A DNA stretch of 64,000 nt, from contig DIIC01000017.1 in NCBI GenBank assembly GCA_002420425.1, positions 76,052-140,051 of the forward strand. Reading direction: 5' to 3'. The DNA is from Proteobacteria bacterium UBA5680. Its GTDB lineage: Bacteria > Pseudomonadota > Gammaproteobacteria > Arenicellales > UBA5680. The translations under genes and the position numbers were made by a program. Shown here in pieces: positions 1 to 64,000 of this stretch. The notes under the pieces were generated by a model. The model saw only the letters and a program-made list of their open reading frames with translations. It was not told where the DNA came from and made no database searches. Positions within the stretch are counted from its first letter, which is position 1. Every line of letters starts with the position of its first letter.

Positions 1-249
1 AAGTTCAGACCCGGCACTGATGTTGGTGATTACGACATAAAGTTAAAAAAGCTTTTCAAGTTTCTGGGTGATGGGAACAGGGCCAAGGTCACTCTCCGCT
101 TTAGGGGCAGAGAGATGGCACACCAGGAGCTGGGCGTCGAAATGCTGAAGCGAGTGGAAGGTGATTTGGCTGAGATCAGTACTGTAGAGCAGTTCCCGAA
201 AATGGAAGGTCGCCAGATGGTGATGGTGCTTGCTCCAAAGCGTGCTTGA
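1..249 (+). CDS. infC: translation initiation factor IF-3, C-terminal fragment (5' end lies outside the window)
   Basis: Frame 1 from base 1 reads [56 protein letters not shown]...[10 protein letters not shown], then TGA at 247-249. This is the IF-3 C-domain pattern. The gene sits in the conserved infC-rpmI-rplT order. Confidence 0.9.
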
Positions 250-293
250 CCCGGAAACAGGTTGATTAAATTTAAGAAACAGGAAATAGTGCG

Positions 294-491
294 ATGCCAA
301 AGCTAAAAACGAATAGAGGAGCGGCTAAGCGGTTTAAACGCACCGCTACAGGTAAATTTAAACGCTCCCAATCCCATATGAATCATATTCTGACCAGCAA
401 GTCGACCAAGCGTAAACGGCACTTGCGGGCTCAGTTGATACTACACGAAGATAACCAGGCAGCTATCAAGAAGTTGCTGCCCTACGCCTAG
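294..491 (+). CDS. rpmI: 50S ribosomal protein L35
   Basis: 65-aa basic protein starting [24 protein letters not shown]. Located between infC and rplT. Confidence 0.95.
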
Positions 492-504
492 AGGTTTATT
501 TAAA

Positions 505-864
505 ATGCCAAGAGCAAAAAGCAGTGCAACTGCTCGCGCCCGACATAAGAAGGTGCTCCAGCGAGCAAAAGGCTATCGTGGTGCACGAAGTCGTACATTC
601 AGTGCAGCAAATCAGGCGGTAATGAAGGCAGGTCAATACGCCTATCGTGATCGTCGCCAGCGCAAACGCCAATTCCGGGCACTTTGGATTATCCGAATCA
701 ATGCTGCGGCACGTGAATGCGGGCTTAGTTACAGTCAGTTTATCAATGGCCTCAACCTTGCCTCTATCGAACTTGACCGAAAAGTACTGGCAGATATAGC
801 TGTTCATGACAGAGAAGGTTTTTCGGTGCTTGCAGAGAAAGCCAGTGCCGCCCTGTCCGCTTGA
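505..864 (+). CDS. rplT: 50S ribosomal protein L20
   Basis: 119 aa starting [30 protein letters not shown], with the later stretch [24 protein letters not shown] typical of L20. Confidence 0.95.
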
Positions 865-910
865 TCGCTGTATAGACTGGATTAGCAACTACCGGCAATC
901 TGGCTGGTAA

Positions 911-2005
<1,095 letters not shown>

Positions 2006-2010
2006 CGCTG

Positions 2011-4389
2011 ATGTTAATAAGTGAAAAATGGCTTCGTCAATGGTCATCTCCAAAATTGGATACTGAAGAGTTATCTGAAATTCTAACCATGGCTGGGCTT
2101 GAGGTGGCGGGCATCAGTGATGCTGCTCCACGGCTTGGCAGCAAATTGGTCGTTGGTGAGGTGATTGAGTGCGAGAGACACCCTCATTCTTCAAAACTGC
2201 AGATCTGTAGAGTCAATGTTGGTCGTAAGCGACCGTTGAAGGTCATATGCGGTGCACCCAACGTATCGATTGGAGTGAAGACAGCGGTTGCCCTCATAGG
2301 CGCTCGTCTTCCAAATGGAATAAAAATTGAAAAAACCAGGATACGAGATATGGGCTCATCCGGAATGCTCTGTTCTTCGGCAGAACTTGGCCTTGATGAT
2401 GATTCCGCCGGAATAATGGAGCTCGACAAGAGCGCTGTGGCAGGAGTTGCTCTAACCGACTATCTTGAGCTCGATGACAGAGTCATCGAACTCGATTTAA
2501 CTCCAAACCGGGGTGATTGTCTGAGTATTGCTGGAGTGGCACGGGAGGTCTCAGCACTGACTGGGGCGGGTCTGAAGACACCAAAATTTAAGACCGTAAA
2601 AGAGGAGTCAAAGCAGCGAATACCGATAAGGCTGGAGGCGCGGAAAGATTGCCCGCTCTATATCGGGCGGATAATTGAAGACATCGATCCTGGGGCAAAG
2701 ACCCCGGACTGGATCAAGGAGAGGTTGAGACGTTCCGGGCTAAGACCGATCAGCCCGGTTGTCGACGTCACCAACTATGTAATGCTTGAACTGGGGCAGC
2801 CCATGCATGCGTTTGATCTCGATAATCTTCAAGGCGGGATTGTGGTTCGGCATGCGACAAAGGGAGAAAAGCTCAGGCTGCTCGATGGGAGTGAGATTGA
2901 TCTTACCGAGGGGTCATTGCTGATCTGTGATCAGGAACGCCCAATCGCCCTTGCCGGAATCATGGGTGGAGAAGGGTCTGGCATCAGTGAGACGACCACG
3001 ACGCTTCTGCTTGAATCAGCATGGTTCAGGCCTGGCGCCATTGCCGGTCGAGCCCGCTATTACGGCATGCAGACAGATGCTTCTCACCGTTTTGAAAGGG
3101 GCGTCGATCCAGCGCTCCAGGCCCGTGCGATCCACCGTGCCACTTCATTGATGCTTTCAATTGTCGGTGGTCGGCCGGGTCCTCTGCTTGAGGGCCAGGA
3201 TAAACGGTACCTGCCAAAAAGAGACCGGATTACACTTCGCTATAACAGGGTGGAACAGGTTATAGGCATAAAGATCCCAGAAAAAAAGGTAGATCTGCTT
3301 CTAAGGCGACTGGAGATGCATGTTAGACGACTTCGCCGAGGGTGGGATGTAATTCCACCTTCATGGCGTTTTGACATCTCCGGCGAGCATGATCTGGTTG
3401 AAGAGGTTGCTCGTCTCTATGGCTATAATGAAGTTCCTGACGCCAGTCCCAGGGCAAAGATGGTGGCGAAAATGGCTCCGGAGAAGAGGGTTAATGAACG
3501 CTTGATACGTCAAACCATTATCAACCTAGGGTATCATGAAGCTATAACATACAGTTTTGTAGACGATAAACTTCAGAAACTACTTCAACCAGAAGCTGAA
3601 GTCGTCAAGCTGGCAAACCCCATTGCATCCGGGATGTCAGTGATGCGTGTTTCCCTGTGGTCAGGGCTGCTCCAGGCGATGATGACAAACTACAATCGCC
3701 AGCACCGCAGGATTCGGCTCTTTGAAATTGGCCATACCTTTACCAAAGTCCGAAATAAATATAAGGAGGTTCGTCATTTCTCGGCATTGATTACCGGAGA
3801 TTTGACACCAGAGCAGTGGGGTTCAACACCCAAAGGCGTTGATTTTTTTGACCTCAAGGGTGATGTTGAACATCTTTTGGGATTGACAGGGCGTGTAGAC
3901 CAGTTCTCCTTTCTGCCGGCAAAAGATCCTGCCCTTCACCCCGGCCAATGTGCCGAGCTATATCGTGGCAAGGAGAAGGTTGGGATCCTTGGCCAGCTTC
4001 ATCCGGATCTGACAAAGCGTATCGGCGTTGATCAACCGGTATTTCTGTTTGAACTTAAGTTAGACCCCCTTCAGAGAGGTGTCCTGCCAAAATATCACAC
4101 CGTTTCACGATTTCCTGCAACCCGACGAGATCTTGCTCTGGTTGTCAATGAGGAGGTTTCAGCCTCAAGAGTGGTTGAAGAGATTCGTCGGGTTGCAGGG
4201 CAGACACTCAGCCAATTACAGTTGTTTGACGTCTATCGTGGAGAAGGGATTGAGAAATATGAAAAAAGTATTGCTGTGGGCTTGACCTTGCGGTCTGGAT
4301 CACGCACTCTTGATGACTCTGAAGTTGATGCCATTGTGGCCTCAGTAGTCAAAAGACTGGCTTCAGAATTTGGAGCAAAGCTGAGATAA
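2011..4389 (+). CDS. pheT: phenylalanine--tRNA ligase beta subunit
   Basis: 792 aa. N-terminal tRNA-binding domain starting [11 protein letters not shown], with B3/4, B5 and C-terminal FDX-ACB-like regions. Located 5 nt after pheS. Confidence 0.95.
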
Positions 4390-4405
4390 GAAGAGGTTAG
4401 TAACG

Positions 4406-4732
4406 ATGACGATTACCAAAGCAGACCTTGCCGAAACATTAAATGATGAGATAGGTCTGAATAAGCGCGAAGCAAAAGACTTTGTGGAGATGTTTTTCGA
4501 GAAAGTTCGACTTGCACTGGAAGAGTCCGACTCAGTAAAACTTTCTGGTTTTGGCAACTTCAATGTTCGCCAGAAAAATCAAAGACCGGGTCGAAACCCA
4601 AAAACAGGTGAGGAGATTCCAATTTCAGCCCGTCGGGTGGTCACCTTCAAGGCTAGTCAGAAACTTAAGGGGAAAGTTGAAGACAATACTGAATATCTGG
4701 CAGCGAAATACCAACAGATAAGGGAAAGTTAA
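4406..4732 (+). CDS. ihfA: integration host factor alpha subunit
   Basis: 108 aa. Reads [12 protein letters not shown]...[37 protein letters not shown], the HU/IHF fold signature. Lies in the pheST-ihfA synteny. Confidence 0.92.
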
Positions 4733-5122
4733 GTGTTGGATCCTTCGGCTCAAAGTGATCTGCCACCCATTCCTGGAAAGCGCTATTTTACTATCGGAGA
4801 AGTCAGTAAACTCTGCAATGTAAAACCACACGTGCTCAGATATTGGGAGCAGGAATTTACCCAGCTTAAGCCTGTTAAGCGAAGAGGCAATCGGCGGTAC
4901 TACCAACGTCATGAGGTACAGTTGATCAGGGATATTCGTCAACTGCTCTATTTTGAGGGGTTCACCATAGCGGGTGCATGCAAGAAGCTCTCAGAGGATG
5001 AATCAAGCTCAAAAAAGAAAAAATCACCATCCAAACAGAAGGCGATCGACAAACGCTCTATCGATGTTGTTTCACAGTCCGTCGCAGAGCTCAACGAACT
5101 GATCGATTATCTGGGTCGTTAG
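4733..5122 (+). CDS. MerR-family transcriptional regulator
   Basis: 129 aa. The GTG start directly abuts the ihfA stop. The HTH reads YFTIGEVSKLCNVKPHVLRYWEQEF. A MerR-like gene follows ihfA in many gammaproteobacteria. Confidence 0.8.
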   Translation: MLDPSAQSDLPPIPGKRYFTIGEVSKLCNVKPHVLRYWEQEFTQLKPVKRRGNRRYYQRHEVQLIRDIRQLLYFEGFTIAGACKKLSEDESSSKKKKSPSKQKAIDKRSIDVVSQSVAELNELIDYLGR

Positions 5123-5361
5123 AAGAAGCCTCTACCAGATCCACCCCTTTTTTGTTTGCCCACTCCAGTATTGTCTCTATAGATCCCAGAGATTTCCTAT
5201 TCTGACTTTATGCATTTTGTGCAGGAGGGCAGGTCTGTCTGGAGTGAGATCAGACCGTTCGGGACAAAATCAGGCTACCTCATGAGGTTGGAAATAGGTA
5301 GAATCACGCCTGAATTTTTTTGAGAGTCTCTGGTTTTTTCAGAACTTCCCTAAAAGTCACT

Positions 5362-5438
<77 letters not shown>

Positions 5439-5447
5439 TTTTTCGTC

Positions 5448-6536
5448 TTATTCATCCAGGATAATGATCACAGATGGGTGAATGGCAATCTGTATCTTCG
5501 CCCCAATACGGACTTGATGTCGAGAGAGAGCTGAAGGTCGAAGCTGCATCTGTAATCGTTCAGGGCCCCCATTGACGACTTTGAGCGTGACTACAGCCCA
5601 TTCTCGAAGAAGAACCAGTTCATCAACAATCGCATGGAGGAGATTCCCAAGTTCACTCGTATTTTTGCCGTCAGCGCGAACGAGGGTCACATCTGAAGGC
5701 CTGACGGTCCAGAATAGTGGTGAGTTAGGAGATAGAGTTGGTGCGTTCTCTACTTCAAGAAGTAGATCTCCCCATTGGATTTGGCTGTTTGAGGTTTCTC
5801 TGTTTGATGCGGTGCAGGACGTTCTGATGATATTTTTGAAGTCCAGTAGCTGGGCCGCCTCAACTGAAGTGGGTCGACGCAGCATCTCATTGGTAGTGCC
5901 ATACTGAACTTGTCTGCCATGGTGTATGAGACAGAGATGCTCCGCAAGCTGGGCGGCTTCATCGAGGTCATGGGTGACCAGGATAACGGTTGTATGCAGT
6001 TCCAAAAAAAGCTGATTCAACTCGATATAGAGTCTCTTGGCGGTACTTCGATCAAGGGCCGAGAAGGGCTCATCAAGAAGCAGTACACTGGGTCGGCGGG
6101 CGATTGCACGGGCCATCGCAACACGTTGCCTCTGGCCTCCGGAGAGGTTGGCTGGCAGGCGATCTTCAAGCCCGGCGATACAGGCTTTCTCAAGCGACTC
6201 CATCGCTTGTTTCCTGCGCTCGCTTTCAGGCAGATGAAGCAATGCTGACTCCACGTTCTGGAGTGCGGTCAGATGTGGAAATAGAGCATAATTCTGGCAG
6301 ACATAACCCAGTGTACGATTTGCTGTTGCTCTCCATACCCCCTGATCGCTGTCAGACCAGATCGTCTTGTCAACTTTTATGCAGGAGCGCTGGGTTTTAA
6401 GCAATCCTGCAATCGCCCTCAGGATTGAGGTTTTACCACTTCCAGAAGGGCCAACCAGAGCGGTTGTTTGATTGCTCTTGATCTTAAGGTCAAGATCGAG
6501 CGGTGGAGCATCATGGTTGAGTGAGACCTCTATCAT
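5448..6536 (-). CDS. modC: molybdate ABC transporter ATP-binding protein with C-terminal TOBE/Mop domain
   Basis: Walker A GPSGSGKTS, signature LSGGQRQRVAMARA, Walker B LLLDEPFSALD, plus a C-terminal tail of about 130 aa. The ORF is open to 6566. The ATG at 6536 forms an ATGA overlap with the modB stop and is the more likely start. Confidence 0.85.
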   Translation of the reverse strand: MIEVSLNHDAPPLDLDLKIKSNQTTALVGPSGSGKTSILRAIAGLLKTQRSCIKVDKTIWSDSDQGVWRATANRTLGYVCQNYALFPHLTALQNVESALLHLPESERRKQAMESLEKACIAGLEDRLPANLSGGQRQRVAMARAIARRPSVLLLDEPFSALDRSTAKRLYIELNQLFLELHTTVILVTHDLDEAAQLAEHLCLIHHGRQVQYGTTNEMLRRPTSVEAAQLLDFKNIIRTSCTASNRETSNSQIQWGDLLLEVENAPTLSPNSPLFWTVRPSDVTLVRADGKNTSELGNLLHAIVDELVLLREWAVVTLKVVNGGPERLQMQLRPSALSRHQVRIGAKIQIAIHPSVIIILDE

Positions 6537-7213
6537 CAGTGTTGGGACCTGAAGCGATGCAGCCATTTTTCTGCCAGGACATAGCTGACCCCAACGGTCA
6601 CTAAAGAGAGGAGGAGCAGCATCAGAGCCATCTGTCCGGCCGCTGTCTGATCAAAGGCCTGGATGCGATCATAGATTGCAATAGAGACAGTTCGTGTCTC
6701 TCCTGGGATATTTCCGCCGACCATGAGTACAACACCAAATTCGCCAAGGGTATGACCAAAAGTAAGCACGGTGGCCGAGAGAATTCCAGGCCAGGCCAGG
6801 GGAAGCTCAATACGCCTTAATGCCTGCCATGTGCTCATTCCACAACATTGAGCCGCTTCGCGAACATCTCTGGAAACTGATTCAAAGCTGCGTTGAACAG
6901 GAAGAACCGCAAAGGGAATATTGACTAGGATTGATGCGGCTACCAGACCTTCAAAACTGAAGGCAAGTGTGGAGCCAAGAAGTTGTTCAAAAAACCGACC
7001 CAGAGGGGAGTGTGAGCCCATCGATACCAGAAGGTAATAACCCACTACAGTGGGGGGGAGGACAAGCGGGAGGGCAATTAGGGCCTCAATCCAGAGCTTT
7101 CCCCGAAATGTGGTTCTGGCAAGCCATCGGCCCACTCCAATTGATAATGGAACAAGAAAGAGCAGCGTCCAGAATGCCAGCTTTACGGAGAGTGTAATTG
7201 CAGTGATATCCAT
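6536..7213 (-). CDS. modB: molybdate ABC transporter permease
   Basis: 225 aa, multi-TM. Carries the EAA-type loop (VREAAQCCGMSTWQALRRIELPLAWPG). Sits between modA and modC. Confidence 0.88.
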   Translation of the reverse strand: MDITAITLSVKLAFWTLLFLVPLSIGVGRWLARTTFRGKLWIEALIALPLVLPPTVVGYYLLVSMGSHSPLGRFFEQLLGSTLAFSFEGLVAASILVNIPFAVLPVQRSFESVSRDVREAAQCCGMSTWQALRRIELPLAWPGILSATVLTFGHTLGEFGVVLMVGGNIPGETRTVSIAIYDRIQAFDQTAAGQMALMLLLLSLVTVGVSYVLAEKWLHRFRSQH

Positions 7214-7250
7214 ACCAAGCGGTTAGTCTTTTGCCTGTAGCATATAGAAA

Positions 7251-8036
7251 TCAGGGGAGTTGGGGGTTAAAAATAAATCCATTGCCAACCAGCAGATCAC
7301 GAATGGTGTCAGATTGCAGGTAGCGAACGAATTGTTCTGTAGCGGGATGGGCATCTTTTAATATTACCATCCGATGGATTAATGGCTCCTTAATATGCTG
7401 GGTAACTGGAATCACCTGATATTGTCCAAGTTGGTTTAGGCCGGGCGAGAGGACAAGAGTGAGGGGGATCAGGCCTGCTGCGGCGCCTCCTTGAAAGGTA
7501 AATTGAGCGGCCTGAGAGGCATTCTCGCCTAAAACAAGCTTGGGTTGTATTCGTTGCCACAGTCCTGCCGCCTCAAGAGCCTGTTTTGCAGCACGTCCAT
7601 AGGGAGCATGGTTGGGGTTGGGGATGGCAAATTTTTTGACTTTGCCATCATTCAGTGCTTGATCAATCCCATCCAACCCCTCTTCAGCAACAAGGGGTGA
7701 GTTGTGGTGAGTGAACAGAGCAAGTTGCCCCTGCGCAAAGAGGACACCCTCTCCGTTTGTCAATTGTTGCTCTTTTAGGCGATAGATATAATCCTGATCT
7801 GCAGAGATAAAAAGATCAAAAGGTGCGCCGTGTTCAATCTGGACTGCCAAGTTGCCGGATGAACCATAGATCACTCTAGGGGCAGGTGCTCCGGACCGGG
7901 TGTAGCGGGCAGTAATCTCATCCATAACAAAACGGAGGTTTGAGGCCGATGCCACCATGATGCCTTGGTGTTCAGCGTAGAGATTGGCACCTGGAAAGAG
8001 CAGTAAAAGAAAAAAGAGAAGGTGGTGATTCCGCAT
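7251..8036 (-). CDS. modA: molybdate ABC transporter periplasmic binding protein
   Basis: 261 aa. Signal peptide, then VASASNLRFVMDEI...YGSSGNLAVQIEHGAPFDLFISAD, which is ModA-like. Confidence 0.85.
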   Translation of the reverse strand: MRNHHLLFFLLLLFPGANLYAEHQGIMVASASNLRFVMDEITARYTRSGAPAPRVIYGSSGNLAVQIEHGAPFDLFISADQDYIYRLKEQQLTNGEGVLFAQGQLALFTHHNSPLVAEEGLDGIDQALNDGKVKKFAIPNPNHAPYGRAAKQALEAAGLWQRIQPKLVLGENASQAAQFTFQGGAAAGLIPLTLVLSPGLNQLGQYQVIPVTQHIKEPLIHRMVILKDAHPATEQFVRYLQSDTIRDLLVGNGFIFNPQLP

Positions 8037-8049
8037 TATGTTATAGCGA

Positions 8050-8808
8050 TTAAAACAACAATGCCGCTGTACTAGCGCATAGCGTCATGATGAAGAGAAG
8101 CCATTTGAGTGTATCCGGATTAGCCTTGATTGCAAATTTAACTGCAAAGTGAGCTCCGCCCATTGCCCCCACTGCCAGAATCAGGCCAGGCATCCATAGT
8201 ACCTGATCATTGGCAATAAAAATGACAAGAGCTACTACAGTAAATCCCGACGTACAGACCAGTTTGAGCGCGTTTGTTCTGACAAGGTCATAACGAAGGC
8301 TGCCTGCAAGAGCAGTAATCAGGATGAAGCCCACTCCAGCTTGAACAAACCCGCCATAGAGTCCTGACAAAAATAACCAAAACCATGCGCTTCGGTTATT
8401 GCCAACAGGATTGGGTGGTGTGTTGGGGGGCGGACAGATGATGTTCGGTCTGATTAGAATAATCGCAGCCATCACAACCATGGTTCCCAGCAGTAATGGC
8501 TTTAAAAGAGTACTGGGAGAGTAGGCCGCGATGATTGCCCCAATCAATCCGCCGGGCAGTACCAATAACAAGATAGGAACAATGTCATGAGTAGGGAGGC
8601 GGTCATGCCGCTTGAATCCAAAAACACCCACCATTGACTGGAGCAGGACGCCAACACGGTTGGTGGCATTGGCGACTTCAGGCGGCATCCCCAATACCAT
8701 CAGTGCAGGAAGCGTAAGATTAGATCCACCTCCGGCAAGGGTATTAATGATGCCGGAGATAAATCCTGTTGTGGTTATGAGAGTGATCTGCCAAAAAGAG
8801 ATATCCAC
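8050..8808 (-). CDS. TauE/SafE-family anion permease
   Basis: 252 aa, about 8 TM, Gly-rich helices (TLAGGGSNLTLPALM). Its stop is 13 nt upstream of the modA start. Confidence 0.7.
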   Translation of the reverse strand: MDISFWQITLITTTGFISGIINTLAGGGSNLTLPALMVLGMPPEVANATNRVGVLLQSMVGVFGFKRHDRLPTHDIVPILLLVLPGGLIGAIIAAYSPSTLLKPLLLGTMVVMAAIILIRPNIICPPPNTPPNPVGNNRSAWFWLFLSGLYGGFVQAGVGFILITALAGSLRYDLVRTNALKLVCTSGFTVVALVIFIANDQVLWMPGLILAVGAMGGAHFAVKFAIKANPDTLKWLLFIMTLCASTAALLF

Positions 8809-8938
8809 TTGATCTAAAGAGCCTGTATTCCAATCCCTAGAGAAGCCGTGATTCTATCTTGTTTTGCGGGCCATGTTGGCAAACAACAGCCCTGAATATT
8901 ATTTCTTTATGTACATTATTCCTGTTTTCAGATAGAAC

Positions 8939-9418
8939 ATGAGTATGAATAATTTTACAGACACAGATTATGCAAATCTTGCGTTGGACAAGTTCTTAAC
9001 GATTCGTATTAACCGACTGAGTTCAGCACTTGGGCGGCAAGCAACTGTTCTGTTGGCAAAAGAGTCCAACCTCAGTCTTCTTGAATGGAGATTGATCCGT
9101 CTTCTGGTAAATCGACCGGATTCAACTGCACGGGAATTAAACCGAGTTTCAGGAATCAATACGGCACAAATCAGCCATGGGGTCAGACGTCTTGACAATA
9201 GGAAATTGATTACTGTTATGCGTGATCCCATTGATCGTAGAGCATACAGGTTGAAATTAACCACCCTTGGACGTCAGCTCTATACCCAGGCTCTTCCGGT
9301 AATGAATAGGAGGTATCAAGCACTCTGCGCCCTTTTGAGTGAGGAGGAGAGTAAAATGATCACAGATATACTGGATAGATTAGATGCCCACGCCAAAATT
9401 CTTGACTTTCCTGAATGA
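8939..9418 (+). CDS. MarR-family transcriptional regulator
   Basis: 159 aa. Winged-HTH pattern LSLLEWRLIRLLVNRPDSTARELNRVSGINTAQISHGVRRLDNRKLI...DPIDRRAYRLKLT. Divergent from the TauE gene. Confidence 0.85.
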   Translation: MSMNNFTDTDYANLALDKFLTIRINRLSSALGRQATVLLAKESNLSLLEWRLIRLLVNRPDSTARELNRVSGINTAQISHGVRRLDNRKLITVMRDPIDRRAYRLKLTTLGRQLYTQALPVMNRRYQALCALLSEEESKMITDILDRLDAHAKILDFPE

Positions 9419-9592
9419 GAAAAATTCTCGCTTTCCTGGTTTAACTCTCTACTACCCCCCGTTTGCAACGCTATCTCTTGTTCGGTCACGCAATTGACAT
9501 GAGTATGGCGTGATGTGATGGCCATCACAGCAATTGACTAAAATAGGATCTACACTTTCTTGAGTTACTTTATACACAAGGATTAAATTGAA

Positions 9593-11164
9593 ATGCTGCA
9601 ACCTATTAAACACAGTATTGTCCGGTTAGCCGTCAAAGTCACTCTGGTTTTTGTCATCTCCCTCCCAGCATTAGCCGATGATGCAGAACTTCCCCCACTC
9701 TCGATCGATGTCCAAATGGACCACAGTGCAGTCAAGGCAGGCCAGGCAGCGACGCACTATGTGGTAGTTGATTTTTCTGCGCCAGAATCAAAGATCAGAA
9801 GAGAGCAGAGGCCATTGATCAATCTTGCCTTGGTTCTGGACCGCTCAGGTTCAATGAAGTCAGCAGGCAAGATGAGCTATGCAAAAGCGGCAACTCTGAA
9901 CATTATTGATATGCTGAGCGTTGAGGACCAGCTGGCTATTGTTGAGTATGATGATTTGATCAATGTGTTGTGGCCCTCATCTCCTGTCGAAACACCTGAG
10001 CTGATTAAATCACGGGTTTCAGAGCTCTACCCAAGAGGAAGTACCAATCTCTCAGGGGGGCTTATGAAAGGGGCAGAAGAGGTGTCGAATGAGATCAATC
10101 CGGATGGGGTCAATCGAGTGATCTTGATGTCGGATGGGCTGGCAAACCGCGGTATTACAGACCCAGATCAAATTAAAAGGCTCGTCCGCAAGGCGAGGGC
10201 AAAGGGAATGACGATCACAACCATGGGGCTGGGGCTTGAATACGATGAGAACCTGATGCAGGGAATCGCTGAGGCGGGAAGCGGAAGTTACTACTACATA
10301 GAGAGCCCAACTTCTATTTCACGGATTTTCCGCCAAGAGATGTATGCCATGGCAAACACGGTTGCCAGTAATGCAGAAGTGGTATTCACCCCAGGTGAGG
10401 GGGTCTCAAAGGTTGATGTTTTTGGATATGAGACCACCGAGAATGGTTCTATTGTCAGTATTCCTATGGAGGACTTCTATTCTGGAGAGAAGAGAACTCT
10501 GATCATCAGGCTTCAGGTTGCCTCTCAGTTTCCAGGCGAAATGAGATTAGGCACTCTGGTGTTGAACTATAAAAATAGTGAACGTGGAAAAAGCGAGTCA
10601 ATCACAAGAACACTTGACTTGAATGTTAGCGATGACCAGATACTGGTTGATGCCTCTCTCGATAAGGACGCATTGGCAAAAGCAGTGCTTGCTGAAGCCG
10701 GTGAAGAGCATGCAGAAGTGATCAATCTATATGAGAAAGGTGATATTAAATCAGCCAAAGAAAAGGTCGCAGGGCTGGTTACATTCCTCAAGGAGTCCAA
10801 CCAAGCTCTTGGAGATATCTCAATAGAGAAAAAACTAGAGGGGCTGGGAATGGAGTTGGAGGAGATGGACAGGGCTTCATCGAGTACGGCTGAAAGATCA
10901 AAATACCTAAAGTCTAAAAAGCAACAACTCTTCTATGCCTCGAAGGGGAAACAAGCCAAATACCTGTTGCAGGAGGGAAGCTTTGGAATGGAGGTTGAAA
11001 ACCTGCAGCAAGCGTTGAAGGAGAGAGATTTCTATCAAGGCCCAATTGATGGTGTTTTTTCATCAACCCTTAAAGAGGCGGTTATTAAATACCAGAGTCA
11101 AAACAACTTGAAGGCAGATGGAATTGCCGGACCACTGACCTTAAAAGCGTTAGGACTCTATTAA
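9593..11164 (+). CDS. secreted vWA-domain protein with C-terminal peptidoglycan-binding domain
   Basis: 523 aa. Signal peptide ending PALADD. MIDAS LVLDRSGSM with later LMSDGLAN. C-terminus LQQALKERDFYQGPIDGVFSSTLKEAVIKYQSQNNLKADGIAGPLTLKAL is PG_binding_1-like. Confidence 0.8.
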   Translation: MLQPIKHSIVRLAVKVTLVFVISLPALADDAELPPLSIDVQMDHSAVKAGQAATHYVVVDFSAPESKIRREQRPLINLALVLDRSGSMKSAGKMSYAKAATLNIIDMLSVEDQLAIVEYDDLINVLWPSSPVETPELIKSRVSELYPRGSTNLSGGLMKGAEEVSNEINPDGVNRVILMSDGLANRGITDPDQIKRLVRKARAKGMTITTMGLGLEYDENLMQGIAEAGSGSYYYIESPTSISRIFRQEMYAMANTVASNAEVVFTPGEGVSKVDVFGYETTENGSIVSIPMEDFYSGEKRTLIIRLQVASQFPGEMRLGTLVLNYKNSERGKSESITRTLDLNVSDDQILVDASLDKDALAKAVLAEAGEEHAEVINLYEKGDIKSAKEKVAGLVTFLKESNQALGDISIEKKLEGLGMELEEMDRASSSTAERSKYLKSKKQQLFYASKGKQAKYLLQEGSFGMEVENLQQALKERDFYQGPIDGVFSSTLKEAVIKYQSQNNLKADGIAGPLTLKALGLY

Positions 11165-11177
11165 TAGTGGCGGGAGA

Positions 11178-11199
11178 GGGGGTGTTTTGTTACACCCCC
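11178..11199. terminator. hairpin between convergent genes (possible bidirectional terminator)
   Basis: GGGGGTGT (11178-11185), loop TTTGTT, ACACCCCC (11192-11199). Confidence 0.5.
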
Positions 11200-11264
11200 T
11201 GAATAGACAGAAACAGCATCAAGTCATTAAGGCCGGAAGAACCTGCCGCTAAGAGCCTTTTTTT

Positions 11265-12074
11265 TTATTTAAAATTTGGGGGGCGTTTCTCAAGAAATGC
11301 ACTGATTCCCTCATAAAAATTGTCAGATGTTGCGCACTCACTAAAATGGATGGATTCAGCCTGTAGTTGCGCTTCGAGGGTATTGTCCAGGGATGAACGA
11401 AGGAGAGATTTCATTCTTGCATTCGCTTGTGAAGATCGTTCGGCTAGTTTTCCTGCAAGTGAGCGTGATTCTGTTTGCAGCTCAGAGAGTGGAATGACTC
11501 GGTTGACGAGACCAATCCTGAGCGCGTGCTCTGCATCAACTTTCTCCCCAAATGCAATGAGTTCAAATGCCCTTTTTACTCCAACCACTCTTGGCAGATT
11601 GTAGGTTAACCCTCCGTCAGGGCTGGTGCCAATTTGGCTGTATGCGGTCGAGAAAAAGGAATTATCAGCTGCGAGAACGATGTCACAATTGAGGGCAAGG
11701 CTCATGCCAAACCCGGCAACTGCCCCATGTACAGCACCAATAACAGGTTGATCAAGATGGGCCAGCCGGGTAATGGAGTGGTGAACTTCGATAATCAGTG
11801 ATTGAAACCTCTCTTTGAGTGCGCGCTTATCGTCACTCTCACTAATCCACTGGTGAAAAGCCTTGATATCACCCCCAGCCATGAAGTGGTCCCCCGCACC
11901 CTGGATGATAACGGCTCGAATATGATCGCTCCTGGTCAGTTGTTGTGTAATCGCGTCCAGGGCAGTCGTCATCTCTCGATTGAGGGCATTGAGTGACTTC
12001 GGGCGGTTAAGTGTAAGGACACATAACTCCTCTTCTTCATTAACCACAATGGTGTCGTTGGGTGAGGTGATCAT
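11265..12074 (-). CDS. enoyl-CoA hydratase/isomerase (crotonase) family protein
   Basis: 269 aa. Crotonase signatures: LNRPKSLNAL, AGGDIKAF, GAVHGAVAGFGMSLALNCD. Confidence 0.85.
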   Translation of the reverse strand: MITSPNDTIVVNEEEELCVLTLNRPKSLNALNREMTTALDAITQQLTRSDHIRAVIIQGAGDHFMAGGDIKAFHQWISESDDKRALKERFQSLIIEVHHSITRLAHLDQPVIGAVHGAVAGFGMSLALNCDIVLAADNSFFSTAYSQIGTSPDGGLTYNLPRVVGVKRAFELIAFGEKVDAEHALRIGLVNRVIPLSELQTESRSLAGKLAERSSQANARMKSLLRSSLDNTLEAQLQAESIHFSECATSDNFYEGISAFLEKRPPNFK

Positions 12075-12238
12075 GGAGTATGTTTGGATAGGGAATTGGT
12101 AGTGGCAAATCGAGTGGTTTTAATCCCATCAAGTGATGTCTCGAAAGGGTGGTATTTCAGTTCAACAATTAGACCAAGGATAAGCAGATTTATCACTTTG
12201 GTAAAGTAGGGTTATCTTCCAAATACACAGAAGTGTTT

Positions 12239-13576
12239 CTAACTGTTGGCATCTCCCTCCTCCAGTTGTTCGAATTGTCCATCAAGAGTCTCCTGCAAGA
12301 TCATGGGGTCAGCCCCGGCCAGGGGGAGAGGTTCTTCCGCTTCAATACGAGGGTCAATCTCATTTGGAATTGGGGAGACCGTGATATCAGGCATGGGGAC
12401 AAAGGTCTCTTTTTCTTCAATCGGAGCCCAGGATCTTCGTGTCATTCTCCAGAGGATATAGCTGAAAAAGAGGGTTGCCACTACGGCACCATGGATAAAA
12501 AGTCCAGCCGGACCAAACCACTGCATCACCATACCGGCAGAAAGCGGTCCAATTGCGGCCCCAATTCCCCATGCCAGGTTGAGTCCGCCTGCTGTTTTCA
12601 ACATTTCGTTGGCATCCACATAATCATTCGCATAGGCCATACACAGAGGAAAGAGAGTGGTGGAGAATCCACTCAATATCGACATTATGATGAAAAGATA
12701 GAGCAGTGGAAATGACGTGGATATACTCATAAGCGTCGAGATTGTTGCCACAATAAAAGTAACTGAAAAAATAACCTTTCGCCGATCAAAACGGTCTGAC
12801 AGCCAACCAGCCGGGTATTGCAACAGCAGGCCGCTCATTAGGGTAATGCTCATAAATAACGATATTTCGACTGTAGTGAGCCCAATCCCTTTGGCATAAA
12901 TGCTGCCGAGCGAAAATATGGGTGCCTGCATCAACCCCTGGGTAAAGACCCCCGCAACCGCCGTCGGTGATACTTCAAAAAGGCGGCGAATGCCAAATCG
13001 TTTGTTGTCGATTACATCAGGATTGGTGGCGCGGGTCAGGGCAACAGGGACTACAGCGAGTGTGAGAAGAATAGCGACCAGAGAAAAAAGAGCATCATTA
13101 TCGTAGATGCCAATATTAAGAAGTTGTTGAGATCCCCCCTGAGCGAAGTAGTTGATCATCATGTAGAGGGAGAGAACCTTTGCTCTGTTCTCTGATGATG
13201 TGCGTACATTGAGCCAGCTCTCAACGATGACGTACATACTGATCACATTAAAGCCCATGATTGCACGCAGCACAGTCCAGGCTTCAACGTGGGTAACCAG
13301 TGAAAAGCTAAGGACGGTCGCTGCTGAAATTGCTGAAAAAGCAGCAAATGATCTGATATGACCGGAACGAGCAATAATTCGAGGGCAGTAGAGGGTTCCA
13401 ATTATCATTCCGAAGAAGAACGCAGAACTCATTACACCAATCATCTCATCGGAAAATCCAATCAGATCGGCGCGCAGGACGATAAATGAACCAAATGCAC
13501 TATTACCCAGACTCAGCAATACCACTGAGGTCATCAAGGCGAACAGTGCATAGAGCGTTTTCAGCGCATCAAACAT
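12239..13576 (-). CDS. MFS transporter
   Basis: 445 aa, about 12 TM, with an acidic cytoplasmic tail. Confidence 0.75.
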   Translation of the reverse strand: MFDALKTLYALFALMTSVVLLSLGNSAFGSFIVLRADLIGFSDEMIGVMSSAFFFGMIIGTLYCPRIIARSGHIRSFAAFSAISAATVLSFSLVTHVEAWTVLRAIMGFNVISMYVIVESWLNVRTSSENRAKVLSLYMMINYFAQGGSQQLLNIGIYDNDALFSLVAILLTLAVVPVALTRATNPDVIDNKRFGIRRLFEVSPTAVAGVFTQGLMQAPIFSLGSIYAKGIGLTTVEISLFMSITLMSGLLLQYPAGWLSDRFDRRKVIFSVTFIVATISTLMSISTSFPLLYLFIIMSILSGFSTTLFPLCMAYANDYVDANEMLKTAGGLNLAWGIGAAIGPLSAGMVMQWFGPAGLFIHGAVVATLFFSYILWRMTRRSWAPIEEKETFVPMPDITVSPIPNEIDPRIEAEEPLPLAGADPMILQETLDGQFEQLEEGDANS

Positions 13577-13925
13577 CTCTGGAGAGTCCCTTTTTGGTGA
13601 GGGGGTTCACACAGTTGACAGTCAAGAGCACCCATAGAAAGAGGGCTCGCGATAGTGGATCAAAGAATCCTGGGCGCGCGATTTATACGCCTGTTGGCAG
13701 GCTCAGTCAATACCCCATTAGCACATCGTGATGGATAAAAAAGAGAATAAAAAAATACAATATAAACAAAGAGTAAAAGGAGGTTCCAATAAATCGGAAG
13801 AGGTGGATTTGGGGTGTGTCCAGAGGTCAGTACCGCTCGCCCTTCGGAGTGCGAAATTTCAATAGGGTAGAGTGATGATGCGGCTTTCTCTGACTCATGT
13901 TGACGATGAGAGTAAAAGAGAAAAA

Positions 13926-14501
13926 TTAAATCTCTATGCCCTCAACAACATAACGCAGATCATTGCTGGGGTGAGTAGGGATCGCATCAAAAGGCCAGCA
14001 GGTAACCAGGGTAAGTCGTCTGTCATCAGTCTTAAGTCCAAGTGAGACAGAGTCACTCTCAACAACCTGGGTATGGATAACCTTGTATTGGGTCGTCTCA
14101 CCATTGGTTTTGTCGATCAGCAGATGATCCCCGGAGTGGATGAGCTGGAGAAACCTAAAGTGAGTGTCTCGGTGGCCACTGATGACGGCGTTTCCTCTCT
14201 CTCCGGGGAGCGGACTGCTTTCAAGATGGCCAGGACCAAAAGCAAGTGTGCGGCCGCTGGTGCCCGAGAGGACAATCAGATCAACATCTTTATCCGGCAC
14301 CCGAAGGCGGGCTACCGGATAAGTGTCTGCCCAGGGCCAGGGTCGATGAATATTGAGATCTTCAATAGAACTGCTCCAGGCACTCTCAACCAAATATTGG
14401 CCAATCAGTGCTTTGGTATGAATCCAACCCGCATTTAACAAAAAAATTGACGCAAGCAACCCAAGCCCGAGGGATAAAAAAGAGGGCCAACAGCGACTCA
14501 T
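13926..14501 (-). CDS. sortase (Gram-negative / marine proteobacterial class)
   Basis: N-terminal TM. His motif ISGHRDTHF. Catalytic Cys in LTLVTCWPF. Arg in LRYVV. The ATG at 14501 forms an ATGA overlap with the stop of the upstream target gene. The ORF is open to 14528. Confidence 0.85.
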   Translation of the reverse strand: MSRCWPSFLSLGLGLLASIFLLNAGWIHTKALIGQYLVESAWSSSIEDLNIHRPWPWADTYPVARLRVPDKDVDLIVLSGTSGRTLAFGPGHLESSPLPGERGNAVISGHRDTHFRFLQLIHSGDHLLIDKTNGETTQYKVIHTQVVESDSVSLGLKTDDRRLTLVTCWPFDAIPTHPSNDLRYVVEGIEI

Positions 14502-16624
14502 GCAAGTCGCTGTCGGCCATAATGCCACACCAAAAGTGCCAGGAGGAATAACACTATTGCCAAAATAAAATACTCAGTAGCAGGGGTGGCGGTTTTTGCA
14601 AGCAGGAGAGTGTGAAGGGATGGACGAGGTGTTGAGTTTGATGAGCTCTTCAGTCTCCAACCATCCGGAAGATGGGTCGGCATCTGAATTCTCTTAAGAG
14701 GGTTGTTTGCTGTTCTGGCGGGAGTTTTATCTACAGCTACCAGACTGGTGTAGGGGGTGACAAGGTGGTGATCCAACCCCAGTCCGGTAATCAACGCTCT
14801 TGTTTGGCTGCGATTATTGGAGTTTTGGTTGATGACAAGTTGTGCAATTTTTTTTCTGCCCCATAAGGAAGAGAGTTGGGCACCGGAATCTGGAGATTGT
14901 GAAACGGCCCGAAGGTGCCAGGGCGCTCCTGCAAGGGTACCTGTGATCTCAAGCTCATCGATGGGTGTATTCAGTCTCATTGCAATAATAAGCGGCTGGT
15001 TCTGATAGAGATCGTGGAGAGGGTTGGGGTAGTAATCAGAGAAAACGGATAGAGGCTGATCTTCACTCCGGATGGAGAGATTGGCGAAAACCGGGTTTTC
15101 CAGCTGATGATAGAGGGCAGTCATTTTCTGGTGAACCTCTTCGGTCTTGCCAATTGTGGTGTGGGTTCCTCTGCCTAGCGATGCTGCTCTTGACATAAAA
15201 AAACTGTTGGGGGCTGATCCAATGCCGACCGTAAAGAGGCGACTGTCACCCAGCCTCGACTTGATGAGTGAAAACAACTCAGATTCATTGCCAATTGCAC
15301 CATCGGTAACAAAAATGACCTGCCGTAGCCGACCGTCGGTTGAGCTATCTCTCAGTGCAAGATCAAGCGCGGGTGCCATCTCGGTCCCCCCATCAGCACT
15401 GAGATGGGAAACATAATGGATCGCCCGCTTTTTGTTGGAGAGGGTGGCCTCAGAGGGGATGAAAAACAATTTACCCGTGGTGTTGTTGAAATCAATGATA
15501 TTAAAAAAGTCTTCGGGATGAAGTCGTTTAATACCACTGATCAGAGCCGATCGAGCCTCACTGATCGATGAACCATACATCGACCCAGATCTATCAATGA
15601 CAAAAATAACTTCACGAGCAATGCGCGCTCTTTCAGCTGTCGCTTTGGGTGGCAACACCATCAGCAGCCCATAGGTGTGGTGCGAAAATGACTCCGTTAA
15701 AAGGGTTGCCTGGGGTTTTGCTGTAAGGCGCGGTTGCCAGGTCAGTTCAAAATCACGGTCAGCAGGAACCGTACCTGCCAGGGAGAGGGTCACTCTGTTA
15801 TCCGGACCCTCTTTTTTGGTCACATAGTGGTAAGTGCTTTCAATAGATTGAAGTGGAAACCCTGGATTTAGCCTCACTGTTAATGAGACGGGATTAATAA
15901 AGGGCGCATCAGGGGGAATGATTGACAACTCGATTTTTTGGCTCTCTTGATTGAGGCCGCCAGCCTCTGTCTCTTCGGATGGACTTGAGGAGTGATCAAC
16001 TGGGATTGGGTGATAACGGGGTGCAACCACCATGGGGAACCGTATTCGATAACGATTATCACTGTACGTCAGTGTCTGGAGGTAACTGATGCGTATTTTA
16101 ATCTCTTCGTGCGGTGAGATATTTGCTACAGAGGTAGTAAATATATTGGGACGTTGCTGCTCAACCAGTGAGGCGCGATGCCCGGCTTTTTTGGCTCTCG
16201 AATAGATCTCTTTTGCCTTGGTTTTTGGCTCTATATTGCCCTCAATGATCCGATCTCCAATTTCCATGTAGAGCTGGTCTACTGCTGAATCTTCTGGCAA
16301 TGGGAAGATATAGAGCCCTTCAATCCACTCGTCTCCAGGGTTTTTAAAACTCTGGGTGACAACTACTCTGGCTACAATGCCTGAAATATCCATCTCAACA
16401 TCGGTGCTGATCAGCGTTGCCAAATCGATATCCAGATTTAAGGACTCCTCAGATGGCGTCATGCTGCGAAAGAGAAATGAACCCTGCCTGATTTCTGAAA
16501 GATTAGGTAAAATCGGGTCTGAATATTGAGAATTTGATTTGATTGGGGTGGCCAAAAGGGGGGATTGAAGTCCAAGGAGGAGGGCACAACAGGTTAGTAT
16601 CTTAAAGCCCACTCTATTCCACAT
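14498..16624 (-). CDS. sortase target protein with VIT and vWA domains and a C-terminal sorting signal
   Basis: Signal peptide from MWNRVGFKILTCCALLLGLQSPLLA (ATG 16624; the ORF is open to 16720). N-terminal VIT-like region. MIDAS VIFVIDRSGSM. The C-terminus has LAKTAT, then a hydrophobic helix, then the basic tail YGRQRLA. Confidence 0.85.
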   Translation of the reverse strand: MWNRVGFKILTCCALLLGLQSPLLATPIKSNSQYSDPILPNLSEIRQGSFLFRSMTPSEESLNLDIDLATLISTDVEMDISGIVARVVVTQSFKNPGDEWIEGLYIFPLPEDSAVDQLYMEIGDRIIEGNIEPKTKAKEIYSRAKKAGHRASLVEQQRPNIFTTSVANISPHEEIKIRISYLQTLTYSDNRYRIRFPMVVAPRYHPIPVDHSSSPSEETEAGGLNQESQKIELSIIPPDAPFINPVSLTVRLNPGFPLQSIESTYHYVTKKEGPDNRVTLSLAGTVPADRDFELTWQPRLTAKPQATLLTESFSHHTYGLLMVLPPKATAERARIAREVIFVIDRSGSMYGSSISEARSALISGIKRLHPEDFFNIIDFNNTTGKLFFIPSEATLSNKKRAIHYVSHLSADGGTEMAPALDLALRDSSTDGRLRQVIFVTDGAIGNESELFSLIKSRLGDSRLFTVGIGSAPNSFFMSRAASLGRGTHTTIGKTEEVHQKMTALYHQLENPVFANLSIRSEDQPLSVFSDYYPNPLHDLYQNQPLIIAMRLNTPIDELEITGTLAGAPWHLRAVSQSPDSGAQLSSLWGRKKIAQLVINQNSNNRSQTRALITGLGLDHHLVTPYTSLVAVDKTPARTANNPLKRIQMPTHLPDGWRLKSSSNSTPRPSLHTLLLAKTATPATEYFILAIVLFLLALLVWHYGRQRLA

Positions 16625-16964
16625 TACAGCGTTGGTATTTTGGGATTCACTTGACAGGTCTGAGATTGATCTCTGAGATATTGCGGTGTTTTTACCACTG
16701 CGAAGCGCGAGGTAGAACATTGAAAATTGATTCTCCAGATCTGATTCACTTTATCTGTCTTGTAATTTGACACCTCCTAGTGGTGAATTGGGTTTAATCA
16801 GATGGTTTTTTTCTGGTGCAAAATGACATAGTCATGCAGAGTGAGGCACCCTGAGTCATTTGGGAGCAAGTGGGCATAGCATCAATCCGTGGAGAGAAGA
16901 GGATTAAATACGACTGTCAGAATATACAATCTGTCATCGTGCTGAAGAGATGATTTGAGGAGAA

Positions 16965-17792
16965 GTGATGAGGCGGGTCTTTATTGGCTGGAAAAGGATT
17001 GTATTGTTGCTGGGTACCGTGATGCTGTTTAATTCAGGCGTTGCTATGGAGAATGGAGAGATCAAGCTGGCAACCACTACCAGTACAGTCAACTCAGGTC
17101 TGCTTGATCAACTGTTGCCCGTCTTTACGCGTGCAAGCGGTATTCGAGTCAAGGTGATTGCGGTTGGCACGGGCAAGGCGCTAAAGATGGGGGTCGACGG
17201 TGATGTTGATATTGTTCTTGTCCATGCGCCTAAGGCAGAAACCCAATTTGTTGCTTCGGGCAGTGGCGTGGGTCGTCGACAGGTGATGTATAATGACTTT
17301 GTTGTCGTTGGGCCATTATCTGATCCGGCTGACATCAAGAACGCATCGAATATTGACACCGTCTTTAACCGAATCGCCAATAAAAGTGCACTCTTCATTT
17401 CAAGGGGTGATGATTCAGGTACTCATAAAAAGGAGCTCCTGCTATGGAAGCGTTCATCTCTCGACCCAGATGGTGTCTGGTATCGGGAAGTAGGGCAGGG
17501 AATGGGAAGGACCCTTCAGATTGCCAATGAACTGCAAGGCTATACGCTGACTGACAGAGGAACCTGGCTGGCTACTCGAGACCAATATGATCTGGATCTC
17601 TTGTTTTCTGGTGATTCGGCCCTTTTTAACCCTTATGGGATAATTCCAGTCAACCCAAAACGACATCCCCATGTCAACTACGCGGCCGCAAGTCGTTTTG
17701 CTGAATGGTTGGTGACACCGGCCACAGGGAGGTTGATTGCCAATTATCGAGTGGGGGGTGAACAACTCTTTGTACCCATGAGTGGTGAGTAG
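16965..17792 (+). CDS. tupA: tungstate/molybdate-type ABC transporter substrate-binding protein (TupA-like)
   Basis: 275 aa. Signal peptide, then the TupA-type stretch ATTTSTVNSGLLDQLLPVF...VGTGKAL...DIVLVHAPKAE. Followed by a cognate permease and ATPase. Confidence 0.7.
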   Translation: MMRRVFIGWKRIVLLLGTVMLFNSGVAMENGEIKLATTTSTVNSGLLDQLLPVFTRASGIRVKVIAVGTGKALKMGVDGDVDIVLVHAPKAETQFVASGSGVGRRQVMYNDFVVVGPLSDPADIKNASNIDTVFNRIANKSALFISRGDDSGTHKKELLLWKRSSLDPDGVWYREVGQGMGRTLQIANELQGYTLTDRGTWLATRDQYDLDLLFSGDSALFNPYGIIPVNPKRHPHVNYAAASRFAEWLVTPATGRLIANYRVGGEQLFVPMSGE

Positions 17793-17798
17793 ACATTA

Positions 17799-18500
17799 AT
17801 GCAGACACTTGGTGAAGTTACTCTTGATGCTTATCGCTTGCTTTTTTCAGGTGATCGGGAGTTATGGGAGATTATTCTTCTCTCCTTTAGTGTCTCCCTA
17901 AGAGCGATCGTGTTTGTAACCCCATTGGCACTGGCAGTGGCTTTTATACTGGCCTACACCCGTTTTCCGGGACGTCAATTTTTAATTTCACTGTTCAACT
18001 CTCTCCTTGCGCTCCCCGCAGTTGTGGTGGGCTTATTGCTCTATGTCCTGCTCTCTCGAGCAGGTCCGCTTGGGGATTGGCGGCTCTTGTTTACTCAATC
18101 AGCAATGATTCTTGGGCAGATGGTTCTCTGTTTTCCCATCCTGGTCTCAATGAGCCATGCTTCCATACAGGGTGGAGATCGCAGAGTGTGGGAGACCGCC
18201 ATCACTCTGGGCGCATCACCACTCAGGGCCATGTTTACACTGCTGTATGAAGTTCGCTTTGGATTAATGGCAGCAATTGCTGCTGGTTTTGGCAGAGTTA
18301 TCGCAGAGGTGGGATGTTCAATGATGGTGGGCGGCAACATTCTCCATTTTACCCGTAATATCCCAACGGCCATCGCTCTGGAGACGAGCAAGGGTTCATT
18401 CTCTCAGGGTATTGCTCTGGGTATGGTGCTTCTTTTTCTGGCTCTTCTGCTTAACTTCATGGTCAGTCAGTTCAGAGGTCATGGAACGTTGAGCGAATGA
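17799..18500 (+). CDS. tupB: tungstate ABC transporter permease (TupB-like)
   Basis: 233 aa, 5-6 TM ABC permease. Overlaps the next gene by 4 nt. Confidence 0.7.
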   Translation: MQTLGEVTLDAYRLLFSGDRELWEIILLSFSVSLRAIVFVTPLALAVAFILAYTRFPGRQFLISLFNSLLALPAVVVGLLLYVLLSRAGPLGDWRLLFTQSAMILGQMVLCFPILVSMSHASIQGGDRRVWETAITLGASPLRAMFTLLYEVRFGLMAAIAAGFGRVIAEVGCSMMVGGNILHFTRNIPTAIALETSKGSFSQGIALGMVLLFLALLLNFMVSQFRGHGTLSE

Positions 18501-19159
18501 AAAAGAGTACGAAAACAATGATCTGGCGGACGGTTAAAGTATCAGTCGGTGGAAGGCCGGTTGTAGATGTTGATACCATGACGATCGCATCAGGCCAGTG
18601 TATTCGACTGGCGGGGTCCAATGGGTCCGGTAAAACAACCTTGCTCAAGGTTATTGCCGGGTTATTGAAGCCAGACAATGGAAGTGTGGAAATGGAAGGG
18701 CAGCTACTTGAGTGGGTTGAAGCAAAAAAAATACTTCACAACAAGGTCGTCTATCTTCATCAACAGCCCTATCTTTTTGATACTACAGTGACAAAGAATA
18801 TCGAATACGGGCTTCGTCAACAGGGCGTCAAGGGTGAGGCATTAAGAAGCCAGGTTGCAGAGGCACTCGAGTGGGCCCAGTTAACGCACCTTGCAGACCG
18901 TCACGCCCGTCAACTTTCCGGGGGTGAGAGCCAGAGGGTCGCTTTAACTCGCGGCCGGGTAGTCCATCCAGAAGTATTACTCCTTGATGAGCCCACATCA
19001 GGAATGGACGCCGAGTCACGCAATAAAACTTTCGAACTTGTCCATCGGCTGCGTGAACAGGGAATGGCTATGATATTGACCAGTCATGAGCTGACAGAGG
19101 AGGCCGGTCTTTCCGACATGACTTATGAGATTGTGGGAGGAAAGCTGAGGTCAATCTGA
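18497..19159 (+). CDS. tupC: tungstate ABC transporter ATP-binding protein (TupC-like)
   Basis: Walker A GSNGSGKTT, signature LSGGESQRVAL, Walker B LLLDEPTSGMD. Confidence 0.7.
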   Translation: MKKSTKTMIWRTVKVSVGGRPVVDVDTMTIASGQCIRLAGSNGSGKTTLLKVIAGLLKPDNGSVEMEGQLLEWVEAKKILHNKVVYLHQQPYLFDTTVTKNIEYGLRQQGVKGEALRSQVAEALEWAQLTHLADRHARQLSGGESQRVALTRGRVVHPEVLLLDEPTSGMDAESRNKTFELVHRLREQGMAMILTSHELTEEAGLSDMTYEIVGGKLRSI

Positions 19160-19229
19160 GCATTCATCCGCTTTTACTCCCTTCAAACAGCAAACATCAA
19201 AGAAATAGTAACCAAGTGCAGGAGATCTG

Positions 19230-20456
19230 ATGGCCAACAATAGTGAACAAAAGATGCTCACCTTCAAAGAGGCGTTGACTCGAATTGAATCTTCAATCAC
19301 GCCTCTTTCAGGCTCTGAACAGGTTTCAATTGTGGATGCCCTTGGCCGGGTTGCCAAACAGGACGTTAACTCCCCGATCGCAGTACCGGCTCATACAAAC
19401 TCGGCCATGGACGGATATGCATTCCGTTTTGATGACATCACACCGTCAGGTGAGCCAACCCATCTAATCATCATTGGCGGAGCACTTGCCGGGAAGCCCT
19501 TTGACGGAGAGGTAAAGTCTGGTGAATGTGTCCGGATTATGACCGGTGCAGTTCTCCCTCAAGGGGCCGATACGGTAGTTATGCAGGAACAGGTTGAAGC
19601 TACTGACAGCGGTGCTTTGATAGGGGGTGAGATCAGCAAGGGACAGAATGTCAGGCAGGCCGGAGAAGACCTGCAACAAGGTGGGGTGGCCCTTGCCGCA
19701 GGAAAACGAATTCGGCCCGCAGAGTTGGGTCTACTGGCTTCTATTGGGGTTTCGGATCTAACTGTCACACGCAGGCCAAAAGTAGCATTCTTCTCAACAG
19801 GCGATGAGTTGCGATCCATTGGAGAGCGTTTAGAGGTCGGTCAAATCTATGATAGTAATCGCTACACCCTAATGGGAATGCTGAAGGATCTTGGTGTAGA
19901 GATTGAGGATATGGGAATTATCCCTGACGATCGCAGGATGACCCGTGAAGCGTTTACCGCTGCAGCGGCCACAGCCGACATGCTGATCACCTCTGCCGGA
20001 GTATCAGTGGGTGAGGCTGACTATATTGCAGAGACGCTGGCTTCCCTGGGTAGTGTTGATTTCTGGAAATTGGCGATCAAACCAGGCAGACCTCTCGCTT
20101 TTGGTCAGATTGGCAATGCCCAGTTTTTCGGGCTTCCTGGCAACCCTGTAGCGGTAATGGTCACCTTTCATCAGTTCGTAGTTCCTGCGCTTCGGCGAAT
20201 GATGGGTGAGAGTACAACACTGATGCCTAGATTCAGGGTGCAGTGTGATGCTCATCTTCGAAAAATTCCGGGCCGGCTTGAATTTCAGCGTGGAGTTCTC
20301 TTTCAAACCAAAGAAGGAAGTTGGCGTGTCACGACTACGGGTCAACAAGGATCGGGAATTCTCAATTCAATGAGTCAGGCGAACTGTTTTATCATTCTGT
20401 CCGAAGAGTCATCATCTGTTGAACCGGGGATGGAGGTGGAGATCCAGCCCTTCTAG
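19230..20456 (+). CDS. moeA: molybdopterin molybdenum/tungsten transferase MoeA
   Basis: 408 aa. MoeA pattern SPIAVPAHTNSAMDGYAF...GADTVVMQE...FSTGDEL...DSNR...GLPGNPVA. Located 70 nt after tupC. Confidence 0.88.
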   Translation: MANNSEQKMLTFKEALTRIESSITPLSGSEQVSIVDALGRVAKQDVNSPIAVPAHTNSAMDGYAFRFDDITPSGEPTHLIIIGGALAGKPFDGEVKSGECVRIMTGAVLPQGADTVVMQEQVEATDSGALIGGEISKGQNVRQAGEDLQQGGVALAAGKRIRPAELGLLASIGVSDLTVTRRPKVAFFSTGDELRSIGERLEVGQIYDSNRYTLMGMLKDLGVEIEDMGIIPDDRRMTREAFTAAAATADMLITSAGVSVGEADYIAETLASLGSVDFWKLAIKPGRPLAFGQIGNAQFFGLPGNPVAVMVTFHQFVVPALRRMMGESTTLMPRFRVQCDAHLRKIPGRLEFQRGVLFQTKEGSWRVTTTGQQGSGILNSMSQANCFIILSEESSSVEPGMEVEIQPF

Positions 20457-20503
20457 GCGTGTTTTGCTGAGTTTGAGCTTTTTTGGTCAGGGTTTGATTG
20501 GTT

Positions 20504-20713
20504 TTAGTTTTTCCGGAGCCATGATTGGTAGTTGCTCCAGTTTCCACCGTGCTGGTTCTCCAGGTGATACTGGTGATTGATGTGGTGCTGGACGGCATCT
20601 CGTTTAATCAATTGGCTGAGTGACAGCGTGCGCGCTGACCGCAACATGAGGTAGAGAATTGCTATCAGAAGCAGGTGCAGGATCCAGCCAGAACCAAACA
20701 GAAGCTCAACCAT
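20504..20713 (-). CDS. small membrane protein (69 aa), function unknown
   Basis: N-terminal TM (GWILHLLLIAILYLML) and a His/Asn/Gln-rich tail. Its start overlaps the upstream 54-aa ORF by 8 nt (ATGGTTGA). Confidence 0.4.
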   Translation of the reverse strand: MVELLFGSGWILHLLLIAILYLMLRSARTLSLSQLIKRDAVQHHINHQYHLENQHGGNWSNYQSWLRKN

Positions 20714-20870
20714 CGATCAGCACCATCAGCAGTGACCACAGCGCCATAAACAGAATCAGATGGCTGACCATTATGTCCGCAGAATCCCTGGCCAGGCTGA
20801 ATCGAATCCTCAGGCCCCCAAAGGCGAACAGCAGCGTTGTACTTGACCAGATAATAGAATTAATGGTCAT
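20706..20870 (-). CDS. small two-TM membrane protein (54 aa), function unknown; below the cut-off of the ORF track
   Basis: Read by hand on the minus strand. A GAGGAG SD lies 7 nt before the ATG at 20870. Translation MTINSIIWSSTTLLFAFGGLRIRFSLARDSADIMVSHLILFMALWSLLMVLIDG. TGA at 20708-20706. Confidence 0.4.
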   Translation of the reverse strand: MTINSIIWSSTTLLFAFGGLRIRFSLARDSADIMVSHLILFMALWSLLMVLIDG

Positions 20871-20890
20871 CACCTAACTCCTCAGATTGA

Positions 20891-21217
20891 TTAACCAGTA
20901 TTGTCAGTGTCGGCATAGTGATCATTGTCGCTCAGTGTTGTCTTCATCCAGCCAAACATCAGCTCTTTCTGGATTATACCGCAAGTCAGACCTACACAGA
21001 GAGTGGGTTTAATAACAACTCCATCATTATTGATGATACTGAGACTATTGCAGACAGCGAAGCCTGTCAAAAAATTCCATCCACCCGGATACTCTGTGGC
21101 ATAGATTTCTCTTGCTTTAAGGTATTTTCTGCCATTTTCGAATAGGGAGCTGACGCCGTGGTAGCTCAATCTTTTCTTCTGTTCATGAATATAGAGATCA
21201 GCAAAGGTGCTGGCCAA
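20891..21217 (-). CDS. hypothetical protein (108 aa)
   Basis: ORF only. TTG start. Lower-GC stretch. No family recognised. Confidence 0.3.
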   Translation of the reverse strand: MASTFADLYIHEQKKRLSYHGVSSLFENGRKYLKAREIYATEYPGGWNFLTGFAVCNSLSIINNDGVVIKPTLCVGLTCGIIQKELMFGWMKTTLSDNDHYADTDNTG

Positions 21218-21305
21218 TATATCAGCCTCAGTCTGAGGGTCCGAACATCTCTACCTCCCAACGAGTGGCAATTGCGGTCGCAACAGCGCATTGAGTTCTC
21301 CGTAT

Positions 21306-21569
21306 TCATCCAGATTCAGCATGCTCCTCTTTGAAACGTTTGATGAGTTGATCGGCAAGCTTGAGGATGCCAATAAATTTTCCTCTGAAAAATAGAGGGT
21401 TACTCTCTGTGTGGCCTGCCTCCATCTTGTGCTGAAACACTATTAAGCGCAGACTTGAGGTTGGATATGATCTGGAACGGAGACCTGAGCTTTTTTTATT
21501 GGCCATAGCCGGCCATCTCAATATTCTATATTCAACTGTTTCTGATTGATCTTGTTTGGATTGAAACAC
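21306..21569 (-). CDS. hypothetical protein (87 aa or shorter, alternative start MANKK)
   Basis: ORF only, divergent from nifJ. No family recognised. Confidence 0.3.
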   Translation of the reverse strand: MFQSKQDQSETVEYRILRWPAMANKKSSGLRSRSYPTSSLRLIVFQHKMEAGHTESNPLFFRGKFIGILKLADQLIKRFKEEHAESG

Positions 21570-21631
21570 TTTTTTAACTCATCAAGGGGCACGTAGCTGG
21601 CACTGGACACATTTTTCAAAAAGTTGTCTAT

Positions 21632-24600
21632 ATGAGCACACCAAGAACAACCATTATCGATGGGAATGAAGCAGCTGTCTGGGTGGCATACCTGACTAAT
21701 GAGGTGATTGCGATCTACCCCATCACACCCTCTTCGACAATGGGAGAGCTTGCCGATCAGTGGTCATCCGAAGGTCGTACCAACCACTGGGGGAGTGTTC
21801 CCAATATTACTGAAATGCAGAGCGAGGGGGGTGCATCTGGAGTCATTCATGGCGCGCTCCAGGCCGGTTCTCTGGCCACCACATTCACGTCCTCCCAGGG
21901 TCTGCTGCTGATGATCCCCAATATGTACAAAATTGCGGGTGAATTAACCCCAACGGTTTTTCATGTTGCTGCGCGGACGGTTGCTACTCACGCACTCTCC
22001 ATATTCTGTGATCACAGTGATGTCATGGCTGCGCGGACAACGGGTTTTGGGATTCTGGCTTCTGGATCCGTTCAGGAGGTGATGGATATGGCCCTGATCT
22101 CACAGGCTGCCACACTGGAGGGACGGATTCCACTTATTCATATGTTTGATGGCTTTCGAACATCCCATGAACTCAATCGGATCGTTATGCTAGAGAGTGA
22201 AACGGTAGAAGCGATGATTCCGAGGTCGTTGGTCCAGGCACATCGTGATCGCAGCCTGTCACCTGAGCATCCGGTCATCAGAGGAACGTCCCAGAACCCC
22301 GATGTTTTTTTTCAGGCTCGTGAGCAGGTCAATAGCTATTACCAGAGAATGCCTGAAGTGGTTCAAAAGGCAATGAACCATTTTGCCCAGTTGACAGGGC
22401 GTAAATACCGGTTATTTGATTATATTGGGAATAGTGATGCAAATCGGATTGTTATTCTGATGGGATCTGGGGCTGAGACGGTAGATGTGACGATTGACCA
22501 GATGAATGCAGCAGGGGAGAAGGTCGGCGCAGTCAAGGTCAGGCTCTTCCGTCCATTTGATTCAAAAGCATTGTTTGATGTGCTACCCAGATCAGTTAAG
22601 CAGATTGCAGTTCTTGACAGGACAAAGGAGCCGGGCGCTGAAGGTGAGCCATTATATAAGGATATTGTAACCGCGCTTGCTCAAAACCAGTCTAATCATG
22701 AGTTCGATCAGCAAATTAATGTCGTAGGTGGGCGTTATGGTCTCTCTTCAAAAGAGTTTACTCCAGGAATGGTGAAATCGATTTTTGATGAGCTTGCAAA
22801 ACCCGAACCAAAAAATGATTTCACAGTCGGAATCTATGATGACGTAAGCCATAAGAGCCTTGATTACGACCGCAATTATCGAGTCTCTGTTGTCAAAGGG
22901 AGTATGTCAGCCGTTTTCTATGGTTTGGGCAGCGATGGGACGGTCAGTGCCAATAAAAATACGATCAAGATAATCGGTGAAGAGACCGATAATTACGTTC
23001 AGGGTTATTTTGAGTATGACTCAAAGAAAGCGGGAGCAGTAACGATCTCTCACCTTCGTTTTGGGCCAGACCCTATTCGATCAGCCCATCTTGTTGAAAC
23101 CGGTGAGGCCGCTCTCGTTGCCTGTCACCAACCCCAGTTCCTGTTGCGCTACGATATGTTGGCACAGGCAGCAGAGGGGGCAATATTCCTTCTTAATTCC
23201 CCTGCTCCAGCTGAAGAGGTATGGGAAAGCTTGCCCAGACTCTATCAACAGGCGATCCTCGATAAACAGATTGAGCTTTATTTGATAGATGCCTATGCGG
23301 TTGCTCGCAAGACAGGGATGGGGGCAAGGATCAACACCATCATGCAAGCCTGTTTTTTTGCGGTTACCGGTATTCTTGAGACCAATAAAGCGATAGAAGT
23401 GATAAAGGTTGCTGTTGAAAAGAGTTATGGCCGCAAGGGCCGTAAACTCGTCAAGCGAAACCATAAGGCAATTGATGAGTCACTTCATCAACTTCATAAA
23501 ATTGATATACCGGAGTCTGTCACCTCGACACAAGAGCAACCACCAGCCGTATCAAAAAATGCACCCCCTTTTGTACAAGAGGTCACTGGTGAGATCATTG
23601 CGGGCCGGGGGAATGAGATACCTGTGAGCCTGTTTCCTGCTGACGGCACTTTCCCGCTTGGGACGGCGGCTTATGAAAAGCGTAATCTGGCATTGGCAAT
23701 TCCGGTTTGGGATACCGACCTATGTACTCACTGTGGAAAGTGCCCACTCGTCTGCCCTCATACGGCAATTCGAAGCAAAATATTTAACCAAAGCCTCCTG
23801 GTTGATGCCCCACGCTCATTTAAGTCAGTAGCAGTCAAAGGCAAGGATTTCCCCCAGGGCACCATGATCAGTTATCAAGTCGCGCCGGAGGATTGCACTG
23901 GCTGTGGGTTATGCGTTGAGGTTTGCCCAATAAGAAGCAAAGAGGAGCCTGACAAAAAAGCACTGAATATGTTGACCCAGGCTCCCCTTCTTGAAGATGA
24001 AAAAGAGAGCTGGTCTTTTTTTACCACAATTCCAGAGTCTGATCGTAGCCTAATCAAGACCTCGACCATAAAAGGGGCAATGTTGTTAGAGCCTTTGTTC
24101 GAATTTTCCGGGGCCTGTGTGGGTTGTGGTGAAACACCCTATATTAAGCTGGCTACTCAACTCTTTGGTGATCGAATGATTATTGCCAATGCTACGGGGT
24201 GTTCCTCGATCTATGGCGGCAATCTGCCCACTACGCCGTGGACGACTAATGATCAGGGAAGGGGGCCGGCCTGGAGTAACTCTCTGTTTGAAGACAATGC
24301 AGAATTCGGCCTTGGTTTCAGGCTCTCAATTGACCACCATGCCCTTGTAGCCCGACAGAAGTTAAGCAGTTTTAAAGAGCCTTTGGGAGAGGAGTTCTGT
24401 GATGCCTTGATCAATGCAGACCAGGCCGATGAGTCAGGTATATGGGAGCAGCGACAGCGAGTTGATCTTCTCAAGCAAACACTGAAAAAAATAGGGACCC
24501 CGGAGTCTGGTGAACTGGCTGATCTTGCAGATTATCTGGTTCACCGTAGTGTCTGGATTATAGGTGGAGACGGTTGGGCCTATGATATTGGATTTGGTGG

Positions 24601-25201
24601 ATTGGACCATGTCATGGCATCAGGAAAGAATGTCAATATTCTGGTTCTTGATACTGAGGTCTACTCAAATACGGGAGGCCAGACTTCCAAAGCCACTCCC
24701 CGTGGAGCAGTGGCTAAATTTTCAGCCGGAGGAAAACCATCAGGGAAAAAAGATCTGGCGATGATGGCCATGAGTTATGAGAATGTCTATGTCGCACAAA
24801 TAGCCTCAGGCGCCAAGGATGTCCAGACAGTTCGTGCCTTTCTTGAGGCAGAATCTTATGCGGGGGTCTCACTGATTATCGCTTATTCACCTTGTATTGC
24901 TCACGGTGTTGATCTAAAAAATGCCTTGCGACAACAAGAGCTGGCGGTAAAAAGTGGTCATTGGCCTCTGTTCCGATTTGATCCAAGGCGCAGTGAGCGG
25001 GGTGAAAACCCGCTGACTCTTGATTCAAAGGAGCCCTCTATCGCTTATCGTGATTTTATAGATACTGAGGCCCGATTTAGTTTTCTCGGGCGGACACGCC
25101 CAGAAATTGCAGAAGAGCATCTAAATAAGAGTCAGTCACAGGTTATTGCACGTTACCGCCACTACCAACAACTCTCTGAACTACAAGTTGAGGAAGATTG
25201 A
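21632..25201 (+). CDS. nifJ: pyruvate:ferredoxin (flavodoxin) oxidoreductase, single-polypeptide type
   Basis: 1189 aa. N-terminal YPITPSS. Two ferredoxin motifs, CTHCGKCPLVCP and CTGCGLCVEVCP. CVGCGETPY. TPP motif GGDGWAYDIG...LDTEVYSNTGGQ. Confidence 0.93.
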   Translation: MSTPRTTIIDGNEAAVWVAYLTNEVIAIYPITPSSTMGELADQWSSEGRTNHWGSVPNITEMQSEGGASGVIHGALQAGSLATTFTSSQGLLLMIPNMYKIAGELTPTVFHVAARTVATHALSIFCDHSDVMAARTTGFGILASGSVQEVMDMALISQAATLEGRIPLIHMFDGFRTSHELNRIVMLESETVEAMIPRSLVQAHRDRSLSPEHPVIRGTSQNPDVFFQAREQVNSYYQRMPEVVQKAMNHFAQLTGRKYRLFDYIGNSDANRIVILMGSGAETVDVTIDQMNAAGEKVGAVKVRLFRPFDSKALFDVLPRSVKQIAVLDRTKEPGAEGEPLYKDIVTALAQNQSNHEFDQQINVVGGRYGLSSKEFTPGMVKSIFDELAKPEPKNDFTVGIYDDVSHKSLDYDRNYRVSVVKGSMSAVFYGLGSDGTVSANKNTIKIIGEETDNYVQGYFEYDSKKAGAVTISHLRFGPDPIRSAHLVETGEAALVACHQPQFLLRYDMLAQAAEGAIFLLNSPAPAEEVWESLPRLYQQAILDKQIELYLIDAYAVARKTGMGARINTIMQACFFAVTGILETNKAIEVIKVAVEKSYGRKGRKLVKRNHKAIDESLHQLHKIDIPESVTSTQEQPPAVSKNAPPFVQEVTGEIIAGRGNEIPVSLFPADGTFPLGTAAYEKRNLALAIPVWDTDLCTHCGKCPLVCPHTAIRSKIFNQSLLVDAPRSFKSVAVKGKDFPQGTMISYQVAPEDCTGCGLCVEVCPIRSKEEPDKKALNMLTQAPLLEDEKESWSFFTTIPESDRSLIKTSTIKGAMLLEPLFEFSGACVGCGETPYIKLATQLFGDRMIIANATGCSSIYGGNLPTTPWTTNDQGRGPAWSNSLFEDNAEFGLGFRLSIDHHALVARQKLSSFKEPLGEEFCDALINADQADESGIWEQRQRVDLLKQTLKKIGTPESGELADLADYLVHRSVWIIGGDGWAYDIGFGGLDHVMASGKNVNILVLDTEVYSNTGGQTSKATPRGAVAKFSAGGKPSGKKDLAMMAMSYENVYVAQIASGAKDVQTVRAFLEAESYAGVSLIIAYSPCIAHGVDLKNALRQQELAVKSGHWPLFRFDPRRSERGENPLTLDSKEPSIAYRDFIDTEARFSFLGRTRPEIAEEHLNKSQSQVIARYRHYQQLSELQVEED

Positions 25202-25203
25202 TT

Positions 25204-26196
25204 ATGGATATTTCAACTCAATATCTCGGTCTTGATCTCAAGAACCCACTGGTGCCCTCTGCCTCACCGATGATGAAGAGTCTTGATAGTGTCAGAAAGC
25301 TCGAAGATGCGGGGGCAGCTGCGATTATCATGCACTCTCTTTTTGAAGAGGAGATCAGCCATGAGCATGAAGAGGTGATGCTGCTTATGGAGCAACAGGA
25401 GTTGAGTCATGGTGAGGGTTCCCATTTTATTCCGACATATGAAGATTACGCCAATGGTCTGGATGCCTATCTTGAACAGATTCAGCGGTTAAAAAGCACA
25501 CTCGAGATACCGGTCATCGCCAGTTTGAATGGAATCAGTCTTGATGGCTGGATTGATAATGGCAGAAAGCTTGAAGAGGCGGGTGCTGATGCGCTTGAAC
25601 TCAATGTCTTCTTTATTGCGACGGATAGTAACCAAAGTGGTGCCGAAGTCGAAGATCGATATACCTCACTGCTGCGTGAACTGCGAGAGAACGTTTCGAT
25701 CCCTATCTGTATGAAGCTCTCCTCTCATTTCAGTTCTATCCCCCATCTGGTAAAACAACTGGAGATAAACGGAGCTGCCGGAGTCTCTCTCTTTAATTGT
25801 TTTTACCAGCCTGATATCAGTACCGATACTCTTCAGGTGATTCCTACGCCACCCTCATCTTCTGAGACTAATATGCTTCTCAGGATGCGCTGGATAGCCA
25901 TCCTCTACTCCCAGGTCGGGCTATCACTTGGCGTGACGGGGGGGGTTAAAAATGGCAATGACGCCCTTAAGTTTCTCCTCGCCGGTGCAGATGTTGTTCA
26001 GCTCTGCACCATTCTGTTTGAAAAAGGCCCGGAATATCTCGCCCAGATTCTTACAGAGCTGAAGGTCAAAATGGAACAACTCGGCTTTGATTCCATCAGT
26101 GAGTTAAAGGGCTCGATCAGCCATAATGCAGTAAAAGATCGTCAAGCATTTGAAAGGGCTCAGTATTTTCGCCATCTGACTGTTCGAGGCAGATAA
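25204..26196 (+). CDS. dihydroorotate dehydrogenase-like (class 1 DHOD / DHPD-like TIM barrel) protein
   Basis: MDISTQYLGLDLKNPLVPSASP..., later GADALELNV and GVSLFN. ATG at 25204 (the ORF is open from TTG 25198), 3 nt after the nifJ stop. Confidence 0.7.
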   Translation: MDISTQYLGLDLKNPLVPSASPMMKSLDSVRKLEDAGAAAIIMHSLFEEEISHEHEEVMLLMEQQELSHGEGSHFIPTYEDYANGLDAYLEQIQRLKSTLEIPVIASLNGISLDGWIDNGRKLEEAGADALELNVFFIATDSNQSGAEVEDRYTSLLRELRENVSIPICMKLSSHFSSIPHLVKQLEINGAAGVSLFNCFYQPDISTDTLQVIPTPPSSSETNMLLRMRWIAILYSQVGLSLGVTGGVKNGNDALKFLLAGADVVQLCTILFEKGPEYLAQILTELKVKMEQLGFDSISELKGSISHNAVKDRQAFERAQYFRHLTVRGR

Positions 26197-26325
26197 AAAA
26201 CCCTATCAATCAAAAAAAAACTTCCAGTATGCATTTAGTTGAGCTATAAACTATTTATCTTGTATGGTTATTATTTGGTTTGAACTAATGTAGTTGGAGA
26301 GTGGTCGGTTGGTTCGGAGATCGAA

Positions 26326-27393
26326 ATGACGCGTGTAATTGATTTTAAATCAGTGGGTAAGAGTGATATCCCGGAAGTGGGCGGAAAGTGTGCAAGTCTG
26401 GGTGAGCTACTGGATGCAGGGATACGGGTGCCGCATGGTTTTGCTGTAACCACCAGATGCTACAAAGAGTTTATCTCTGAGACAGGGATAGAAGAGGATA
26501 TCTTTCTCACTCTAAATGAGATCAACCCCGATGATATCGCCGAGTTGGATCGCCGGAGTGAAACAATCCGCGGGTTGATTAAAAAGAACCCAATGCCCAT
26601 CAAGATTCAAAAAGAGGTTGAAGAGGCATACGAAGGATTGGGCAAGGCGTACCACGACCTCAAACTCCCGGTCGCAGTTCGGTCAAGTGCAACCGCAGAA
26701 GATCTGCCCACCGCAAGCTTTGCAGGACAACAGGATACCTATCTTTGGACGATTGGGGTTGCCCAGGTCATTGCAAACATCAGGCGTTGCTGGGCAAGTC
26801 TTTATACTTCGCGGGCGATCAGTTACAGAATTAAAAATAACTTCAAACATCAGGATGTTTTTATCAGTGTCGGCATTCAGAAGATGGTGAGTTCAAAGAC
26901 CTCAGGTGTGATGTTTACGATTGATCCTACAAATGGTGATCCCTCAAAGGTGGTTATTGAAGGCAGTTGGGGGTTTGGTGAAACCGTTGTTGGAGGTTAT
27001 GTTAATCCGGATAAATTTGTAGTGGATAAAATAACCAAAGAGATTAACCAACGAAAGATCTCTCAAAAGCATATTGAGTGTGTCTATGATCAGGATAAGG
27101 GTTGCATCGTTCATAAAGATGTTGATGAGGATATGCAGGAAGAGCGCTGTCTGAATGATGACGAAATAAAGGAACTGGTCTCGATAGCAAGAACGATCGA
27201 ACGCCACTATGGCTGCCCTCAGGATATTGAGTGGACTATAGATAAGGAGGACTCATTCCCAGACAACATTTTTATCGTTCAGAGTCGGCCGGAAACTGTT
27301 TGGAGTCAGAAGCAGGGTAAGCCACTTCTTGGAGGAAAAAGCGGCTATGACATTATGATGGAAAGGGGGCTGAAGACGATAAAGATGACTTGA
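26326..27393 (+). CDS. PEP/pyruvate-binding (PPDK_N, ATP-grasp) domain protein, phenylphosphate synthase beta (PpsB)-like
   Basis: 355 aa (about 40 kDa). Reads VGGKCASLGELLDAGIRVPHGFAVT...VAVRSSATAEDLPTASFAGQQDTYL...QDIEWTI. It has only the nucleotide-binding part of a PEP synthase, with no mobile His domain. Confidence 0.75.
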   Translation: MTRVIDFKSVGKSDIPEVGGKCASLGELLDAGIRVPHGFAVTTRCYKEFISETGIEEDIFLTLNEINPDDIAELDRRSETIRGLIKKNPMPIKIQKEVEEAYEGLGKAYHDLKLPVAVRSSATAEDLPTASFAGQQDTYLWTIGVAQVIANIRRCWASLYTSRAISYRIKNNFKHQDVFISVGIQKMVSSKTSGVMFTIDPTNGDPSKVVIEGSWGFGETVVGGYVNPDKFVVDKITKEINQRKISQKHIECVYDQDKGCIVHKDVDEDMQEERCLNDDEIKELVSIARTIERHYGCPQDIEWTIDKEDSFPDNIFIVQSRPETVWSQKQGKPLLGGKSGYDIMMERGLKTIKMT

Positions 27394-27451
27394 ATTTCTG
27401 TTGTTTCAAAAATTGTAGTTTTTCTATTTTATTCTATGAGGAAATTGTTCG

Positions 27452-28852
27452 ATGAAAGATATGAGAGATTTTATTTCGCAAGGTGAGGAAGCTGGCCTGG
27501 TAAAACGGATTACAGCTGAAGTGGACCCCTATCTGGAACTATCTCACATTGCAAAACTGAATGAAGAAGAGCGTGGTCCTGCCCTGCTTTTTGAAAATAT
27601 CAAAGGTTATAGCTCACCGGTCATCACCAGTGTTTGTACAACTGAAGAACGTCTGGCTTTTATTATGGGTCAGCCACGGGAGTCATCGCTGTTTGATCTG
27701 TATGAGGAATGGGCAAAGCGCGGGGATGATTTGACTCCACCGAAATGGGTTGACTCTGCTCCCTGTAAGGAAAATATTCTGTTGGGAGATGATATCGATC
27801 TGTATAAATTCCCGATCCCTCACTACTACCCACTTGATGGAGGGCCGTATTATGGAACAGCTCACTTCATCATAACTAAAGACCCTGATTCTGGATGGGT
27901 CAATTTGGGAACCTATCGTAGTCAACTGCTTGAAAAAGATAAGATCGGGACTCAGTTCATTAAAGGCAAACATGCCGACATCATGCTGAAGAAATACCAG
28001 GCCCGTGGGGAAAAAATGCCAGTTGCCTCTATTTCAGGCTGTGATCCACTCCTCTTTATCCTCGGGGCATCGAGAGTCTCCGCATTTGTTTCAGAATATG
28101 ATGTTGCCGGGGCACTCCGAGGCCAACCTGTAGAGGTCATCAGAGGAGAAACTGTCGATCTGCCCATTCCGGCCACTGCTGAAATGGTTGTGGAGGGTTT
28201 TGTTGATCCTGAAGCCTTCTATGAAGAAGGGCCCTTCGGTGAATATACGGGATACTATTCAGGTGTTGGTACAGACCCAAGAAACTTTATTGAAGTTTCC
28301 TGCATGACCCACCGTGATAACCCTATACACCATGGCACAACAGTAGGTCGTGCTGTGACCGATACCCATATGACCATGGCGCTCTCTTATGGGGCCACTC
28401 TATGGCAACAGCTTAATACGATGAAAATCCCTGGCCTGAAATCATGCTACTGTCCTCCTGAAGGGTCGGGGCGTTTTTTGGCCATCATTTCAATAACACA
28501 GATGTATCCGGGCCATGTAGACCAGGTTTTAACCGCCGCAATTTCAACAGAGATGGGCGCATACGGATTAAAAACGGTCATTGTTGTGGACGAGGATATT
28601 GATCCCTGGGATATTCCTCGGGTGATGTATGCCCTTAGTTTCCGCTTCCAGCCGAACCGTTCTCAAGTCATTAAAAGAGGGCGTTCAACCCCACTCGATC
28701 CTTCCCTGCCCATTAGTGCACGGGAGATCACCGGGAGACTGTTGATGGATGCCACCATTCCATATGAATGGGAAAAGAAGCCTATACCGATTGAACTCGA
28801 TCCTGAGATCGTTGATCGGGTTAAATCACGCTGGTCAGAACTTGGCCTTTGA
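27452..28852 (+). CDS. UbiD-family prFMN-dependent (de)carboxylase
   Basis: 466 aa. UbiD-like start MKDMRDFISQGEEAGLVKRITAEVDPYLELSHIAKL...GPALLFENIKGY, with the later stretch GPFGEYTGYY. Confidence 0.85.
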   Translation: MKDMRDFISQGEEAGLVKRITAEVDPYLELSHIAKLNEEERGPALLFENIKGYSSPVITSVCTTEERLAFIMGQPRESSLFDLYEEWAKRGDDLTPPKWVDSAPCKENILLGDDIDLYKFPIPHYYPLDGGPYYGTAHFIITKDPDSGWVNLGTYRSQLLEKDKIGTQFIKGKHADIMLKKYQARGEKMPVASISGCDPLLFILGASRVSAFVSEYDVAGALRGQPVEVIRGETVDLPIPATAEMVVEGFVDPEAFYEEGPFGEYTGYYSGVGTDPRNFIEVSCMTHRDNPIHHGTTVGRAVTDTHMTMALSYGATLWQQLNTMKIPGLKSCYCPPEGSGRFLAIISITQMYPGHVDQVLTAAISTEMGAYGLKTVIVVDEDIDPWDIPRVMYALSFRFQPNRSQVIKRGRSTPLDPSLPISAREITGRLLMDATIPYEWEKKPIPIELDPEIVDRVKSRWSELGL

Positions 28853-28869
28853 CAAGTCGGGGTGCGTCA

Positions 28870-29667
28870 ATGGTGGATCGTGAGATAAAAGGGATTGTCT
28901 TCGATATAGACGGTTGTGTTGTTCGAGGGAAGAAAGTAATTCCAGGTGTGCCGGATACACTGACTGAATTACGAAGACGAAAGATCCGTTTTGCATTTCT
29001 CACTAATGACAACCAGAACACGCGTCACTTTCTCGCTGAGAAATTGTCGGCCATGGGAATCCCTGCCAACGAAGATGAGGTGTTGACCTCAGCGATTATT
29101 GCTGCTCGTGCAGCCCGGGAACTCCATCCAAACAGCAAGATACTTGCTTTTGGTGGAGCCGGTTTGATTGAGGCCTTGAATGATCAGAAGTTGGATCTGG
29201 TGGACCATGATCATGCGGAGGAAGCGGAAGTTGTTATAATGGGCAAAGATCCCAATTTTAGCCAACAACGCCTTGCTCTGGCTTGTCAGGCCATCTGGCG
29301 TGGCGCCGATTTTATCGCCACAAATTATGACCCAAAAATACCGGTAGAGAGTGGTTTCATTCCTGCATCAGGTCCCTTCATCAAGGCAGTAGCCTACGCT
29401 ACCGGCAAAGAACCTCTCGTTACTGGAAAACCCTCCGAGTGGTCTGGCGAGATGGCAATGAAGGTGCTTGATGTCTCTCCAGATCAGGGAATGGTTGTTG
29501 GTGATAGCTTGCAGCAGGATATTGCAATGGGAAAAGTGGCCGGTCTTTATACTGTCCTGGTGCTCACCGGAGGCAGTACACTCGAAGAGGCGCAGGATGC
29601 GCCTGATGAAATCAAGCCTGATCTCATACTTCCAGATGTAAATCATCTGCTTGAACATCTTGGCTGA
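28870..29667 (+). CDS. HAD-superfamily (subfamily IIA, NagD-like) phosphatase-like protein
   Basis: DxD motif VFDIDGCVV, then LTNDN, then a late GDSLQQDI. ATG at 28870. The ORF is open from TTG 28849, which overlaps the UbiD stop. Confidence 0.75.
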   Translation: MVDREIKGIVFDIDGCVVRGKKVIPGVPDTLTELRRRKIRFAFLTNDNQNTRHFLAEKLSAMGIPANEDEVLTSAIIAARAARELHPNSKILAFGGAGLIEALNDQKLDLVDHDHAEEAEVVIMGKDPNFSQQRLALACQAIWRGADFIATNYDPKIPVESGFIPASGPFIKAVAYATGKEPLVTGKPSEWSGEMAMKVLDVSPDQGMVVGDSLQQDIAMGKVAGLYTVLVLTGGSTLEEAQDAPDEIKPDLILPDVNHLLEHLG

Positions 29668-30112
29668 TTTTCCTGAAAAGCTCTACAACTATCTGGGGTC
29701 GGGAACTCCAGGGCTGGTCATTACAATTGGAGAAGATGAGTTACCCAATACGGCTTATACCTGGGTAGTGGCCAGCGATCGAAAAACTGCTCGTTTTGCT
29801 GTCGATCAACAGAGTAATACCCAGATCAATTTGGAGGGAAACGGCAGATGTGCAATCCAGATAATAGGCCCGGAGAATTTGCTTTACCTGTTAAAAGGAC
29901 AAGCCCATTTTATCTCTGATCCAATAGAGATGGCGTCCCTGAGCTTATTGATCGCTGAAATGAGTGAAATGCAAATAAAAGATCAATCCTGGAAGGGGGT
30001 CAGCGTGACACCATTGGCCTATCAATGGCCGGCAGGGCAGAGTAAGAGAATGGAAAAGATGGAAGATGCACTCTTTGATCAGATGAGAATTGAGTTGCAA
30101 CCGCATCAGTAG
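29651..30112 (+). CDS. small protein, probably a PNPOx-like FMN-binding split-barrel fold
   Basis: 153 aa. TTG start overlapping the HAD gene by 17 nt. The pattern LVITIGEDELPNTAYTWVVASDRKTARFAV...TQINLEGNGRCAIQII...YLLKGQAHF resembles the pyridoxamine 5'-phosphate oxidase family. Confidence 0.45.
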   Translation: MNILADFPEKLYNYLGSGTPGLVITIGEDELPNTAYTWVVASDRKTARFAVDQQSNTQINLEGNGRCAIQIIGPENLLYLLKGQAHFISDPIEMASLSLLIAEMSEMQIKDQSWKGVSVTPLAYQWPAGQSKRMEKMEDALFDQMRIELQPHQ

Positions 30113-30155
30113 ACAAAACTGAATCTAATTTACATATGAGATAGATGAGGTAGGA

Positions 30156-30740
30156 ATGAGAAAATTAGTTATCGGTGTTGCAGGGGCAAGTGGGGTGATT
30201 TATGCGATTCGTCTTCTTGAAGTATTGCGTGATGTTTCAGATATTGAAACACATCTGGTGCTCAGTAAGGCGGCACACAAGACAATTGCCTATGAAACGG
30301 ATTCAACTGCCAAGCAAATTATAGCTTTGGCAGATGTACATCACTCTATTGACAATATTGCTGCATCTATTTCATCTGGTTCCTTCAAGACAATGGGGAT
30401 GATCGTTGTGCCGTGTTCGATGAAGACTCTTTCCGGCATCGCATCGTCATTCAGTGAAAATCTGCTGTTACGAGCTGCAGATGTCACTCTCAAAGACAGA
30501 CGGCCTCTTGTTTTGCTTCCTCGCGAGACCCCGCTCCACCTTGGCCATCTTCGGCTGATGGTACAAGTCACAGAGATGGGAGCAATTGTACTGCCGCCGA
30601 TGCCTGCTTTTTATCATAAGCCAAAAACAGTTGATGATATTGTAAATCAGACCGTCAATAGAACACTTGATATCTTTGGCATTGAGCTTGAGCACGATCT
30701 CTTTGACCGTTGGTCAGGCCCCGCTAATCAACAGAGCTGA
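30156..30740 (+). CDS. ubiX: flavin prenyltransferase UbiX
   Basis: 194 aa. Reads MRKLVIGVAGASGVIYAIRLLEVL...VVPCSMKTLSGIA...RRPLVLLPRETPL. Confidence 0.9.
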   Translation: MRKLVIGVAGASGVIYAIRLLEVLRDVSDIETHLVLSKAAHKTIAYETDSTAKQIIALADVHHSIDNIAASISSGSFKTMGMIVVPCSMKTLSGIASSFSENLLLRAADVTLKDRRPLVLLPRETPLHLGHLRLMVQVTEMGAIVLPPMPAFYHKPKTVDDIVNQTVNRTLDIFGIELEHDLFDRWSGPANQQS

Positions 30741-30747
30741 TTAAATA

Positions 30748-31206
30748 ATGAGCCTCCGTGAGAGAGCATTGGATTACTTGCAAGCGCACAAGGTGCTTTC
30801 ACTGGCGACATTTGGAGATCAAGGGGTTTGGGCCTCACCCCTCTATTATGCCAGTGATGATTTCAGTTTGTATTTTCTCTCTTCGCCCACCACTCGTCAC
30901 TGCCAGAATATCGAATCTGATCCAAGAGTAGCGGCAACGATCTATGAGGATTATGATGACTGGAAAGAGATCAAAGGGATTCAAATAGAAGGAGAGGTCA
31001 AGACTATCACAGGCTCAAAACAATTAAGTGTAATCGCTCGCTATACCGCCAAATTCCCTTTTATTGCAATGCAAAAGCCAACACAGATCAAACAGGCAAT
31101 GGAAAATATCTGCTGGTACTCACTCACCCCGACTCGTCTTTTTTTTATTGATAATTCAATTCGATTGGGCCATCGAACAGAAGTTCATCTGGATAGCCAG
31201 GGGTAG
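30748..31206 (+). CDS. pyridoxamine 5'-phosphate oxidase family (FMN-binding split barrel) protein
   Basis: 152 aa. Reads ALDYLQAHKVLSLATFGDQGVWASPLYYASDDFSLYFLSSPTTRHCQNIESDPRVAATI...IKGIQIEGEV. Confidence 0.75.
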   Translation: MSLRERALDYLQAHKVLSLATFGDQGVWASPLYYASDDFSLYFLSSPTTRHCQNIESDPRVAATIYEDYDDWKEIKGIQIEGEVKTITGSKQLSVIARYTAKFPFIAMQKPTQIKQAMENICWYSLTPTRLFFIDNSIRLGHRTEVHLDSQG

Positions 31207-31207
31207 T

Positions 31208-32503
31208 ATGAATTTCTTTGATCCGCAAATAGAGAAACTGACGCGTACTCAGTTACAGGCTCTTCAAATGGAGAAATTGAGTTCCTTGCTTGAATCAATA
31301 TACGGCAAGAACCAATTCTATACTGCCAAATATGATGATGCGGGAGTACACCCCGGATCCATCAAAGCACTTGATGATCTATCCCGATTGCCGCTTACTA
31401 CCAAGGCTGAATTAGTAGAGGCCCAACAACAGGATCACCCCTTCGGATTGAACGCAACATTCAATCAGGCCGCCTACACACGTTTTCACCAAACATCCGG
31501 GACTACCGGAGAACCATTAAGAGTCGTTGATACCCCGGAATCCTGGGAGTGGTGGGGGCGATGTTGGGGATATGTTTTAAGCGGTGCAGGATTGAGTGAC
31601 CAAGACCGGATCTTTGTCCCATTTTCATTTGGGCCATTTATCGGTTTTTGGGCAGCCGTAGAGGGCGCAAAACAAATAAAGGCAATGATGATACCCGGAG
31701 GAGGAAGAAATTCACTGCAGCGATTGCAGTTATTGAAAGAGCTCGATGTGACGGCCATGTGCTGCACACCTACTTATGCATTGCGGTTGGCAGAAGTGGC
31801 GGATGAGGCAGGAATAGATTTAAGCAAAATGCCACTCAAAGCGCTCATCAATGCCGGTGAGCCCGGCGCCAATGTTCCCGCAACCAAAGCCAGGATTCAA
31901 ACCTTATGGGATGTGAAGTGTTATGACCATGCCGGTGCCTCTGAAATTGGGGCCCATAGTTTTGAGTGTGAGATGCAGCCAAACGGGATACATCTCATTG
32001 AGAGCGAGTTTATTGTTGAAGTGCTTGATCCCATTGATTTAAAGCCAGTTCCTTCAGGAGAACAAGGCGAGCTGATAATCACCAACTTGGGTCGCACTGG
32101 TTTTCCAGCGATTCGTTACCGCTCAGGTGATTTGGTTCGATTGAATCAGGAGCAATGCAGTTGTGGGAGAACGTTTGCAAGATTTGAGGGTGGGGTCCTG
32201 GGCAGGGCTGATGACATGGTGGTAGTGCGAGGTGTGAACATCTATCCAAGTGCTGTAGAGAATCTAATACGGCAATGTCACACAGTCGGGGAGTTTCGGA
32301 TCACTGTCTCGACTCAATGTGAGATGAAAAGCCTCCAAGTTGAGATCGAACTCAATAAAGAGGCGGAGGATGAAGCTGCTCAAGCGTACGTTACTCAGAC
32401 AATGCAGAATGAGCTTGGTTTAAGGCCGGAAGTCTTGGTTGTTCCCTTTGGATCACTCCCACGCTTTGAGATGAAGGCAAAACGATTTCATATAAAGGAA
32501 TAG
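31208..32503 (+). CDS. PaaK-type (phenylacetate-CoA ligase family) adenylate-forming acyl/aryl-CoA ligase
   Basis: 431 aa from the ATG at 31208, 1 nt after the upstream stop. AMP motif FHQTSGTTGEP. Later YRSGD and GRADDMVVVRGVNIYP. The 31064 start in the track is an in-frame extension overlapping the upstream gene. Confidence 0.85.
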   Translation: MNFFDPQIEKLTRTQLQALQMEKLSSLLESIYGKNQFYTAKYDDAGVHPGSIKALDDLSRLPLTTKAELVEAQQQDHPFGLNATFNQAAYTRFHQTSGTTGEPLRVVDTPESWEWWGRCWGYVLSGAGLSDQDRIFVPFSFGPFIGFWAAVEGAKQIKAMMIPGGGRNSLQRLQLLKELDVTAMCCTPTYALRLAEVADEAGIDLSKMPLKALINAGEPGANVPATKARIQTLWDVKCYDHAGASEIGAHSFECEMQPNGIHLIESEFIVEVLDPIDLKPVPSGEQGELIITNLGRTGFPAIRYRSGDLVRLNQEQCSCGRTFARFEGGVLGRADDMVVVRGVNIYPSAVENLIRQCHTVGEFRITVSTQCEMKSLQVEIELNKEAEDEAAQAYVTQTMQNELGLRPEVLVVPFGSLPRFEMKAKRFHIKE

Positions 32504-32665
32504 ATTATTGATGTTAATGGCTCAAAAAAAATCGGAAGACCAATGTTTAAGGGTAACCCCGATCAATATGTTAAGGTCTAAGAAGGTTCTTCAACCCTTT
32601 GCAGGCCAGATAAAGAGGATGGATGGATTTACTCATTTATCCATAAAAACCTAAAGGAGGTAGTT

Positions 32666-34513
32666 ATGTCTAGCGATACAGTAGGACGTTTTCCAGATCC
32701 ACATGAATTCCAGGTCCCGAGCGAACTTGCAGGATGGGAAGAGATGTACCCCTCTCATCAGCTTTTTTCAGCTGATCGGGAGGAGTGGGAAAAAAACCAG
32801 TTTTGGTTTCAAGACAAGATTCATGCCCCTGAAGCAATTCCACCGCTTGACCATATTTTCCAGGAAGCATGGCAGATCTCACTATCTCAATATACAACAC
32901 GAGTCTTTTGTATCCCGCCCGCCCAAGGCATTGCGCAGCGAATGGTTGGTTGTTACCTCTACATCTGTGCTATTGCCCCACCCCCAGACGAAGTTCAGGG
33001 AGCAAAAGCGGAACGTTTCGGGGCGCGGGTATTTCCAGTATTTCAGAATTATGATGCCCTCTGGGAGAAGTGGTTAGTCAAATTTAAGGCCCTTGGCGAA
33101 GAGATGGATAATCTGAAAATACCTAATGAACTGCCAGAGTTCATTCCTGAGGAAGAGGTGTTGCCCGTACCCAAAGGGTGTTATGTCTCATACGACCTGA
33201 TGGAGGGCTTCGATAAACTCGTCAATATGATGTTTAAGGGTTGGCAGTATCATTTCGAGATGCTGAATCTCTCCTATCTTGCCTATCTGATGTTTACCGA
33301 TGTTGCCAGGAATCTATTCCCTGGAATAAGCGAAAGTTCGATCGGGAAAATGGTGGCGGGTGCCAATGTGGCCATGTTCCGACCAGAGGAGGAACTCTGC
33401 CAACTGGCAAGGCTGGCGCATTCCCAGAATGGCGTGGCCGATATCCTCAAAGGAGAGGGCTCTGCCAATGAGAAAATAGACCAGCTAGGAGAGCTGGCTG
33501 AAGGTAAAAGCTGGCTGGAACAGTTTCATAATGCCAAGGAGCCGTGGTTTTATGTCTCCTGCGGCAGTGGCTGGTATCACCATGAAGGAAGTTGGGTCAC
33601 AAACCTGGAAATTCCCCTTGGTTATATCAAGGGTTACCTGGAACAGCTTGACAATGGTGAAACCATTGAGCGTTCCCTTGAGAAAATCGAAAAGGATCGC
33701 GATGAGATCATAGCCGAATATCGCGGCCTGATAAAAACGGATGAAGATAAGAAAACCTTTGATGACACCTACAACAATATCCGCTCTATTTACCGCTACG
33801 CAGAAGACCATCTGTTCTGGGTTGAACATTGGTTCCATACAATCTGGTATGCCAAGATTCGAGAAATCGGAGCAGTGCTGGTTAAGATGAACATGCTGGA
33901 TAATATTGATGATATCTTCATGTTCAATCGCTATGAGATACCAGAGTTATTGACCGAGACGTCAACAGGGTGGGCATTAGGTGTCGATATTCCCATGCGG
34001 AGTGCTCACTATAAGGCTACGGTTGATAAGCGTCGTAAAATCCTTGACGCCGCAACGGAGTGGAATGCACAACCCGCCCTGGGAATACCCCCTGAGGAAG
34101 TTGCCGAACCATTCACTGTGATGCTCTGGGGCATTACCACTGATCGAGTTCAAGGGTGGTTAAAAGGGGTGGATGCTGCTTCGGGTGATGAAATCTCGGA
34201 GATTAGTGGTTTTGCCTCCTCTGCCGGGGTTGTAGAAGGACCCGCAAGAGTGTTGAAACGTCTTAAAGAAATTGTTGATATCCAACCCGGTGAAATTCTT
34301 GTCTGTGCCTCAACAAACCCCTCCTGGGCGCCAATTTTTACCAAAATCAAAGGGGCGGTTACTGATATAGGGGGTTTAACAAGCCATGCAGCGATAGTCT
34401 GCCGTGAGTATGGTATTCCCTCTGTAACAGGTACCGGGATTGCAACAACAACCATCAAGACAGGTGATAGGGTAAGAGTTGATGGTGATACGGGTGAGGT
34501 AACTCTACTCTAA
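32666..34513 (+). CDS. PEP-utilising-enzyme mobile-domain protein, phenylphosphate synthase alpha (PpsA)-like
   Basis: 615 aa (about 70 kDa). The C-terminal swivel domain has the phospho-His motif GGLTSHAAIVCREYGIP. I could not place the N-terminal region of about 500 aa in a family. No ATP-grasp part is present. Confidence 0.7.
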   Translation: MSSDTVGRFPDPHEFQVPSELAGWEEMYPSHQLFSADREEWEKNQFWFQDKIHAPEAIPPLDHIFQEAWQISLSQYTTRVFCIPPAQGIAQRMVGCYLYICAIAPPPDEVQGAKAERFGARVFPVFQNYDALWEKWLVKFKALGEEMDNLKIPNELPEFIPEEEVLPVPKGCYVSYDLMEGFDKLVNMMFKGWQYHFEMLNLSYLAYLMFTDVARNLFPGISESSIGKMVAGANVAMFRPEEELCQLARLAHSQNGVADILKGEGSANEKIDQLGELAEGKSWLEQFHNAKEPWFYVSCGSGWYHHEGSWVTNLEIPLGYIKGYLEQLDNGETIERSLEKIEKDRDEIIAEYRGLIKTDEDKKTFDDTYNNIRSIYRYAEDHLFWVEHWFHTIWYAKIREIGAVLVKMNMLDNIDDIFMFNRYEIPELLTETSTGWALGVDIPMRSAHYKATVDKRRKILDAATEWNAQPALGIPPEEVAEPFTVMLWGITTDRVQGWLKGVDAASGDEISEISGFASSAGVVEGPARVLKRLKEIVDIQPGEILVCASTNPSWAPIFTKIKGAVTDIGGLTSHAAIVCREYGIPSVTGTGIATTTIKTGDRVRVDGDTGEVTLL

Positions 34514-34543
34514 GTGGCGTAAGGTTTACTCAGTTAAACCTGC

Positions 34544-34580
34544 ATGAGGCTGGTGTAATCACCAGCCTCATTGTTGTTGT
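34544..34580 (+). terminator. rho-independent-type terminator
   Basis: Perfect 12-bp stem ATGAGGCTGGTG (34544-34555) / CACCAGCCTCAT (34560-34571) with loop TAAT, followed by TGTTGTTGT. Confidence 0.65.
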
Positions 34581-34749
34581 GTGACTGGAATTAATTGTCT
34601 CCAGGGGGTTGATTTACTGAGCTCTGTCACAAGCCAAGTTCACCGGGCAGGTTAAAACATACTTTCCTTATCCTGCACCAGCTGGTAATTTATTTTCTGG
34701 GTGAGTCACGTTTATCAATGCCGGGGTTTTAACAGCTTCATAGAAGAGG

Positions 34750-36960
34750 GTGATGAATATACAAAACCGAATCGATCGGCTCTGCTCCCGGATGCACCAA
34801 GCTCCGCAGTACCCCAACCAGGGTGCTGTCCAGTTTGTTGATCTGACAAACAGGGAATCACACTCTGCCTACTTTTCATCTGACGTTGCGAGCGCATTTC
34901 TTGGTGGACGTGGGGCAAATATGTATCTGCTCTATAACCTCCTCGATGAGGGTTGTCACCCACTAGACCCGCAGGTTCCGCTTATATTTGGGGCGGGCAT
35001 TCTCACGGGATTTGTGCCGGGGGCCCCAAGAGGGAATGTCTCCAGCCTCTCGCCCGATAGTCGAGCTATCCTTGATGCCAATGCGGGTGATTTTTTCCCC
35101 TCCTTCATGCGCCGTCACGGGATTGATCATCTGGTCTTGTATGGCAAGGCGCCCTCACTGACACTCCTTCATTACAAAGAGGGCTCTTTCTTTTTTGATG
35201 ATGCCACCCCCTACAGCGGGCTCAACAACCAATCTCTAACCGAACAGATAGAGTCTCACTACCACTGCAAAGAGGGCAAAGACATGGCCCTTGCGCGGAT
35301 TACTCAAGCGGGTGAAAACCAGGTCCTAACCAGTGGGATCATGGGGGGAGAGAAGTCAATTTGGGCGCGAGGGGGAGGCGGTGCAAAAATGGGGTCAATG
35401 CAGTTAAAAGCTCTCCTGATAGAGGGCGATGTTCCCAAACACACGCCGACCGCTCTGTTTCGAAGTAACAACAAGGCAATTGGAAAGAAGATCCTGAGCA
35501 CCAGTGTAGTGAAGAACGTACTTAAAAAAGTGGGCACTCCCTTTCTCTATAAAGCAAGCCGAACGCTCCATGCCCTCGGTGCTTTGAATAATCAGAAGAC
35601 CCAGTGGAGCAAAAGCCTGGATGCAGAGAACTTGACTCCCTATAAGAGGGGGATGACAGGATGTTACAAGTGCCCCGTACACTGTCGTATGCTCAATCAG
35701 CTTGATGAGGAGGGGGCCGCTCCCGGCACCCTGCTAAAGGGTGATGGTCCTGAATATGTCACTGTCGGCAAGTTTGGGCCCAATCTTGGGATTTCTGATC
35801 CTCAAGTGGTGGTCAGACTGAACAACAGGCTGAATGATCTTGGTCTTGATTCAGCCAGTACCGGGGGCGCGCTGGCTTGGGCTTTTGAACTCTATCAGCG
35901 AGGCATTATTACTACCCAGGAGACCGGGGGTTTGGTACTTGAGTGGGGTGATGGGGCGTTGGTAGAACAACTCCTGGAGATGACGGCTGCACGCAAGGGC
36001 TTCGGTTCGACTATTGCTGAGTCAGGGCGTGCAGTGGAGAAGGGGTGTTATCCTGATGAGGCGCTCGATTACCGGATGGCTGTCAAGGGTCTGTTTCAGT
36101 CAGACCCCCACGATTCACGCATCATCAAGGCATTTGCCCTGGGTCTTGCGGTGGCAACACGGGGAATGGATCATCTCAGAAACAGGGTTACACTCGAGAT
36201 CAATCCGAGAATCAATGATGACCCCGACTATAAAAAGAGTCTCTATGGGGGGATGGTCGACGCCAATCCGGCAAGTTATAACGGCAAGGAATATGCTGTT
36301 TCAAAATGTGAACAGGTTTTTGCAGCAGGAGATGCGGCCGGGATGTGTCGGTTTAATACCAAGCTGTTCAACTCTCCGTCGCTGCCCCATTGTGGTGATT
36401 TTGCGGTTCAGCTCAAAGAGTTGACCGGACTGCCTTTTACTGAAGAGAGTGTTGAGAGTGCCGGACAGAACATTAATCTCCTTGAGAGGCTGATTAATTT
36501 CAGGATAGGGTTGAGAGCCTCTGACGATACTCTTCCTGATCGCTGGTTTAATGAGTCTATCAAGAGTGGTCCCTATGAAGGTGAAAAGATAGAACGTTCT
36601 CATTTTGATGATTTAATACAGCGATACTACTCTCTGATTGGGGTTGGCCCGAATGGTATGGTGCTGGCAGACAAACACAGGGAGCTTGCCGAAAAAGTCA
36701 CAGGCTTCTGGGTTAATGTCCAGTTTCCGGACTCTCTTTTGGGTGGTACCGAGATCCCTTCAGTGTTTGATGAGCCGGTGGAAAACATCGTTGAGCTGAG
36801 AGAGAGATTGATTGGCCGTTATCCCATACTCAGAGAGCCGCTTGATGATGAACTGGCACTGGTAGTGGTTAATGGGGAGACTATCTTCTCAGGTGAGAGT
36901 GAGCACGCGGTAAAGAGTGGAGACTCAATTGAGTTTGTCCATGCCATTTCAGGCGGTTAA
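34750..36960 (+). CDS. tungsten-type aldehyde:ferredoxin oxidoreductase (AOR family) fused to a C-terminal MoaD/ThiS-like domain ending in Gly-Gly
   Basis: 736 aa. AOR N-domain (FLGGRGANMYLL). 4Fe-4S motif CYKCPVHC. The last 85 aa or so (from about 36697) read ...ELRERLIGRYPILREPLDDELALVVVNGETIFSGESEHAVKSGDSIEFVHAISGG-stop. Confidence 0.85.
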   Translation: MMNIQNRIDRLCSRMHQAPQYPNQGAVQFVDLTNRESHSAYFSSDVASAFLGGRGANMYLLYNLLDEGCHPLDPQVPLIFGAGILTGFVPGAPRGNVSSLSPDSRAILDANAGDFFPSFMRRHGIDHLVLYGKAPSLTLLHYKEGSFFFDDATPYSGLNNQSLTEQIESHYHCKEGKDMALARITQAGENQVLTSGIMGGEKSIWARGGGGAKMGSMQLKALLIEGDVPKHTPTALFRSNNKAIGKKILSTSVVKNVLKKVGTPFLYKASRTLHALGALNNQKTQWSKSLDAENLTPYKRGMTGCYKCPVHCRMLNQLDEEGAAPGTLLKGDGPEYVTVGKFGPNLGISDPQVVVRLNNRLNDLGLDSASTGGALAWAFELYQRGIITTQETGGLVLEWGDGALVEQLLEMTAARKGFGSTIAESGRAVEKGCYPDEALDYRMAVKGLFQSDPHDSRIIKAFALGLAVATRGMDHLRNRVTLEINPRINDDPDYKKSLYGGMVDANPASYNGKEYAVSKCEQVFAAGDAAGMCRFNTKLFNSPSLPHCGDFAVQLKELTGLPFTEESVESAGQNINLLERLINFRIGLRASDDTLPDRWFNESIKSGPYEGEKIERSHFDDLIQRYYSLIGVGPNGMVLADKHRELAEKVTGFWVNVQFPDSLLGGTEIPSVFDEPVENIVELRERLIGRYPILREPLDDELALVVVNGETIFSGESEHAVKSGDSIEFVHAISGG

Positions 36961-37080
36961 CCCGTTGGCCGAGGAGTTGAGTTAACGTAGAAGATGATTT
37001 TGTATCAAAATGGATCTCGACAGGAGGATGAGAGAATGCCCCATCAACCCGATAAAAGAAATGCCTGCTCTGGGAGGGGG

Positions 37081-37959
37081 TTATAAGCTTGCCAGTGTGA
37101 GTGAGGAGACAAGAGTAGCGTTGTTATATCGATCAAATTGATTAGAACTGATGATTATCCTCAGAGAGGAGACATAATCTTTGCCCCGGGTAGAGTAGGA
37201 GAGGAGTCCGGAGGCGAGTAATTCCCCACTTAAGGGTTGACCGTGGAGGCGCTGAGAAGCACGCAGTCTTCGGAGGTCAGAGTAGGCACGATGGGTGTTG
37301 AGATTGCGCATATACTCAGCCACTGAATCACCAAGGGAGTTGAATTTTCTCACATAGTGGCGCGAGCCCTTGTCGCGTCTTTTGGGCGCAAGGCCCAGTT
37401 TTGGGTTCCAGGTCCAGATGCCAAAAATATTCCGCGCATCCCGGGCAAAGCGTGAACGACCCCAAGCACTCTCATTGGCGGCTTGGGCAAGTGCGAGATC
37501 GACGGGGATGATATCGATACGACTGAGCATCTCCTGACGGAAAGGGATTCCAAGCTGAGGGTCATACTTGACCTTATACTTCTTGGCCAGCACCTTTAAA
37601 TAACGGATTTGACGCCCGGATAAATCACTTTGTTGGGTTGTTCCTCTAAACAGAACGACCAGGTCTGATCTCTCTTCTGAAATCGCCTGATTGGAGAGAA
37701 GGATCAGAGGGAGCAGGATATCGACAAACAGCTGCTTACGCTCCTGATTGGAGATCTCAGCCATATTTGCAGGCATATCCTGGGTATCAATGGGATAGAC
37801 CTTGATCGCATAGTTATCTTGTTGCTCTTTATTTGTAGTCGTCTGTTCAGCAACGCTATTGTCAGAGCGTCCAAACCAGAAGAGTGAGAAGGCAGAGGCC
37901 TGCACAGAGTATAACAACCCTGCGAGGACGATTGCCACAATACCGGTCTTAGGCAGCAT
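37081..37959 (-). CDS. glucosaminidase-domain (Bax/FlgJ-like) protein
   Basis: 292 aa. N-terminal signal/anchor. Contains LAQAANESAWGRSRFARDARNIFGIWTW. Confidence 0.75.
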   Translation of the reverse strand: MLPKTGIVAIVLAGLLYSVQASAFSLFWFGRSDNSVAEQTTTNKEQQDNYAIKVYPIDTQDMPANMAEISNQERKQLFVDILLPLILLSNQAISEERSDLVVLFRGTTQQSDLSGRQIRYLKVLAKKYKVKYDPQLGIPFRQEMLSRIDIIPVDLALAQAANESAWGRSRFARDARNIFGIWTWNPKLGLAPKRRDKGSRHYVRKFNSLGDSVAEYMRNLNTHRAYSDLRRLRASQRLHGQPLSGELLASGLLSYSTRGKDYVSSLRIIISSNQFDRYNNATLVSSLTLASL

Positions 37960-38158
37960 TCTTGACCTTGGTGGCCTTTACTGCTTCTTCGGCTTCGTTG
38001 ATTACCTTGACGTCAGTCAGGGCATCAGACAGCTGAGCACTCGAGCCAGTCCAGTGAACTTTTTCCGGTGAACGCTGGTTGAGTTCACCCACATTCTTGA
38101 TTGTAGCAACGCTCTTTTCAGCGATCTCAGTAATAAGATTAATAGTTTGATTTTTCAT
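37949..38158 (-). CDS. small helical hypothetical protein (69 aa)
   Basis: ORF overlapping the Bax-like gene start by 11 nt. Vaguely phasin-like, but not assignable. Confidence 0.4.
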   Translation of the reverse strand: MKNQTINLITEIAEKSVATIKNVGELNQRSPEKVHWTGSSAQLSDALTDVKVINEAEEAVKATKVKNAA

Positions 38159-38218
38159 GATTCATATCCTCTTGAATAAATAAAAAAGTGAATTAAGATG
38201 ACAAACAACGTAACTATT

Positions 38219-38252
38219 TGTTGCAATGCACCATATGTTGCAATGCACAATA
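38219..38252. repeat. tandem 17-bp direct repeat (putative operator) in an AT-rich 396-bp intergenic region
   Basis: TGTTGCAATGCACCATA (38219-38235) and TGTTGCAATGCACAATA (38236-38252), 16/17 identical. Located 61-94 nt upstream of the 69-aa gene. Confidence 0.8.
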
Positions 38253-38554
38253 TAGAGTTGAACACATGGTGTCAAGTTATTCTTTAATTAAATTCAAGGT
38301 TGGTATAAATATCTGATTAATATCAGTGTGTTAAAAATTACAGTCGGGCTCTTTTAGGGTAGGAATGAGGAGTTTGGGGTTAGTTATCTGAGAAAAACGC
38401 ATTATTCGGGCGGCCGGGGTTCGTGTTTTTGGTTGAAACCCTCATTACAGTGGCAACAACGGCAATAAACATTATAATAACCTAATAAACTAATATTGTC
38501 AAACTTATGCAATTAACAAGAATAGTCTTTAATAAAGGTTGTTAATATTTTGTT

Positions 38555-39751
38555 TTATAACGATTCAGAATACCAGCTTCCATCTGCTTTTGGCTTGATC
38601 CAGAGATGGCTGAACCAGAAATAAGCCTTTTTCTGTTGATGCGGAGCAGTGCAGTTGTAGCGGCTGCGGCCTGGGCGAAGAGGCCTGGAGGGTTTTAGAG
38701 TGAGCGAGATCAGCCCGGAAGAGGTCTCGGTCCTTATTGAGATAGGGATCTTTCCCTCCCCAGAGGCGAAACAGGCGATCTGCTGGGGATCGAATCGCCC
38801 CGGGGTGAGTTTAACCGTCAGCCCAGGCGGGTTGTTATCTTCGCTAACCAGAGGGCTTTTGGAACTCTTCTCAACGACAGGAAGTGGATGAGTGTTGACC
38901 TTCATTCTGAATTGGGCCAAATCGGCATATCGGGTGGACATATTGAAGCGACTGATCACCAGAGGGTTGCTGCCAAACCAGGCGGGCCCGGACTGCTGCC
39001 CAAAGCCAATCAAACCGAGTTGGCTGATAATTTCCAGCAGTTCAGGGGTGAATTCACCATAGGGATAGGCAAAGAGTCGGGTGGGTCTGCCGACCTCTTC
39101 CAAGAGCCGGCTTTCTGCTTCACGAAGATCTGAAACAACCCGCTCTCTCCACTTTTTTGAGCTCTCATCGGCTTGGTGGCGAATCAGGTGGCTGTGGCTG
39201 GCACTGTGGTTGGCAAAATCAATCTGGTGATCTGACAGCTCTCTCATTTGATCCCAGGTCATCAGAGCGCCAAATTTTTTATCTATTCCACGTGTGGATA
39301 CAAAGACAGTGGCGGGGTAGTCGTAGCGGCGCAAAAGTGGGTAAGCGGCCTCATAGATGGAACGATAGGCATCATCAAAGGTGATCGCTGCACACCGTTG
39401 TGGGAGGGGCTTTTTTTCAAGAATATGGGTGACGACTGATTCAAGCGAGAGAAGGGTGAAGTCTGTCTCATTAAGGTAGTCCAGGTGGGCTTTGAATAGG
39501 GCTGGGGTGACACTGGTAGAGGCGGGAGTCTCGCTGCTGATGTGGTGATATTGAAGTATGACGCAGTGGTCAGCGGCGTGGAGTGGGCCGGTGACAGAGA
39601 AAAAGAGCAACAGAGAGCGTGCAAGGGTTTGCAAGGGAAAAAGCAGAGAGTCAGAAATGCCAGATAAGACTGCCCCGAAGAGTTGGAGCCGGGCCCAAGA
39701 ACTGGTTTGGAAGGATCTCAAGCCCTCCATACTCCGTATTGTCACTGCCAA
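38555..39751 (-). CDS. polysaccharide deacetylase (NodB homology) family protein
   Basis: Reads AAITFDDAYRSIYEAAYPLLRRYDYPATVFVSTRG...MTWDQMREL...FANHSASHSHL. The ORF start at 39751 overlaps the upstream gene by 101 nt. A TTG at 39634 gives a cleaner signal peptide (MQTLARSLLLFFSVTGPLHA). Confidence 0.8.
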   Translation of the reverse strand: MAVTIRSMEGLRSFQTSSWARLQLFGAVLSGISDSLLFPLQTLARSLLLFFSVTGPLHAADHCVILQYHHISSETPASTSVTPALFKAHLDYLNETDFTLLSLESVVTHILEKKPLPQRCAAITFDDAYRSIYEAAYPLLRRYDYPATVFVSTRGIDKKFGALMTWDQMRELSDHQIDFANHSASHSHLIRHQADESSKKWRERVVSDLREAESRLLEEVGRPTRLFAYPYGEFTPELLEIISQLGLIGFGQQSGPAWFGSNPLVISRFNMSTRYADLAQFRMKVNTHPLPVVEKSSKSPLVSEDNNPPGLTVKLTPGRFDPQQIACFASGEGKIPISIRTETSSGLISLTLKPSRPLRPGRSRYNCTAPHQQKKAYFWFSHLWIKPKADGSWYSESL

Positions 39752-40880
39752 AGGGTATGTCTATCCCCAGTGAAAATGAGCCGTTCTCGTGGATGCTGTA
39801 TTCAGCACTCAATGAAGCCAGTCCGCTTGAGTCCGCCAGATTGAAAATTCCAAGAGAGCCGATTGAGAGCAGAGGGGTCAGGCTGGTATTGAGGCCGGCT
39901 GAAATATAGTCCTGGCCGAGGGTGAAGAGCTGCCCTCGACCCATTTTGGAGAGCAGTGGTTCGCTTGGATCAAAGATAAGAGCGTAATCTTTCAGCCCCA
40001 AACCACTATGGAAGTACTCTGCAAATCCGGTAACCACAGATTCTCCCCATCTCCAGGCGTGTTCGATATTGGCGACCAGTGAGGTATAGGTGGTGTCAAG
40101 TTCTGAGATCGTGGTGACCAGGTCAATACGCCATATGGCTTCTCCAATCGGCCCTACCAGGCCAAGGGCCAGTGTGGTATCAAGGTAGTCACGGGCAAGC
40201 ATGGTGGTGGTCTCCATAATATCACCATAGCCATGCCACTGAACCGCGACTGAGCTCAGGTCACTATCGATGGCATTTGACTCTGTTGAGCGTCTAGGGA
40301 TAACGACCAACTCAATATCATCACCCTGAGCCAGCAGGTGCTGCACATAGAGCATGTCAACGCCGGGTTTATATCGGGTATCTGTTGAGTTCGGTGCAAA
40401 TGGGTTAAAGAGGTCGGCAGGCCGGAAGACCCGTCCATTCCCCCATGTCAGAGATTGACGCCCAAGTCGAAAGATGGTGTTGTCCCCCGAATAACTCAGC
40501 AAAACTCGATCAAGCCTGTGTTCACTCTTCTCATTGGTTGTTGAACTGAGAGTATTGTCGAGGTCAAACCAGGGAAGCGTCTCTTGTTGGCTATAAGGGT
40601 TGGAGACTGAGACTGAGTCTCCATGACGGAGAGAGGCGAGATAGTGGACTGTCCCGCTCCAGGGTCCTTCGGAAAAGCCCTCAATCAGTCGCAGTGAGGC
40701 AGAGCGGTTTGATATTGAGGTACGGTCAGGGTAGAGGAAGGAGTTCTCATAAGGTCCGCTTGAACTTCCGTTTAACTGGAGCTCTCCCTTAAGAGGTTCG
40801 GTGCTGGCAAGCGCCGCACTCAACTGCAGAGTGAGGAGTGTGCTCCACACCAGTCTTGAAGAGAGTGCCGGTTTAAACAT
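39651..40880 (-). CDS. outer-membrane beta-barrel protein (alginate-export / DUF1302-like pattern)
   Basis: 409 aa. Signal peptide ending LSAALAS. Alternating beta pattern. Contains FRLGRQSLTWGNGRVFRPADLFNP. C-terminal aromatic residue (...LIWHF). Confidence 0.6.
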   Translation of the reverse strand: MFKPALSSRLVWSTLLTLQLSAALASTEPLKGELQLNGSSSGPYENSFLYPDRTSISNRSASLRLIEGFSEGPWSGTVHYLASLRHGDSVSVSNPYSQQETLPWFDLDNTLSSTTNEKSEHRLDRVLLSYSGDNTIFRLGRQSLTWGNGRVFRPADLFNPFAPNSTDTRYKPGVDMLYVQHLLAQGDDIELVVIPRRSTESNAIDSDLSSVAVQWHGYGDIMETTTMLARDYLDTTLALGLVGPIGEAIWRIDLVTTISELDTTYTSLVANIEHAWRWGESVVTGFAEYFHSGLGLKDYALIFDPSEPLLSKMGRGQLFTLGQDYISAGLNTSLTPLLSIGSLGIFNLADSSGLASLSAEYSIHENGSFSLGIDIPFGSDNTEYGGLEILPNQFLGPAPTLRGSLIWHF

Positions 40881-40890
40881 GGCTCTAGAC

Positions 40891-41583
40891 CTAATCCGCC
40901 TCTGTCACATCCGTGTCAATTCGTCCATCAACCATTCTAATCCTTCTGCGGGTAAGGTCAATAACGCGCTGATCATGGGTGGCAACAATAAAGGTGATCT
41001 GTTTGTTGCGGTTCAGTGACTCCATGAGGTTTAAGAGTTCTTCTGCCGTTGCTGAATCAAGATTTGCTGTGGGTTCATCCGCAAGGATGATAGCCGGCTC
41101 ACTGACGATCGCCCGGGCCACAGCAACACGTTGCTGTTGTCCGCCTGAAAGCTCGGCGGGGCGTCGATCGCCCAGGCCCTCCAGGCCGACTTCATTAAGA
41201 ATTGAAAGCGCCTGTTTTCGCCTGATGTCAGGGCTTATCCCCTGAAGCTGCATGATGAATTCAATATTCTCCAATGCGCTCAATACCGGAATCAGGTTGT
41301 AGGCTTGAAAGACAAAACCAATTTTATGCAGTCGGAGTTCAGCGAGATCTGCTTTTTTCATCTGGTCTACTCTGGATCCATCAACTGTAATCTCCCCAGA
41401 GGTGGGCCTGTCCAGTCCACCGATGAGGTTAAGCAGGGTGGTCTTGCCAGAACCGGATGGCCCTGAGAGACTGACAAACTCACCTTTTGTGACTTCAACT
41501 GTGACAGCCTGTACGGCATGCACTTCGACTTCATCCTGACCATAGGTTTTGGTGGCTGCATTACAGTGGACAATGGTAGTCAC
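40891..41583 (-). CDS. ABC transporter ATP-binding protein (LolD/MacB type)
   Basis: Walker A GPSGSGKTT, LSGGQQQRVAVARA, ILADEPTANLD. Confidence 0.9.
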   Translation of the reverse strand: MTTIVHCNAATKTYGQDEVEVHAVQAVTVEVTKGEFVSLSGPSGSGKTTLLNLIGGLDRPTSGEITVDGSRVDQMKKADLAELRLHKIGFVFQAYNLIPVLSALENIEFIMQLQGISPDIRRKQALSILNEVGLEGLGDRRPAELSGGQQQRVAVARAIVSEPAIILADEPTANLDSATAEELLNLMESLNRNKQITFIVATHDQRVIDLTRRRIRMVDGRIDTDVTEAD

Positions 41584-41592
41584 AGTTTCTCC

Positions 41593-42822
41593 TCAATAGG
41601 ACTGGTTGATGGTGGTGACAGGTACTCGGCGGGCTGCTCTCCAGGCGGGCCAGAGACAGGAGAGAATTCCCATAATCCAGACGAAGGATGAGATGGCAAA
41701 TATGATAATCAGATCAAGTTTGGGATAGAGCACTCTCCCGGAGCCAAAAAGATCGGCCCCTGCCGCAAGAGGACCGAGGTCGAGGCCGTTCGTAAAGGCG
41801 TAAATACTCAATATGCTGATCACCATCCCAACAACTACCCCAATCCCCACCATGAAGGCGGCTTCCAGCAGTACCTGGGAGAGAATGAGCCTGGGTTTCA
41901 TGCCCAGCGCCTGGAGCAGGCCGAATTCTCGGGTACGCTCATAGACGGCCATCAGCAGGGTGTTGACCATCCCAAAGGCGATAATAATAAACATAATGAC
42001 GGTCCAGACACCGATCATTGCTGCTGACATCTCCTGCATGGTTTGGGCCAAGGGCTGGAGGTCACTCCAGGTGGATACATCAAGATCTGAAAATACCTGC
42101 TTTAACCGATCAACCTCGCTCTGGACCTCTTCCGGGTTATAAAGGGTGAAGGCGACCTCATGGACAGCATCTTTGATGTCGAGGAGGGATTGGGCTTTTT
42201 GCAGGGTAATGAAGACAAAGCCGAGCTCAATCTCCTCCAAAGAGGCATCAAAGAGTCCAACTACCCTGAGGCCGGATTCTGCTATCTCTCCGCTGCTGTT
42301 CTGGCTGAGGATGACCACCCGCTTTCCGATTCGGGTGTGGAGTCGTTCAGCAAGTCGACGGCCAAGAACAATTTCGGCAGTGTGTCCCTCTTTGGGCTGG
42401 CGGCCACTTGAGAGTTCATTGCCATAGAAGGAGAGGTCAACCTCTCTGGCGGGGTCAAGGCCTATAAGGGTAATCGGAGCACTCTCTCTCTCGCTTCGGA
42501 CAATCCCAGGGACACGGACACGACGGTTCCAGGCCTTAATTTGGGGTGATTCCATGGCCTCATCCAGAGAGGCTGGCGGAAGTGAGAAACGATACTCAAC
42601 ACTGGGATCATCGAGATAGCCCTGCTGGTGTATCTGGCCGTGGCCGGTGAGGTTGTTGGTTGCTTCATGGACAACACTCCCCACCCAGGCATCCATAAAA
42701 GCGGCGAGGGTGATCATTGACCAGACGCCAACAGCGATCGCGGCAAAGGTAATCAGGGTGCGCCGGCTGTTGCGCCACAAACTTCGCCAGGCGATGGGGA
42801 TAATCAGGGTTTTTTGTGTCAT
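41593..42822 (-). CDS. ABC transporter permease, FtsX/MacB-LolC type
   Basis: 409 aa. TM1, a large periplasmic domain, then three C-terminal TMs containing ERTREFGLLQALGMKP. Confidence 0.85.
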   Translation of the reverse strand: MTQKTLIIPIAWRSLWRNSRRTLITFAAIAVGVWSMITLAAFMDAWVGSVVHEATNNLTGHGQIHQQGYLDDPSVEYRFSLPPASLDEAMESPQIKAWNRRVRVPGIVRSERESAPITLIGLDPAREVDLSFYGNELSSGRQPKEGHTAEIVLGRRLAERLHTRIGKRVVILSQNSSGEIAESGLRVVGLFDASLEEIELGFVFITLQKAQSLLDIKDAVHEVAFTLYNPEEVQSEVDRLKQVFSDLDVSTWSDLQPLAQTMQEMSAAMIGVWTVIMFIIIAFGMVNTLLMAVYERTREFGLLQALGMKPRLILSQVLLEAAFMVGIGVVVGMVISILSIYAFTNGLDLGPLAAGADLFGSGRVLYPKLDLIIIFAISSFVWIMGILSCLWPAWRAARRVPVTTINQSY

Positions 42823-42835
42823 TGTCTCTCCAGCC

Positions 42836-44059
42836 CTAGATTTTGCGCATCGCCATTACCGGCTCAAGGCGACGAATACGGAGAATGGGATAGAGGCCGG
42901 CCAGAGCGATAGAGAGGCTGATAAAGAGAGGGCCGGCGAAGAGCGTGAACGGGTGGATGATCGGATAGATTGATCCGGACATGCCAAATTCCGCCATCAT
43001 CTCCTCCATCGCCTCAAAGTAGATTCCCGTCTGGTGGTAGTACTCGGAGATCGCATAGCCAAAGAGCAGGCCGGTCAGCACGCCAAAGAGGATGAGCATC
43101 AGGGTCTCTACCCAGACTACCTTTCCAAGGATTGCTGGTTTCATCCCCAGGGCCATCAGCATCCCAAACTCTCGAGTACGCTCAAGGACTGACATCAGCA
43201 GGCTATTGAGCAGGCTGAAGGTGACAACGATGATAAGGACAACATAGATCAGCAAAGCGGATGACATATCAAGCAGGATCGCCTGTAAAATAGGGGGCTG
43301 GAGTTCAGTCCAGTCAAGGACGACCAGGTTCGAGTCGCTATCGAGGAGAGCGAGGATGTTTTCCTTCTCCTCCTGCAGGGCGATCGCTGAAGCACCCGAG
43401 AGGACGATAGAGTGAGCCTGATCCGGGATTGAAAAGGTCTCTTGAAAACGGGTCAGCGGCATTTCAGCAAACCGGCGATCGATTTCGGGAATACCGGACT
43501 TAAAGAGGCCAATGATCTGGAGGGAGTCTACCGCCATTGATCCGTTAAGCCCCGTACCCAGCAGGGTGACAGCATCTCCCACTTTGAGCCCAAGGTTTTG
43601 TGCCAGACGTTGGCCAAGAATGATCTCGTTATCAGCCCCCTGGGAGAAAAAACGACCTTCGACGATCTTCTTGGGAACTGTGGAGAGTCCGGGTTCATGC
43701 TCGGGTTGAACGCCAATAATCATCGCCCCAAAGCTACGGGTCGGTGAACTCAGCAGCCCGAACCCGTTCGCCCGCCCCCCTGCATGTTTGACTTTAGGGT
43801 TTTGGATGATTTTGCTAAGGAGGTTATTGGGATTGTCTATCGTCTTGCGGATAGAGGGATCCTTTTTATAGCCCTTGACCTGTATCTGGAGATGGCCGTC
43901 AAAGAGGGCCATCGAACTCTCGATCATGCCGAGATAGCCGCCAAACTGGAAGGAGAGCATGAAGACCATCAAAGTGGTGGTCAGAGCGATGGCCAGTGTG
44001 CTCAGAATGGTCCGGCGGGGTTGACGCCAAAGATTGCGCCTTGCCAGGGCAAAGATCAT
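42836..44059 (-). CDS. ABC transporter permease, FtsX/MacB-LolE type (paralogue of the previous gene)
   Basis: 407 aa. Same topology, with ERTREFGMLMALGMKP. Overlaps the upstream gene by 4 nt. Confidence 0.85.
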   Translation of the reverse strand: MIFALARRNLWRQPRRTILSTLAIALTTTLMVFMLSFQFGGYLGMIESSMALFDGHLQIQVKGYKKDPSIRKTIDNPNNLLSKIIQNPKVKHAGGRANGFGLLSSPTRSFGAMIIGVQPEHEPGLSTVPKKIVEGRFFSQGADNEIILGQRLAQNLGLKVGDAVTLLGTGLNGSMAVDSLQIIGLFKSGIPEIDRRFAEMPLTRFQETFSIPDQAHSIVLSGASAIALQEEKENILALLDSDSNLVVLDWTELQPPILQAILLDMSSALLIYVVLIIVVTFSLLNSLLMSVLERTREFGMLMALGMKPAILGKVVWVETLMLILFGVLTGLLFGYAISEYYHQTGIYFEAMEEMMAEFGMSGSIYPIIHPFTLFAGPLFISLSIALAGLYPILRIRRLEPVMAMRKI

Positions 44060-44880
44060 GGTGCCGACCAGGGTCTTGGGTTGCGAAGATTGGATAGGGT
44101 AAAGAGATAACCGGGCAGAGGAATATCAAATCCCCCTTCATGAACTCGTATTTGAGTCCAATGGTCTTCCTCTTCAAGACTGATCATGCGCATCTCAACA
44201 GGGTAGAGCCGTCCACCGAGTAAAGATATGTCGGTAGTGACCATACGTTTTACCGGCACCATATCCTGATCATAGAAGGTCTGCTCAAGAATAATGAAGT
44301 CTTCACGGATAACAATCGTTTGCTTTCCCCACACTACCGGGGATTCGGCCTTGGGAATGGATTCAATGGTATAGAGAGTATGTCCATCCTGGTTTGAGAT
44401 GTCGGTGACAAGATGATCAAAGTTCTGAATGATCTTATCTGATCGAGAGAGGTCGTTATAAGAGAAATCAGATCCCATCCAGGATTGGGACAGCATGCTT
44501 GCCGGCAGTTTGATCACCTGATTGATCTTTGGGGTAAAGATCCACATCCCCTTGTCTAAAGTGAGGGTGGCATTGCCCGCATCCTTTGAGGGTGCTGTGA
44601 AGCGGCCAAGGAAATCTTTCTTTCCCCGGGTCCAGGTCTGGAGTGTGAGTGAGCGCTCCCAGTCAGGACGGTGGACCACCATCTCGGTGACGGAGTAGGA
44701 GTAGTCGGAGCGCCATTGGTCGAGGGTGCCCTCAATCAGTTGCAGCGCCTTCTCTTCATTTGCTTGTGCGATAGAGGTAAAGCAGAAGAGGGCCAGAAAA
44801 ATCAGGGCATAGAATCGATTTTCGAAAAAGCGTCTATACCACGCAGCAGAGAACCTGTTCATCAGTAAATTGTATATCAA
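44056..44880 (-). CDS. periplasmic LolA-like (outer membrane lipoprotein-sorting family) protein
   Basis: 274 aa. Signal peptide ending FTSIAQA. The pattern TLDKGMWIFTPKINQVIKLPASMLSQSWMGSDFSYNDL is typical of the LolA_like family found next to FtsX-type ABC systems. Confidence 0.65.
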   Translation of the reverse strand: MIYNLLMNRFSAAWYRRFFENRFYALIFLALFCFTSIAQANEEKALQLIEGTLDQWRSDYSYSVTEMVVHRPDWERSLTLQTWTRGKKDFLGRFTAPSKDAGNATLTLDKGMWIFTPKINQVIKLPASMLSQSWMGSDFSYNDLSRSDKIIQNFDHLVTDISNQDGHTLYTIESIPKAESPVVWGKQTIVIREDFIILEQTFYDQDMVPVKRMVTTDISLLGGRLYPVEMRMISLEEEDHWTQIRVHEGGFDIPLPGYLFTLSNLRNPRPWSAP

Positions 44881-44989
44881 CGGCGGTTAAAACAAAATTA
44901 ACAAGTGAAGCAAGGGTGTTCGACTATCTTCCTTCTGGTTGCCGACGCCAGAGAGCAGTCGGCAGAGAGAGCAGAATAATCAGAGAGGG

Positions 44990-45172
44990 TTACTCTTCCC
45001 TATGACACTTTCCATTGATGCAGGAACAACTCTCGCCGCACCCCTCGCCCTCTTCTTTGTGAATACCAAGTTCTGGGTGGCGCTTTGAGAAGTTGCGTGT
45101 GATCGACTGCACCATCAGCCATGCAAACAACAGGACGAGGATGATTAAAGCAGCAGTGATCACTTTTAACAT
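44990..45172 (-). CDS. single-TM Cys-rich mini-protein (NqrM-like / FeoB-associated Cys-rich type)
   Basis: 60 aa. Reads MLKVITAALIILVLLFAWLMV...EGEGCGESCSCINGKCHREE. Starts 3 nt after the rnfA stop. Confidence 0.6.
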   Translation of the reverse strand: MLKVITAALIILVLLFAWLMVQSITRNFSKRHPELGIHKEEGEGCGESCSCINGKCHREE

Positions 45173-45175
45173 AGG

Positions 45176-45757
45176 TTAACTCCCGAGCCCGGCAAAACCC
45201 ATGAACGAGAGCGAGAGCAGGCCGGCGAGCATAAGGCTGAGGACGGCCCCCTGGCTGACATCGGGAACAAAAGAGAGATCAAGGCGTTCCCGCAGCCCAG
45301 CCATCAGCATAATGGCAAGGGCGAACCCACCGCCAGCGCCCAGACTGTAGACCAGAGATTGAAGAAATGAGTAGTCGCGGAAAGTCTGGAAGAGGGCTAG
45401 TCCAAGAATGGCGCAGTTGGTGGTGATCAGGGGAAGAAATATCCCCAGCGCCCTAAAGAGGGTAGGGCTGAATTTTTTCATCACCATCTCAACCAGTTGC
45501 ACCGCAGAGGCGATGACCGCAATGTAGGCGATCAGCCTGAGGTACTCCATGTCGAGTGCTACCAGCAGAATATTGAGACCAAAGGCACACAGTGAACTGA
45601 CAAACATGACAAAGGTGGTGGCCAGTCCCATATTCCAGGCAGTATTGAGTTTCGCCGATACGCCGAGGAAGGGACAGATTCCAAGGAAGAGGCTGAGCAC
45701 AAAATTATTGATAATGAGTGCATTGAGAAAGATAAATGTCAGGGAGTCAGTGCTCAT
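45176..45757 (-). CDS. rnfA: Rnf complex subunit A
   Basis: Reads MSTDSLTFIFLNALIINNFVLSLFLGICPFLGVS...LITTNCAILG. ATG at 45757, preceded by an AAGGAGG SD. The ORF is open to 45847. Confidence 0.9.
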   Translation of the reverse strand: MSTDSLTFIFLNALIINNFVLSLFLGICPFLGVSAKLNTAWNMGLATTFVMFVSSLCAFGLNILLVALDMEYLRLIAYIAVIASAVQLVEMVMKKFSPTLFRALGIFLPLITTNCAILGLALFQTFRDYSFLQSLVYSLGAGGGFALAIMLMAGLRERLDLSFVPDVSQGAVLSLMLAGLLSLSFMGFAGLGS

Positions 45758-46409
45758 GGTAACCCGCCTCCTTCTCTTGAGATGTTGGTTTCCCTTCCTT
45801 GCGCAAGCGCATCCAGGAGAAGAGGAGCAACCAGGTTCCAAGCACAAAGAAACCGCCCGGCGGAAGTATCATGATTGCCCAGGGTTGGAACGAGTCGCCG
45901 AAGATATTGATGCCGAAGAGGGCGCCGCTTCCAAGAAGTTCACGAACCAGCCCCAGACAGAGCAGAGCGATAGTAAAGCCAAGACCCGTTCCCAGCGCGT
46001 TGATGATGGCTTTCGAAGGGCGGTGCTTTGAAGCATAGGATTCTGCCCGGCCCAGGATAATGCAGTTGACCACGATCAGTTGAATAAAGGCACCCAGTGC
46101 CCGGTAGAGTTCGAGACTGATCGCCTGTATGACGTAGTCGACGATGGTAACAAAAGTGGCGATGATGACAATATAGGTGGCGATGCGCACCTGTTTTGGA
46201 ATTCGATGGCGCAACAGAGAGACCAGAATACTGGAGCATACCAGGACGAAGGTGGTGGCAATGCCCATGGCGAGGGCATTGGCCCCTGAGTTGGTAACGG
46301 CCAGAACCGGACACATTCCAAGGAGCATCACGAAGACGGGGTTCTCTTCCCAGATGCCACGGGTAAAGGTCTCGAGGGTGATCGGCTTATTGGGATGCAG
46401 ATCGACCAT
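45747..46409 (-). CDS. rnfE: Rnf complex subunit E
   Basis: 220 aa. Reads NPVFVMLLGMCPVLAVT...IQLIVVNCIILGRAE. Confidence 0.9.
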   Translation of the reverse strand: MVDLHPNKPITLETFTRGIWEENPVFVMLLGMCPVLAVTNSGANALAMGIATTFVLVCSSILVSLLRHRIPKQVRIATYIVIIATFVTIVDYVIQAISLELYRALGAFIQLIVVNCIILGRAESYASKHRPSKAIINALGTGLGFTIALLCLGLVRELLGSGALFGINIFGDSFQPWAIMILPPGGFFVLGTWLLLFSWMRLRKEGKPTSQEKEAGYHEH

Positions 46410-47089
46410 TATGATTCTTCCTGAGTCAGTTTTTGCAGTTGTTGCATAATCAGTGGGAATGTTTTTTGGGCACTGTTGTTTAACATCCGCCCGATTGCCT
46501 TTGAGGAGACGGTTGCACCTGAAATGGCATCAATCTCCCATGGGTTTGATTTCTTGCCATGCTTAACGGTGACAATCTCGTTATTGAGTCGTTCTCCGGT
46601 GGCATTGAGTCGGCCATCAAGCGCTTCAAAGTTGACAAGAAATTCGGGATCAGTCTCAATTTTATCTCCAAGCCCGGGCGTCTCCTTGCTTTCAAGAACT
46701 GTGATTCCGGTAATACAGCTGCACTTTGGTGAGTAGCCGTAGAGTATTCTTATAATATCCTGATAGCCCTGTGCTGATGCCTCTAGAGCGACACCTGTGA
46801 GCTTCCCTGATAGATCATATCCCGCGTAGACTCTTGGGCCGTCCGTCTGCTGGTCATCAATCCGTTCAAGCCCTTCTGCAGTGAGTGCAAAGTTGATTCT
46901 CGAACGCGCTCCGGGGAGGACGGTAAAGATGGCACGTTCAAGCGCTATCCGGCGGTTTTCCAAAATGGCCGGCAGAGTGAGCTGATAGACAAGAACAACC
47001 AGTACGCCTGAGATCAGGGCAACAACACCAAGGGTTGCTATCAGTGAGAGCGCTGACGGCTGGGTAGAGTGTGGGGAGGGTGAATTCAC
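46409..47089 (-). CDS. rnfG: Rnf complex subunit G (FMN-binding)
   Basis: 226 aa. N-terminal TM. Flavinylation motif DAISGATVSSKA. Confidence 0.88.
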   Translation of the reverse strand: MNSPSPHSTQPSALSLIATLGVVALISGVLVVLVYQLTLPAILENRRIALERAIFTVLPGARSRINFALTAEGLERIDDQQTDGPRVYAGYDLSGKLTGVALEASAQGYQDIIRILYGYSPKCSCITGITVLESKETPGLGDKIETDPEFLVNFEALDGRLNATGERLNNEIVTVKHGKKSNPWEIDAISGATVSSKAIGRMLNNSAQKTFPLIMQQLQKLTQEES

Positions 47090-48165
47090 GATTCCTCTTT
47101 TTGCCGACGATTGAACAGCGATCTTCGCTCTTTACCATAGGCTCTTGGCTGGGTAAGCGATGCAATGAGAGGGGAGGCGGCATTACCCAGCAGAATCGCA
47201 TACATAATGCCTTCAGGGAGGCCACCGAAGAAGCGGATAGTGACGGTGAGCACTCCTATCAGAATGGCATAACTCCACACCCCCAGAGGAGTAAGCGGTG
47301 AAGCCACCATGTCTGTGGCCATAAAGATAGCGCCGAGCATCATTCCGCCTGAAAGAAGAGTAAACAGTGGGGGGGGATAGAGATCGGGGTTGATCAGATA
47401 GAAGAGTGCGCTAAAAAGGGCAGAAGAGAGAAGGATGCCGACAGGAATACGCCAGTCAAGCATTTTTCGAAAAGCAAGATAGAGGCCGCAGGCCATGATC
47501 AACAGCGCAGAGGACTCTCCTGCCGAACCTGAGGTCATTCCCATCAGTAGGTCTATCGTGCTGGTCTGGATCTGTTCAAATTTTTGGAGTGCAAGGGGTG
47601 TGGCGCCAGTGAAACCGTCAATGGCATTGGCGTTGATCCACTCTGCGGGAGAGATGGGCTTGAGAAAAGGCAGGGTCAAAGTGGAGGGGACAAACTCACT
47701 AAACCGGCCGGGGATGAATGCAGGGGTCCAGGTGGTGATGGCTACAGGAAATGCAGCCTGGACAAAGGCACGGCCTACCAGTGCCGGGTTGAGGATGTTG
47801 TATCCCAGGCCGCCAAAGATGACTTTACCCAGTGCGATGGCAATAAACCCGGCAACGGCTGCCATCCAGAGTGGAAAACCCGGGGGCAGGGTGAGGGCGA
47901 GGAGAAGGCCTGTAATCACCGCACTGAAGTCATGCAGTGATGAAGCCCGGTCGCTCACTCTCATAAAGAGATGTTCAGTGGCAAGGCAACTGGCTGTGGT
48001 AACAACAATAAGCGCAAGCGCACTCAAACCAAACTGATAGATGCCAAACAGCGAGATTGGCACAAGGGCATAGACCACATTACGCATGATTTGAGAGACA
48101 CTCGGCGCATAGTGAATATGGGGAGAAGTGCGTATCTCAACACGAGCATTTAGGCGTTTTTTCAT
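47086..48165 (-). CDS. rnfD: Rnf complex subunit D
   Basis: 359 aa, polytopic. Contains DGFTGATPL and the NqrB/RnfD pattern. Confidence 0.9.
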   Translation of the reverse strand: MKKRLNARVEIRTSPHIHYAPSVSQIMRNVVYALVPISLFGIYQFGLSALALIVVTTASCLATEHLFMRVSDRASSLHDFSAVITGLLLALTLPPGFPLWMAAVAGFIAIALGKVIFGGLGYNILNPALVGRAFVQAAFPVAITTWTPAFIPGRFSEFVPSTLTLPFLKPISPAEWINANAIDGFTGATPLALQKFEQIQTSTIDLLMGMTSGSAGESSALLIMACGLYLAFRKMLDWRIPVGILLSSALFSALFYLINPDLYPPPLFTLLSGGMMLGAIFMATDMVASPLTPLGVWSYAILIGVLTVTIRFFGGLPEGIMYAILLGNAASPLIASLTQPRAYGKERRSLFNRRQKEES

Positions 48166-49511
48166 GCGGTTATCAGCTGTTCACGATTGATGGCTTTGGC
48201 AATTCTAAAGTACTGTACCAGTGGGATGGAGGAGGGGCAGACATAACTGCAGCAACCGCATTCAAAACAGTCATTCAGATGAAACTCCTCTTCCATCGCC
48301 TGGTATTGACGTTTGGCCGCCAGAAGACCAAGTTGTGACGGATTGAGCTTTAGAGGACAGGCCTGGAGACATCTGCCACATTTTATACAGGGGTCTGCAT
48401 TTTTTGGGTGCTCATCTATCTTGCGCTCTTCAGCGAGGACAATAATCCCCCCCACTGCTTTTGTCACCGGGACATCGAGCGAGGCCACTGAGGAGCCCAT
48501 CATTGGACCACCGAGTATAAGGTGGTTGGCCGTTCCGGAGAATCCAACGTAGTCAAGAAGCTGGCGAATGGGGGTGCCCAGAGGAGTGAGATAGTTGCCC
48601 GGTTTTTTAACACCCGGCCCGGTTACGGTCACCACACGTTCAATCAGGCCCCGCCTTAACGGCATGAGTGTGCCCAGTTGGGCGAGGGTAGCTACGTTAT
48701 GGACAATCACCCCAACCTGATAGGGAAACCCTCCGGAGGGGACCTCGCGACCGGTCAACGTGGTTATCAGCATTTTTTCAGATCCCTGGGGATATTTTGT
48801 TTCGAGCAGCCTTGCTGAAATTGGGCTCTTGTCAGGGAGTCGCATCTTGATCGCATGGAAGGCGTCTCCTTTATTGTTCTCAAGGCCGATGATCGCCTGT
48901 TTTGCCCCTGATAACTTCATCACAAGCTGAATGCCGGAGATTATCTCATCGGCGTGTTCGATCATTAAACGGTGGTCCGCAGTGAGGAAGGGTTCACACT
49001 CACAGCCATTGGCGATTACGGTATCGATAATCGTCCCCGGAGGAGTCGCGAGTTTGACGTGGAGGGGGAAGGCAGCCCCTCCAAGACCAACAATACCGGT
49101 ATCCTGGACGGCTGTGATCAACTCATTTCTATCGAGCCGGCTATAATCCTGCGGCGCCCCATAGAGCACTTTCTGCCCCGCTCCAGGATGGGGCCGAACA
49201 ATAATGCTTTTGGTTTTGGGACCTTTAGCCGTCGGTGTGAGTTCAATCCCGGCAATAACACCGGTTACCGGTGAGTGCATCGGAACGGAGACAAATCCAC
49301 TCGCTTTAGCAATGGGCTCACCCCTGACAACCTCCTGCCCCCTATGGACAATGGGTTCGGCCGGTGCCCCGATGTGCTGTGAGAGAGGAATAATCAACTC
49401 ATCAGCAAAAGGGAGCCGTTTTATCGGCAGCCTGTTGGTGAACTTATTCCCTGGCGGGTGTATGCCGTGTGGAAAACTGTTGCGCCACGCCCGGTGAATA
49501 AGTCCTGCCAA
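48162..49511 (-). CDS. rnfC: Rnf complex subunit C (NADH-binding, 2x[4Fe-4S])
   Basis: 449 aa. Motifs GLGGAAFP, CIKCGRCLQACP and CFECGCCSYVCPS. TTG start, with a GGAGA SD 6 nt upstream. Located 33 nt after the giant gene. Confidence 0.9.
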   Translation of the reverse strand: MAGLIHRAWRNSFPHGIHPPGNKFTNRLPIKRLPFADELIIPLSQHIGAPAEPIVHRGQEVVRGEPIAKASGFVSVPMHSPVTGVIAGIELTPTAKGPKTKSIIVRPHPGAGQKVLYGAPQDYSRLDRNELITAVQDTGIVGLGGAAFPLHVKLATPPGTIIDTVIANGCECEPFLTADHRLMIEHADEIISGIQLVMKLSGAKQAIIGLENNKGDAFHAIKMRLPDKSPISARLLETKYPQGSEKMLITTLTGREVPSGGFPYQVGVIVHNVATLAQLGTLMPLRRGLIERVVTVTGPGVKKPGNYLTPLGTPIRQLLDYVGFSGTANHLILGGPMMGSSVASLDVPVTKAVGGIIVLAEERKIDEHPKNADPCIKCGRCLQACPLKLNPSQLGLLAAKRQYQAMEEEFHLNDCFECGCCSYVCPSSIPLVQYFRIAKAINREQLITA

Positions 49512-49544
49512 TGCAATTCTCCAATAACTTAAATTTTCTATCGA

Positions 49545-52500
49545 CTACTGAAATTTTGCGGCTCGTTTGATCAATTTATCAACACCTTTTTCAACCGAAT
49601 TGAAGGGTGTTCCAGGATGAATACAGCCAGCAGTACATTTTTCTGCAGCACGAACAATATCTTTATAGGAGCCACCCTGTGGATCAAGAACATAGGCAAG
49701 GTTCTGATCATCATAGGAGAAGATTTTGGGGTTGATGTCAATACACTCATCACAAGTGGTGCATTCTGATGTTTCAATCCAGACGGGTTCAAATCCAGTA
49801 TCTGTTGAAGCGGGTGTCGAACCGTTCAATCCAGAACTCGTAGAACCGGCCACGCCCTCTGCAAGGGCGGCTGAGAGTTGTGATGCGTTCCCATTGGCGG
49901 TCATGGCAACAAGGCCTGATGAAATTTTTTCGATCATCTCCATCCTGACCGTATTGGCAATCTGATCGGCATCTACAGCTTCATTGATCCCAGAGATCGA
50001 TTTGAGCTGTCGCCAGAAATGCCGTCGTTCCTCTGTGGAGGCGACCAGTTCAGCAGAAGGGACAACTCGCACCAGTTCATTTTTCTTCCCTATGGTCCAG
50101 ATATAGGGGATAAGGTCTTCCCGGTCATCACTCTCCAGATCAAGAAAATCAACCAGTGGGATCATGTTCTCGTCATCCCAGGTCTCTTTCGGGGGGATAC
50201 GAAACTGTTTTCTGAACCGACCTTCGGTGACCGCAAAATCAGCAAAGGTGAAGGGGAGTTCCAGCTTCTGCTCGGAACCTTCTTCTTCCTTATAGGTGAG
50301 GGAATAGACCGGCCAATCATCATCTAAGGCCGGGTTGCCCTCTAGATCAATACACTCCTCCCAGGTCTCACCACTATCAGGATCAAACCGAAGGAGTGGA
50401 TAGGCCCTCGATTCAACAGCCATTTTGCTCTGCAACTCTGATGCATCATCACCAACGCCGTGTTCGGGCTGGCAGACGGAATAGATATTGAATAGCGCGG
50501 GGCGACGTGAATTGAGGCCATCGATATAGCCTTCAAGAAGATGGGTGATATTGGAGATCGATCCTTGTAGTACGTAGGATGTTCGATGGGCCATGCCAAT
50601 CAGTGACATCTCCTTGCGGATCTCCTCTTTACCGTGTTGGGCAGAGCCATAAGGGGTCATGTCGGCAACCTGACTGATGAATCCTGAAGTACAGGCCTGG
50701 CCGCCGGTATTGGAGTAGACCTGGGTATCGAGTACCAGAACCTTGATTGGCATTCCTGACATCATCATCCTCGAGAGATTTTGAAATCCGATGTCATACA
50801 TTGCACCATCACCGCCGATAGAGACCACTGGCGGGCAGAGGAGGAACTCCTCTTCGGAGAACTGGCGCCAGTCAAACATGGTGAAAAAGGGATCATGCTC
50901 TTTGGGGTTATATTTTCCTTCGAGTTCAAGTTCGGCCATCCGGATGGCCTTGAACCCTTCTGCCATCTTGACCATGTGTCCTTCAAAAAGACCCATCGCA
51001 ACCGAGGGTGAATCCTGAAAGAGATGGCTGGTCCAGGGGAAAGGATAGGGGTTATAGGGGAAGGTGGATCCCCAGACAGAGGTGCAACCGGTAGCATTGA
51101 CAATACCCATCGCAGAACGACCCTGATTGGTGTTGCCATCGGTATAGAGCCAGCGCAGGTGTTTGAGTGTATTCAAAAGCTGAGTGACCCACTGAACCCA
51201 CTCACTGTCAAGCGGCTGACTGCTGTCGTGTTCCAGTGCAGAAGAGAGCTCGGAGAGGGTGAGGTCTGACTCCTGGTGATTGCTGATCACTCCCTGGATG
51301 GTCTCCGTATCTCCAAGATCCATCCCTTTGGCCATCTGCAGACGGATATGGTTGTCGAGGCGATTGATCAAATCATCAATTTTATCGATATGATTGCGAA
51401 CGCGCGGTTGCATCAAAGTGGTCATGGTAGCGGTAAAGAGATGGATGACGGTTTTTTCACCGCAACCCAGACACGCTCCATCCCCGCATATCATCGAGTC
51501 GTAAGCCTGTTTATTCAGGAGCAGTGTCTCCAGTGCACCGATCTTCTCATCAAGATCATCGATGCGGCTGAATTGGGGTGAGGTAGTGGGAAGGTCAAGC
51601 CAGTACTCCCAGTTCTTTTTCAGGGAGGCAACCGCATCCTCAGTTTGGGTAACGGTAACCAGTGCGTCATCATCACAGACGGAGACACACTCCATACACC
51701 CTTTACAGGTGTAGGGGTTGACGGTGATTGAAAAGAGTCCCCCACTGCCCTTGCCCCGTTTTTCAAGGACAGACCAGTAGGGTTTGGTGATTGAGAACTG
51801 GAAGTCAACGAGTTGATCGCGAAACTGATTAAACTCCTGTTCCAGCAGTTGTTTGTCCTCAACTTCAAGTACCGTCTCGTTGAGAGTGACGTCAATCGCC
51901 TGGTCGATGGAGGCTCTTACCGGTGTCCCGGGGCCATCCTCTTCACTAATTAGAGTTCGGAGTTTTTTCTCAACAGTACGCAGTCCACGACGAAGATGTT
52001 TGGTGGTTACCCCCTGGCGTTCAACCCGGCGGACAGTCGTCTCAAAGACCTCACTGACAGTATTGACCAGTCCCGGAATAGCACTGTCCGGACAAACGGT
52101 ATAACAGTCACCACAGGCGGTGCAGTTATCGGCAATCCATTCGGGGTATTCGAAGCGGATCTGAGTCATGTCTCTGAATACACCCGTTGCCGCTGGCACC
52201 AGGCTGAGGCCGATGTGGGGATCAACAAGGTTGTCGCTTCCTTTGCCGCGAGAGTAGAAGTTTCCGGTCTGTTCCCAGAAGCGGTGAATGTCAGTACGCA
52301 CTTCACTGCTTGTGGGTTGTTGCCTGAGCAGAATGGGCATGGCTGGAATCACCCGGAGCTCATCACCCTCTGGCAGGATCACCGGCTTGTCGGTGATCTC
52401 CCGGGTCTCATCAAAGCCTCGAGTCACAACCCGCATATTGTCTTCAACAATCGTTCGTCCCTTGGTTCCGAATTTGCTCTCCATCTGGTTGCGAATCGCC

Positions 52501-54488
52501 TGAAAGAGGGATTTGCGGTTGAGGTTGGCGGATTCCATGACCTTTGATGCAGCGAAAAAGGCCCCTTGAAAGGCGTTACCTTGCATGCGGAATTGAAGTT
52601 CAATATCAGACGCCTCTTCTCTGGCAATCTTGAAGGCATCCACAAAGAAGACCCTGATCTCATTATCAGTAATATACTGCCTGGCCGAGAAGGGGAGGGA
52701 GCGCCAGAGGAGATCGGCATCATCCGTATCACTCTGGATAATAAAGACTCCACCTTTGGTAAGACCGTTAAGGGGGTTGGAGTGCTTAAAGACATTGGGG
52801 TCTGGTGAGAGCACCACATCAACATAGATGTATTCACTATTGACCCGAATGGGTTCGGGTGCAGCAGAGAGATAGTAGGTCGTTGGTTGTCCTTTCTTCT
52901 CTGAGCCGTATTTTGGGTTGGCCTTGATGTGGTAGTCGAGGAGTTCATAGAGCGTCAGTGCCAAATTCTTGCCAGTGGTAATGGCGCCCCATCCTCCTAC
53001 TGAATGGAGGCGAACGGTTATGCATCCTTCAGGCATAAGGTTGGGGTTTTCACTCCCCTTGAGGGAGAGTGAGCCTATTTCGGGATAGGCCTCACGCAAT
53101 TGATCCTGATAGATCTCCTGTTTGGGTGTATCGGGATCCTTGCTCAGAAAGTCGACCGAGAGATAGAAGAATTTCTTTTTTTCACCATCAGGAAGCATAT
53201 TCTCCACCGCACCAATTATCCCTTCAGGCTGGAGATCACGACTGCCCAATCCAAAAGAGGCAGAGTAGAGGGGCGGCATATCCCCAGGTTTGTTAAATGC
53301 CGGATAGGCGGGATGGGGGAGAGACTCCCTGCGGTCTACAAAATTTTCAGTGCACTTTGCCAGACTTGCCCGAATTTCACGAATCAGTGGCAGATCTTCA
53401 GCCAGCGGCTGGTCGGTTCGCTCAAGGACAACAACCCCTTTACGACCCTTAAGGAGTGTACCGACAAGCTCTCCCGGGAAGGGGCGAAACATAGTGATGT
53501 TGATGACACCAATTTTGAGTTTTCGGGTCTTTCTAAGGTAGTCGGCCACCGCTTCTGCAGTACAGAGAACGCTGCCCTGGGCGACGATCAGATAGTCCGC
53601 ATCATCGGTTCGATAAGAGGAGACTCGCTGGTATTGCCTTCCGGTGAGCTGATAGAACGCTTCCATCGCCTCTTCGGTGATCTCTGTAAGGTGGTCAAAG
53701 AAGAAAGGGCGTTGGGCCGCCACTGCCTGCATATAGGCATCCTGGTTCTGTACTGTTCCGGACTGCAGTGGGTTATCGACATCCCAGACAGTGGGTATGC
53801 GACGGCGTTGTGGGCCATAGACCAGGCGCTGGGCCGGTGTGGGGGTCTCAATAATGTCCTCAGGTCTTCCAAGGAAGGTGTCGATGAGCGCTCTTTCAGG
53901 AAGGAGGAGAGACTCAATCAGATGGGTGGTCAAAAAGCCATCCTGGCCGACAATGCCGGGGGTCAGGGCGTGTTCAGCGATTTTGTGGGCGATAATGTTG
54001 AGGTCGCAGGCCTCCTGGGCGCTCTTGGCCATCACCTGAAAGAAGCCGGTGTCGTCTACAGCATGGTAGTCGTCATGGCCGGCATGGACATTGAGGCTCG
54101 CCTTGGTGATCGCCCGGCAACCCACATTGAGAATATAGGGGAGACGCTTGCCCACAGCCGCATAGAGAGACTCATGCATATAGGCGATACCCTGGCCTGA
54201 AGAGAAGTTGGTGGCTCTGAGACCGGTCATCGAGAGACCGGCTGTTACCGCGGCCGCCGCATGCTCGCCCTCAGGCTCGATAAAGATCAGGGGGCGACCG
54301 GAAATATTGATATGGCCTTTGCTGCGCTCTTCTGCCCAATACTCGCCCATCTGGGTTGATGGGGTGATGGGATAGGCGCCAGCACCATCCGTAGATTCTC
54401 GCTCACACATAATGACGGCTGTATTCCCGTCCATAGCCTGTTTAACACCTGGAAAGGGGAAGGTTTTGCTGGCTTTTTTCATCATCAT
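49545..54488 (-). CDS. PFOR-like 2-oxoacid:ferredoxin oxidoreductase, expanded 1647-aa form with a tethered C-terminal ferredoxin domain
   Basis: Collinear with nifJ motifs: GAYPITPSTQMGE; CTACGDCYTVCP ... CKGCMECVSVCDDDA; CLGCGEK; NATGC; GGDGAMYDIG...LDTQVYSNTGGQ. Adds a Ser/Gly/Ala/Thr linker and a final CTTCDECIDINP...C(TAG)CIHPG single-cluster ferredoxin pattern. Confidence 0.85.
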   Translation of the reverse strand: MMMKKASKTFPFPGVKQAMDGNTAVIMCERESTDGAGAYPITPSTQMGEYWAEERSKGHINISGRPLIFIEPEGEHAAAAVTAGLSMTGLRATNFSSGQGIAYMHESLYAAVGKRLPYILNVGCRAITKASLNVHAGHDDYHAVDDTGFFQVMAKSAQEACDLNIIAHKIAEHALTPGIVGQDGFLTTHLIESLLLPERALIDTFLGRPEDIIETPTPAQRLVYGPQRRRIPTVWDVDNPLQSGTVQNQDAYMQAVAAQRPFFFDHLTEITEEAMEAFYQLTGRQYQRVSSYRTDDADYLIVAQGSVLCTAEAVADYLRKTRKLKIGVINITMFRPFPGELVGTLLKGRKGVVVLERTDQPLAEDLPLIREIRASLAKCTENFVDRRESLPHPAYPAFNKPGDMPPLYSASFGLGSRDLQPEGIIGAVENMLPDGEKKKFFYLSVDFLSKDPDTPKQEIYQDQLREAYPEIGSLSLKGSENPNLMPEGCITVRLHSVGGWGAITTGKNLALTLYELLDYHIKANPKYGSEKKGQPTTYYLSAAPEPIRVNSEYIYVDVVLSPDPNVFKHSNPLNGLTKGGVFIIQSDTDDADLLWRSLPFSARQYITDNEIRVFFVDAFKIAREEASDIELQFRMQGNAFQGAFFAASKVMESANLNRKSLFQAIRNQMESKFGTKGRTIVEDNMRVVTRGFDETREITDKPVILPEGDELRVIPAMPILLRQQPTSSEVRTDIHRFWEQTGNFYSRGKGSDNLVDPHIGLSLVPAATGVFRDMTQIRFEYPEWIADNCTACGDCYTVCPDSAIPGLVNTVSEVFETTVRRVERQGVTTKHLRRGLRTVEKKLRTLISEEDGPGTPVRASIDQAIDVTLNETVLEVEDKQLLEQEFNQFRDQLVDFQFSITKPYWSVLEKRGKGSGGLFSITVNPYTCKGCMECVSVCDDDALVTVTQTEDAVASLKKNWEYWLDLPTTSPQFSRIDDLDEKIGALETLLLNKQAYDSMICGDGACLGCGEKTVIHLFTATMTTLMQPRVRNHIDKIDDLINRLDNHIRLQMAKGMDLGDTETIQGVISNHQESDLTLSELSSALEHDSSQPLDSEWVQWVTQLLNTLKHLRWLYTDGNTNQGRSAMGIVNATGCTSVWGSTFPYNPYPFPWTSHLFQDSPSVAMGLFEGHMVKMAEGFKAIRMAELELEGKYNPKEHDPFFTMFDWRQFSEEEFLLCPPVVSIGGDGAMYDIGFQNLSRMMMSGMPIKVLVLDTQVYSNTGGQACTSGFISQVADMTPYGSAQHGKEEIRKEMSLIGMAHRTSYVLQGSISNITHLLEGYIDGLNSRRPALFNIYSVCQPEHGVGDDASELQSKMAVESRAYPLLRFDPDSGETWEECIDLEGNPALDDDWPVYSLTYKEEEGSEQKLELPFTFADFAVTEGRFRKQFRIPPKETWDDENMIPLVDFLDLESDDREDLIPYIWTIGKKNELVRVVPSAELVASTEERRHFWRQLKSISGINEAVDADQIANTVRMEMIEKISSGLVAMTANGNASQLSAALAEGVAGSTSSGLNGSTPASTDTGFEPVWIETSECTTCDECIDINPKIFSYDDQNLAYVLDPQGGSYKDIVRAAEKCTAGCIHPGTPFNSVEKGVDKLIKRAAKFQ

Positions 54489-54591
54489 ATCTGGTGTGTC
54501 CTTTTACAAAATCAACCCTGATAAAAAAACAAACTGACAAGCGTGTCTGAAACGGCACTCGGTGCAGGGTAAATCTTGGATATTTCCTATG

Positions 54592-54631
54592 TATTAATCA
54601 AACCAATTATTTCAATTCTTATGATTAAATT
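54592..54631 (-). promoter_or_regulatory. conserved AT-rich element upstream of the giant PFOR-like gene (copy B)
   Basis: 30 of 40 ungapped identities with 55611-55650, including the exact blocks AATTATTTCAAT and ATGATTAAA. Lies 104-143 nt upstream of the ATG at 54488. Confidence 0.45.
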
Positions 54632-54681
54632 ATGCAATACTATATAATGAGGTGGGTGCCTTGAGCGTTCATTGCAAGGGG

Positions 54682-55560
54682 TTATCTGATAACGGGCATC
54701 GGCTCTTTTCGAATTACCCGTTTTGCCATATTTCCCTTGACGACCCCTTTACGGCTATCAAGCCAGACAATGGCCCCCGTTGGGCAGCGTTCAATAGCTA
54801 TTTTCGAGGCCAGGTCATTTTTTTCATAATCGATTTGGGCCAGATTGGCCTGAATGGTGATCAACCCTTCAGGGGCATCGGCGGCGCATCGACTGCAGGC
54901 ATTGCAGACGACTTCACATTCCGCTTCCGCCGCATCGCAGGTATCCTCGTTTTTACACGCGATCCAGAGGCGATGGCTGACAGGTTGAAGGGAGAAGAGT
55001 TCCTTGGGGCAGACTTCGACACAGTCATTGCAGGCGGTACATTTGAGTGGATCCACCATTGGTAGTGAGAATTTGTTCATTTCAATGGCGCCAAAATCAC
55101 ATACATCCATGCAGTCACCAAAGCCAAGACAACCCCATGTGCACCCCTTACCACCTCCAGAGACAAGATTGGCGGCCCGACAGGTCTCCATCCCCTGATA
55201 GTTTGCACGGGTATAGGAAACGTGAGTTCCGCCGGAACAGGCAAGGCGGGCTACATATTTTTCATGTTCTCCTACCTCAACACCGAGAAAATCAGCGATA
55301 GTGTGGGTCATCTCATTGGAATTTACGGTGCATTTCCCCGGATCGGTATCACCTTTGACCATTGCTTCAGCAAAGGGTCGGCACCCAGGAGTGCCACACG
55401 CCCCGCAATTGGCGTGAGGGAGCATATCCTCCACCTCCTCAATTCGAGGATCTTCGTAGACATAGAGTTTGCGGTTTGCAATCGCCAGAATACCAGCCAG
55501 CACCACACCCAGGGTGGCAAGAAGGCTGCCTGCAATAGCAATGTTAATCAGACTGTCCAT
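54682..55560 (-). CDS. rnfB: Rnf complex subunit B (membrane-anchored polyferredoxin)
   Basis: From ATG 55560: MDSLINIAIAGSLLATLGVVLAGILAI (TM anchor). RnfB Fe-S domain CGACGTPGCRPFAEA. Further Cys clusters follow, including CTACNDCVEVCP. The ORF is open to 55656, but that part is AT-rich and matches a non-coding element elsewhere. Confidence 0.82.
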   Translation of the reverse strand: MDSLINIAIAGSLLATLGVVLAGILAIANRKLYVYEDPRIEEVEDMLPHANCGACGTPGCRPFAEAMVKGDTDPGKCTVNSNEMTHTIADFLGVEVGEHEKYVARLACSGGTHVSYTRANYQGMETCRAANLVSGGGKGCTWGCLGFGDCMDVCDFGAIEMNKFSLPMVDPLKCTACNDCVEVCPKELFSLQPVSHRLWIACKNEDTCDAAEAECEVVCNACSRCAADAPEGLITIQANLAQIDYEKNDLASKIAIERCPTGAIVWLDSRKGVVKGNMAKRVIRKEPMPVIR

Positions 55561-55610
55561 AATTTTCTGCGTTAGGGCTTCTACTTGGCTAATTTTTTGG
55601 GCTACACTAG

Positions 55611-55650
55611 TATTTATCAATGTAATTATTTCAATGAAAATGATTAAAAA
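55611..55650. promoter_or_regulatory. conserved AT-rich element in the rnfB/apbE divergent intergenic region (copy A)
   Basis: TATTTATCAATGTAATTATTTCAATGAAAATGATTAAAAA. Matches copy B as described. Lies 51-90 nt upstream of rnfB ATG 55560 and 10-49 nt upstream of apbE ATG 55660. Confidence 0.45.
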
Positions 55651-55659
55651 GGACAATAC

Positions 55660-56700
55660 ATGATCAGAAGAACCCTTTTTGCTGCACCCACTCTATTATG
55701 GGTGGGCTGTTACCTGCTACTCGGGGGGTGTACTCCTACCACCCAAGAATTTACTCGAGCCGTTATCGAAGGCAAAACCATGGGCACCTACTATAAGGTG
55801 GTTCTCTCAGTTGAGGAGGGAAGAGAGGTCGGACCTTCACTTAAAGAGGGGATCGATGCTGTGCTTGAAAAGGTCAATGACCAGATGTCGACCTACAGAA
55901 AAGAGTCTGAGCTCTCCCGCTTCAACCGCTCTCAATCCACCGAGTGGATAACGGTCTCGGAGGATCTGGTAGACGTCGCTGATGCAGCGGCAAAGATCAG
56001 TGAACTCAGCCACGGTGCTTTTGATGTGACGGTGGGTCCTCTGGTCAATCTCTGGGGTTTTGGACCGGTAAAAAAGAAGGACTTTATCCCCAGCGACCAG
56101 GAGATTGAAGAGGCAAAAAAGAGGGTGGGCTACCAACAGCTCTCAACCCGGAAGGTGGACCCGGCATTGCGCAAGAGCAGCCCAGGGCTCTATGTTGATC
56201 TCTCGGCGATTGCCAAGGGTTTTGGTGTCGACATGGTGGGTGAGCTTCTTGAATCAGAGGGATTTAACCACTACCTCGTCGATATCGGCGGTGATATGAA
56301 AGCGGTGGGCAACAACCCCGATGGACAGGGGTGGCGGATTGGCATTGAACGCCCCGACGCAGAGGGGAGAGAGATTGAGAAACTGATTGAAGTGAAAAAT
56401 TTCGGTGTTGCCACATCGGGCGACTATCGCAACTATTTTGAGCGCGATGGCCAACGCTACTCACACACCATCAATTCCGTGACGGGCAGGCCGATCACCC
56501 ATCGACTCGCATCGGTAACCGTCGTCGCACCTACGGCCACAGAGGCCGATGGAATGGCGACCGCGATCATGGCGCTTGGCCCTGAACAGGGGCTTAAACT
56601 TGCCAAAGAGCAGGGACTCGGTGTCTTTTTGCTGGTAAGGGAGGGAGAAGGCTTTAGCGAGAGTATGAGCCCCGGTTTTGAGCAGTTTCAAACAGAGTAG
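55660..56700 (+). CDS. apbE: FAD:protein FMN transferase ApbE (lipoprotein)
   Basis: 346 aa. Lipobox LLLGGC. Contains GKTMGTYYKV...MSTYRKESELSRFN...AKGFGVD...GVATSGDYRNYF. Confidence 0.88.
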   Translation: MIRRTLFAAPTLLWVGCYLLLGGCTPTTQEFTRAVIEGKTMGTYYKVVLSVEEGREVGPSLKEGIDAVLEKVNDQMSTYRKESELSRFNRSQSTEWITVSEDLVDVADAAAKISELSHGAFDVTVGPLVNLWGFGPVKKKDFIPSDQEIEEAKKRVGYQQLSTRKVDPALRKSSPGLYVDLSAIAKGFGVDMVGELLESEGFNHYLVDIGGDMKAVGNNPDGQGWRIGIERPDAEGREIEKLIEVKNFGVATSGDYRNYFERDGQRYSHTINSVTGRPITHRLASVTVVAPTATEADGMATAIMALGPEQGLKLAKEQGLGVFLLVREGEGFSESMSPGFEQFQTE

Positions 56701-56731
56701 TCGAGCCAAAACACGCTCTCTGGTGCAATAG

Positions 56732-57646
56732 TTGGCAACTGTTGATACCCGTCCTGCCCCACTCAGCTGGGTTGGCGCCATGCCGGCGCTATTTGTTCTC
56801 TTGTGGAGCACCGGTTTTATTGGTGCAAAGCTGGGGCTCCCCTATGCAGAGCCCTTTACCTTTCTGCTGGTTCGATTTACCACTCTTGCCGTCATCCTGG
56901 TGCTGGCCAGTCTAATCCTCCGGGCACCGTGGCCAAAGAACCGGGCTGAGGTGTTCCACCTGATGGTTTCCGGTCTTCTGGTTCATGGGGTCTATCTCGG
57001 GGCCGTCTTCTACTCAATCAGTATTGGACTCTCCACCGGGATAACGGCCCTCATTGTGGGGATGCAACCCCTGCTGACCGCCCTTGTTGCCAGATCCTAC
57101 CTGGGAGAGCAGATAAGCCCAAAACAGTGGACTGGACTGATTCTTGGATTTTGTGGAATTGTTCTCGTGGTAACCCGAAAAATAGCCTTCAATTCACTTG
57201 AGGGTGTTGGCGTTGTTTCTGCCGCTATCGCCCTTGTTGGCATCACCCTTGGGGTGCTCTACCAGAAGAGGCACTGTAGTGGCATGGACCTGCGCAGTGG
57301 TTCTGCCATTCAGTTTATTCCCTGTGTCGGACTGATGGCGATTTTGGCATCACAATTTGAATCGATGGAGATCACCTGGACTGGGCAGTTTTTCTTCGCC
57401 CTGGTGTGGCTGGTTATGGTCCTCTCCCTGGGAGCAATAACACTGCTCTATATCCTCATCCACCGTGGTGCGGCCACACAAGTGGCCAGTCTCTTCTATC
57501 TGTTCCCTCCCGTTGTCGCCGTTCTTGGTTATTTTCTCTTTGGTGAAGAACTCGGATGGGTCGCCATTATTGGCATGTCAGTTGCTGTCCTTGGCGTAGC
57601 ACTGGTGACCAATGATGGCGAGAAGCAACCTCAATATAGTCGTTGA
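56732..57646 (+). CDS. DMT-superfamily (EamA-like) transporter
   Basis: 304 aa, about 10 TM, with two EamA-like halves. Confidence 0.75.
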   Translation: MATVDTRPAPLSWVGAMPALFVLLWSTGFIGAKLGLPYAEPFTFLLVRFTTLAVILVLASLILRAPWPKNRAEVFHLMVSGLLVHGVYLGAVFYSISIGLSTGITALIVGMQPLLTALVARSYLGEQISPKQWTGLILGFCGIVLVVTRKIAFNSLEGVGVVSAAIALVGITLGVLYQKRHCSGMDLRSGSAIQFIPCVGLMAILASQFESMEITWTGQFFFALVWLVMVLSLGAITLLYILIHRGAATQVASLFYLFPPVVAVLGYFLFGEELGWVAIIGMSVAVLGVALVTNDGEKQPQYSR

Positions 57647-57822
57647 GGGGCAATCCTCACTGAGCCCGGTCTGATACCTGTTTTCTGGTTGGCACTCAGA
57701 TATTGAAAAAGAGGCTAGGCTGGGTAAATACAGGATCCACAGGTGACTCGCAAGAGCATCAATTTATCTGGTCTTCAACTGAAGTCATCTTCCCGGGGCG
57801 CTATTTCATGGATTGAGATCCC

Positions 57823-60543
57823 TTAAGCTCCAACTCTTTCGATATCGGTAGCAACCACCTTGTACTCCGGGCAGAGCGTCTGGTGGTCAGCCACATCACT
57901 GGTCAGGTGGTTGACGTTTTTTTCCGGGAAATGAAATGTGGTGAAGAGAATTCCGGGCTTAATGGTTGATGAAACAGAGGCGGAGAGTTCTACCTCTCCA
58001 CGGGCCGATTTGAGCCTCACCCGATCACCTTCCTCAATGCCCCGACTCCTTGCATCTTCAGTGTTAATCAGGAGAGCATCCTCTCCCATGATCTCCACAT
58101 TATGGGTGCGGCGGGTCATGGTCCCTGAGTTGTAGTGGACCAGATCACGACTGGTGGTGAGGATGAACGGGTAGTGATCACTGTGTTCAACCAGTTCCAG
58201 GGTATCTTCAAAGTCGAAATGGCCGAGAATCCCCTTGCCGTGTTTGAAGGTTTCGGTATGAAGGATCCGGGTCTCTGAGCCATCGCTTTTTACCGGCCAC
58301 TGCTTGCCATAATCACCCAGCCCCTCCCAACTCACACCAGCCAGGAAGGGGACCACCCGGGAGATCTCCCCAAGGAGAACTGCCGGATCATAGTCGGGTT
58401 GTGGGTAGCCCATCTGATTCATGATATCGATGATGATCTGGCCATCGGGTTGAGATCCGGGAAGGGGATCGACGGAGGCATTGACTCGCTGAACTCGACG
58501 CTCTCCATTGGTGAATGTACCGCTCTTTTCGAAAGAGGAGGTGCCCGGCAGCACCACATCGGCTCGTTTGGCTGTCTCGGTCAGGAAAAGCTCCTGAACG
58601 ATTAGGAAATCAAGGTTGTCGACCGCTTTTTTAACCCGGTCCGTATTGGGTTCGGTCTGGATGATATCTTCGCCCATCACCCAGAGGGCTTTGAGTCGGT
58701 TGTCGAGGGCAGCCTCATACATCTGGGGTATTTTCAATCCCGGAGTGGCAGACAGCGGTGAGTGGTAGAAGGTCTCGTAGTGGGCCCTGTTCTCCTCGAC
58801 CGAGAGATCCAGGTAGCCGGCCCCCTGATGGGGCTGACAGCCCATGTCCGCAGCACCCTGAACGTTGTTCTGCCCCCGAAGCGGATTAACACCTGCCCCT
58901 TGTCGGCCGAGGTTGCCGGTGATCATGGCCAGGTTGGAGATCAGCCTCACAGTGGGTGTTCCCTGGCTGTGTTCGGTCACTCCAAGGCCGTGAAAGGACA
59001 TCGCCCTTTTTGCTCTGCCATAGGCATGAGCGGCCGCTTCAACCACACCGGCCGGAACACCGGTGATTTTGGCCAGCCGGTTGATATCAAGTTGTCGAAC
59101 GTTGTCGCCCAGCTCTTGATAACCATGACAACGGCGGGCAACAAAGTCATGATCGACCAGGTCAGCTTCAATAATGAAAAAGAGCATCATATTGAGCAGG
59201 GCGATGTTGGTTCCGGGGCGCAGTTGGAGATGGTGGTCAGCCAGTTGCGCCAGGCGCGTCTTTACCGGGTCAATGACAATCAGGATTTTGCCACCGAGAG
59301 CAGCCTGAAGGAGCTTGGCCCCGGTAACCGGATGGGCTGAAGTGGGGTTGGCGCCGACGACAAGCATACACTCGGTGTGTGCCAGATCCTCGATTGAGTT
59401 GGTAGCGGCACCGGTACCAAACGCTTGTTGCATCCCAAGGGCAGTAGGTGAGTGACAGACCCGTGCACAGCAGTCGATGTTGTTGGTCCCGATGACAGCA
59501 CGAAAGAATTTCTGCATCAGGTAGTTCTCTTCATTGGTACAGCGGGATGAGGAGATGCCGGCAATCGAATCAGGGCCGAACTCTTCTCTGATGTTGTTGA
59601 GTTTTGCCGCGATCAAGCTGATGGCCTCATCCCAGCTGCTCTCTACCAGTACGCCATTGTTGCGGATGAGAGGGGTCTGCAGACGGTCGGGGTGGTTATA
59701 AAAGCCAAAAGCAAAGCGGCCTTTAAGACAGGTGTGACCGAGGTTGACCGGACTGTCATGAGCGGCACGGATCGAGTGCACCTCATTGTTGACCACGCTG
59801 ACTTGAAGGTTGCATCCGACCCCGCAATAGGAGCAGACAGTGCGTACGCGCTTTTCAGCCTGCAGTGACTTGGAGTGAAAGCGATCATCGATAGCGGCGG
59901 TAGGGCATGTCTCGAGGCAGGCGCCACAAGAGACGCAGGTAGAGTCACCGAATGGGGCAAAATCATCGGCAATGACTCTGCTCTTAAAACCTCTCTCTCC
60001 CATGCCGAGAACAAATGCCCCCTGAATTTCATCGCAGGCCCTGATGCAGCGGGCGCAGTTGATGCATTTATCGGGGTTAAACCTGAGATAGGGGTGTGAG
60101 TGGTCTGCAGGCCGATCGAGATGGTGGGCCCCTGGCAGATAACGGACCTTGAGAATCCCTACTTCAGCAGCGACCTTCTGAAGTTCACAGTTGCCATTAA
60201 CACTGCAGGTGAGGCAGTCCATGGGGTGGTCGGTGAGGACGAGTTCGACGATGTTTTTTCTCAATCGATGGAGGGTGGGTGAGTGGGTATTGATTTTCTG
60301 TCCTGAGACAACCGGGGTATGACAGGCGGCAACCAGTCGTGGGTTGTCAGAGCCCTCCTGAGTGATCTCTACGGTACAGAGGCGGCATGCCCCATGGGGA
60401 GCAAGACGTGGGTCATCGCAGAGGGTGGGGATGGCGCGGAGACCGATCTCTCGTCGAGCGAGCTGCAGAATGGATTCACCCGGGGTAAACCGATGGGATC
60501 TTCCATTGAGTTCAACCGTTGATTCAACTGAGGGGTTGTTCAT
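57823..60543 (-). CDS. fdsA: NAD-linked formate dehydrogenase catalytic subunit (NuoG-like N-terminus plus Mo/W-bisPGD domain), Cys type
   Basis: 906 aa. An N-terminal 2Fe-2S cluster and several 4Fe-4S clusters (CRLCTVEI, CINCARCIRAC, CVSCGACLETCP). Active-site stretch NNIDCCARVCHSPT with Cys and no in-frame TGA. Confidence 0.85.
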   Translation of the reverse strand: MNNPSVESTVELNGRSHRFTPGESILQLARREIGLRAIPTLCDDPRLAPHGACRLCTVEITQEGSDNPRLVAACHTPVVSGQKINTHSPTLHRLRKNIVELVLTDHPMDCLTCSVNGNCELQKVAAEVGILKVRYLPGAHHLDRPADHSHPYLRFNPDKCINCARCIRACDEIQGAFVLGMGERGFKSRVIADDFAPFGDSTCVSCGACLETCPTAAIDDRFHSKSLQAEKRVRTVCSYCGVGCNLQVSVVNNEVHSIRAAHDSPVNLGHTCLKGRFAFGFYNHPDRLQTPLIRNNGVLVESSWDEAISLIAAKLNNIREEFGPDSIAGISSSRCTNEENYLMQKFFRAVIGTNNIDCCARVCHSPTALGMQQAFGTGAATNSIEDLAHTECMLVVGANPTSAHPVTGAKLLQAALGGKILIVIDPVKTRLAQLADHHLQLRPGTNIALLNMMLFFIIEADLVDHDFVARRCHGYQELGDNVRQLDINRLAKITGVPAGVVEAAAHAYGRAKRAMSFHGLGVTEHSQGTPTVRLISNLAMITGNLGRQGAGVNPLRGQNNVQGAADMGCQPHQGAGYLDLSVEENRAHYETFYHSPLSATPGLKIPQMYEAALDNRLKALWVMGEDIIQTEPNTDRVKKAVDNLDFLIVQELFLTETAKRADVVLPGTSSFEKSGTFTNGERRVQRVNASVDPLPGSQPDGQIIIDIMNQMGYPQPDYDPAVLLGEISRVVPFLAGVSWEGLGDYGKQWPVKSDGSETRILHTETFKHGKGILGHFDFEDTLELVEHSDHYPFILTTSRDLVHYNSGTMTRRTHNVEIMGEDALLINTEDARSRGIEEGDRVRLKSARGEVELSASVSSTIKPGILFTTFHFPEKNVNHLTSDVADHQTLCPEYKVVATDIERVGA

Positions 60544-62189
60544 CTCTCCCTCCCCTCGGTCCAGGGGAGTTCATCTGAGAACTGTTGAAGGATATTCCTT
60601 ATGGGGAGAGGGATCCCTCCACCAAGCCCGCAGAGTGAGCCCTGTTCCAGGGTAAGAAGCAGATCATCCAGGAGTTGAGGATTGAGAGGAGAGCCGTCGA
60701 GAGCGTGTTGAAACATCTCCTCACCCCGTTTTGAGCCAAGGCGGCAGGGAAAGCACTTTCCGCAGGACTCCTCAGCCACAAAACCAAAGAGGTGGTGGAT
60801 GAAGCGGTTCATCGGCATCGATTCGGGTATCGCGACAATACCGCCGTGACCAAGAACAAAACCATGCTCGGCAAAGGACTCAAAATCAAGGGTCAATGAA
60901 GTGGTTTGATCAGTTCTGATTACACCGCCCAATGGGCCGCCCACCTGTATCGCTTTGACAGGCTGGCTAAAGCCGTCACCCCATTGGTAGAGCAGATCAT
61001 CGAGGGGCGTACCCATCTCAACTTCAACAATACCCGGTTGATTGAAGAGGCTTGAGAGACTGATCAGTTTTGTCCCGGTTGATTGGGTGGAGCCCAGTCT
61101 GGCGTACTCTTCACCACTCGTTTCCAGGATAGCTGTGGTTGCTGCAAAGGTCTCTACATTGTTGACCACCGTGGGATAACCATAGAGCCCGCTCTGGGTC
61201 GGATAGGGAGGGCGAACGGCCACTTCTGGACGTCTCCCCTCAATAGAGGCGATCAGGGCTGTCTCCTCACCACAGATGTAGGCGCCGGCGCCGAGGATGA
61301 CTTTAATCTCAAAATCAAATTCACCTCCGTTGATCCCCTTGCCCAAAAGAGCGGCGGCTCTAAGGTCGCTGATCGCTTTTTGAAGCGTTGTGCTGGCGTG
61401 CGGGTACTCATCCCGCAGGTAGATGAGTCCGGTGGTGGCACCGATCACTCTCCCCGCGAGCATCATCCCTGTAAGCACTCGAAGAGGTTGTGACTCAAGC
61501 AGATAACGATCGGAGAAGGCCCCGGGGTCACCTTCGTCTGCATTGCAGATGATGAACTTCGTGGTGCTTTTAACCCTCATGCAGGATTCCCATTTGACCC
61601 CGGTTGGGAAGCCGGCACCGCCACAGCCACGCAGCTTTGAAGTCAGAATCTGATCAAGCAGATCATAGGGAGCTTGGGTTGTGATCCGGGTGATAAGCTC
61701 GGCTGTTTGTTCGATCGAAAGGGGTGTTGTGGTGAGCAGCGGCTCCTTTAAGTTAGAACGAACAAGCTCATCACTAATGGTGTTGGTGATTTCGGGCTCC
61801 CTAGAGGGGGCGGGGTCTCCTGAACAGGGTTGGCCCCGATCGAGATAGGCGTGGGCCGCGTAGCAGTGACCCAGGCAGGAGACTCGTTCTGTCACCTCTT
61901 TTCCATGACGTTTTTTGAGCGCTGCGAGGAGCCTGTTATCCGGGTCGGCACAGAGGCAGGCGGTTCCATTGCAGAGGGCAAGCTCTCTGGGGTCACCTGC
62001 CGAGTCGAGGTGGTCATAGAAGCTGAAACTGGCGGCAACCTGGGCCTCACCGATCTGATGCTCCTTCGCCAGTTTTTTTATCAGGCGCTCCCTGGAGGAG
62101 GCCGGGGATTTCTGATGGTGGTGAAAGGCTTCAAGAAGGGAGTGGTCAATTCCACGACGAGAGAGCAGTTTGCTGATATTGGATGACAT
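60540..62189 (-). CDS. fdsB: formate dehydrogenase diaphorase subunit (NuoF-like with N-terminal NuoE-like extension)
   Basis: 549 aa. Motifs LRGCGGAGFPTGVKWE, GAGAYICGEETALI and ESCGKCFPCRLG. ATGA overlap with fdsA. Confidence 0.8.
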   Translation of the reverse strand: MSSNISKLLSRRGIDHSLLEAFHHHQKSPASSRERLIKKLAKEHQIGEAQVAASFSFYDHLDSAGDPRELALCNGTACLCADPDNRLLAALKKRHGKEVTERVSCLGHCYAAHAYLDRGQPCSGDPAPSREPEITNTISDELVRSNLKEPLLTTTPLSIEQTAELITRITTQAPYDLLDQILTSKLRGCGGAGFPTGVKWESCMRVKSTTKFIICNADEGDPGAFSDRYLLESQPLRVLTGMMLAGRVIGATTGLIYLRDEYPHASTTLQKAISDLRAAALLGKGINGGEFDFEIKVILGAGAYICGEETALIASIEGRRPEVAVRPPYPTQSGLYGYPTVVNNVETFAATTAILETSGEEYARLGSTQSTGTKLISLSSLFNQPGIVEVEMGTPLDDLLYQWGDGFSQPVKAIQVGGPLGGVIRTDQTTSLTLDFESFAEHGFVLGHGGIVAIPESMPMNRFIHHLFGFVAEESCGKCFPCRLGSKRGEEMFQHALDGSPLNPQLLDDLLLTLEQGSLCGLGGGIPLPIRNILQQFSDELPWTEGRER

Positions 62190-62198
62190 CAGAATATT

Positions 62199-63188
62199 CT
62201 AATCCTCTATGCGTTCTCTGCCGCTGTAGATATTAAAACCTGAGCCGGAGAGAAAACCGATCAGGGTCATGCCGTGCTCTTTGGCCATGTCGATCGCCAG
62301 GGAGGTGGGAGCCCCAATAGAGGCCACAACCGGAATATCCGCCGCCAGCGCTTTTTGTATCAGCTCAAAGCCAGCACGACCACTCAAAAGGAGAATCAGG
62401 TTGTCAAATGATGCTCTTCCGGCAAGCAGTTCGCTCCCAATCACCTTGTCGACGGCATTGTGGCGGCCGATATCTTCTTGGAGTGAGATTAACGTCCCAT
62501 CCGGAGAGAAGAGCGCCGCCCCATGGAGACCCCCCGTCTGCTGGTAGTGTGGTTGATCAGAGGCAAGGCATTGTGGAAGGGAGCGCATGAGTTTGCTGCC
62601 TATCTTGGGGTGATCCGGGGTTAACTGGGGTTTATGGATTAACGAAAGGGCGTTAATCGATGTCTTGCCGCACACCCCGCAGCTAGAATTAGTATAAAAA
62701 TATCGTTGAAACCTTTTGTAATCAAAGGAAATATTAGGGTTAAGCGAGCATTGAATCGTATTTTTTAATTGATATTTCCCAACTGCGGGGTTCGGTGTTC
62801 TTATCTCATTGAGATCTTCCAGTGAGTGGATGATCCCTTCGGTAAAGAGAAAGCCGGTTGCCAGAGCCCTATCCTCACCGGGGGATCGCATGGTGATGCT
62901 GAGGGTGAAACTGGGGTCGGCCTCCCTGGCTCCGGACTCAGGGTTGAGGAGAACATTGATCTCAAGAGGCTCTTCAATAGCGACCAGATCGTCCCGAGAG
63001 GTGGTTTGGGAATCTCGACAGCCAACAATAGCCACTGTGGTGGCTAATGGAGGAGCGGTGTTATCCCCGGATCTCGGTACTGCACTCATAAACCTTTTGT
63101 TCAATGGGTGGCACTGTTGGGCAACAAGATAGCAGGGATCAGAGGGCTTGTCGTTACCTGAAACGACACTTCTTACATCGCATAACAA
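62199..63188 (-). CDS. fdhD: formate dehydrogenase accessory sulfurtransferase FdhD
   Basis: Contains NSSCGVCGKTSI, DIGRHNAVDK and LLLSGRAGFE. The ORF is 329 aa. The true start may be the internal MSAVPRSG (about 63089). Confidence 0.85.
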   Translation of the reverse strand: MLCDVRSVVSGNDKPSDPCYLVAQQCHPLNKRFMSAVPRSGDNTAPPLATTVAIVGCRDSQTTSRDDLVAIEEPLEINVLLNPESGAREADPSFTLSITMRSPGEDRALATGFLFTEGIIHSLEDLNEIRTPNPAVGKYQLKNTIQCSLNPNISFDYKRFQRYFYTNSSCGVCGKTSINALSLIHKPQLTPDHPKIGSKLMRSLPQCLASDQPHYQQTGGLHGAALFSPDGTLISLQEDIGRHNAVDKVIGSELLAGRASFDNLILLLSGRAGFELIQKALAADIPVVASIGAPTSLAIDMAKEHGMTLIGFLSGSGFNIYSGRERIED

Positions 63189-63234
63189 GGCGTGTCCGGA
63201 GCAGTTTCACAACCACAATGAGCCTGAACTGTCA

Positions 63235-64000
63235 TCAAAATCGTTGGGGACGGTAGGGAGTGAGATCGATAACAGGCTTCTCGCCAAAGATCGACTGGGT
63301 TACAAGCCTGGCTGTAATGGCCGCCAGGGTTACTCCCAGATGTTGATGTCCAAAGGCATACCATACTGCACGGTGGTGCCGTGCCTGGCCAATCACTGGG
63401 AGTGAGTCAGGCAGGGTCGGTCGTCTTCCCATCCACTCCTCATAGCCTTCAAGATTAATTCCCGGGAGAAGCTTTGGAGCAAGATTAACAAGGCTCTCAA
63501 TACGACCTGCTGTGGGGGGCGAATCGTCAGTGGTGAGTTCACTTGTCCCCGCAAGGCGAAGGCCTTCACTCATCGGAGTGGCGACCACTTTATAGTCTGC
63601 AAACAAGACGGGAAGGGAGAGATCAATGCCAGGCCCCGGAATCATGATGTGGTACCCCCTCTCTGCTATTAGTGGAACAGGGTCTCCGAGCTCTTTGGTA
63701 AAGGCAGCCGAGTCAGCACCGGCCGCTATGATCACCCTGTCAGCGGAATAGCTTCCATCATCGGTGTGGACAAGTGCTGAATGATCTTCTCCAGTGATGG
63801 AGAGAACCCGGCGGTTTACGATCTCACCCCCCAGCTCAGAGACCTCATCAACCATCGCTTTAACAACCTCGTAGGGACTTGAGAACCAGTTGGGCCGGTT
63901 AAAATGGACGCCATGGCAAAAACCCGGGTCAACTGAATCCGCCATCTCCCTGATAGCCTGTCGATCAAGATCAGAAACCAGGATCCCGTGTGCGCGTTGC
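63235..64000 (-). CDS. FAD-dependent oxidoreductase (DadA-like), C-terminal part; 5' end lies outside the window
   Basis: The reading frame stays open through 64000 (..QRAHGILVSDLDRQAIREMADSVDPGF..). The C-terminus reads WYAFGHQHLGVTLAAITARLV. Confidence 0.6.
   Translation of the reverse strand, partial: QRAHGILVSDLDRQAIREMADSVDPGFCHGVHFNRPNWFSSPYEVVKAMVDEVSELGGEIVNRRVLSITGEDHSALVHTDDGSYSADRVIIAAGADSAAFTKELGDPVPLIAERGYHIMIPGPGIDLSLPVLFADYKVVATPMSEGLRLAGTSELTTDDSPPTAGRIESLVNLAPKLLPGINLEGYEEWMGRRPTLPDSLPVIGQARHHRAVWYAFGHQHLGVTLAAITARLVTQSIFGEKPVIDLTPYRPQRF

Follow-up and report, generated by a model that had tools for sequence, protein, structure and literature searches.

A 1647-aa gene resembling pyruvate:ferredoxin oxidoreductase (PFOR) lies between rnfB and rnfC in a stretch of DNA from Proteobacteria bacterium UBA5680 (64,000 nucleotides of contig DIIC01000017.1, referred to as the window). 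Rnf complexes exchange electrons between ferredoxin and NAD+ and move ions across the membrane. The question is whether this arrangement is a local accident or the signature of a dedicated unit, in which a 2-oxoacid:ferredoxin oxidoreductase (OFOR) and an ion pump work together. The original prediction favoured the latter. In principle, such a unit could run in either direction, towards 2-oxoacid oxidation or towards 2-oxoacid synthesis.

Organisation and conservation of the locus

All gene calls, coordinates and overlaps of the original prediction were confirmed. On the minus strand, rnfB (54682-55560) has an ATG start and encodes 292 aa with PF04060 and Fer4 domains (TIGR01944, 88 bits against a cutoff of 69). 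It is followed by the OFOR gene (49545-54488) and, 33 nt after the OFOR stop, by rnfC (48162-49511), the NADH/FMN-binding subunit, which has a TTG start preceded by a GGAGA Shine-Dalgarno sequence (TIGR01945, 492 bits). The remaining genes are rnfD (47086-48165; TIGR01946, 302 bits), rnfG (46409-47089; PF04205, 61 bits; TIGR01947, 96.7 bits, just under its cutoff of 102), rnfE (45747-46409; TIGR01948, 235 bits against a cutoff of 213) and rnfA (45176-45757; TIGR01943, 233 bits against a cutoff of 229). The last of these starts with ATG at 45757, preceded by a GGAGG Shine-Dalgarno sequence. The genes overlap by 4 nt (C/D), 4 nt (D/G), 1 nt (G/E) and 11 nt (E/A). Flavinylation motifs are present in RnfG (SGATVSS, residue 190) and RnfD (TGATPL, residue 186).

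A 60-aa open reading frame (44990-45172, minus strand) follows rnfA after a 3-nt gap. It encodes a conserved membrane protein with one transmembrane helix, followed by the motif RHPE[FL]G..[RK]E.G.GCG..C.C....C. Homologues follow rnfA in many loci, in at least 45 of 62 by a motif heuristic. No Pfam or NCBIfam family matches, NqrM included; the protein is a candidate Rnf Fe-S maturation or accessory factor. The apbE gene (55660-56700, plus strand), encoding the FAD:protein FMN transferase, is divergent from rnfB (PF02424, 314 bits; NF007774, 351 bits, below its equivalog cutoff of 498). Its adjacency is not a conserved feature of the module; among the loci surveyed, a divergent apbE-like hit was seen only in three (L025, L028 and L040).

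The original prediction would have failed if homologues of the large gene were usually found away from rnf genes. The outcome was the opposite. In 80 loci from about nine phylum-level groups, rnfC lies immediately downstream in 68 of 68 assessable cases and the full rnfCDGEA in 61 of 63, while rnfB lies immediately upstream in 71 of 76. Three of the five exceptions are Bacteroidota with rnfB at the end of the same operon. By record titles, the hosts include Gamma- and Betaproteobacteria, Acidobacteriota, Verrucomicrobiota/Kiritimatiellae, Spirochaetota, Hydrogenedentota, Calditrichota, KSB1 and Bacteroidota, plus SAR324, and at least 577 matching stretches were found in species-representative genomes. 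Five of five distant relatives sampled, with 28-35% identity over the C-terminal half, keep rnfB upstream, and rnfCDGEA downstream where the contig allows, with overlapping stop and start codons. The arrangement is thus far beyond chance. The 193-nt AT-rich gap between rnfB and the OFOR gene (54489-54681) is longer than the other junctions and might have hinted at a chance or recent insertion in this genome only, but this possibility is refuted by the synteny survey. The median for this gap in other loci is 62 nt, and junctions across loci are short, with medians of 62 and 78 nt. Promoter and terminator scans gave chance-level counts and nothing in the 193-nt gap, and no convincing terminator was found in the window's junctions.

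The layout itself is not entirely unreported. Dmytrenko et al. (PMC4287430) noted in 2014, in one sentence of a genome annotation, a PFOR located between rnfB2 and rnfC2 of the rnf2 cluster (rnfBCDGEA) in the Solemya velum symbiont, and suggested pyruvate as an electron donor. This is very likely the same module. That paper describes neither the unusual architecture of the enzyme nor its conservation across phyla, and reports no experiment on it; no characterisation was found.

Architecture of the large oxidoreductase and of RnfB

The enzyme is a large single-chain PFOR-type 2-oxoacid:acceptor oxidoreductase with domain order I-II-III-V-VI plus family-specific additions; its Pfam domains are POR_N, PFOR_II, POR, Fer4, TPP_enzyme_C and a C-terminal Fer4_13. 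The domain order is shared with the single-chain PFORs of Desulfovibrio africanus (1B0P) and M. thermoacetica (6CIN), of the NifJ/YdbK type, and the fold of domain VI matches. All 12 canonical cluster cysteines, the ligands of three [4Fe-4S] clusters, are invariant. The equivalents of D. africanus PFOR Thr31, Glu64, Arg114, Cys840, Asp963, Thr991, Val993 and Asn996, which include the TPP-, Mg- and substrate-binding residues, are conserved, while Ile123 and Ile843 are both replaced by Val.

Compared with canonical PFORs, the protein is about 450 residues longer, and it is only 25-28% identical to 6CIN/1B0P and to the canonical PFOR of the window (21632-25201; TIGR02176, 1720 bits against a cutoff of 911), which is not rnf-linked. 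The large protein scores only 410 bits against the same cutoff. Family lengths are fixed at 1606-1683 aa. In an alignment of the window protein with 80 family members, insert 1 (about residues 805-915; 51744-52076, minus strand), between the two [4Fe-4S] motifs of ferredoxin domain V, is mostly gapped in canonical PFOR. Insert 2 (about residues 1020-1125; 51114-51431, minus strand) lies in domain VI and is absent from canonical PFOR. It is predicted to be a helical bundle with one very long helix; the AF2 model, which is only moderate overall (mean pLDDT 67.7), places helices at model residues 12-56 and 96-117 with pLDDT up to 90. No structural counterpart was found in the PDB.

The C-terminal extension includes a variable, low-complexity linker (about residues 1521-1565; 49794-49928, minus strand). 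Its mean family conservation is 0.20, against 0.6-0.8 elsewhere, and pLDDT is below 50 for residues ~1532-1570, so that it is predicted to be disordered. Behind it lies a ferredoxin domain (about residues 1566-1647; 49548-49793, minus strand), which matches D. africanus ferredoxin I (1DAX, E 1.8e-6). As the original prediction held, the enzyme does bring its own extra ferredoxin domain: Cys1576, 1579, 1582 and 1618 are 100% conserved, have no counterpart in canonical PFOR and provide a fourth 4-Cys cluster motif.

RnfB is the long, membrane-anchored polyferredoxin of the anaerobe type, with 21 Cys. Residues 8-264 align to the Acetobacterium woodii protein (9ERI_B, E 7e-51) and to that of Clostridium tetanomorphum (7ZC6_B), and RnfC is closest to the clostridial one (7ZC6_C, E 4e-110). 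The CDGEA order is also that of these anaerobes (rnfCDGEAB), as had been proposed, and they share the flavinylation motifs. In the present module, however, rnfB has moved upstream and is separated from rnfC by the OFOR gene, RnfB lacks the last two A. woodii ferredoxin repeats, the small Cys-rich membrane protein follows rnfA, and the hosts are largely respiring Proteobacteria and other non-clostridial phyla. In 70 orthologues of RnfB, 20 Cys are invariant, lengths are 287-307 aa, and a basic C-terminal tail (KG..A[KR]...R...LP) is conserved. The Rnf of Azotobacter and Rhodobacter (8AHX; rnfABCDGE(H)) is paired with a specific low-potential consumer, nitrogenase, and runs in the gradient-driven reverse direction. 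It differs in its order, in its short RnfB (174 aa; only the N-terminus of the present RnfB aligns to Azotobacter 8AHX_B), in using soluble ferredoxin or flavodoxin as carrier, and in having no OFOR in the operon.

Electron transfer, substrate and direction

The explanation preferred here, with moderate confidence, is that the segment encodes one functional unit. The enzyme would use TPP and CoA to interconvert a small aliphatic 2-oxoacid, most likely pyruvate, with acyl-CoA plus CO2. Electrons would run through the three canonical clusters to the fourth, in the tethered ferredoxin domain, which would deliver them to the RnfB polyferredoxin in place of a soluble ferredoxin; Rnf would then pass them to NAD+ at RnfC while moving Na+ or H+ across the membrane. 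Direct exchange with RnfB and physical or kinetic coupling are inferred, as are the substrate, the direction and the coupling ion. No experimental or expression data bear on this gene; the 'PFOR-like' gene of the Riftia co-expression study is a different protein.

Alternatively, the two systems may be co-regulated but not hard-wired, sharing an operon because both act on the cellular ferredoxin pool, with the extra cluster as just one more relay within the enzyme. Genes of one pathway commonly share operons without their products forming a complex, and operon membership alone is compatible with exchange through soluble ferredoxin. The window also encodes an aldehyde:ferredoxin oxidoreductase besides the canonical PFOR, which implies that a soluble pool exists. 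Moreover, the ferredoxin domain is present in only 17 of 57 distant full-length representatives; 40 of 57 lack it, and those sampled are still rnfB-linked, so the tether cannot be the sole or original basis of the coupling. On the other hand, retention of the position between rnfB and rnfC down to 28% identity is unusually strict for simple co-regulation, both the OFOR and RnfB are tightly length-constrained with family-specific additions, and a covalently tethered ferredoxin makes a soluble carrier redundant. This alternative is considered unlikely.

The assignment of pyruvate rests on a handful of pocket residues. The two Ile to Val changes give a slightly larger pocket, an invariant family-specific Cys1266 lies near the active site, the score is below the PFOR equivalog cutoff, and the distant clade is flanked by methylcrotonyl-CoA-carboxylase-like, enoyl-CoA hydratase and HMG-CoA lyase genes, suggestive of leucine catabolism. 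Another substrate, such as 2-oxobutyrate or a branched-chain 2-oxoacid, with a role in amino-acid catabolism or synthesis, is therefore conceivable but doubtful. The carboxylate and carbonyl binders (Thr31, Arg114 and Asn996 equivalents) and a hydrophobic pocket are retained, with no basic residue evident for a distal carboxylate, and the best structural and sequence matches are all PFORs. The genes for PEP synthase (10 loci) and its regulator PpsR (8 loci), which lie just downstream in sulfur-oxidising Gammaproteobacteria and Novimethylophilus, also point to pyruvate.

The same neighbours bear on direction, which is unresolved. They fit a route from acetyl-CoA via pyruvate to PEP, in which Rnf uses the ion gradient and NADH to reduce the clusters of the OFOR, and the enzyme works as a carboxylating pyruvate (2-oxoacid) synthase feeding gluconeogenesis or C2 assimilation. 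Many hosts are respiring chemolithoautotrophs or denitrifiers, expected to keep a high membrane potential, and the canonical PFOR in the window could leave this copy free to specialise in the reverse reaction. This reductive reading, described first in the original prediction, remains possible but is not better supported than the oxidative one. The cluster is equally conserved in organoheterotrophic lineages with no obvious need for pyruvate synthase (Kiritimatiellae, Hydrogenedentota, Calditrichota, Bryobacteraceae, Cyclobacteriaceae and Spirochaetaceae), the distant clade sits among catabolic genes, and PEP synthase is also needed for growth on pyruvate or lactate. A plant-type ferredoxin-NADP+ reductase gene follows rnfA and the small protein in 19 of 59 assessable loci by script count (about 20 on inspection), and in Bacteroidota lies inside the operon. 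This fits downhill flow from reduced ferredoxin to NADP+, although it also suggests that the reduced ferredoxin domain may serve more than one acceptor.

The proposed net reaction, 2-oxoacid + CoA + NAD+ <-> acyl-CoA + CO2 + NADH, would be coupled to the ion gradient. With E0' of about -500 mV for acetyl-CoA+CO2/pyruvate and -320 mV for NAD+/NADH, about 35 kJ per 2 electrons is left, enough for roughly two ions; the coupled reaction would be close to equilibrium and therefore reversible. Taken together, the near-invariant arrangement suggests an uncharacterised machine coupling 2-oxoacid chemistry to NADH and the membrane potential. We lean towards oxidative, energy-conserving operation under oxygen limitation as the family-wide role, with reversal to gradient-driven pyruvate synthesis available to autotrophs.

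Conservation of the rnf-linked gene order

An ORF map and profile searches confirm every gene named in the original prediction. On the minus strand, rnfB (54682-55560) is followed by a gene for a 1647-aa PFOR-like protein (the large OFOR; 49545-54488), rnfC (48162-49511), rnfD (47086-48165), rnfG (46409-47089), rnfE (45747-46409), rnfA (45176-45757) and a 60-aa ORF (44990-45172); apbE (55660-56700) is divergent. The fine details of the original prediction are also right: the overlaps from rnfC to rnfA are 4, 4, 1 and 11 nt, with a 3-nt gap before the small ORF, and GGAGA precedes the TTG start of rnfC, 33 nt after the large gene. Scans for promoters and terminators gave chance-level counts and no terminator in either junction flanking the large gene, and hence do not inform either way on whether the OFOR is separated from rnfB or rnfC. 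Immediately downstream of the small ORF, also on the minus strand (40891-44880), lie a LolA-like lipoprotein-sorting protein (44056-44880), two LolC/E-type permeases (42836-44059 and 41593-42822) and an ABC ATPase (40891-41583), which are not conserved next to the cluster in other loci.

The large protein has more than 120 full-length relatives at 65-71% identity. When the 80 best loci were searched with the window's Rnf proteins, rnfC was found immediately downstream on the same strand in 68 of 68 assessable loci, complete rnfCDGEA downstream in 61 of 63, and rnfB immediately upstream in 71 of 76. Three of the five rnfB exceptions are Bacteroidota (L077, 18885-21039; also L078 and L080), in which the operon reads OFOR-rnfCDGEA-small Cys-rich protein-FNR-rnfB, with a plant-type ferredoxin-NADP+ reductase (FNR) gene thus inside the operon. 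By record titles, the hosts include Gammaproteobacteria (Ca. Venteria, Sedimenticola, Thiohalomonas, Chromatiaceae and tubeworm symbionts), Betaproteobacteria (Sulfuritalea, Rhodocyclaceae, Thiobacillus, Hydrogenophilus and Novimethylophilus), Acidobacteriota, Verrucomicrobiota/Kiritimatiellae, Spirochaetota, Hydrogenedentota, Calditrichota, KSB1 and Bacteroidota; SAR324 is added by the search for relatives of the protein. At least one carrier, Novimethylophilus kurashikiensis strain La2-4 (L050), has a strain designation rather than a MAG label. One Calditrichales contig (L079, 442-4848) carries a second rnfCDGEA set with no OFOR, about 4 kb upstream of the rnfB-OFOR-rnfCDGEA cluster, which shows that OFOR-linked and plain Rnf paralogues can coexist side by side.

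An exhaustive search with the family-specific C-terminal half of the protein found many representatives of ~1450-1680 aa at only 28-51% identity. Five of these, at 28-35% identity, were looked up; all five have an RnfB-type gene directly upstream and, where the contig allows, rnfCDGEA directly downstream with overlapping stop and start codons. The linkage is a defining property of the whole clade, and a chance or local insertion of the gene is rejected by this synteny survey. The original prediction had proposed that its functional unit would fall if homologues of the large gene were usually found away from rnf; this criterion therefore fails to refute it, and the candidate dedicated Rnf/OFOR module is supported at the comparative-genomic level.

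Architecture of the large oxidoreductase

The protein has the domain order I-II-III-V-VI of single-chain PFORs, with Pfam matches to POR_N (36-273), PFOR_II (297-379), POR (498-693), Fer4 (~782-807) and TPP_enzyme_C (from 1220), and it aligns collinearly with the solved PFORs 6CIN and 1B0P and with the canonical PFOR of the window. However, it is only 25-28% identical to these three proteins. Its score against the PFOR equivalog model (TIGR02176, NifJ/YdbK-type pyruvate:ferredoxin/flavodoxin oxidoreductase) is 410 bits, matched in three pieces, against a cutoff of 911, whereas the window's canonical PFOR scores 1720 bits. The large OFOR thus belongs to a distinct subfamily and is not the housekeeping PFOR.

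The canonical enzyme (1189 aa; 21632-25201, plus strand) overlaps at its stop with a 'dihydroorotate dehydrogenase-like protein' gene (PRK07565, 408 bits), a PFOR partner gene of unknown role; the two together span 21632-26196. It is directly followed on the plus strand (26326-36960) by an anaerobic phenol-degradation-like gene set: a PEP-synthase-like N-terminal protein (26326-27393), a UbiD-family protein scoring above the phenylphosphate carboxylase beta cutoff (27452-28852), a HAD hydrolase (28849-29667), a UbiX-type flavoprotein (30156-30740), an AMP-binding CoA ligase (31064-32503), a 615-aa PEP-utiliser mobile-domain protein (32666-34513) and a tungsten-type aldehyde:ferredoxin oxidoreductase (34750-36960). 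This set is unexpected for a marine Arenicellales and implies several ferredoxin-dependent anaerobic enzymes.

In an alignment of the window protein with the 80 locus-derived family members and the canonical PFOR, the twelve Cys of the three canonical [4Fe-4S] clusters (Cys789/792/795/799, 928/931/934/938 and 1006/1009/1135/1339) all align to Cys in canonical PFOR and are 100% conserved in the family. Lengths are tightly constrained, at 1606-1683 aa. Three family-specific additions are apparent: an insert between the two cluster motifs of domain V (~805-915), an insert in domain VI (~1020-1125), and a C-terminal extension (~1440-1647). The extension ends in a ferredoxin-like domain (Fer4_13; match to D. 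africanus ferredoxin I, E 1.8e-6), in which Cys1576, 1579, 1582 and 1618 are 100% conserved and have no counterpart in canonical PFOR; this is a fourth cluster. It is preceded by the least conserved stretch of the protein (1521-1560, conservation 0.20).

An AF2 model of residues 1000-1647 is of moderate quality (mean pLDDT 67.7) and gives no inter-cluster distances. In this model, the insert in domain VI is predicted as a helical bundle with a long helix, residues ~1532-1570 have pLDDT below 50, and the ferredoxin module refolds after the linker (pLDDT 60-74), which fits a ferredoxin on a flexible tether. A fold search with the C-terminal model returned only PFOR domain VI, with nothing for the inserts or the extension.

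The catalytic residues are intact. In D. africanus numbering (Chabriere et al.), with the register checked against the 1B0P alignment, the equivalents of Thr31, Glu64, Arg114, Leu121, Cys840, Asp963, Thr991, Val993 and Asn996 are retained; T42, E75 and R125 correspond to the first three in the N-terminal alignment, and the TPP/Mg2+ motif (GDG...N) is found as GGDG...DTQVYSNTGGQ, aligned to 1B0P 958-1000. Ile123 and Ile843 of the methyl pocket are both replaced by Val. The enzyme therefore looks active on pyruvate or another small aliphatic 2-oxoacid, and a substrate other than pyruvate, although less likely, remains among the main alternatives. In addition, Cys1266 (50691-50693) is invariant in the family where canonical PFORs have Ser (position 1002 in D. 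africanus numbering); it lies six residues after the substrate-binding Asn in the YSNTGGQ motif.

Rnf subunits, the small membrane protein and recurrent neighbours

All six Rnf subunits are encoded together. The NCBIfam models for rnfA, rnfB, rnfC, rnfD and rnfE score above their cutoffs; rnfG scores 96.7 against 102, but Pfam FMN_bind is above its cutoff. The threonine flavinylation motifs are present as SGATVSS in RnfG (residue 190) and TGATPL in RnfD (residue 186), and a gene for the flavin transferase ApbE is adjacent. However, apbE is adjacent in only a few loci and is not supported as a conserved member of the module. Just beyond apbE and an EamA-family transporter lies an NAD-linked formate dehydrogenase set on the minus strand (57823-63188), comprising the alpha subunit with a NuoG-like N-terminus (57823-60543), a NuoF-like subunit (60540-62189) and FdhD (62199-63188), another NADH-coupled low-potential enzyme next to the rnf cluster.

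RnfB is the long polyferredoxin type: residues 8-264 align to A. woodii RnfB (E 7e-51) and to C. tetanomorphum RnfB, while only the N-terminus aligns to the short Azotobacter RnfB. RnfC is closest to the clostridial subunit. Across 70 cluster-linked RnfB sequences, 20 Cys are invariant and lengths are 287-307 aa. A conserved basic tail (KG..A[KR]...R...LP) lies beyond the end of the alignment to A. woodii RnfB (333 aa), whose remaining C-terminal sequence aligns only weakly to the Fe-S region of the window's protein.

The 60-aa ORF is a real, conserved gene, found after rnfA in at least 45 of 62 loci. Its product has one TM helix followed by RHPE[FL]G..[RK]E.G.GCG..C.C....C and matches no curated Pfam or NCBIfam family. 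NqrM (PF04400), the small Cys-containing membrane factor needed for the intramembrane Fe-S centre of Na+-NQR (PMC12174285), gave no hit even at E <= 10, and the only hint was a non-significant hit to the FeoB-associated Cys-rich membrane protein family (E 0.53). The resemblance to NqrM, one TM helix plus a conserved Cys cluster, is architectural only.

The neighbouring genes tie the module to the ferredoxin and pyruvate/2-oxoacid node. A divergently transcribed LysR-family regulator lies upstream in 25 loci. FNR follows rnfA and the small protein on the same strand in 19 of 59 assessable loci by script count, or about 20 on inspection, and these loci span many phyla. PEP synthase (10 loci) and its regulator PpsR (8 loci) lie downstream in sulfur-oxidising Gammaproteobacteria and Novimethylophilus. 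The distant clade (loci L081 and L082) is flanked by leucine-catabolism-like genes. These neighbours pull in both directions: FNR and the catabolic genes favour oxidation, whereas PEP synthase favours pyruvate synthesis. The same module running mainly as a pyruvate synthase is one of the main rival readings.

In the distant loci L081 (18238-22944), L082 (18080-22785) and L084 (1723-7158), rnfB-OFOR-rnfCDGEA clusters are also accompanied by a trio of KorA-like, KorB-like and a ~840-aa protein with a Fer4_13 domain. Proteins of about 840-870 aa among the representatives match the C-terminal half of the large OFOR, and the same gene order appears as KorA(3)/KorB(3)/'PFOR-like ferredoxin' in the Riftia symbiont. 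This trio may be a split, three-gene version of the same idea.

Proposed coupling and its significance

The best-supported reading is a dedicated unit, in which the OFOR interconverts a 2-oxoacid plus CoA with acyl-CoA plus CO2, electrons travel through three clusters to the tethered fourth cluster and from there to RnfB, and Rnf exchanges them with NAD(H) at RnfC while translocating Na+ or H+. Docking, substrate, direction and coupling ion are inferred. From established thermodynamics, about -500 mV against -320 mV leaves about 35 kJ per electron pair, roughly two ions, so the reaction is readily reversible. The tether as the sole basis of the coupling is weakened by the finding that 40 of 57 distant full-length representatives lack the ferredoxin domain (for example those of loci L083, L084 and L085). 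Many of these end instead in a different recurring peptide (...LL.L.GY...DPEFF.QSLREF...), which may be an alternative docking element. Those sampled are still rnfB-linked; the association with Rnf is therefore older than the tether. Simple co-regulation, with a soluble ferredoxin as intermediate, is a further rival.

A more far-reaching possibility, which can be advanced only tentatively, is that the large OFOR docks permanently on RnfB and forms a membrane-bound supercomplex, an ion-translocating pyruvate (2-oxoacid):NAD+ oxidoreductase that needs no free ferredoxin. The conserved linkage agrees with such physical hard-wiring, while the tethered ferredoxin and the family-specific RnfB tail are suggestive only. 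The helical inserts, the RnfB tail and, in relatives lacking the ferredoxin, the C-terminal peptide would be the docking elements. The supercomplex would conserve, or when reversed consume, the ~180 mV between the 2-oxoacid couple and NAD+; it would be an energy-conserving alternative to pyruvate dehydrogenase and, in reverse, a gradient-powered pyruvate synthase, widespread in bacteria of redox-transition habitats.

Both parts belong to known families, the PFOR superfamily (though not the NifJ/YdbK equivalog) and an anaerobe-type Rnf. In full-text searches, one direct precedent was found: Dmytrenko et al. 2014 (PMC4287430) noted a PFOR located between rnfB2 and rnfC2 in the Solemya velum symbiont and suggested pyruvate as an electron donor. 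Genome papers on Thiomargarita, tubeworm symbionts, Kentron and Allochromatium, and a 2025 RNF/NQR review, mention Rnf without this feature. The 'PFOR-like' gene of the Riftia co-expression study (PMC11636981) is a different gene, the 'PFOR-like ferredoxin' following KorA(3)/KorB(3), and there are no usable expression data for the large OFOR. In the full-text searches made, no description of the enzyme's special architecture, no account of the cross-phylum invariance of the linkage and no biochemical work were found. The arrangement is not categorically new; what differs from the known families is this architecture and the conserved linkage.

Rnf and PFOR are each textbook enzymes, and they are usually thought to communicate through a diffusible ferredoxin pool. 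A module in which Rnf always comes with its own specialised 2-oxoacid oxidoreductase, complete with a built-in ferredoxin on a leash, would define a new type of respiratory or anaplerotic complex at the pyruvate/acetyl-CoA node. It would also explain what the enigmatic 'second rnf' does in sulfur-oxidising symbionts, Beggiatoaceae, Rhodocyclaceae, Acidobacteriota, Kiritimatiellae and others. Pyruvate oxidation would yield extra ion-motive force, or CO2 would be assimilated into pyruvate at the expense of the gradient.

Follow-up and report, generated by a model that had tools for sequence, protein, structure and literature searches.

A giant PFOR-like protein with a predicted tethered ferredoxin, encoded within an rnf operon, is a probable partner of Rnf

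With which protein does a 2-oxoacid oxidoreductase that appears to carry its own ferredoxin exchange electrons, and is such a protein an enzyme at all? The question is raised by a giant gene in a 64,000-nucleotide stretch of DNA (the window) from Proteobacteria bacterium UBA5680 (contig DIIC01000017.1, positions 76,052 to 140,051). The initial annotation, made from the letters and reading frames, described the gene product as a PFOR paralogue with a split ferredoxin domain, an insert of roughly 100 residues in the TPP domain and an extra ferredoxin on a linker. The canonical NifJ of the same window (21632..25201, 1189 aa) served as comparator; it shares 25% identity with the giant protein. The features discussed here are collected in Table 1.

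Table 1. Positions of the giant PFOR-type gene, of the regions that it encodes and of its neighbours in the window.
Feature	Position	Strand	Description and basis
Giant PFOR-type 2-oxoacid:ferredoxin oxidoreductase gene, 1647 aa	49545..54488	-	Domains I-II-III-IV-V-VI + C-terminal extension, linker, ferredoxin
Domain V, first CxxCxxCxxxCP, aa 786-802 (C789, C792, C795, C799)	52083..52133	-	Four Cys in 100% of 115 orthologues
Insert 1, aa 807-915	51744..52070	-	Four-helix block between both domain V cluster motifs; NifJ alignment, model
Domain V, second CxxCxxCxxxC, aa 925-941 (C928, C931, C934, C938)	51666..51716	-	Alignment, orthologue conservation
Insert 2, aa 1020-1125	51114..51431	-	Helical, between proximal-cluster ligands C1009 and C1135; alignment, model
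TPP/Mg-binding motif GGDGAMYDIG...DTQVYSNTGGQ, aa 1225-1264	50697..50816	-	Contains D1227 and N1260; Pfam TPP_enzyme_C
C-terminal extension, aa 1436-1529	49902..50183	-	Small strand-and-helix segments, then long helices; alignment, model
Low-complexity Ala/Gly/Ser/Pro linker, aa 1530-1566	49791..49901	-	Predicted disordered; composition, pLDDT
Tethered single-[4Fe-4S] ferredoxin domain (predicted), aa 1567-1647	49548..49790	-	Pfam, PDB, Foldseek
rnfB, 324 aa	54682..55656	-	Ferredoxin-binding polyferredoxin subunit, first operon gene; Pfam PF04060 FeS + Fer4 dicluster
rnfC, 449 aa	48162..49511	-	NAD(H)-binding subunit; Pfam RnfC_N, Complex1_51K, SLBB, Fer4
rnfD, 359 aa	47086..48165	-	Pfam NQR2_RnfD_RnfE, E 2.7e-106; 4-nt overlap with rnfC
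rnfG, 226 aa	46409..47089	-	Pfam FMN_bind
rnfE, 220 aa	45747..46409	-	Pfam Rnf-Nqr, E 7.6e-66
rnfA, 223 aa as listed	45176..45847	-	Pfam Rnf-Nqr, E 2.5e-55
apbE, 346 aa	55660..56700	+	Flavin transferase maturing RnfG/RnfD-type subunits, divergent from rnfB; Pfam ApbE, E 1.4e-93

The giant protein, of roughly 180 kDa, presents domains I, II, III, V and VI of a homodimeric PFOR in their order on one chain. Parsing with Pfam models, which had been proposed as a check, delimited POR_N (residues 36-273), PFOR_II (297-379), POR (498-693), Fer4 (782-804), TPP_enzyme_C (1220-1272) and a Fer4_13 tail (1572-1624); this order and alignments made with BLAST and MAFFT bear out the claim that the core motifs are collinear with those of NifJ. 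The closest PDB sequence match is 6cin (E 3e-81). A Foldseek search with a model of the C-terminal 948 residues returned the PFORs 7plm and 6ciq (E ∼ 1e-14), with a TMq of only ∼ 0.4 because of the inserts described below, and gave nothing informative beyond PFORs and Desulfovibrio africanus ferredoxin I. The term paralogue, taken as a close relative of NifJ or as a singular oddity, does not fit, given the 25% identity and a family found in at least 588 species genomes. The protein scores 410.3 bits against TIGR02176, the NCBIfam PFOR equivalog, below the curated cutoff of 911.35. EKR (PF10371, domain IV) has no match in it at E ≤ 0.01 (NifJ, 84.5 bits), and the domain IV region can be aligned with NifJ only with insertions. 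Judged from its sequence, it belongs to a PFOR-like clade of its own and is no NifJ/YdbK equivalog. A recent duplication of nifJ was rejected on the same low identity; a gene fusion or assembly artefact was rejected since the length (1622-1680 aa) repeats in > 100 independent sequences. NCBIfam holds no family model specific to the protein, and database names for the family are generic ('2-oxoacid:acceptor oxidoreductase family protein' or PFOR). Beyond the three expansions first noted, additional segments lie within domain I (∼ 205-235) and where domains II and III meet (∼ 384-404 and ∼ 446-467), and two segments of NifJ domain VI are missing from the giant protein.

The pyruvate-pocket and carboxylate residues described for D. 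africanus PFOR (DaPFOR; PMC5020499) were mapped onto the giant protein by alignment. The carboxylate-binding residues Thr31 (in YPITP) and Arg114 correspond to T42 and R125, the TPP-activating Glu64 to E75, and Asp963 and Asn996 to D1227 and N1260, both invariant in 115 sequences. The proximal-cluster ligands Cys812, 815, 840 and 1071 are represented by C1006, C1009, C1135 and C1339, and the 12 core cluster Cys are present in 100% of the orthologues. T42, R125, L132, E75, D1227, N1260, V1138 and the cluster Cys are invariant in the orthologues, V246 being mostly Val. The window protein and every examined orthologue of 60-71% identity retain YPITP, E75, R125, GDG, N1260 and the 12 core Cys unchanged, and this invariance of catalytic and cluster residues indicates purifying selection on catalysis. 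The giant PFOR is apparently an active, catalytically competent single polypeptide.

Two of the expansions interrupt this core. The two cluster motifs that were noted as lying far apart inside the internal ferredoxin domain start at residues 789 and 928 (spacing 139); in NifJ they start at 698 and 755, which is a spacing of 57. The stretch from CLGCGEK to NATGC is likewise expanded as described: 126 residues separate the second Cys of CxGCGE from the Cys of NATGC, against 25 in NifJ and 25 in DaPFOR (Cys815 to Cys840), a surplus of ∼ 100 residues. Both inserts occur in all 115 aligned orthologues, where the distances between the flanking Cys are nearly constant (124-129 and 118-132 residues), and they are therefore not alignment artefacts. 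Insert 1 is modelled with helices at residues 811-824, 832-849, 857-871 and 876-893, most 10-residue blocks having a pLDDT of 92-97. In the model of insert 2 a 47-residue helix (1009-1055), which lies mostly inside the insert, is followed by three shorter helices. A fold search with an insert-only model (residues 800-1135, pLDDT 76) gave no PDB match at E ≤ 0.001, its top matches being generic long-helix proteins at E ∼ 1, which leaves both inserts without assignment to any known domain. Both are family-specific structural elements. We infer that they make up a docking or scaffolding surface, or that they shield clusters.

The third expansion is the tail, which was correctly described as about twice as long as that of NifJ (420 against 209 residues after the GDG aspartate). 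Its first part (residues 1436-1529) aligns partially with the NifJ tail, with an insertion. The linker that follows is indeed of low complexity, measuring 25-56 residues across the orthologues with 28% Ala, 19% Gly and a top-residue frequency of 0.38, and residues 1545-1563 have a pLDDT below 50. Behind it, residues 1572-1624 match Fer4_13 with 29.6 bits (gathering cutoff 24.5). The domain finds 1dax among PDB sequences (E 1.8e-6), and its model (pLDDT ∼ 65-92) superposes on 1fxr_A with a TMt of 0.86 and an rmsd of 0.7 Å over 58 columns (33% identity). The Cys pattern thus both scores and folds as a ferredoxin, and the proposal of a single-cluster ferredoxin tail stands in pattern, score and fold. 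It fails in one detail, the Cys of CIHPG as a ligand: this residue (C1622) occurs in just 51% of the orthologues, whereas C1576, C1579, C1582 and C1618 are found in 100% of 115, the fourth ligand being C1618 of 'EKC'. The domain terminates in a conserved basic helix, DKLxKRAxKF/YQ.

What might receive or supply the electrons of this domain is suggested by the neighbouring genes. All six subunit genes of Rnf (rnfA, B, C, D, G and E) lie on one strand in the order rnfB-PFOR-rnfCDGEA. The giant gene starts 193 nt after rnfB, its stop codon lies 33 nt ahead of rnfC, and the downstream rnf genes overlap one another. The true start of rnfA is probably further downstream, because the listed frame overlaps rnfE by 101 nt. 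The divergent apbE flanks several related operons too. A promoter and terminator scan of positions 44800-56000 gave counts at the shuffle background and did not inform the operon structure. This operon context, absent from the initial annotation, points to Rnf as the complex to which the tethered ferredoxin likely passes electrons or from which it takes them.

The arrangement is widespread. Relatives of the giant protein are encoded in at least 588 species genomes; among the best 80 of these loci, rnfB lies directly upstream in 70/73 and rnfC directly downstream in 65/66. The best 80 loci span Gamma-, Beta- and Alphaproteobacteria, Acidobacteriota, Verrucomicrobiota, Hydrogenedentota, Calditrichaceae and Myxococcota, and phototrophic, aerobic, microaerophilic and facultatively anaerobic lineages all occur among the hosts. 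Among the carriers are abundant marine Arenicellales, a methanotroph, iron/sulfur oxidisers, purple sulfur bacteria and chemosynthetic symbionts of animals; those in culture include Thiocapsa roseopersicina, Marichromatium gracile, Allochromatium palmeri, Sedimenticola hydrogenitrophicus, Shewanella atlantica and Methylotuvimicrobium sp. KM1. Seven distant relatives (∼ 29-51% identity) were inspected; all seven follow rnfB, and in four of them rnfC comes next. Of 71 full-length distant representatives, 67 retain all eight domain V Cys and nearly all the split spacing, and TPP site and proximal cluster are both missing from 50. That rnf operons hold on to a dead enzyme of ∼ 1500 aa points to a structural or electron-wire function on Rnf, and with it to a physical association of the whole family with Rnf. 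The dead forms co-occur with korA-korB and a protein of 840-870 aa that shares with the giant PFOR its linker, its Fer4_13 tail and the KRAxxY/F helix at the C-terminus. A ferredoxin on a tether thus recurs around these Rnf operons.

On balance we favour a model, which we judge probable, where the giant PFOR is a dedicated and probably docked partner of Rnf, acting as a reversible ion-coupled pyruvate:NAD+ oxidoreductase or an Rnf-driven pyruvate synthase. The data above show the architecture, the conserved catalytic and cluster residues, the ferredoxin fold, the flexible linker and the nearly universal place in the operon; from them we infer docking, electron transfer to RnfB, pyruvate as the substrate and the physiological direction. 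When the enzyme runs oxidatively, it would decarboxylate pyruvate with TPP in the presence of CoA and so release two electrons, which would pass from the proximal cluster to the two clusters of the split domain V and on to a fourth [4Fe-4S] cluster, that of the C-terminal ferredoxin. On its flexible linker this domain would swing and hand the electrons to RnfB, and Rnf would pass them to NAD+ at RnfC while Na+ or H+ is moved across the membrane. In reverse, the ion gradient and NADH would drive the synthesis of pyruvate from acetyl-CoA and CO2, with no low-potential electrons lost into the free ferredoxin pool.

A bolder version goes beyond a dedicated partner, and we put it forward tentatively, as possible but less than even. 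Each giant PFOR-like protein would be a built-in seventh subunit of its Rnf complex, such complexes forming a widespread class of their own; the inserts would clamp onto RnfB/RnfC and the ferredoxin would serve as a swinging arm. The family would have radiated into dead scaffolds that recruit a KorAB-type oxidoreductase through the 840-870 aa protein with the same tail, the whole forming a modular docking system by which 2-oxoacid oxidoreductases are plugged into Rnf. Under this proposal the assembly would sit in the membrane and translocate ions, working as a pyruvate:NAD+ oxidoreductase or, driven by the gradient, as a pyruvate synthase.

The giant PFOR could instead be a free, soluble isoenzyme that is merely co-transcribed with Rnf and coupled to it through the general ferredoxin pool, its inserts and ferredoxin providing a fourth relay inside the enzyme, or a cap against oxygen and solvent like DaPFOR domain VII, instead of a shuttle to RnfB. 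Coupling through a common pool also selects for co-expression, which is consistent with the operon data, and co-transcription by itself is also compatible with it; shielding would be useful in the many carriers that are aerobes or microaerophiles. However, a cap does not require an invariant four-Cys cluster site on a disordered linker that varies in length between 25 and 56 residues. With hardly an exception the gene keeps its slot between rnfB and rnfC in different phyla, where enzymes linked solely through a pool would be expected to be placed more loosely, and dead relatives kept in that slot make no sense for a soluble metabolic enzyme. We consider this explanation unlikely and retain the docked partner as the preferred reading.

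A second point on which the preferred reading could fail is the substrate, which had been described as unreadable from the sequence. This was partly too cautious: the methyl-pocket residues Leu121, Ala219, Ile843 and Asn996 of DaPFOR correspond in the alignment to L132, V246, V1138 and N1260, conserved or conservatively replaced and compatible with pyruvate, and Met1202 of domain VII has no counterpart. It was right in that specificity is unprovable from sequence, and since the protein scores under the PFOR equivalog cutoff and has no EKR match, substrate identity rests on a few pocket residues. An Rnf-coupled oxidoreductase for 2-oxoglutarate, a branched-chain or aromatic 2-oxoacid, glyoxylate or oxalate would agree with the missed cutoff and the low identity to NifJ, with the leucine-catabolism genes that adjoin one distant operon, and with the presence of a canonical NifJ in the window, as a second enzyme might serve another substrate. 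Yet T42, R125, L132, V246, V1138 and N1260 match the narrow pyruvate pocket of DaPFOR (PMC5020499), and the aligned positions show no additional basic residue that could hold a distal carboxylate. PFOR and PorA are the top NCBIfam matches, ahead of VorB, KorA and the oxalate and phenylglyoxylate enzymes, and the CoA-dependent domain III (POR) is present, unlike what oxalate would require. A substrate other than pyruvate is, in our view, improbable. Finally, the copy in the window might itself have no catalytic function and serve Rnf as a structural or electron-wire subunit, as the 50 of 71 representatives would that lack TPP site and proximal cluster and still reside in rnf operons; this is very hard to reconcile with catalytic motifs and 12 core Cys that are intact and invariant in it and in its 60-71% identical orthologues.

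The same gene order was noted in 2014 in the genome of the Solemya velum symbiont, where it was taken as pyruvate feeding Rnf (PMC4287430). In a full-text literature search this was the one account of the synteny, and neither the architecture nor the biochemistry of the giant PFOR family was found described. The architecture thus did not turn out to belong to a characterised enzyme family, the names in use being generic and no biochemical characterisation being found in the literature; the family is widespread but uncharacterised. An uncharacterised 'PFOR-like' isoform, which may or may not be the same gene, is listed in the Endoriftia transcriptome (PMC11636981). If the preferred model is correct, pyruvate/acetyl-CoA interconversion would be wired to NADH and membrane potential in hundreds of bacterial species, without free ferredoxin. 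Oxidatively, ∼ 180 mV would be conserved that the pyruvate dehydrogenase complex wastes. Reductively, the low-potential electrons would stay inside the complex, and the formation of pyruvate from acetyl-CoA and CO2 would be explained in oxygen-exposed organisms without photochemical ferredoxin reduction. The model would also assign a definite function to 'extra' rnf clusters; for Allochromatium vinosum, the genome paper called the role of the Rnf complexes 'entirely unclear' (PMC3368242). 'PFOR' annotations in this clade should then not be equated with NifJ, most of the clade's distant members probably having no enzymatic function, and a self-contained PFOR-ferredoxin-Rnf module would be an attractive part for engineering CO2-fixing pathways.

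Compared with the homodimeric PFORs (NifJ/YdbK; D. africanus, 1b0p; Moorella thermoacetica, 6cin), the giant protein has the same I-VI order on one chain, the TPP/Mg motif, the YPITP threonine, the substrate-carboxylate arginine and three [4Fe-4S] cluster sites with the same 12 Cys. It differs in its ∼ 25% identity, in an ∼ 85-aa four-helix insert that splits the ferredoxin domain, in an ∼ 100-aa helical insert between two proximal-cluster ligands, in ∼ 210 extra C-terminal residues with a predicted fourth cluster and in its position in an rnf operon. DaPFOR also extends past domain VI, its domain VII altering the surroundings of the clusters (PMC5020499, PMC12337175). That extension is an arm of ∼ 60 aa without cofactor, whereas the one described here comprises a linker and a complete ferredoxin domain. 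The fold of this domain and its CxxCxxC...C(P/T)xxCIH pattern are those of D. africanus ferredoxin I (Fer4_13; 1fxr, 1dax), which is a free protein of 64 aa; in the giant protein the domain is fused and carries an added basic helix, KRAxKFQ. Small ferredoxins of this type serve as natural acceptors of DaPFOR.

The six subunits of Rnf (RnfABCDGE), as seen in the Clostridium tetanomorphum cryo-EM structure, are all encoded here, RnfB being the entry and exit point for ferredoxin. Described Rnf complexes work with a soluble ferredoxin or flavodoxin, whereas the giant PFOR would bring its own tethered ferredoxin; in the published Rnf descriptions that were searched, no 2-oxoacid oxidoreductase between rnfB and rnfC is reported as part of the system. 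The pyruvate:NADP+ oxidoreductase (PNO) of Euglena and Cryptosporidium is also a PFOR with its own acceptor at the C-terminus, and there pyruvate oxidation ends in pyridine nucleotide. In this soluble enzyme, which has no ion coupling, the fused part is a flavodoxin/FAD/NADPH reductase module. Pfam found no flavodoxin, FAD_binding or NAD_binding match in the giant protein, whose tail is Fer4_13, and a PNO-type fusion was rejected on this absence of flavoprotein domains. A further parallel in design is offered by the swinging E2 lipoyl domains of the 2-oxoacid dehydrogenases, small carriers on flexible, Ala/Pro/Gly-rich linkers that shuttle between active sites of a large assembly. The likeness is one of analogy and not of homology: the lipoyl-lysine carries acyl groups and electron pairs, whereas the iron-sulfur cluster of the giant PFOR would carry single electrons.

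The giant protein, a PFOR-type 2-oxoacid oxidoreductase with a C-terminal tethered ferredoxin, has the canonical PFOR domain order according to Pfam (see table). In NCBIfam it scores highest against the PFOR equivalog TIGR02176, at 410 bits and so below the cutoff of 911, and the nearest solved structures are the PFORs of Moorella thermoacetica and Desulfovibrio africanus. It shares 25% identity with NifJ, the canonical PFOR of the same window (21632..25201, 1189 aa). An identical sequence is present in public records of Arenicellales (Gammaproteobacteria) metagenome-assembled genomes.

The three expansions relative to NifJ that the initial annotation had read by eye are borne out. The two CxxCxxCxxxC motifs (starts 789 and 928) lie 139 residues apart versus 57 in NifJ, the gap between the second and third proximal-cluster cysteines is 126 residues versus 25 in both NifJ and the D. 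africanus PFOR, and 420 residues follow the GDG aspartate versus 209 in NifJ. Insert 1 (which splits domain V) and insert 2 (between the second and third proximal-cluster cysteines) are near-constant in length across 115 orthologues and moderately conserved (top-residue frequency 0.62–0.67, core ∼ 0.8). An AlphaFold2 model of residues 700–1647 (mean pLDDT 81, pTM 0.84) predicts insert 1 as four helices, mostly at pLDDT 92–97, and insert 2 as one 47-residue helix with three shorter helices after it. When the insert region was modelled by itself, it had no significant PDB match.

The linker (about residues 1530–1566) has a pLDDT below 50 in the model; among the 115 orthologues it varies from 25 to 56 residues, has a conservation of 0.38 and consists of 28% Ala and 19% Gly. 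Conservation returns to 0.80 in the domain that follows, which is modelled as compact and matches D. africanus ferredoxin I in Foldseek (1fxr_A, TM 0.86, rmsd 0.7 Å over 58 columns). The proposal that the C-terminal Cys pattern is a single-cluster ferredoxin thus stands, by Fer4_13 match and by predicted fold, but the cysteine of its 'CIHPG' element, C1622, is not the fourth ligand: it is kept in only half of the orthologue sequences, and the invariant cysteines are C1576, C1579, C1582 and C1618. Beyond the ferredoxin fold the extreme C-terminus is a conserved basic helix, DKLxKRAxKF/YQ (residues 1636–1647, window 49548–49583), in which R1642, A1643 and K1645 are invariant in a 25-sequence alignment. 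This helix may be a docking motif.

Features of the giant protein, its operon and related loci (D. africanus PFOR residues in brackets)
Feature	Position	Strand	Remark
Giant-protein ORF	49545..54488	minus	1647 codons
POR_N	aa 36-273		Pfam
PFOR_II	aa 297-379		Pfam
POR	aa 498-693		Pfam
Fer4 motif	aa 782-804		Pfam
TPP_enzyme_C	aa 1220-1272		Pfam
Fer4_13	aa 1572-1624		Pfam; C-terminal single-cluster ferredoxin domain
T42 (Thr31), R125 (Arg114)			substrate carboxylate
L132 (Leu121), V246 (Ala219), V1138 (Ile843)			methyl pocket
N1260 (Asn996)			methyl pocket, TPP/Mg motif
E75 (Glu64)			TPP activation
D1227 (Asp963)			TPP/Mg motif
C1006, C1009, C1135, C1339 (Cys812, 815, 840, 1071)			proximal cluster
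rnfB	54682-55656	minus
rnfC	48162-49511	minus
rnfD	47086-48165	minus
rnfG	46409-47089	minus
rnfE	45747-46409	minus
rnfA	45176-45847	minus
apbE	55660-56700		divergent from rnf operon
Ten-gene korAB-rnf operon	L083:1723-12623; L086:1207-16961; one further locus

The functional residues of the D. africanus PFOR listed in PMC5020499 were mapped onto the giant protein by alignment. The TPP and cluster ligands of the D. africanus structure were mapped along with them. All the mapped catalytic and cluster residues are invariant among orthologues except V246, which is mostly Val. Judged from sequence, the giant protein looks catalytically intact, and the few residues of its substrate pocket are compatible with pyruvate.

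A complete rnf operon, a context that the initial annotation had missed, encloses the giant gene between rnfB and rnfC, with gaps of 193 nt (rnfB to giant gene) and 33 nt (giant gene to rnfC); the remaining rnf genes overlap each other. The rnfA ORF as listed (TTG start at 45847) shares 101 nt with rnfE (45747–45847), and its true start codon is probably further downstream.

Elsewhere in the window, NifJ is followed on the plus strand (25198–34513) by a dihydroorotate-dehydrogenase-like gene and then by PPDK_N, UbiD-family, HAD-hydrolase, AMP-binding (CoA-ligase-like) and PEP-utilizer genes, a set that resembles the genes for phenylphosphate synthase and carboxylase in anaerobic phenol metabolism. 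An aldehyde:ferredoxin oxidoreductase homologue (34750–36960, plus strand; 736 aa, AFOR_N and AFOR_C with a weak ThiS-like C-terminal segment) and a MoeA gene (19230–20456) are also present. On the minus strand, 57823–63188 holds a cluster resembling a soluble NAD-linked formate dehydrogenase, with a 906-aa molybdopterin subunit (Fer2_4, NADH-G_4Fe-4S_3), a 549-aa Nuo51-type FMN/NADH subunit and FdhD.

More than 120 full-length orthologues (1622–1680 aa, 65–71% identity) came up in the protein search, from hosts including Beggiatoaceae, Sedimenticola, Thiodiazotropha, Ectothiorhodospira, SAR324, Verrucomicrobia and Bryobacterales, and when one genome was scanned per species, at least 588 genomes encoded a relative. 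Cultured carriers include Thiocapsa roseopersicina, Marichromatium gracile, Allochromatium palmeri, Ectothiorhodospira magna, Halorhodospira abdelmalekii, Thiorhodospira sibirica, Sedimenticola hydrogenitrophicus, Sulfurisoma sediminicola, Shewanella atlantica and Methylotuvimicrobium sp. KM1; the Solemya velum symbiont is a further carrier. Among the 80 best loci, counting those with enough flank, the gene next to the giant gene is rnfB on the upstream side in 70 of 73 and rnfC on the downstream side in 65 of 66; rnfD, G, E and A come after rnfC. Rare exceptions are Methylotuvimicrobium sp. KM1 (L079), with rnfB downstream of rnfA rather than upstream of the giant gene, L004, with ∼ 5.4 kb between the giant gene and rnfC, and L048 and L061, where rnfB was undetected upstream. 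One Chromatiaceae genome has another, divergent rnf cluster (L036:3214-8151; about 30–43% identity to the window Rnf proteins) directly upstream of its rnfB-PFOR-rnfCDG...A operon, so that two Rnf types coexist side by side.

An exhaustive HMMER search with residues 700–1647 yielded many relatives of 1400–1780 aa at 26–51% identity (P0135–P0284; loci L081–L086). The 71 full-length representatives are sequence clusters, not genomes, and the slow-evolving intact clade collapses into few of them. All eight domain V cysteines are retained in 67 of the 71, and the split motif spacing (130–150) in nearly all. Only five retain the TPP/substrate residues together with the proximal-cluster cysteines; 50 have lost both, lacking YPITP, E75, GDG, N1260 and all four proximal-cluster cysteines while keeping the eight of domain V. 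From these losses most distant relatives look like catalytically dead 'pseudo-PFORs'. The ferredoxin tail, present on 15–17 representatives depending on how it is scored, again terminates in a conserved KRAxKF(Q) helix. Where the locus was checked, rnfB precedes the gene in seven of seven and rnfC follows in four. At L085, which encodes P0135 (a dead form that carries the ferredoxin tail and shares 51% identity with the window protein's C-terminal half), an IS1 transposase gene (L085:13053-13810) stands next in place of rnfC and seems to interrupt the operon.

Three dead relatives share a ten-gene operon of korA-like, korB-like, a gene for an 840–870 aa protein, rnfB, pseudo-PFOR and rnfCDGEA. 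The 840-aa protein (L083:4636-7158) is paralogous to the giant protein over residues about 974–1646 (26% identity, E 2e-65); its TPP motif is degenerate, and it has an Ala/Pro linker, the same Fer4_13 tail and the ending LLKRAARY, its version of the basic C-terminal helix. KorAB-like genes also lie beside some intact-type operons (L029, L066, L084).

Because the ∼ 1500-residue dead relatives have lost catalysis yet keep two clusters, the family inserts and the rnfB–rnfC slot, the best explanation is that they serve Rnf as an attached structural or electron-wire component. Extended to the intact window protein, this reasoning makes it most likely a PFOR working on Rnf or docked to it. It is unlikely that we are dealing instead with a soluble PFOR isoenzyme merely co-transcribed with Rnf, whose tail would be an internal relay or an oxygen shield like domain VII of the D. 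africanus enzyme, since neither the flexible linker nor the existence of dead paralogues sits well with this. The chance that the giant protein acts on a 2-oxoacid other than pyruvate seems slight, pocket residues and family scores both favouring pyruvate. That the window copy is non-catalytic is very improbable given its invariant catalytic residues.

For a PFOR associated with Rnf, the tethered ferredoxin would act as a shuttle between the distal cluster of domain V and RnfB. This suggestion draws on the role of RnfB as the ferredoxin-binding subunit of Rnf, the conserved cluster site, the length-variable disordered linker and the reappearance of the tail on another protein encoded in related operons. 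As a whole, the assembly would then be a reversible, ion-coupled pyruvate:NAD+ oxidoreductase. In purple sulfur bacteria and oxygen-exposed lithotrophs ferredoxin is usually reduced by reverse operation of Rnf. The carriers include both, so gradient-driven pyruvate synthesis is at least as plausible a direction as pyruvate oxidation. For the Solemya symbiont, pyruvate has been proposed to donate electrons to Rnf (Dmytrenko et al., PMC4287430).

A full-text literature search brought up no account of the split in the ferredoxin domain, of insert 2 at the proximal cluster, of the tethered ferredoxin, of the near-universal place in the rnf operon or of relatives that look catalytically dead, and no biochemistry of the family; the rnf–PFOR synteny is mentioned once, in a genome paper (PMC4287430). 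The giant protein belongs to a large family that carries generic names only, and its PFOR and Fer4_13 ferredoxin, like the Rnf complex, are all known components.
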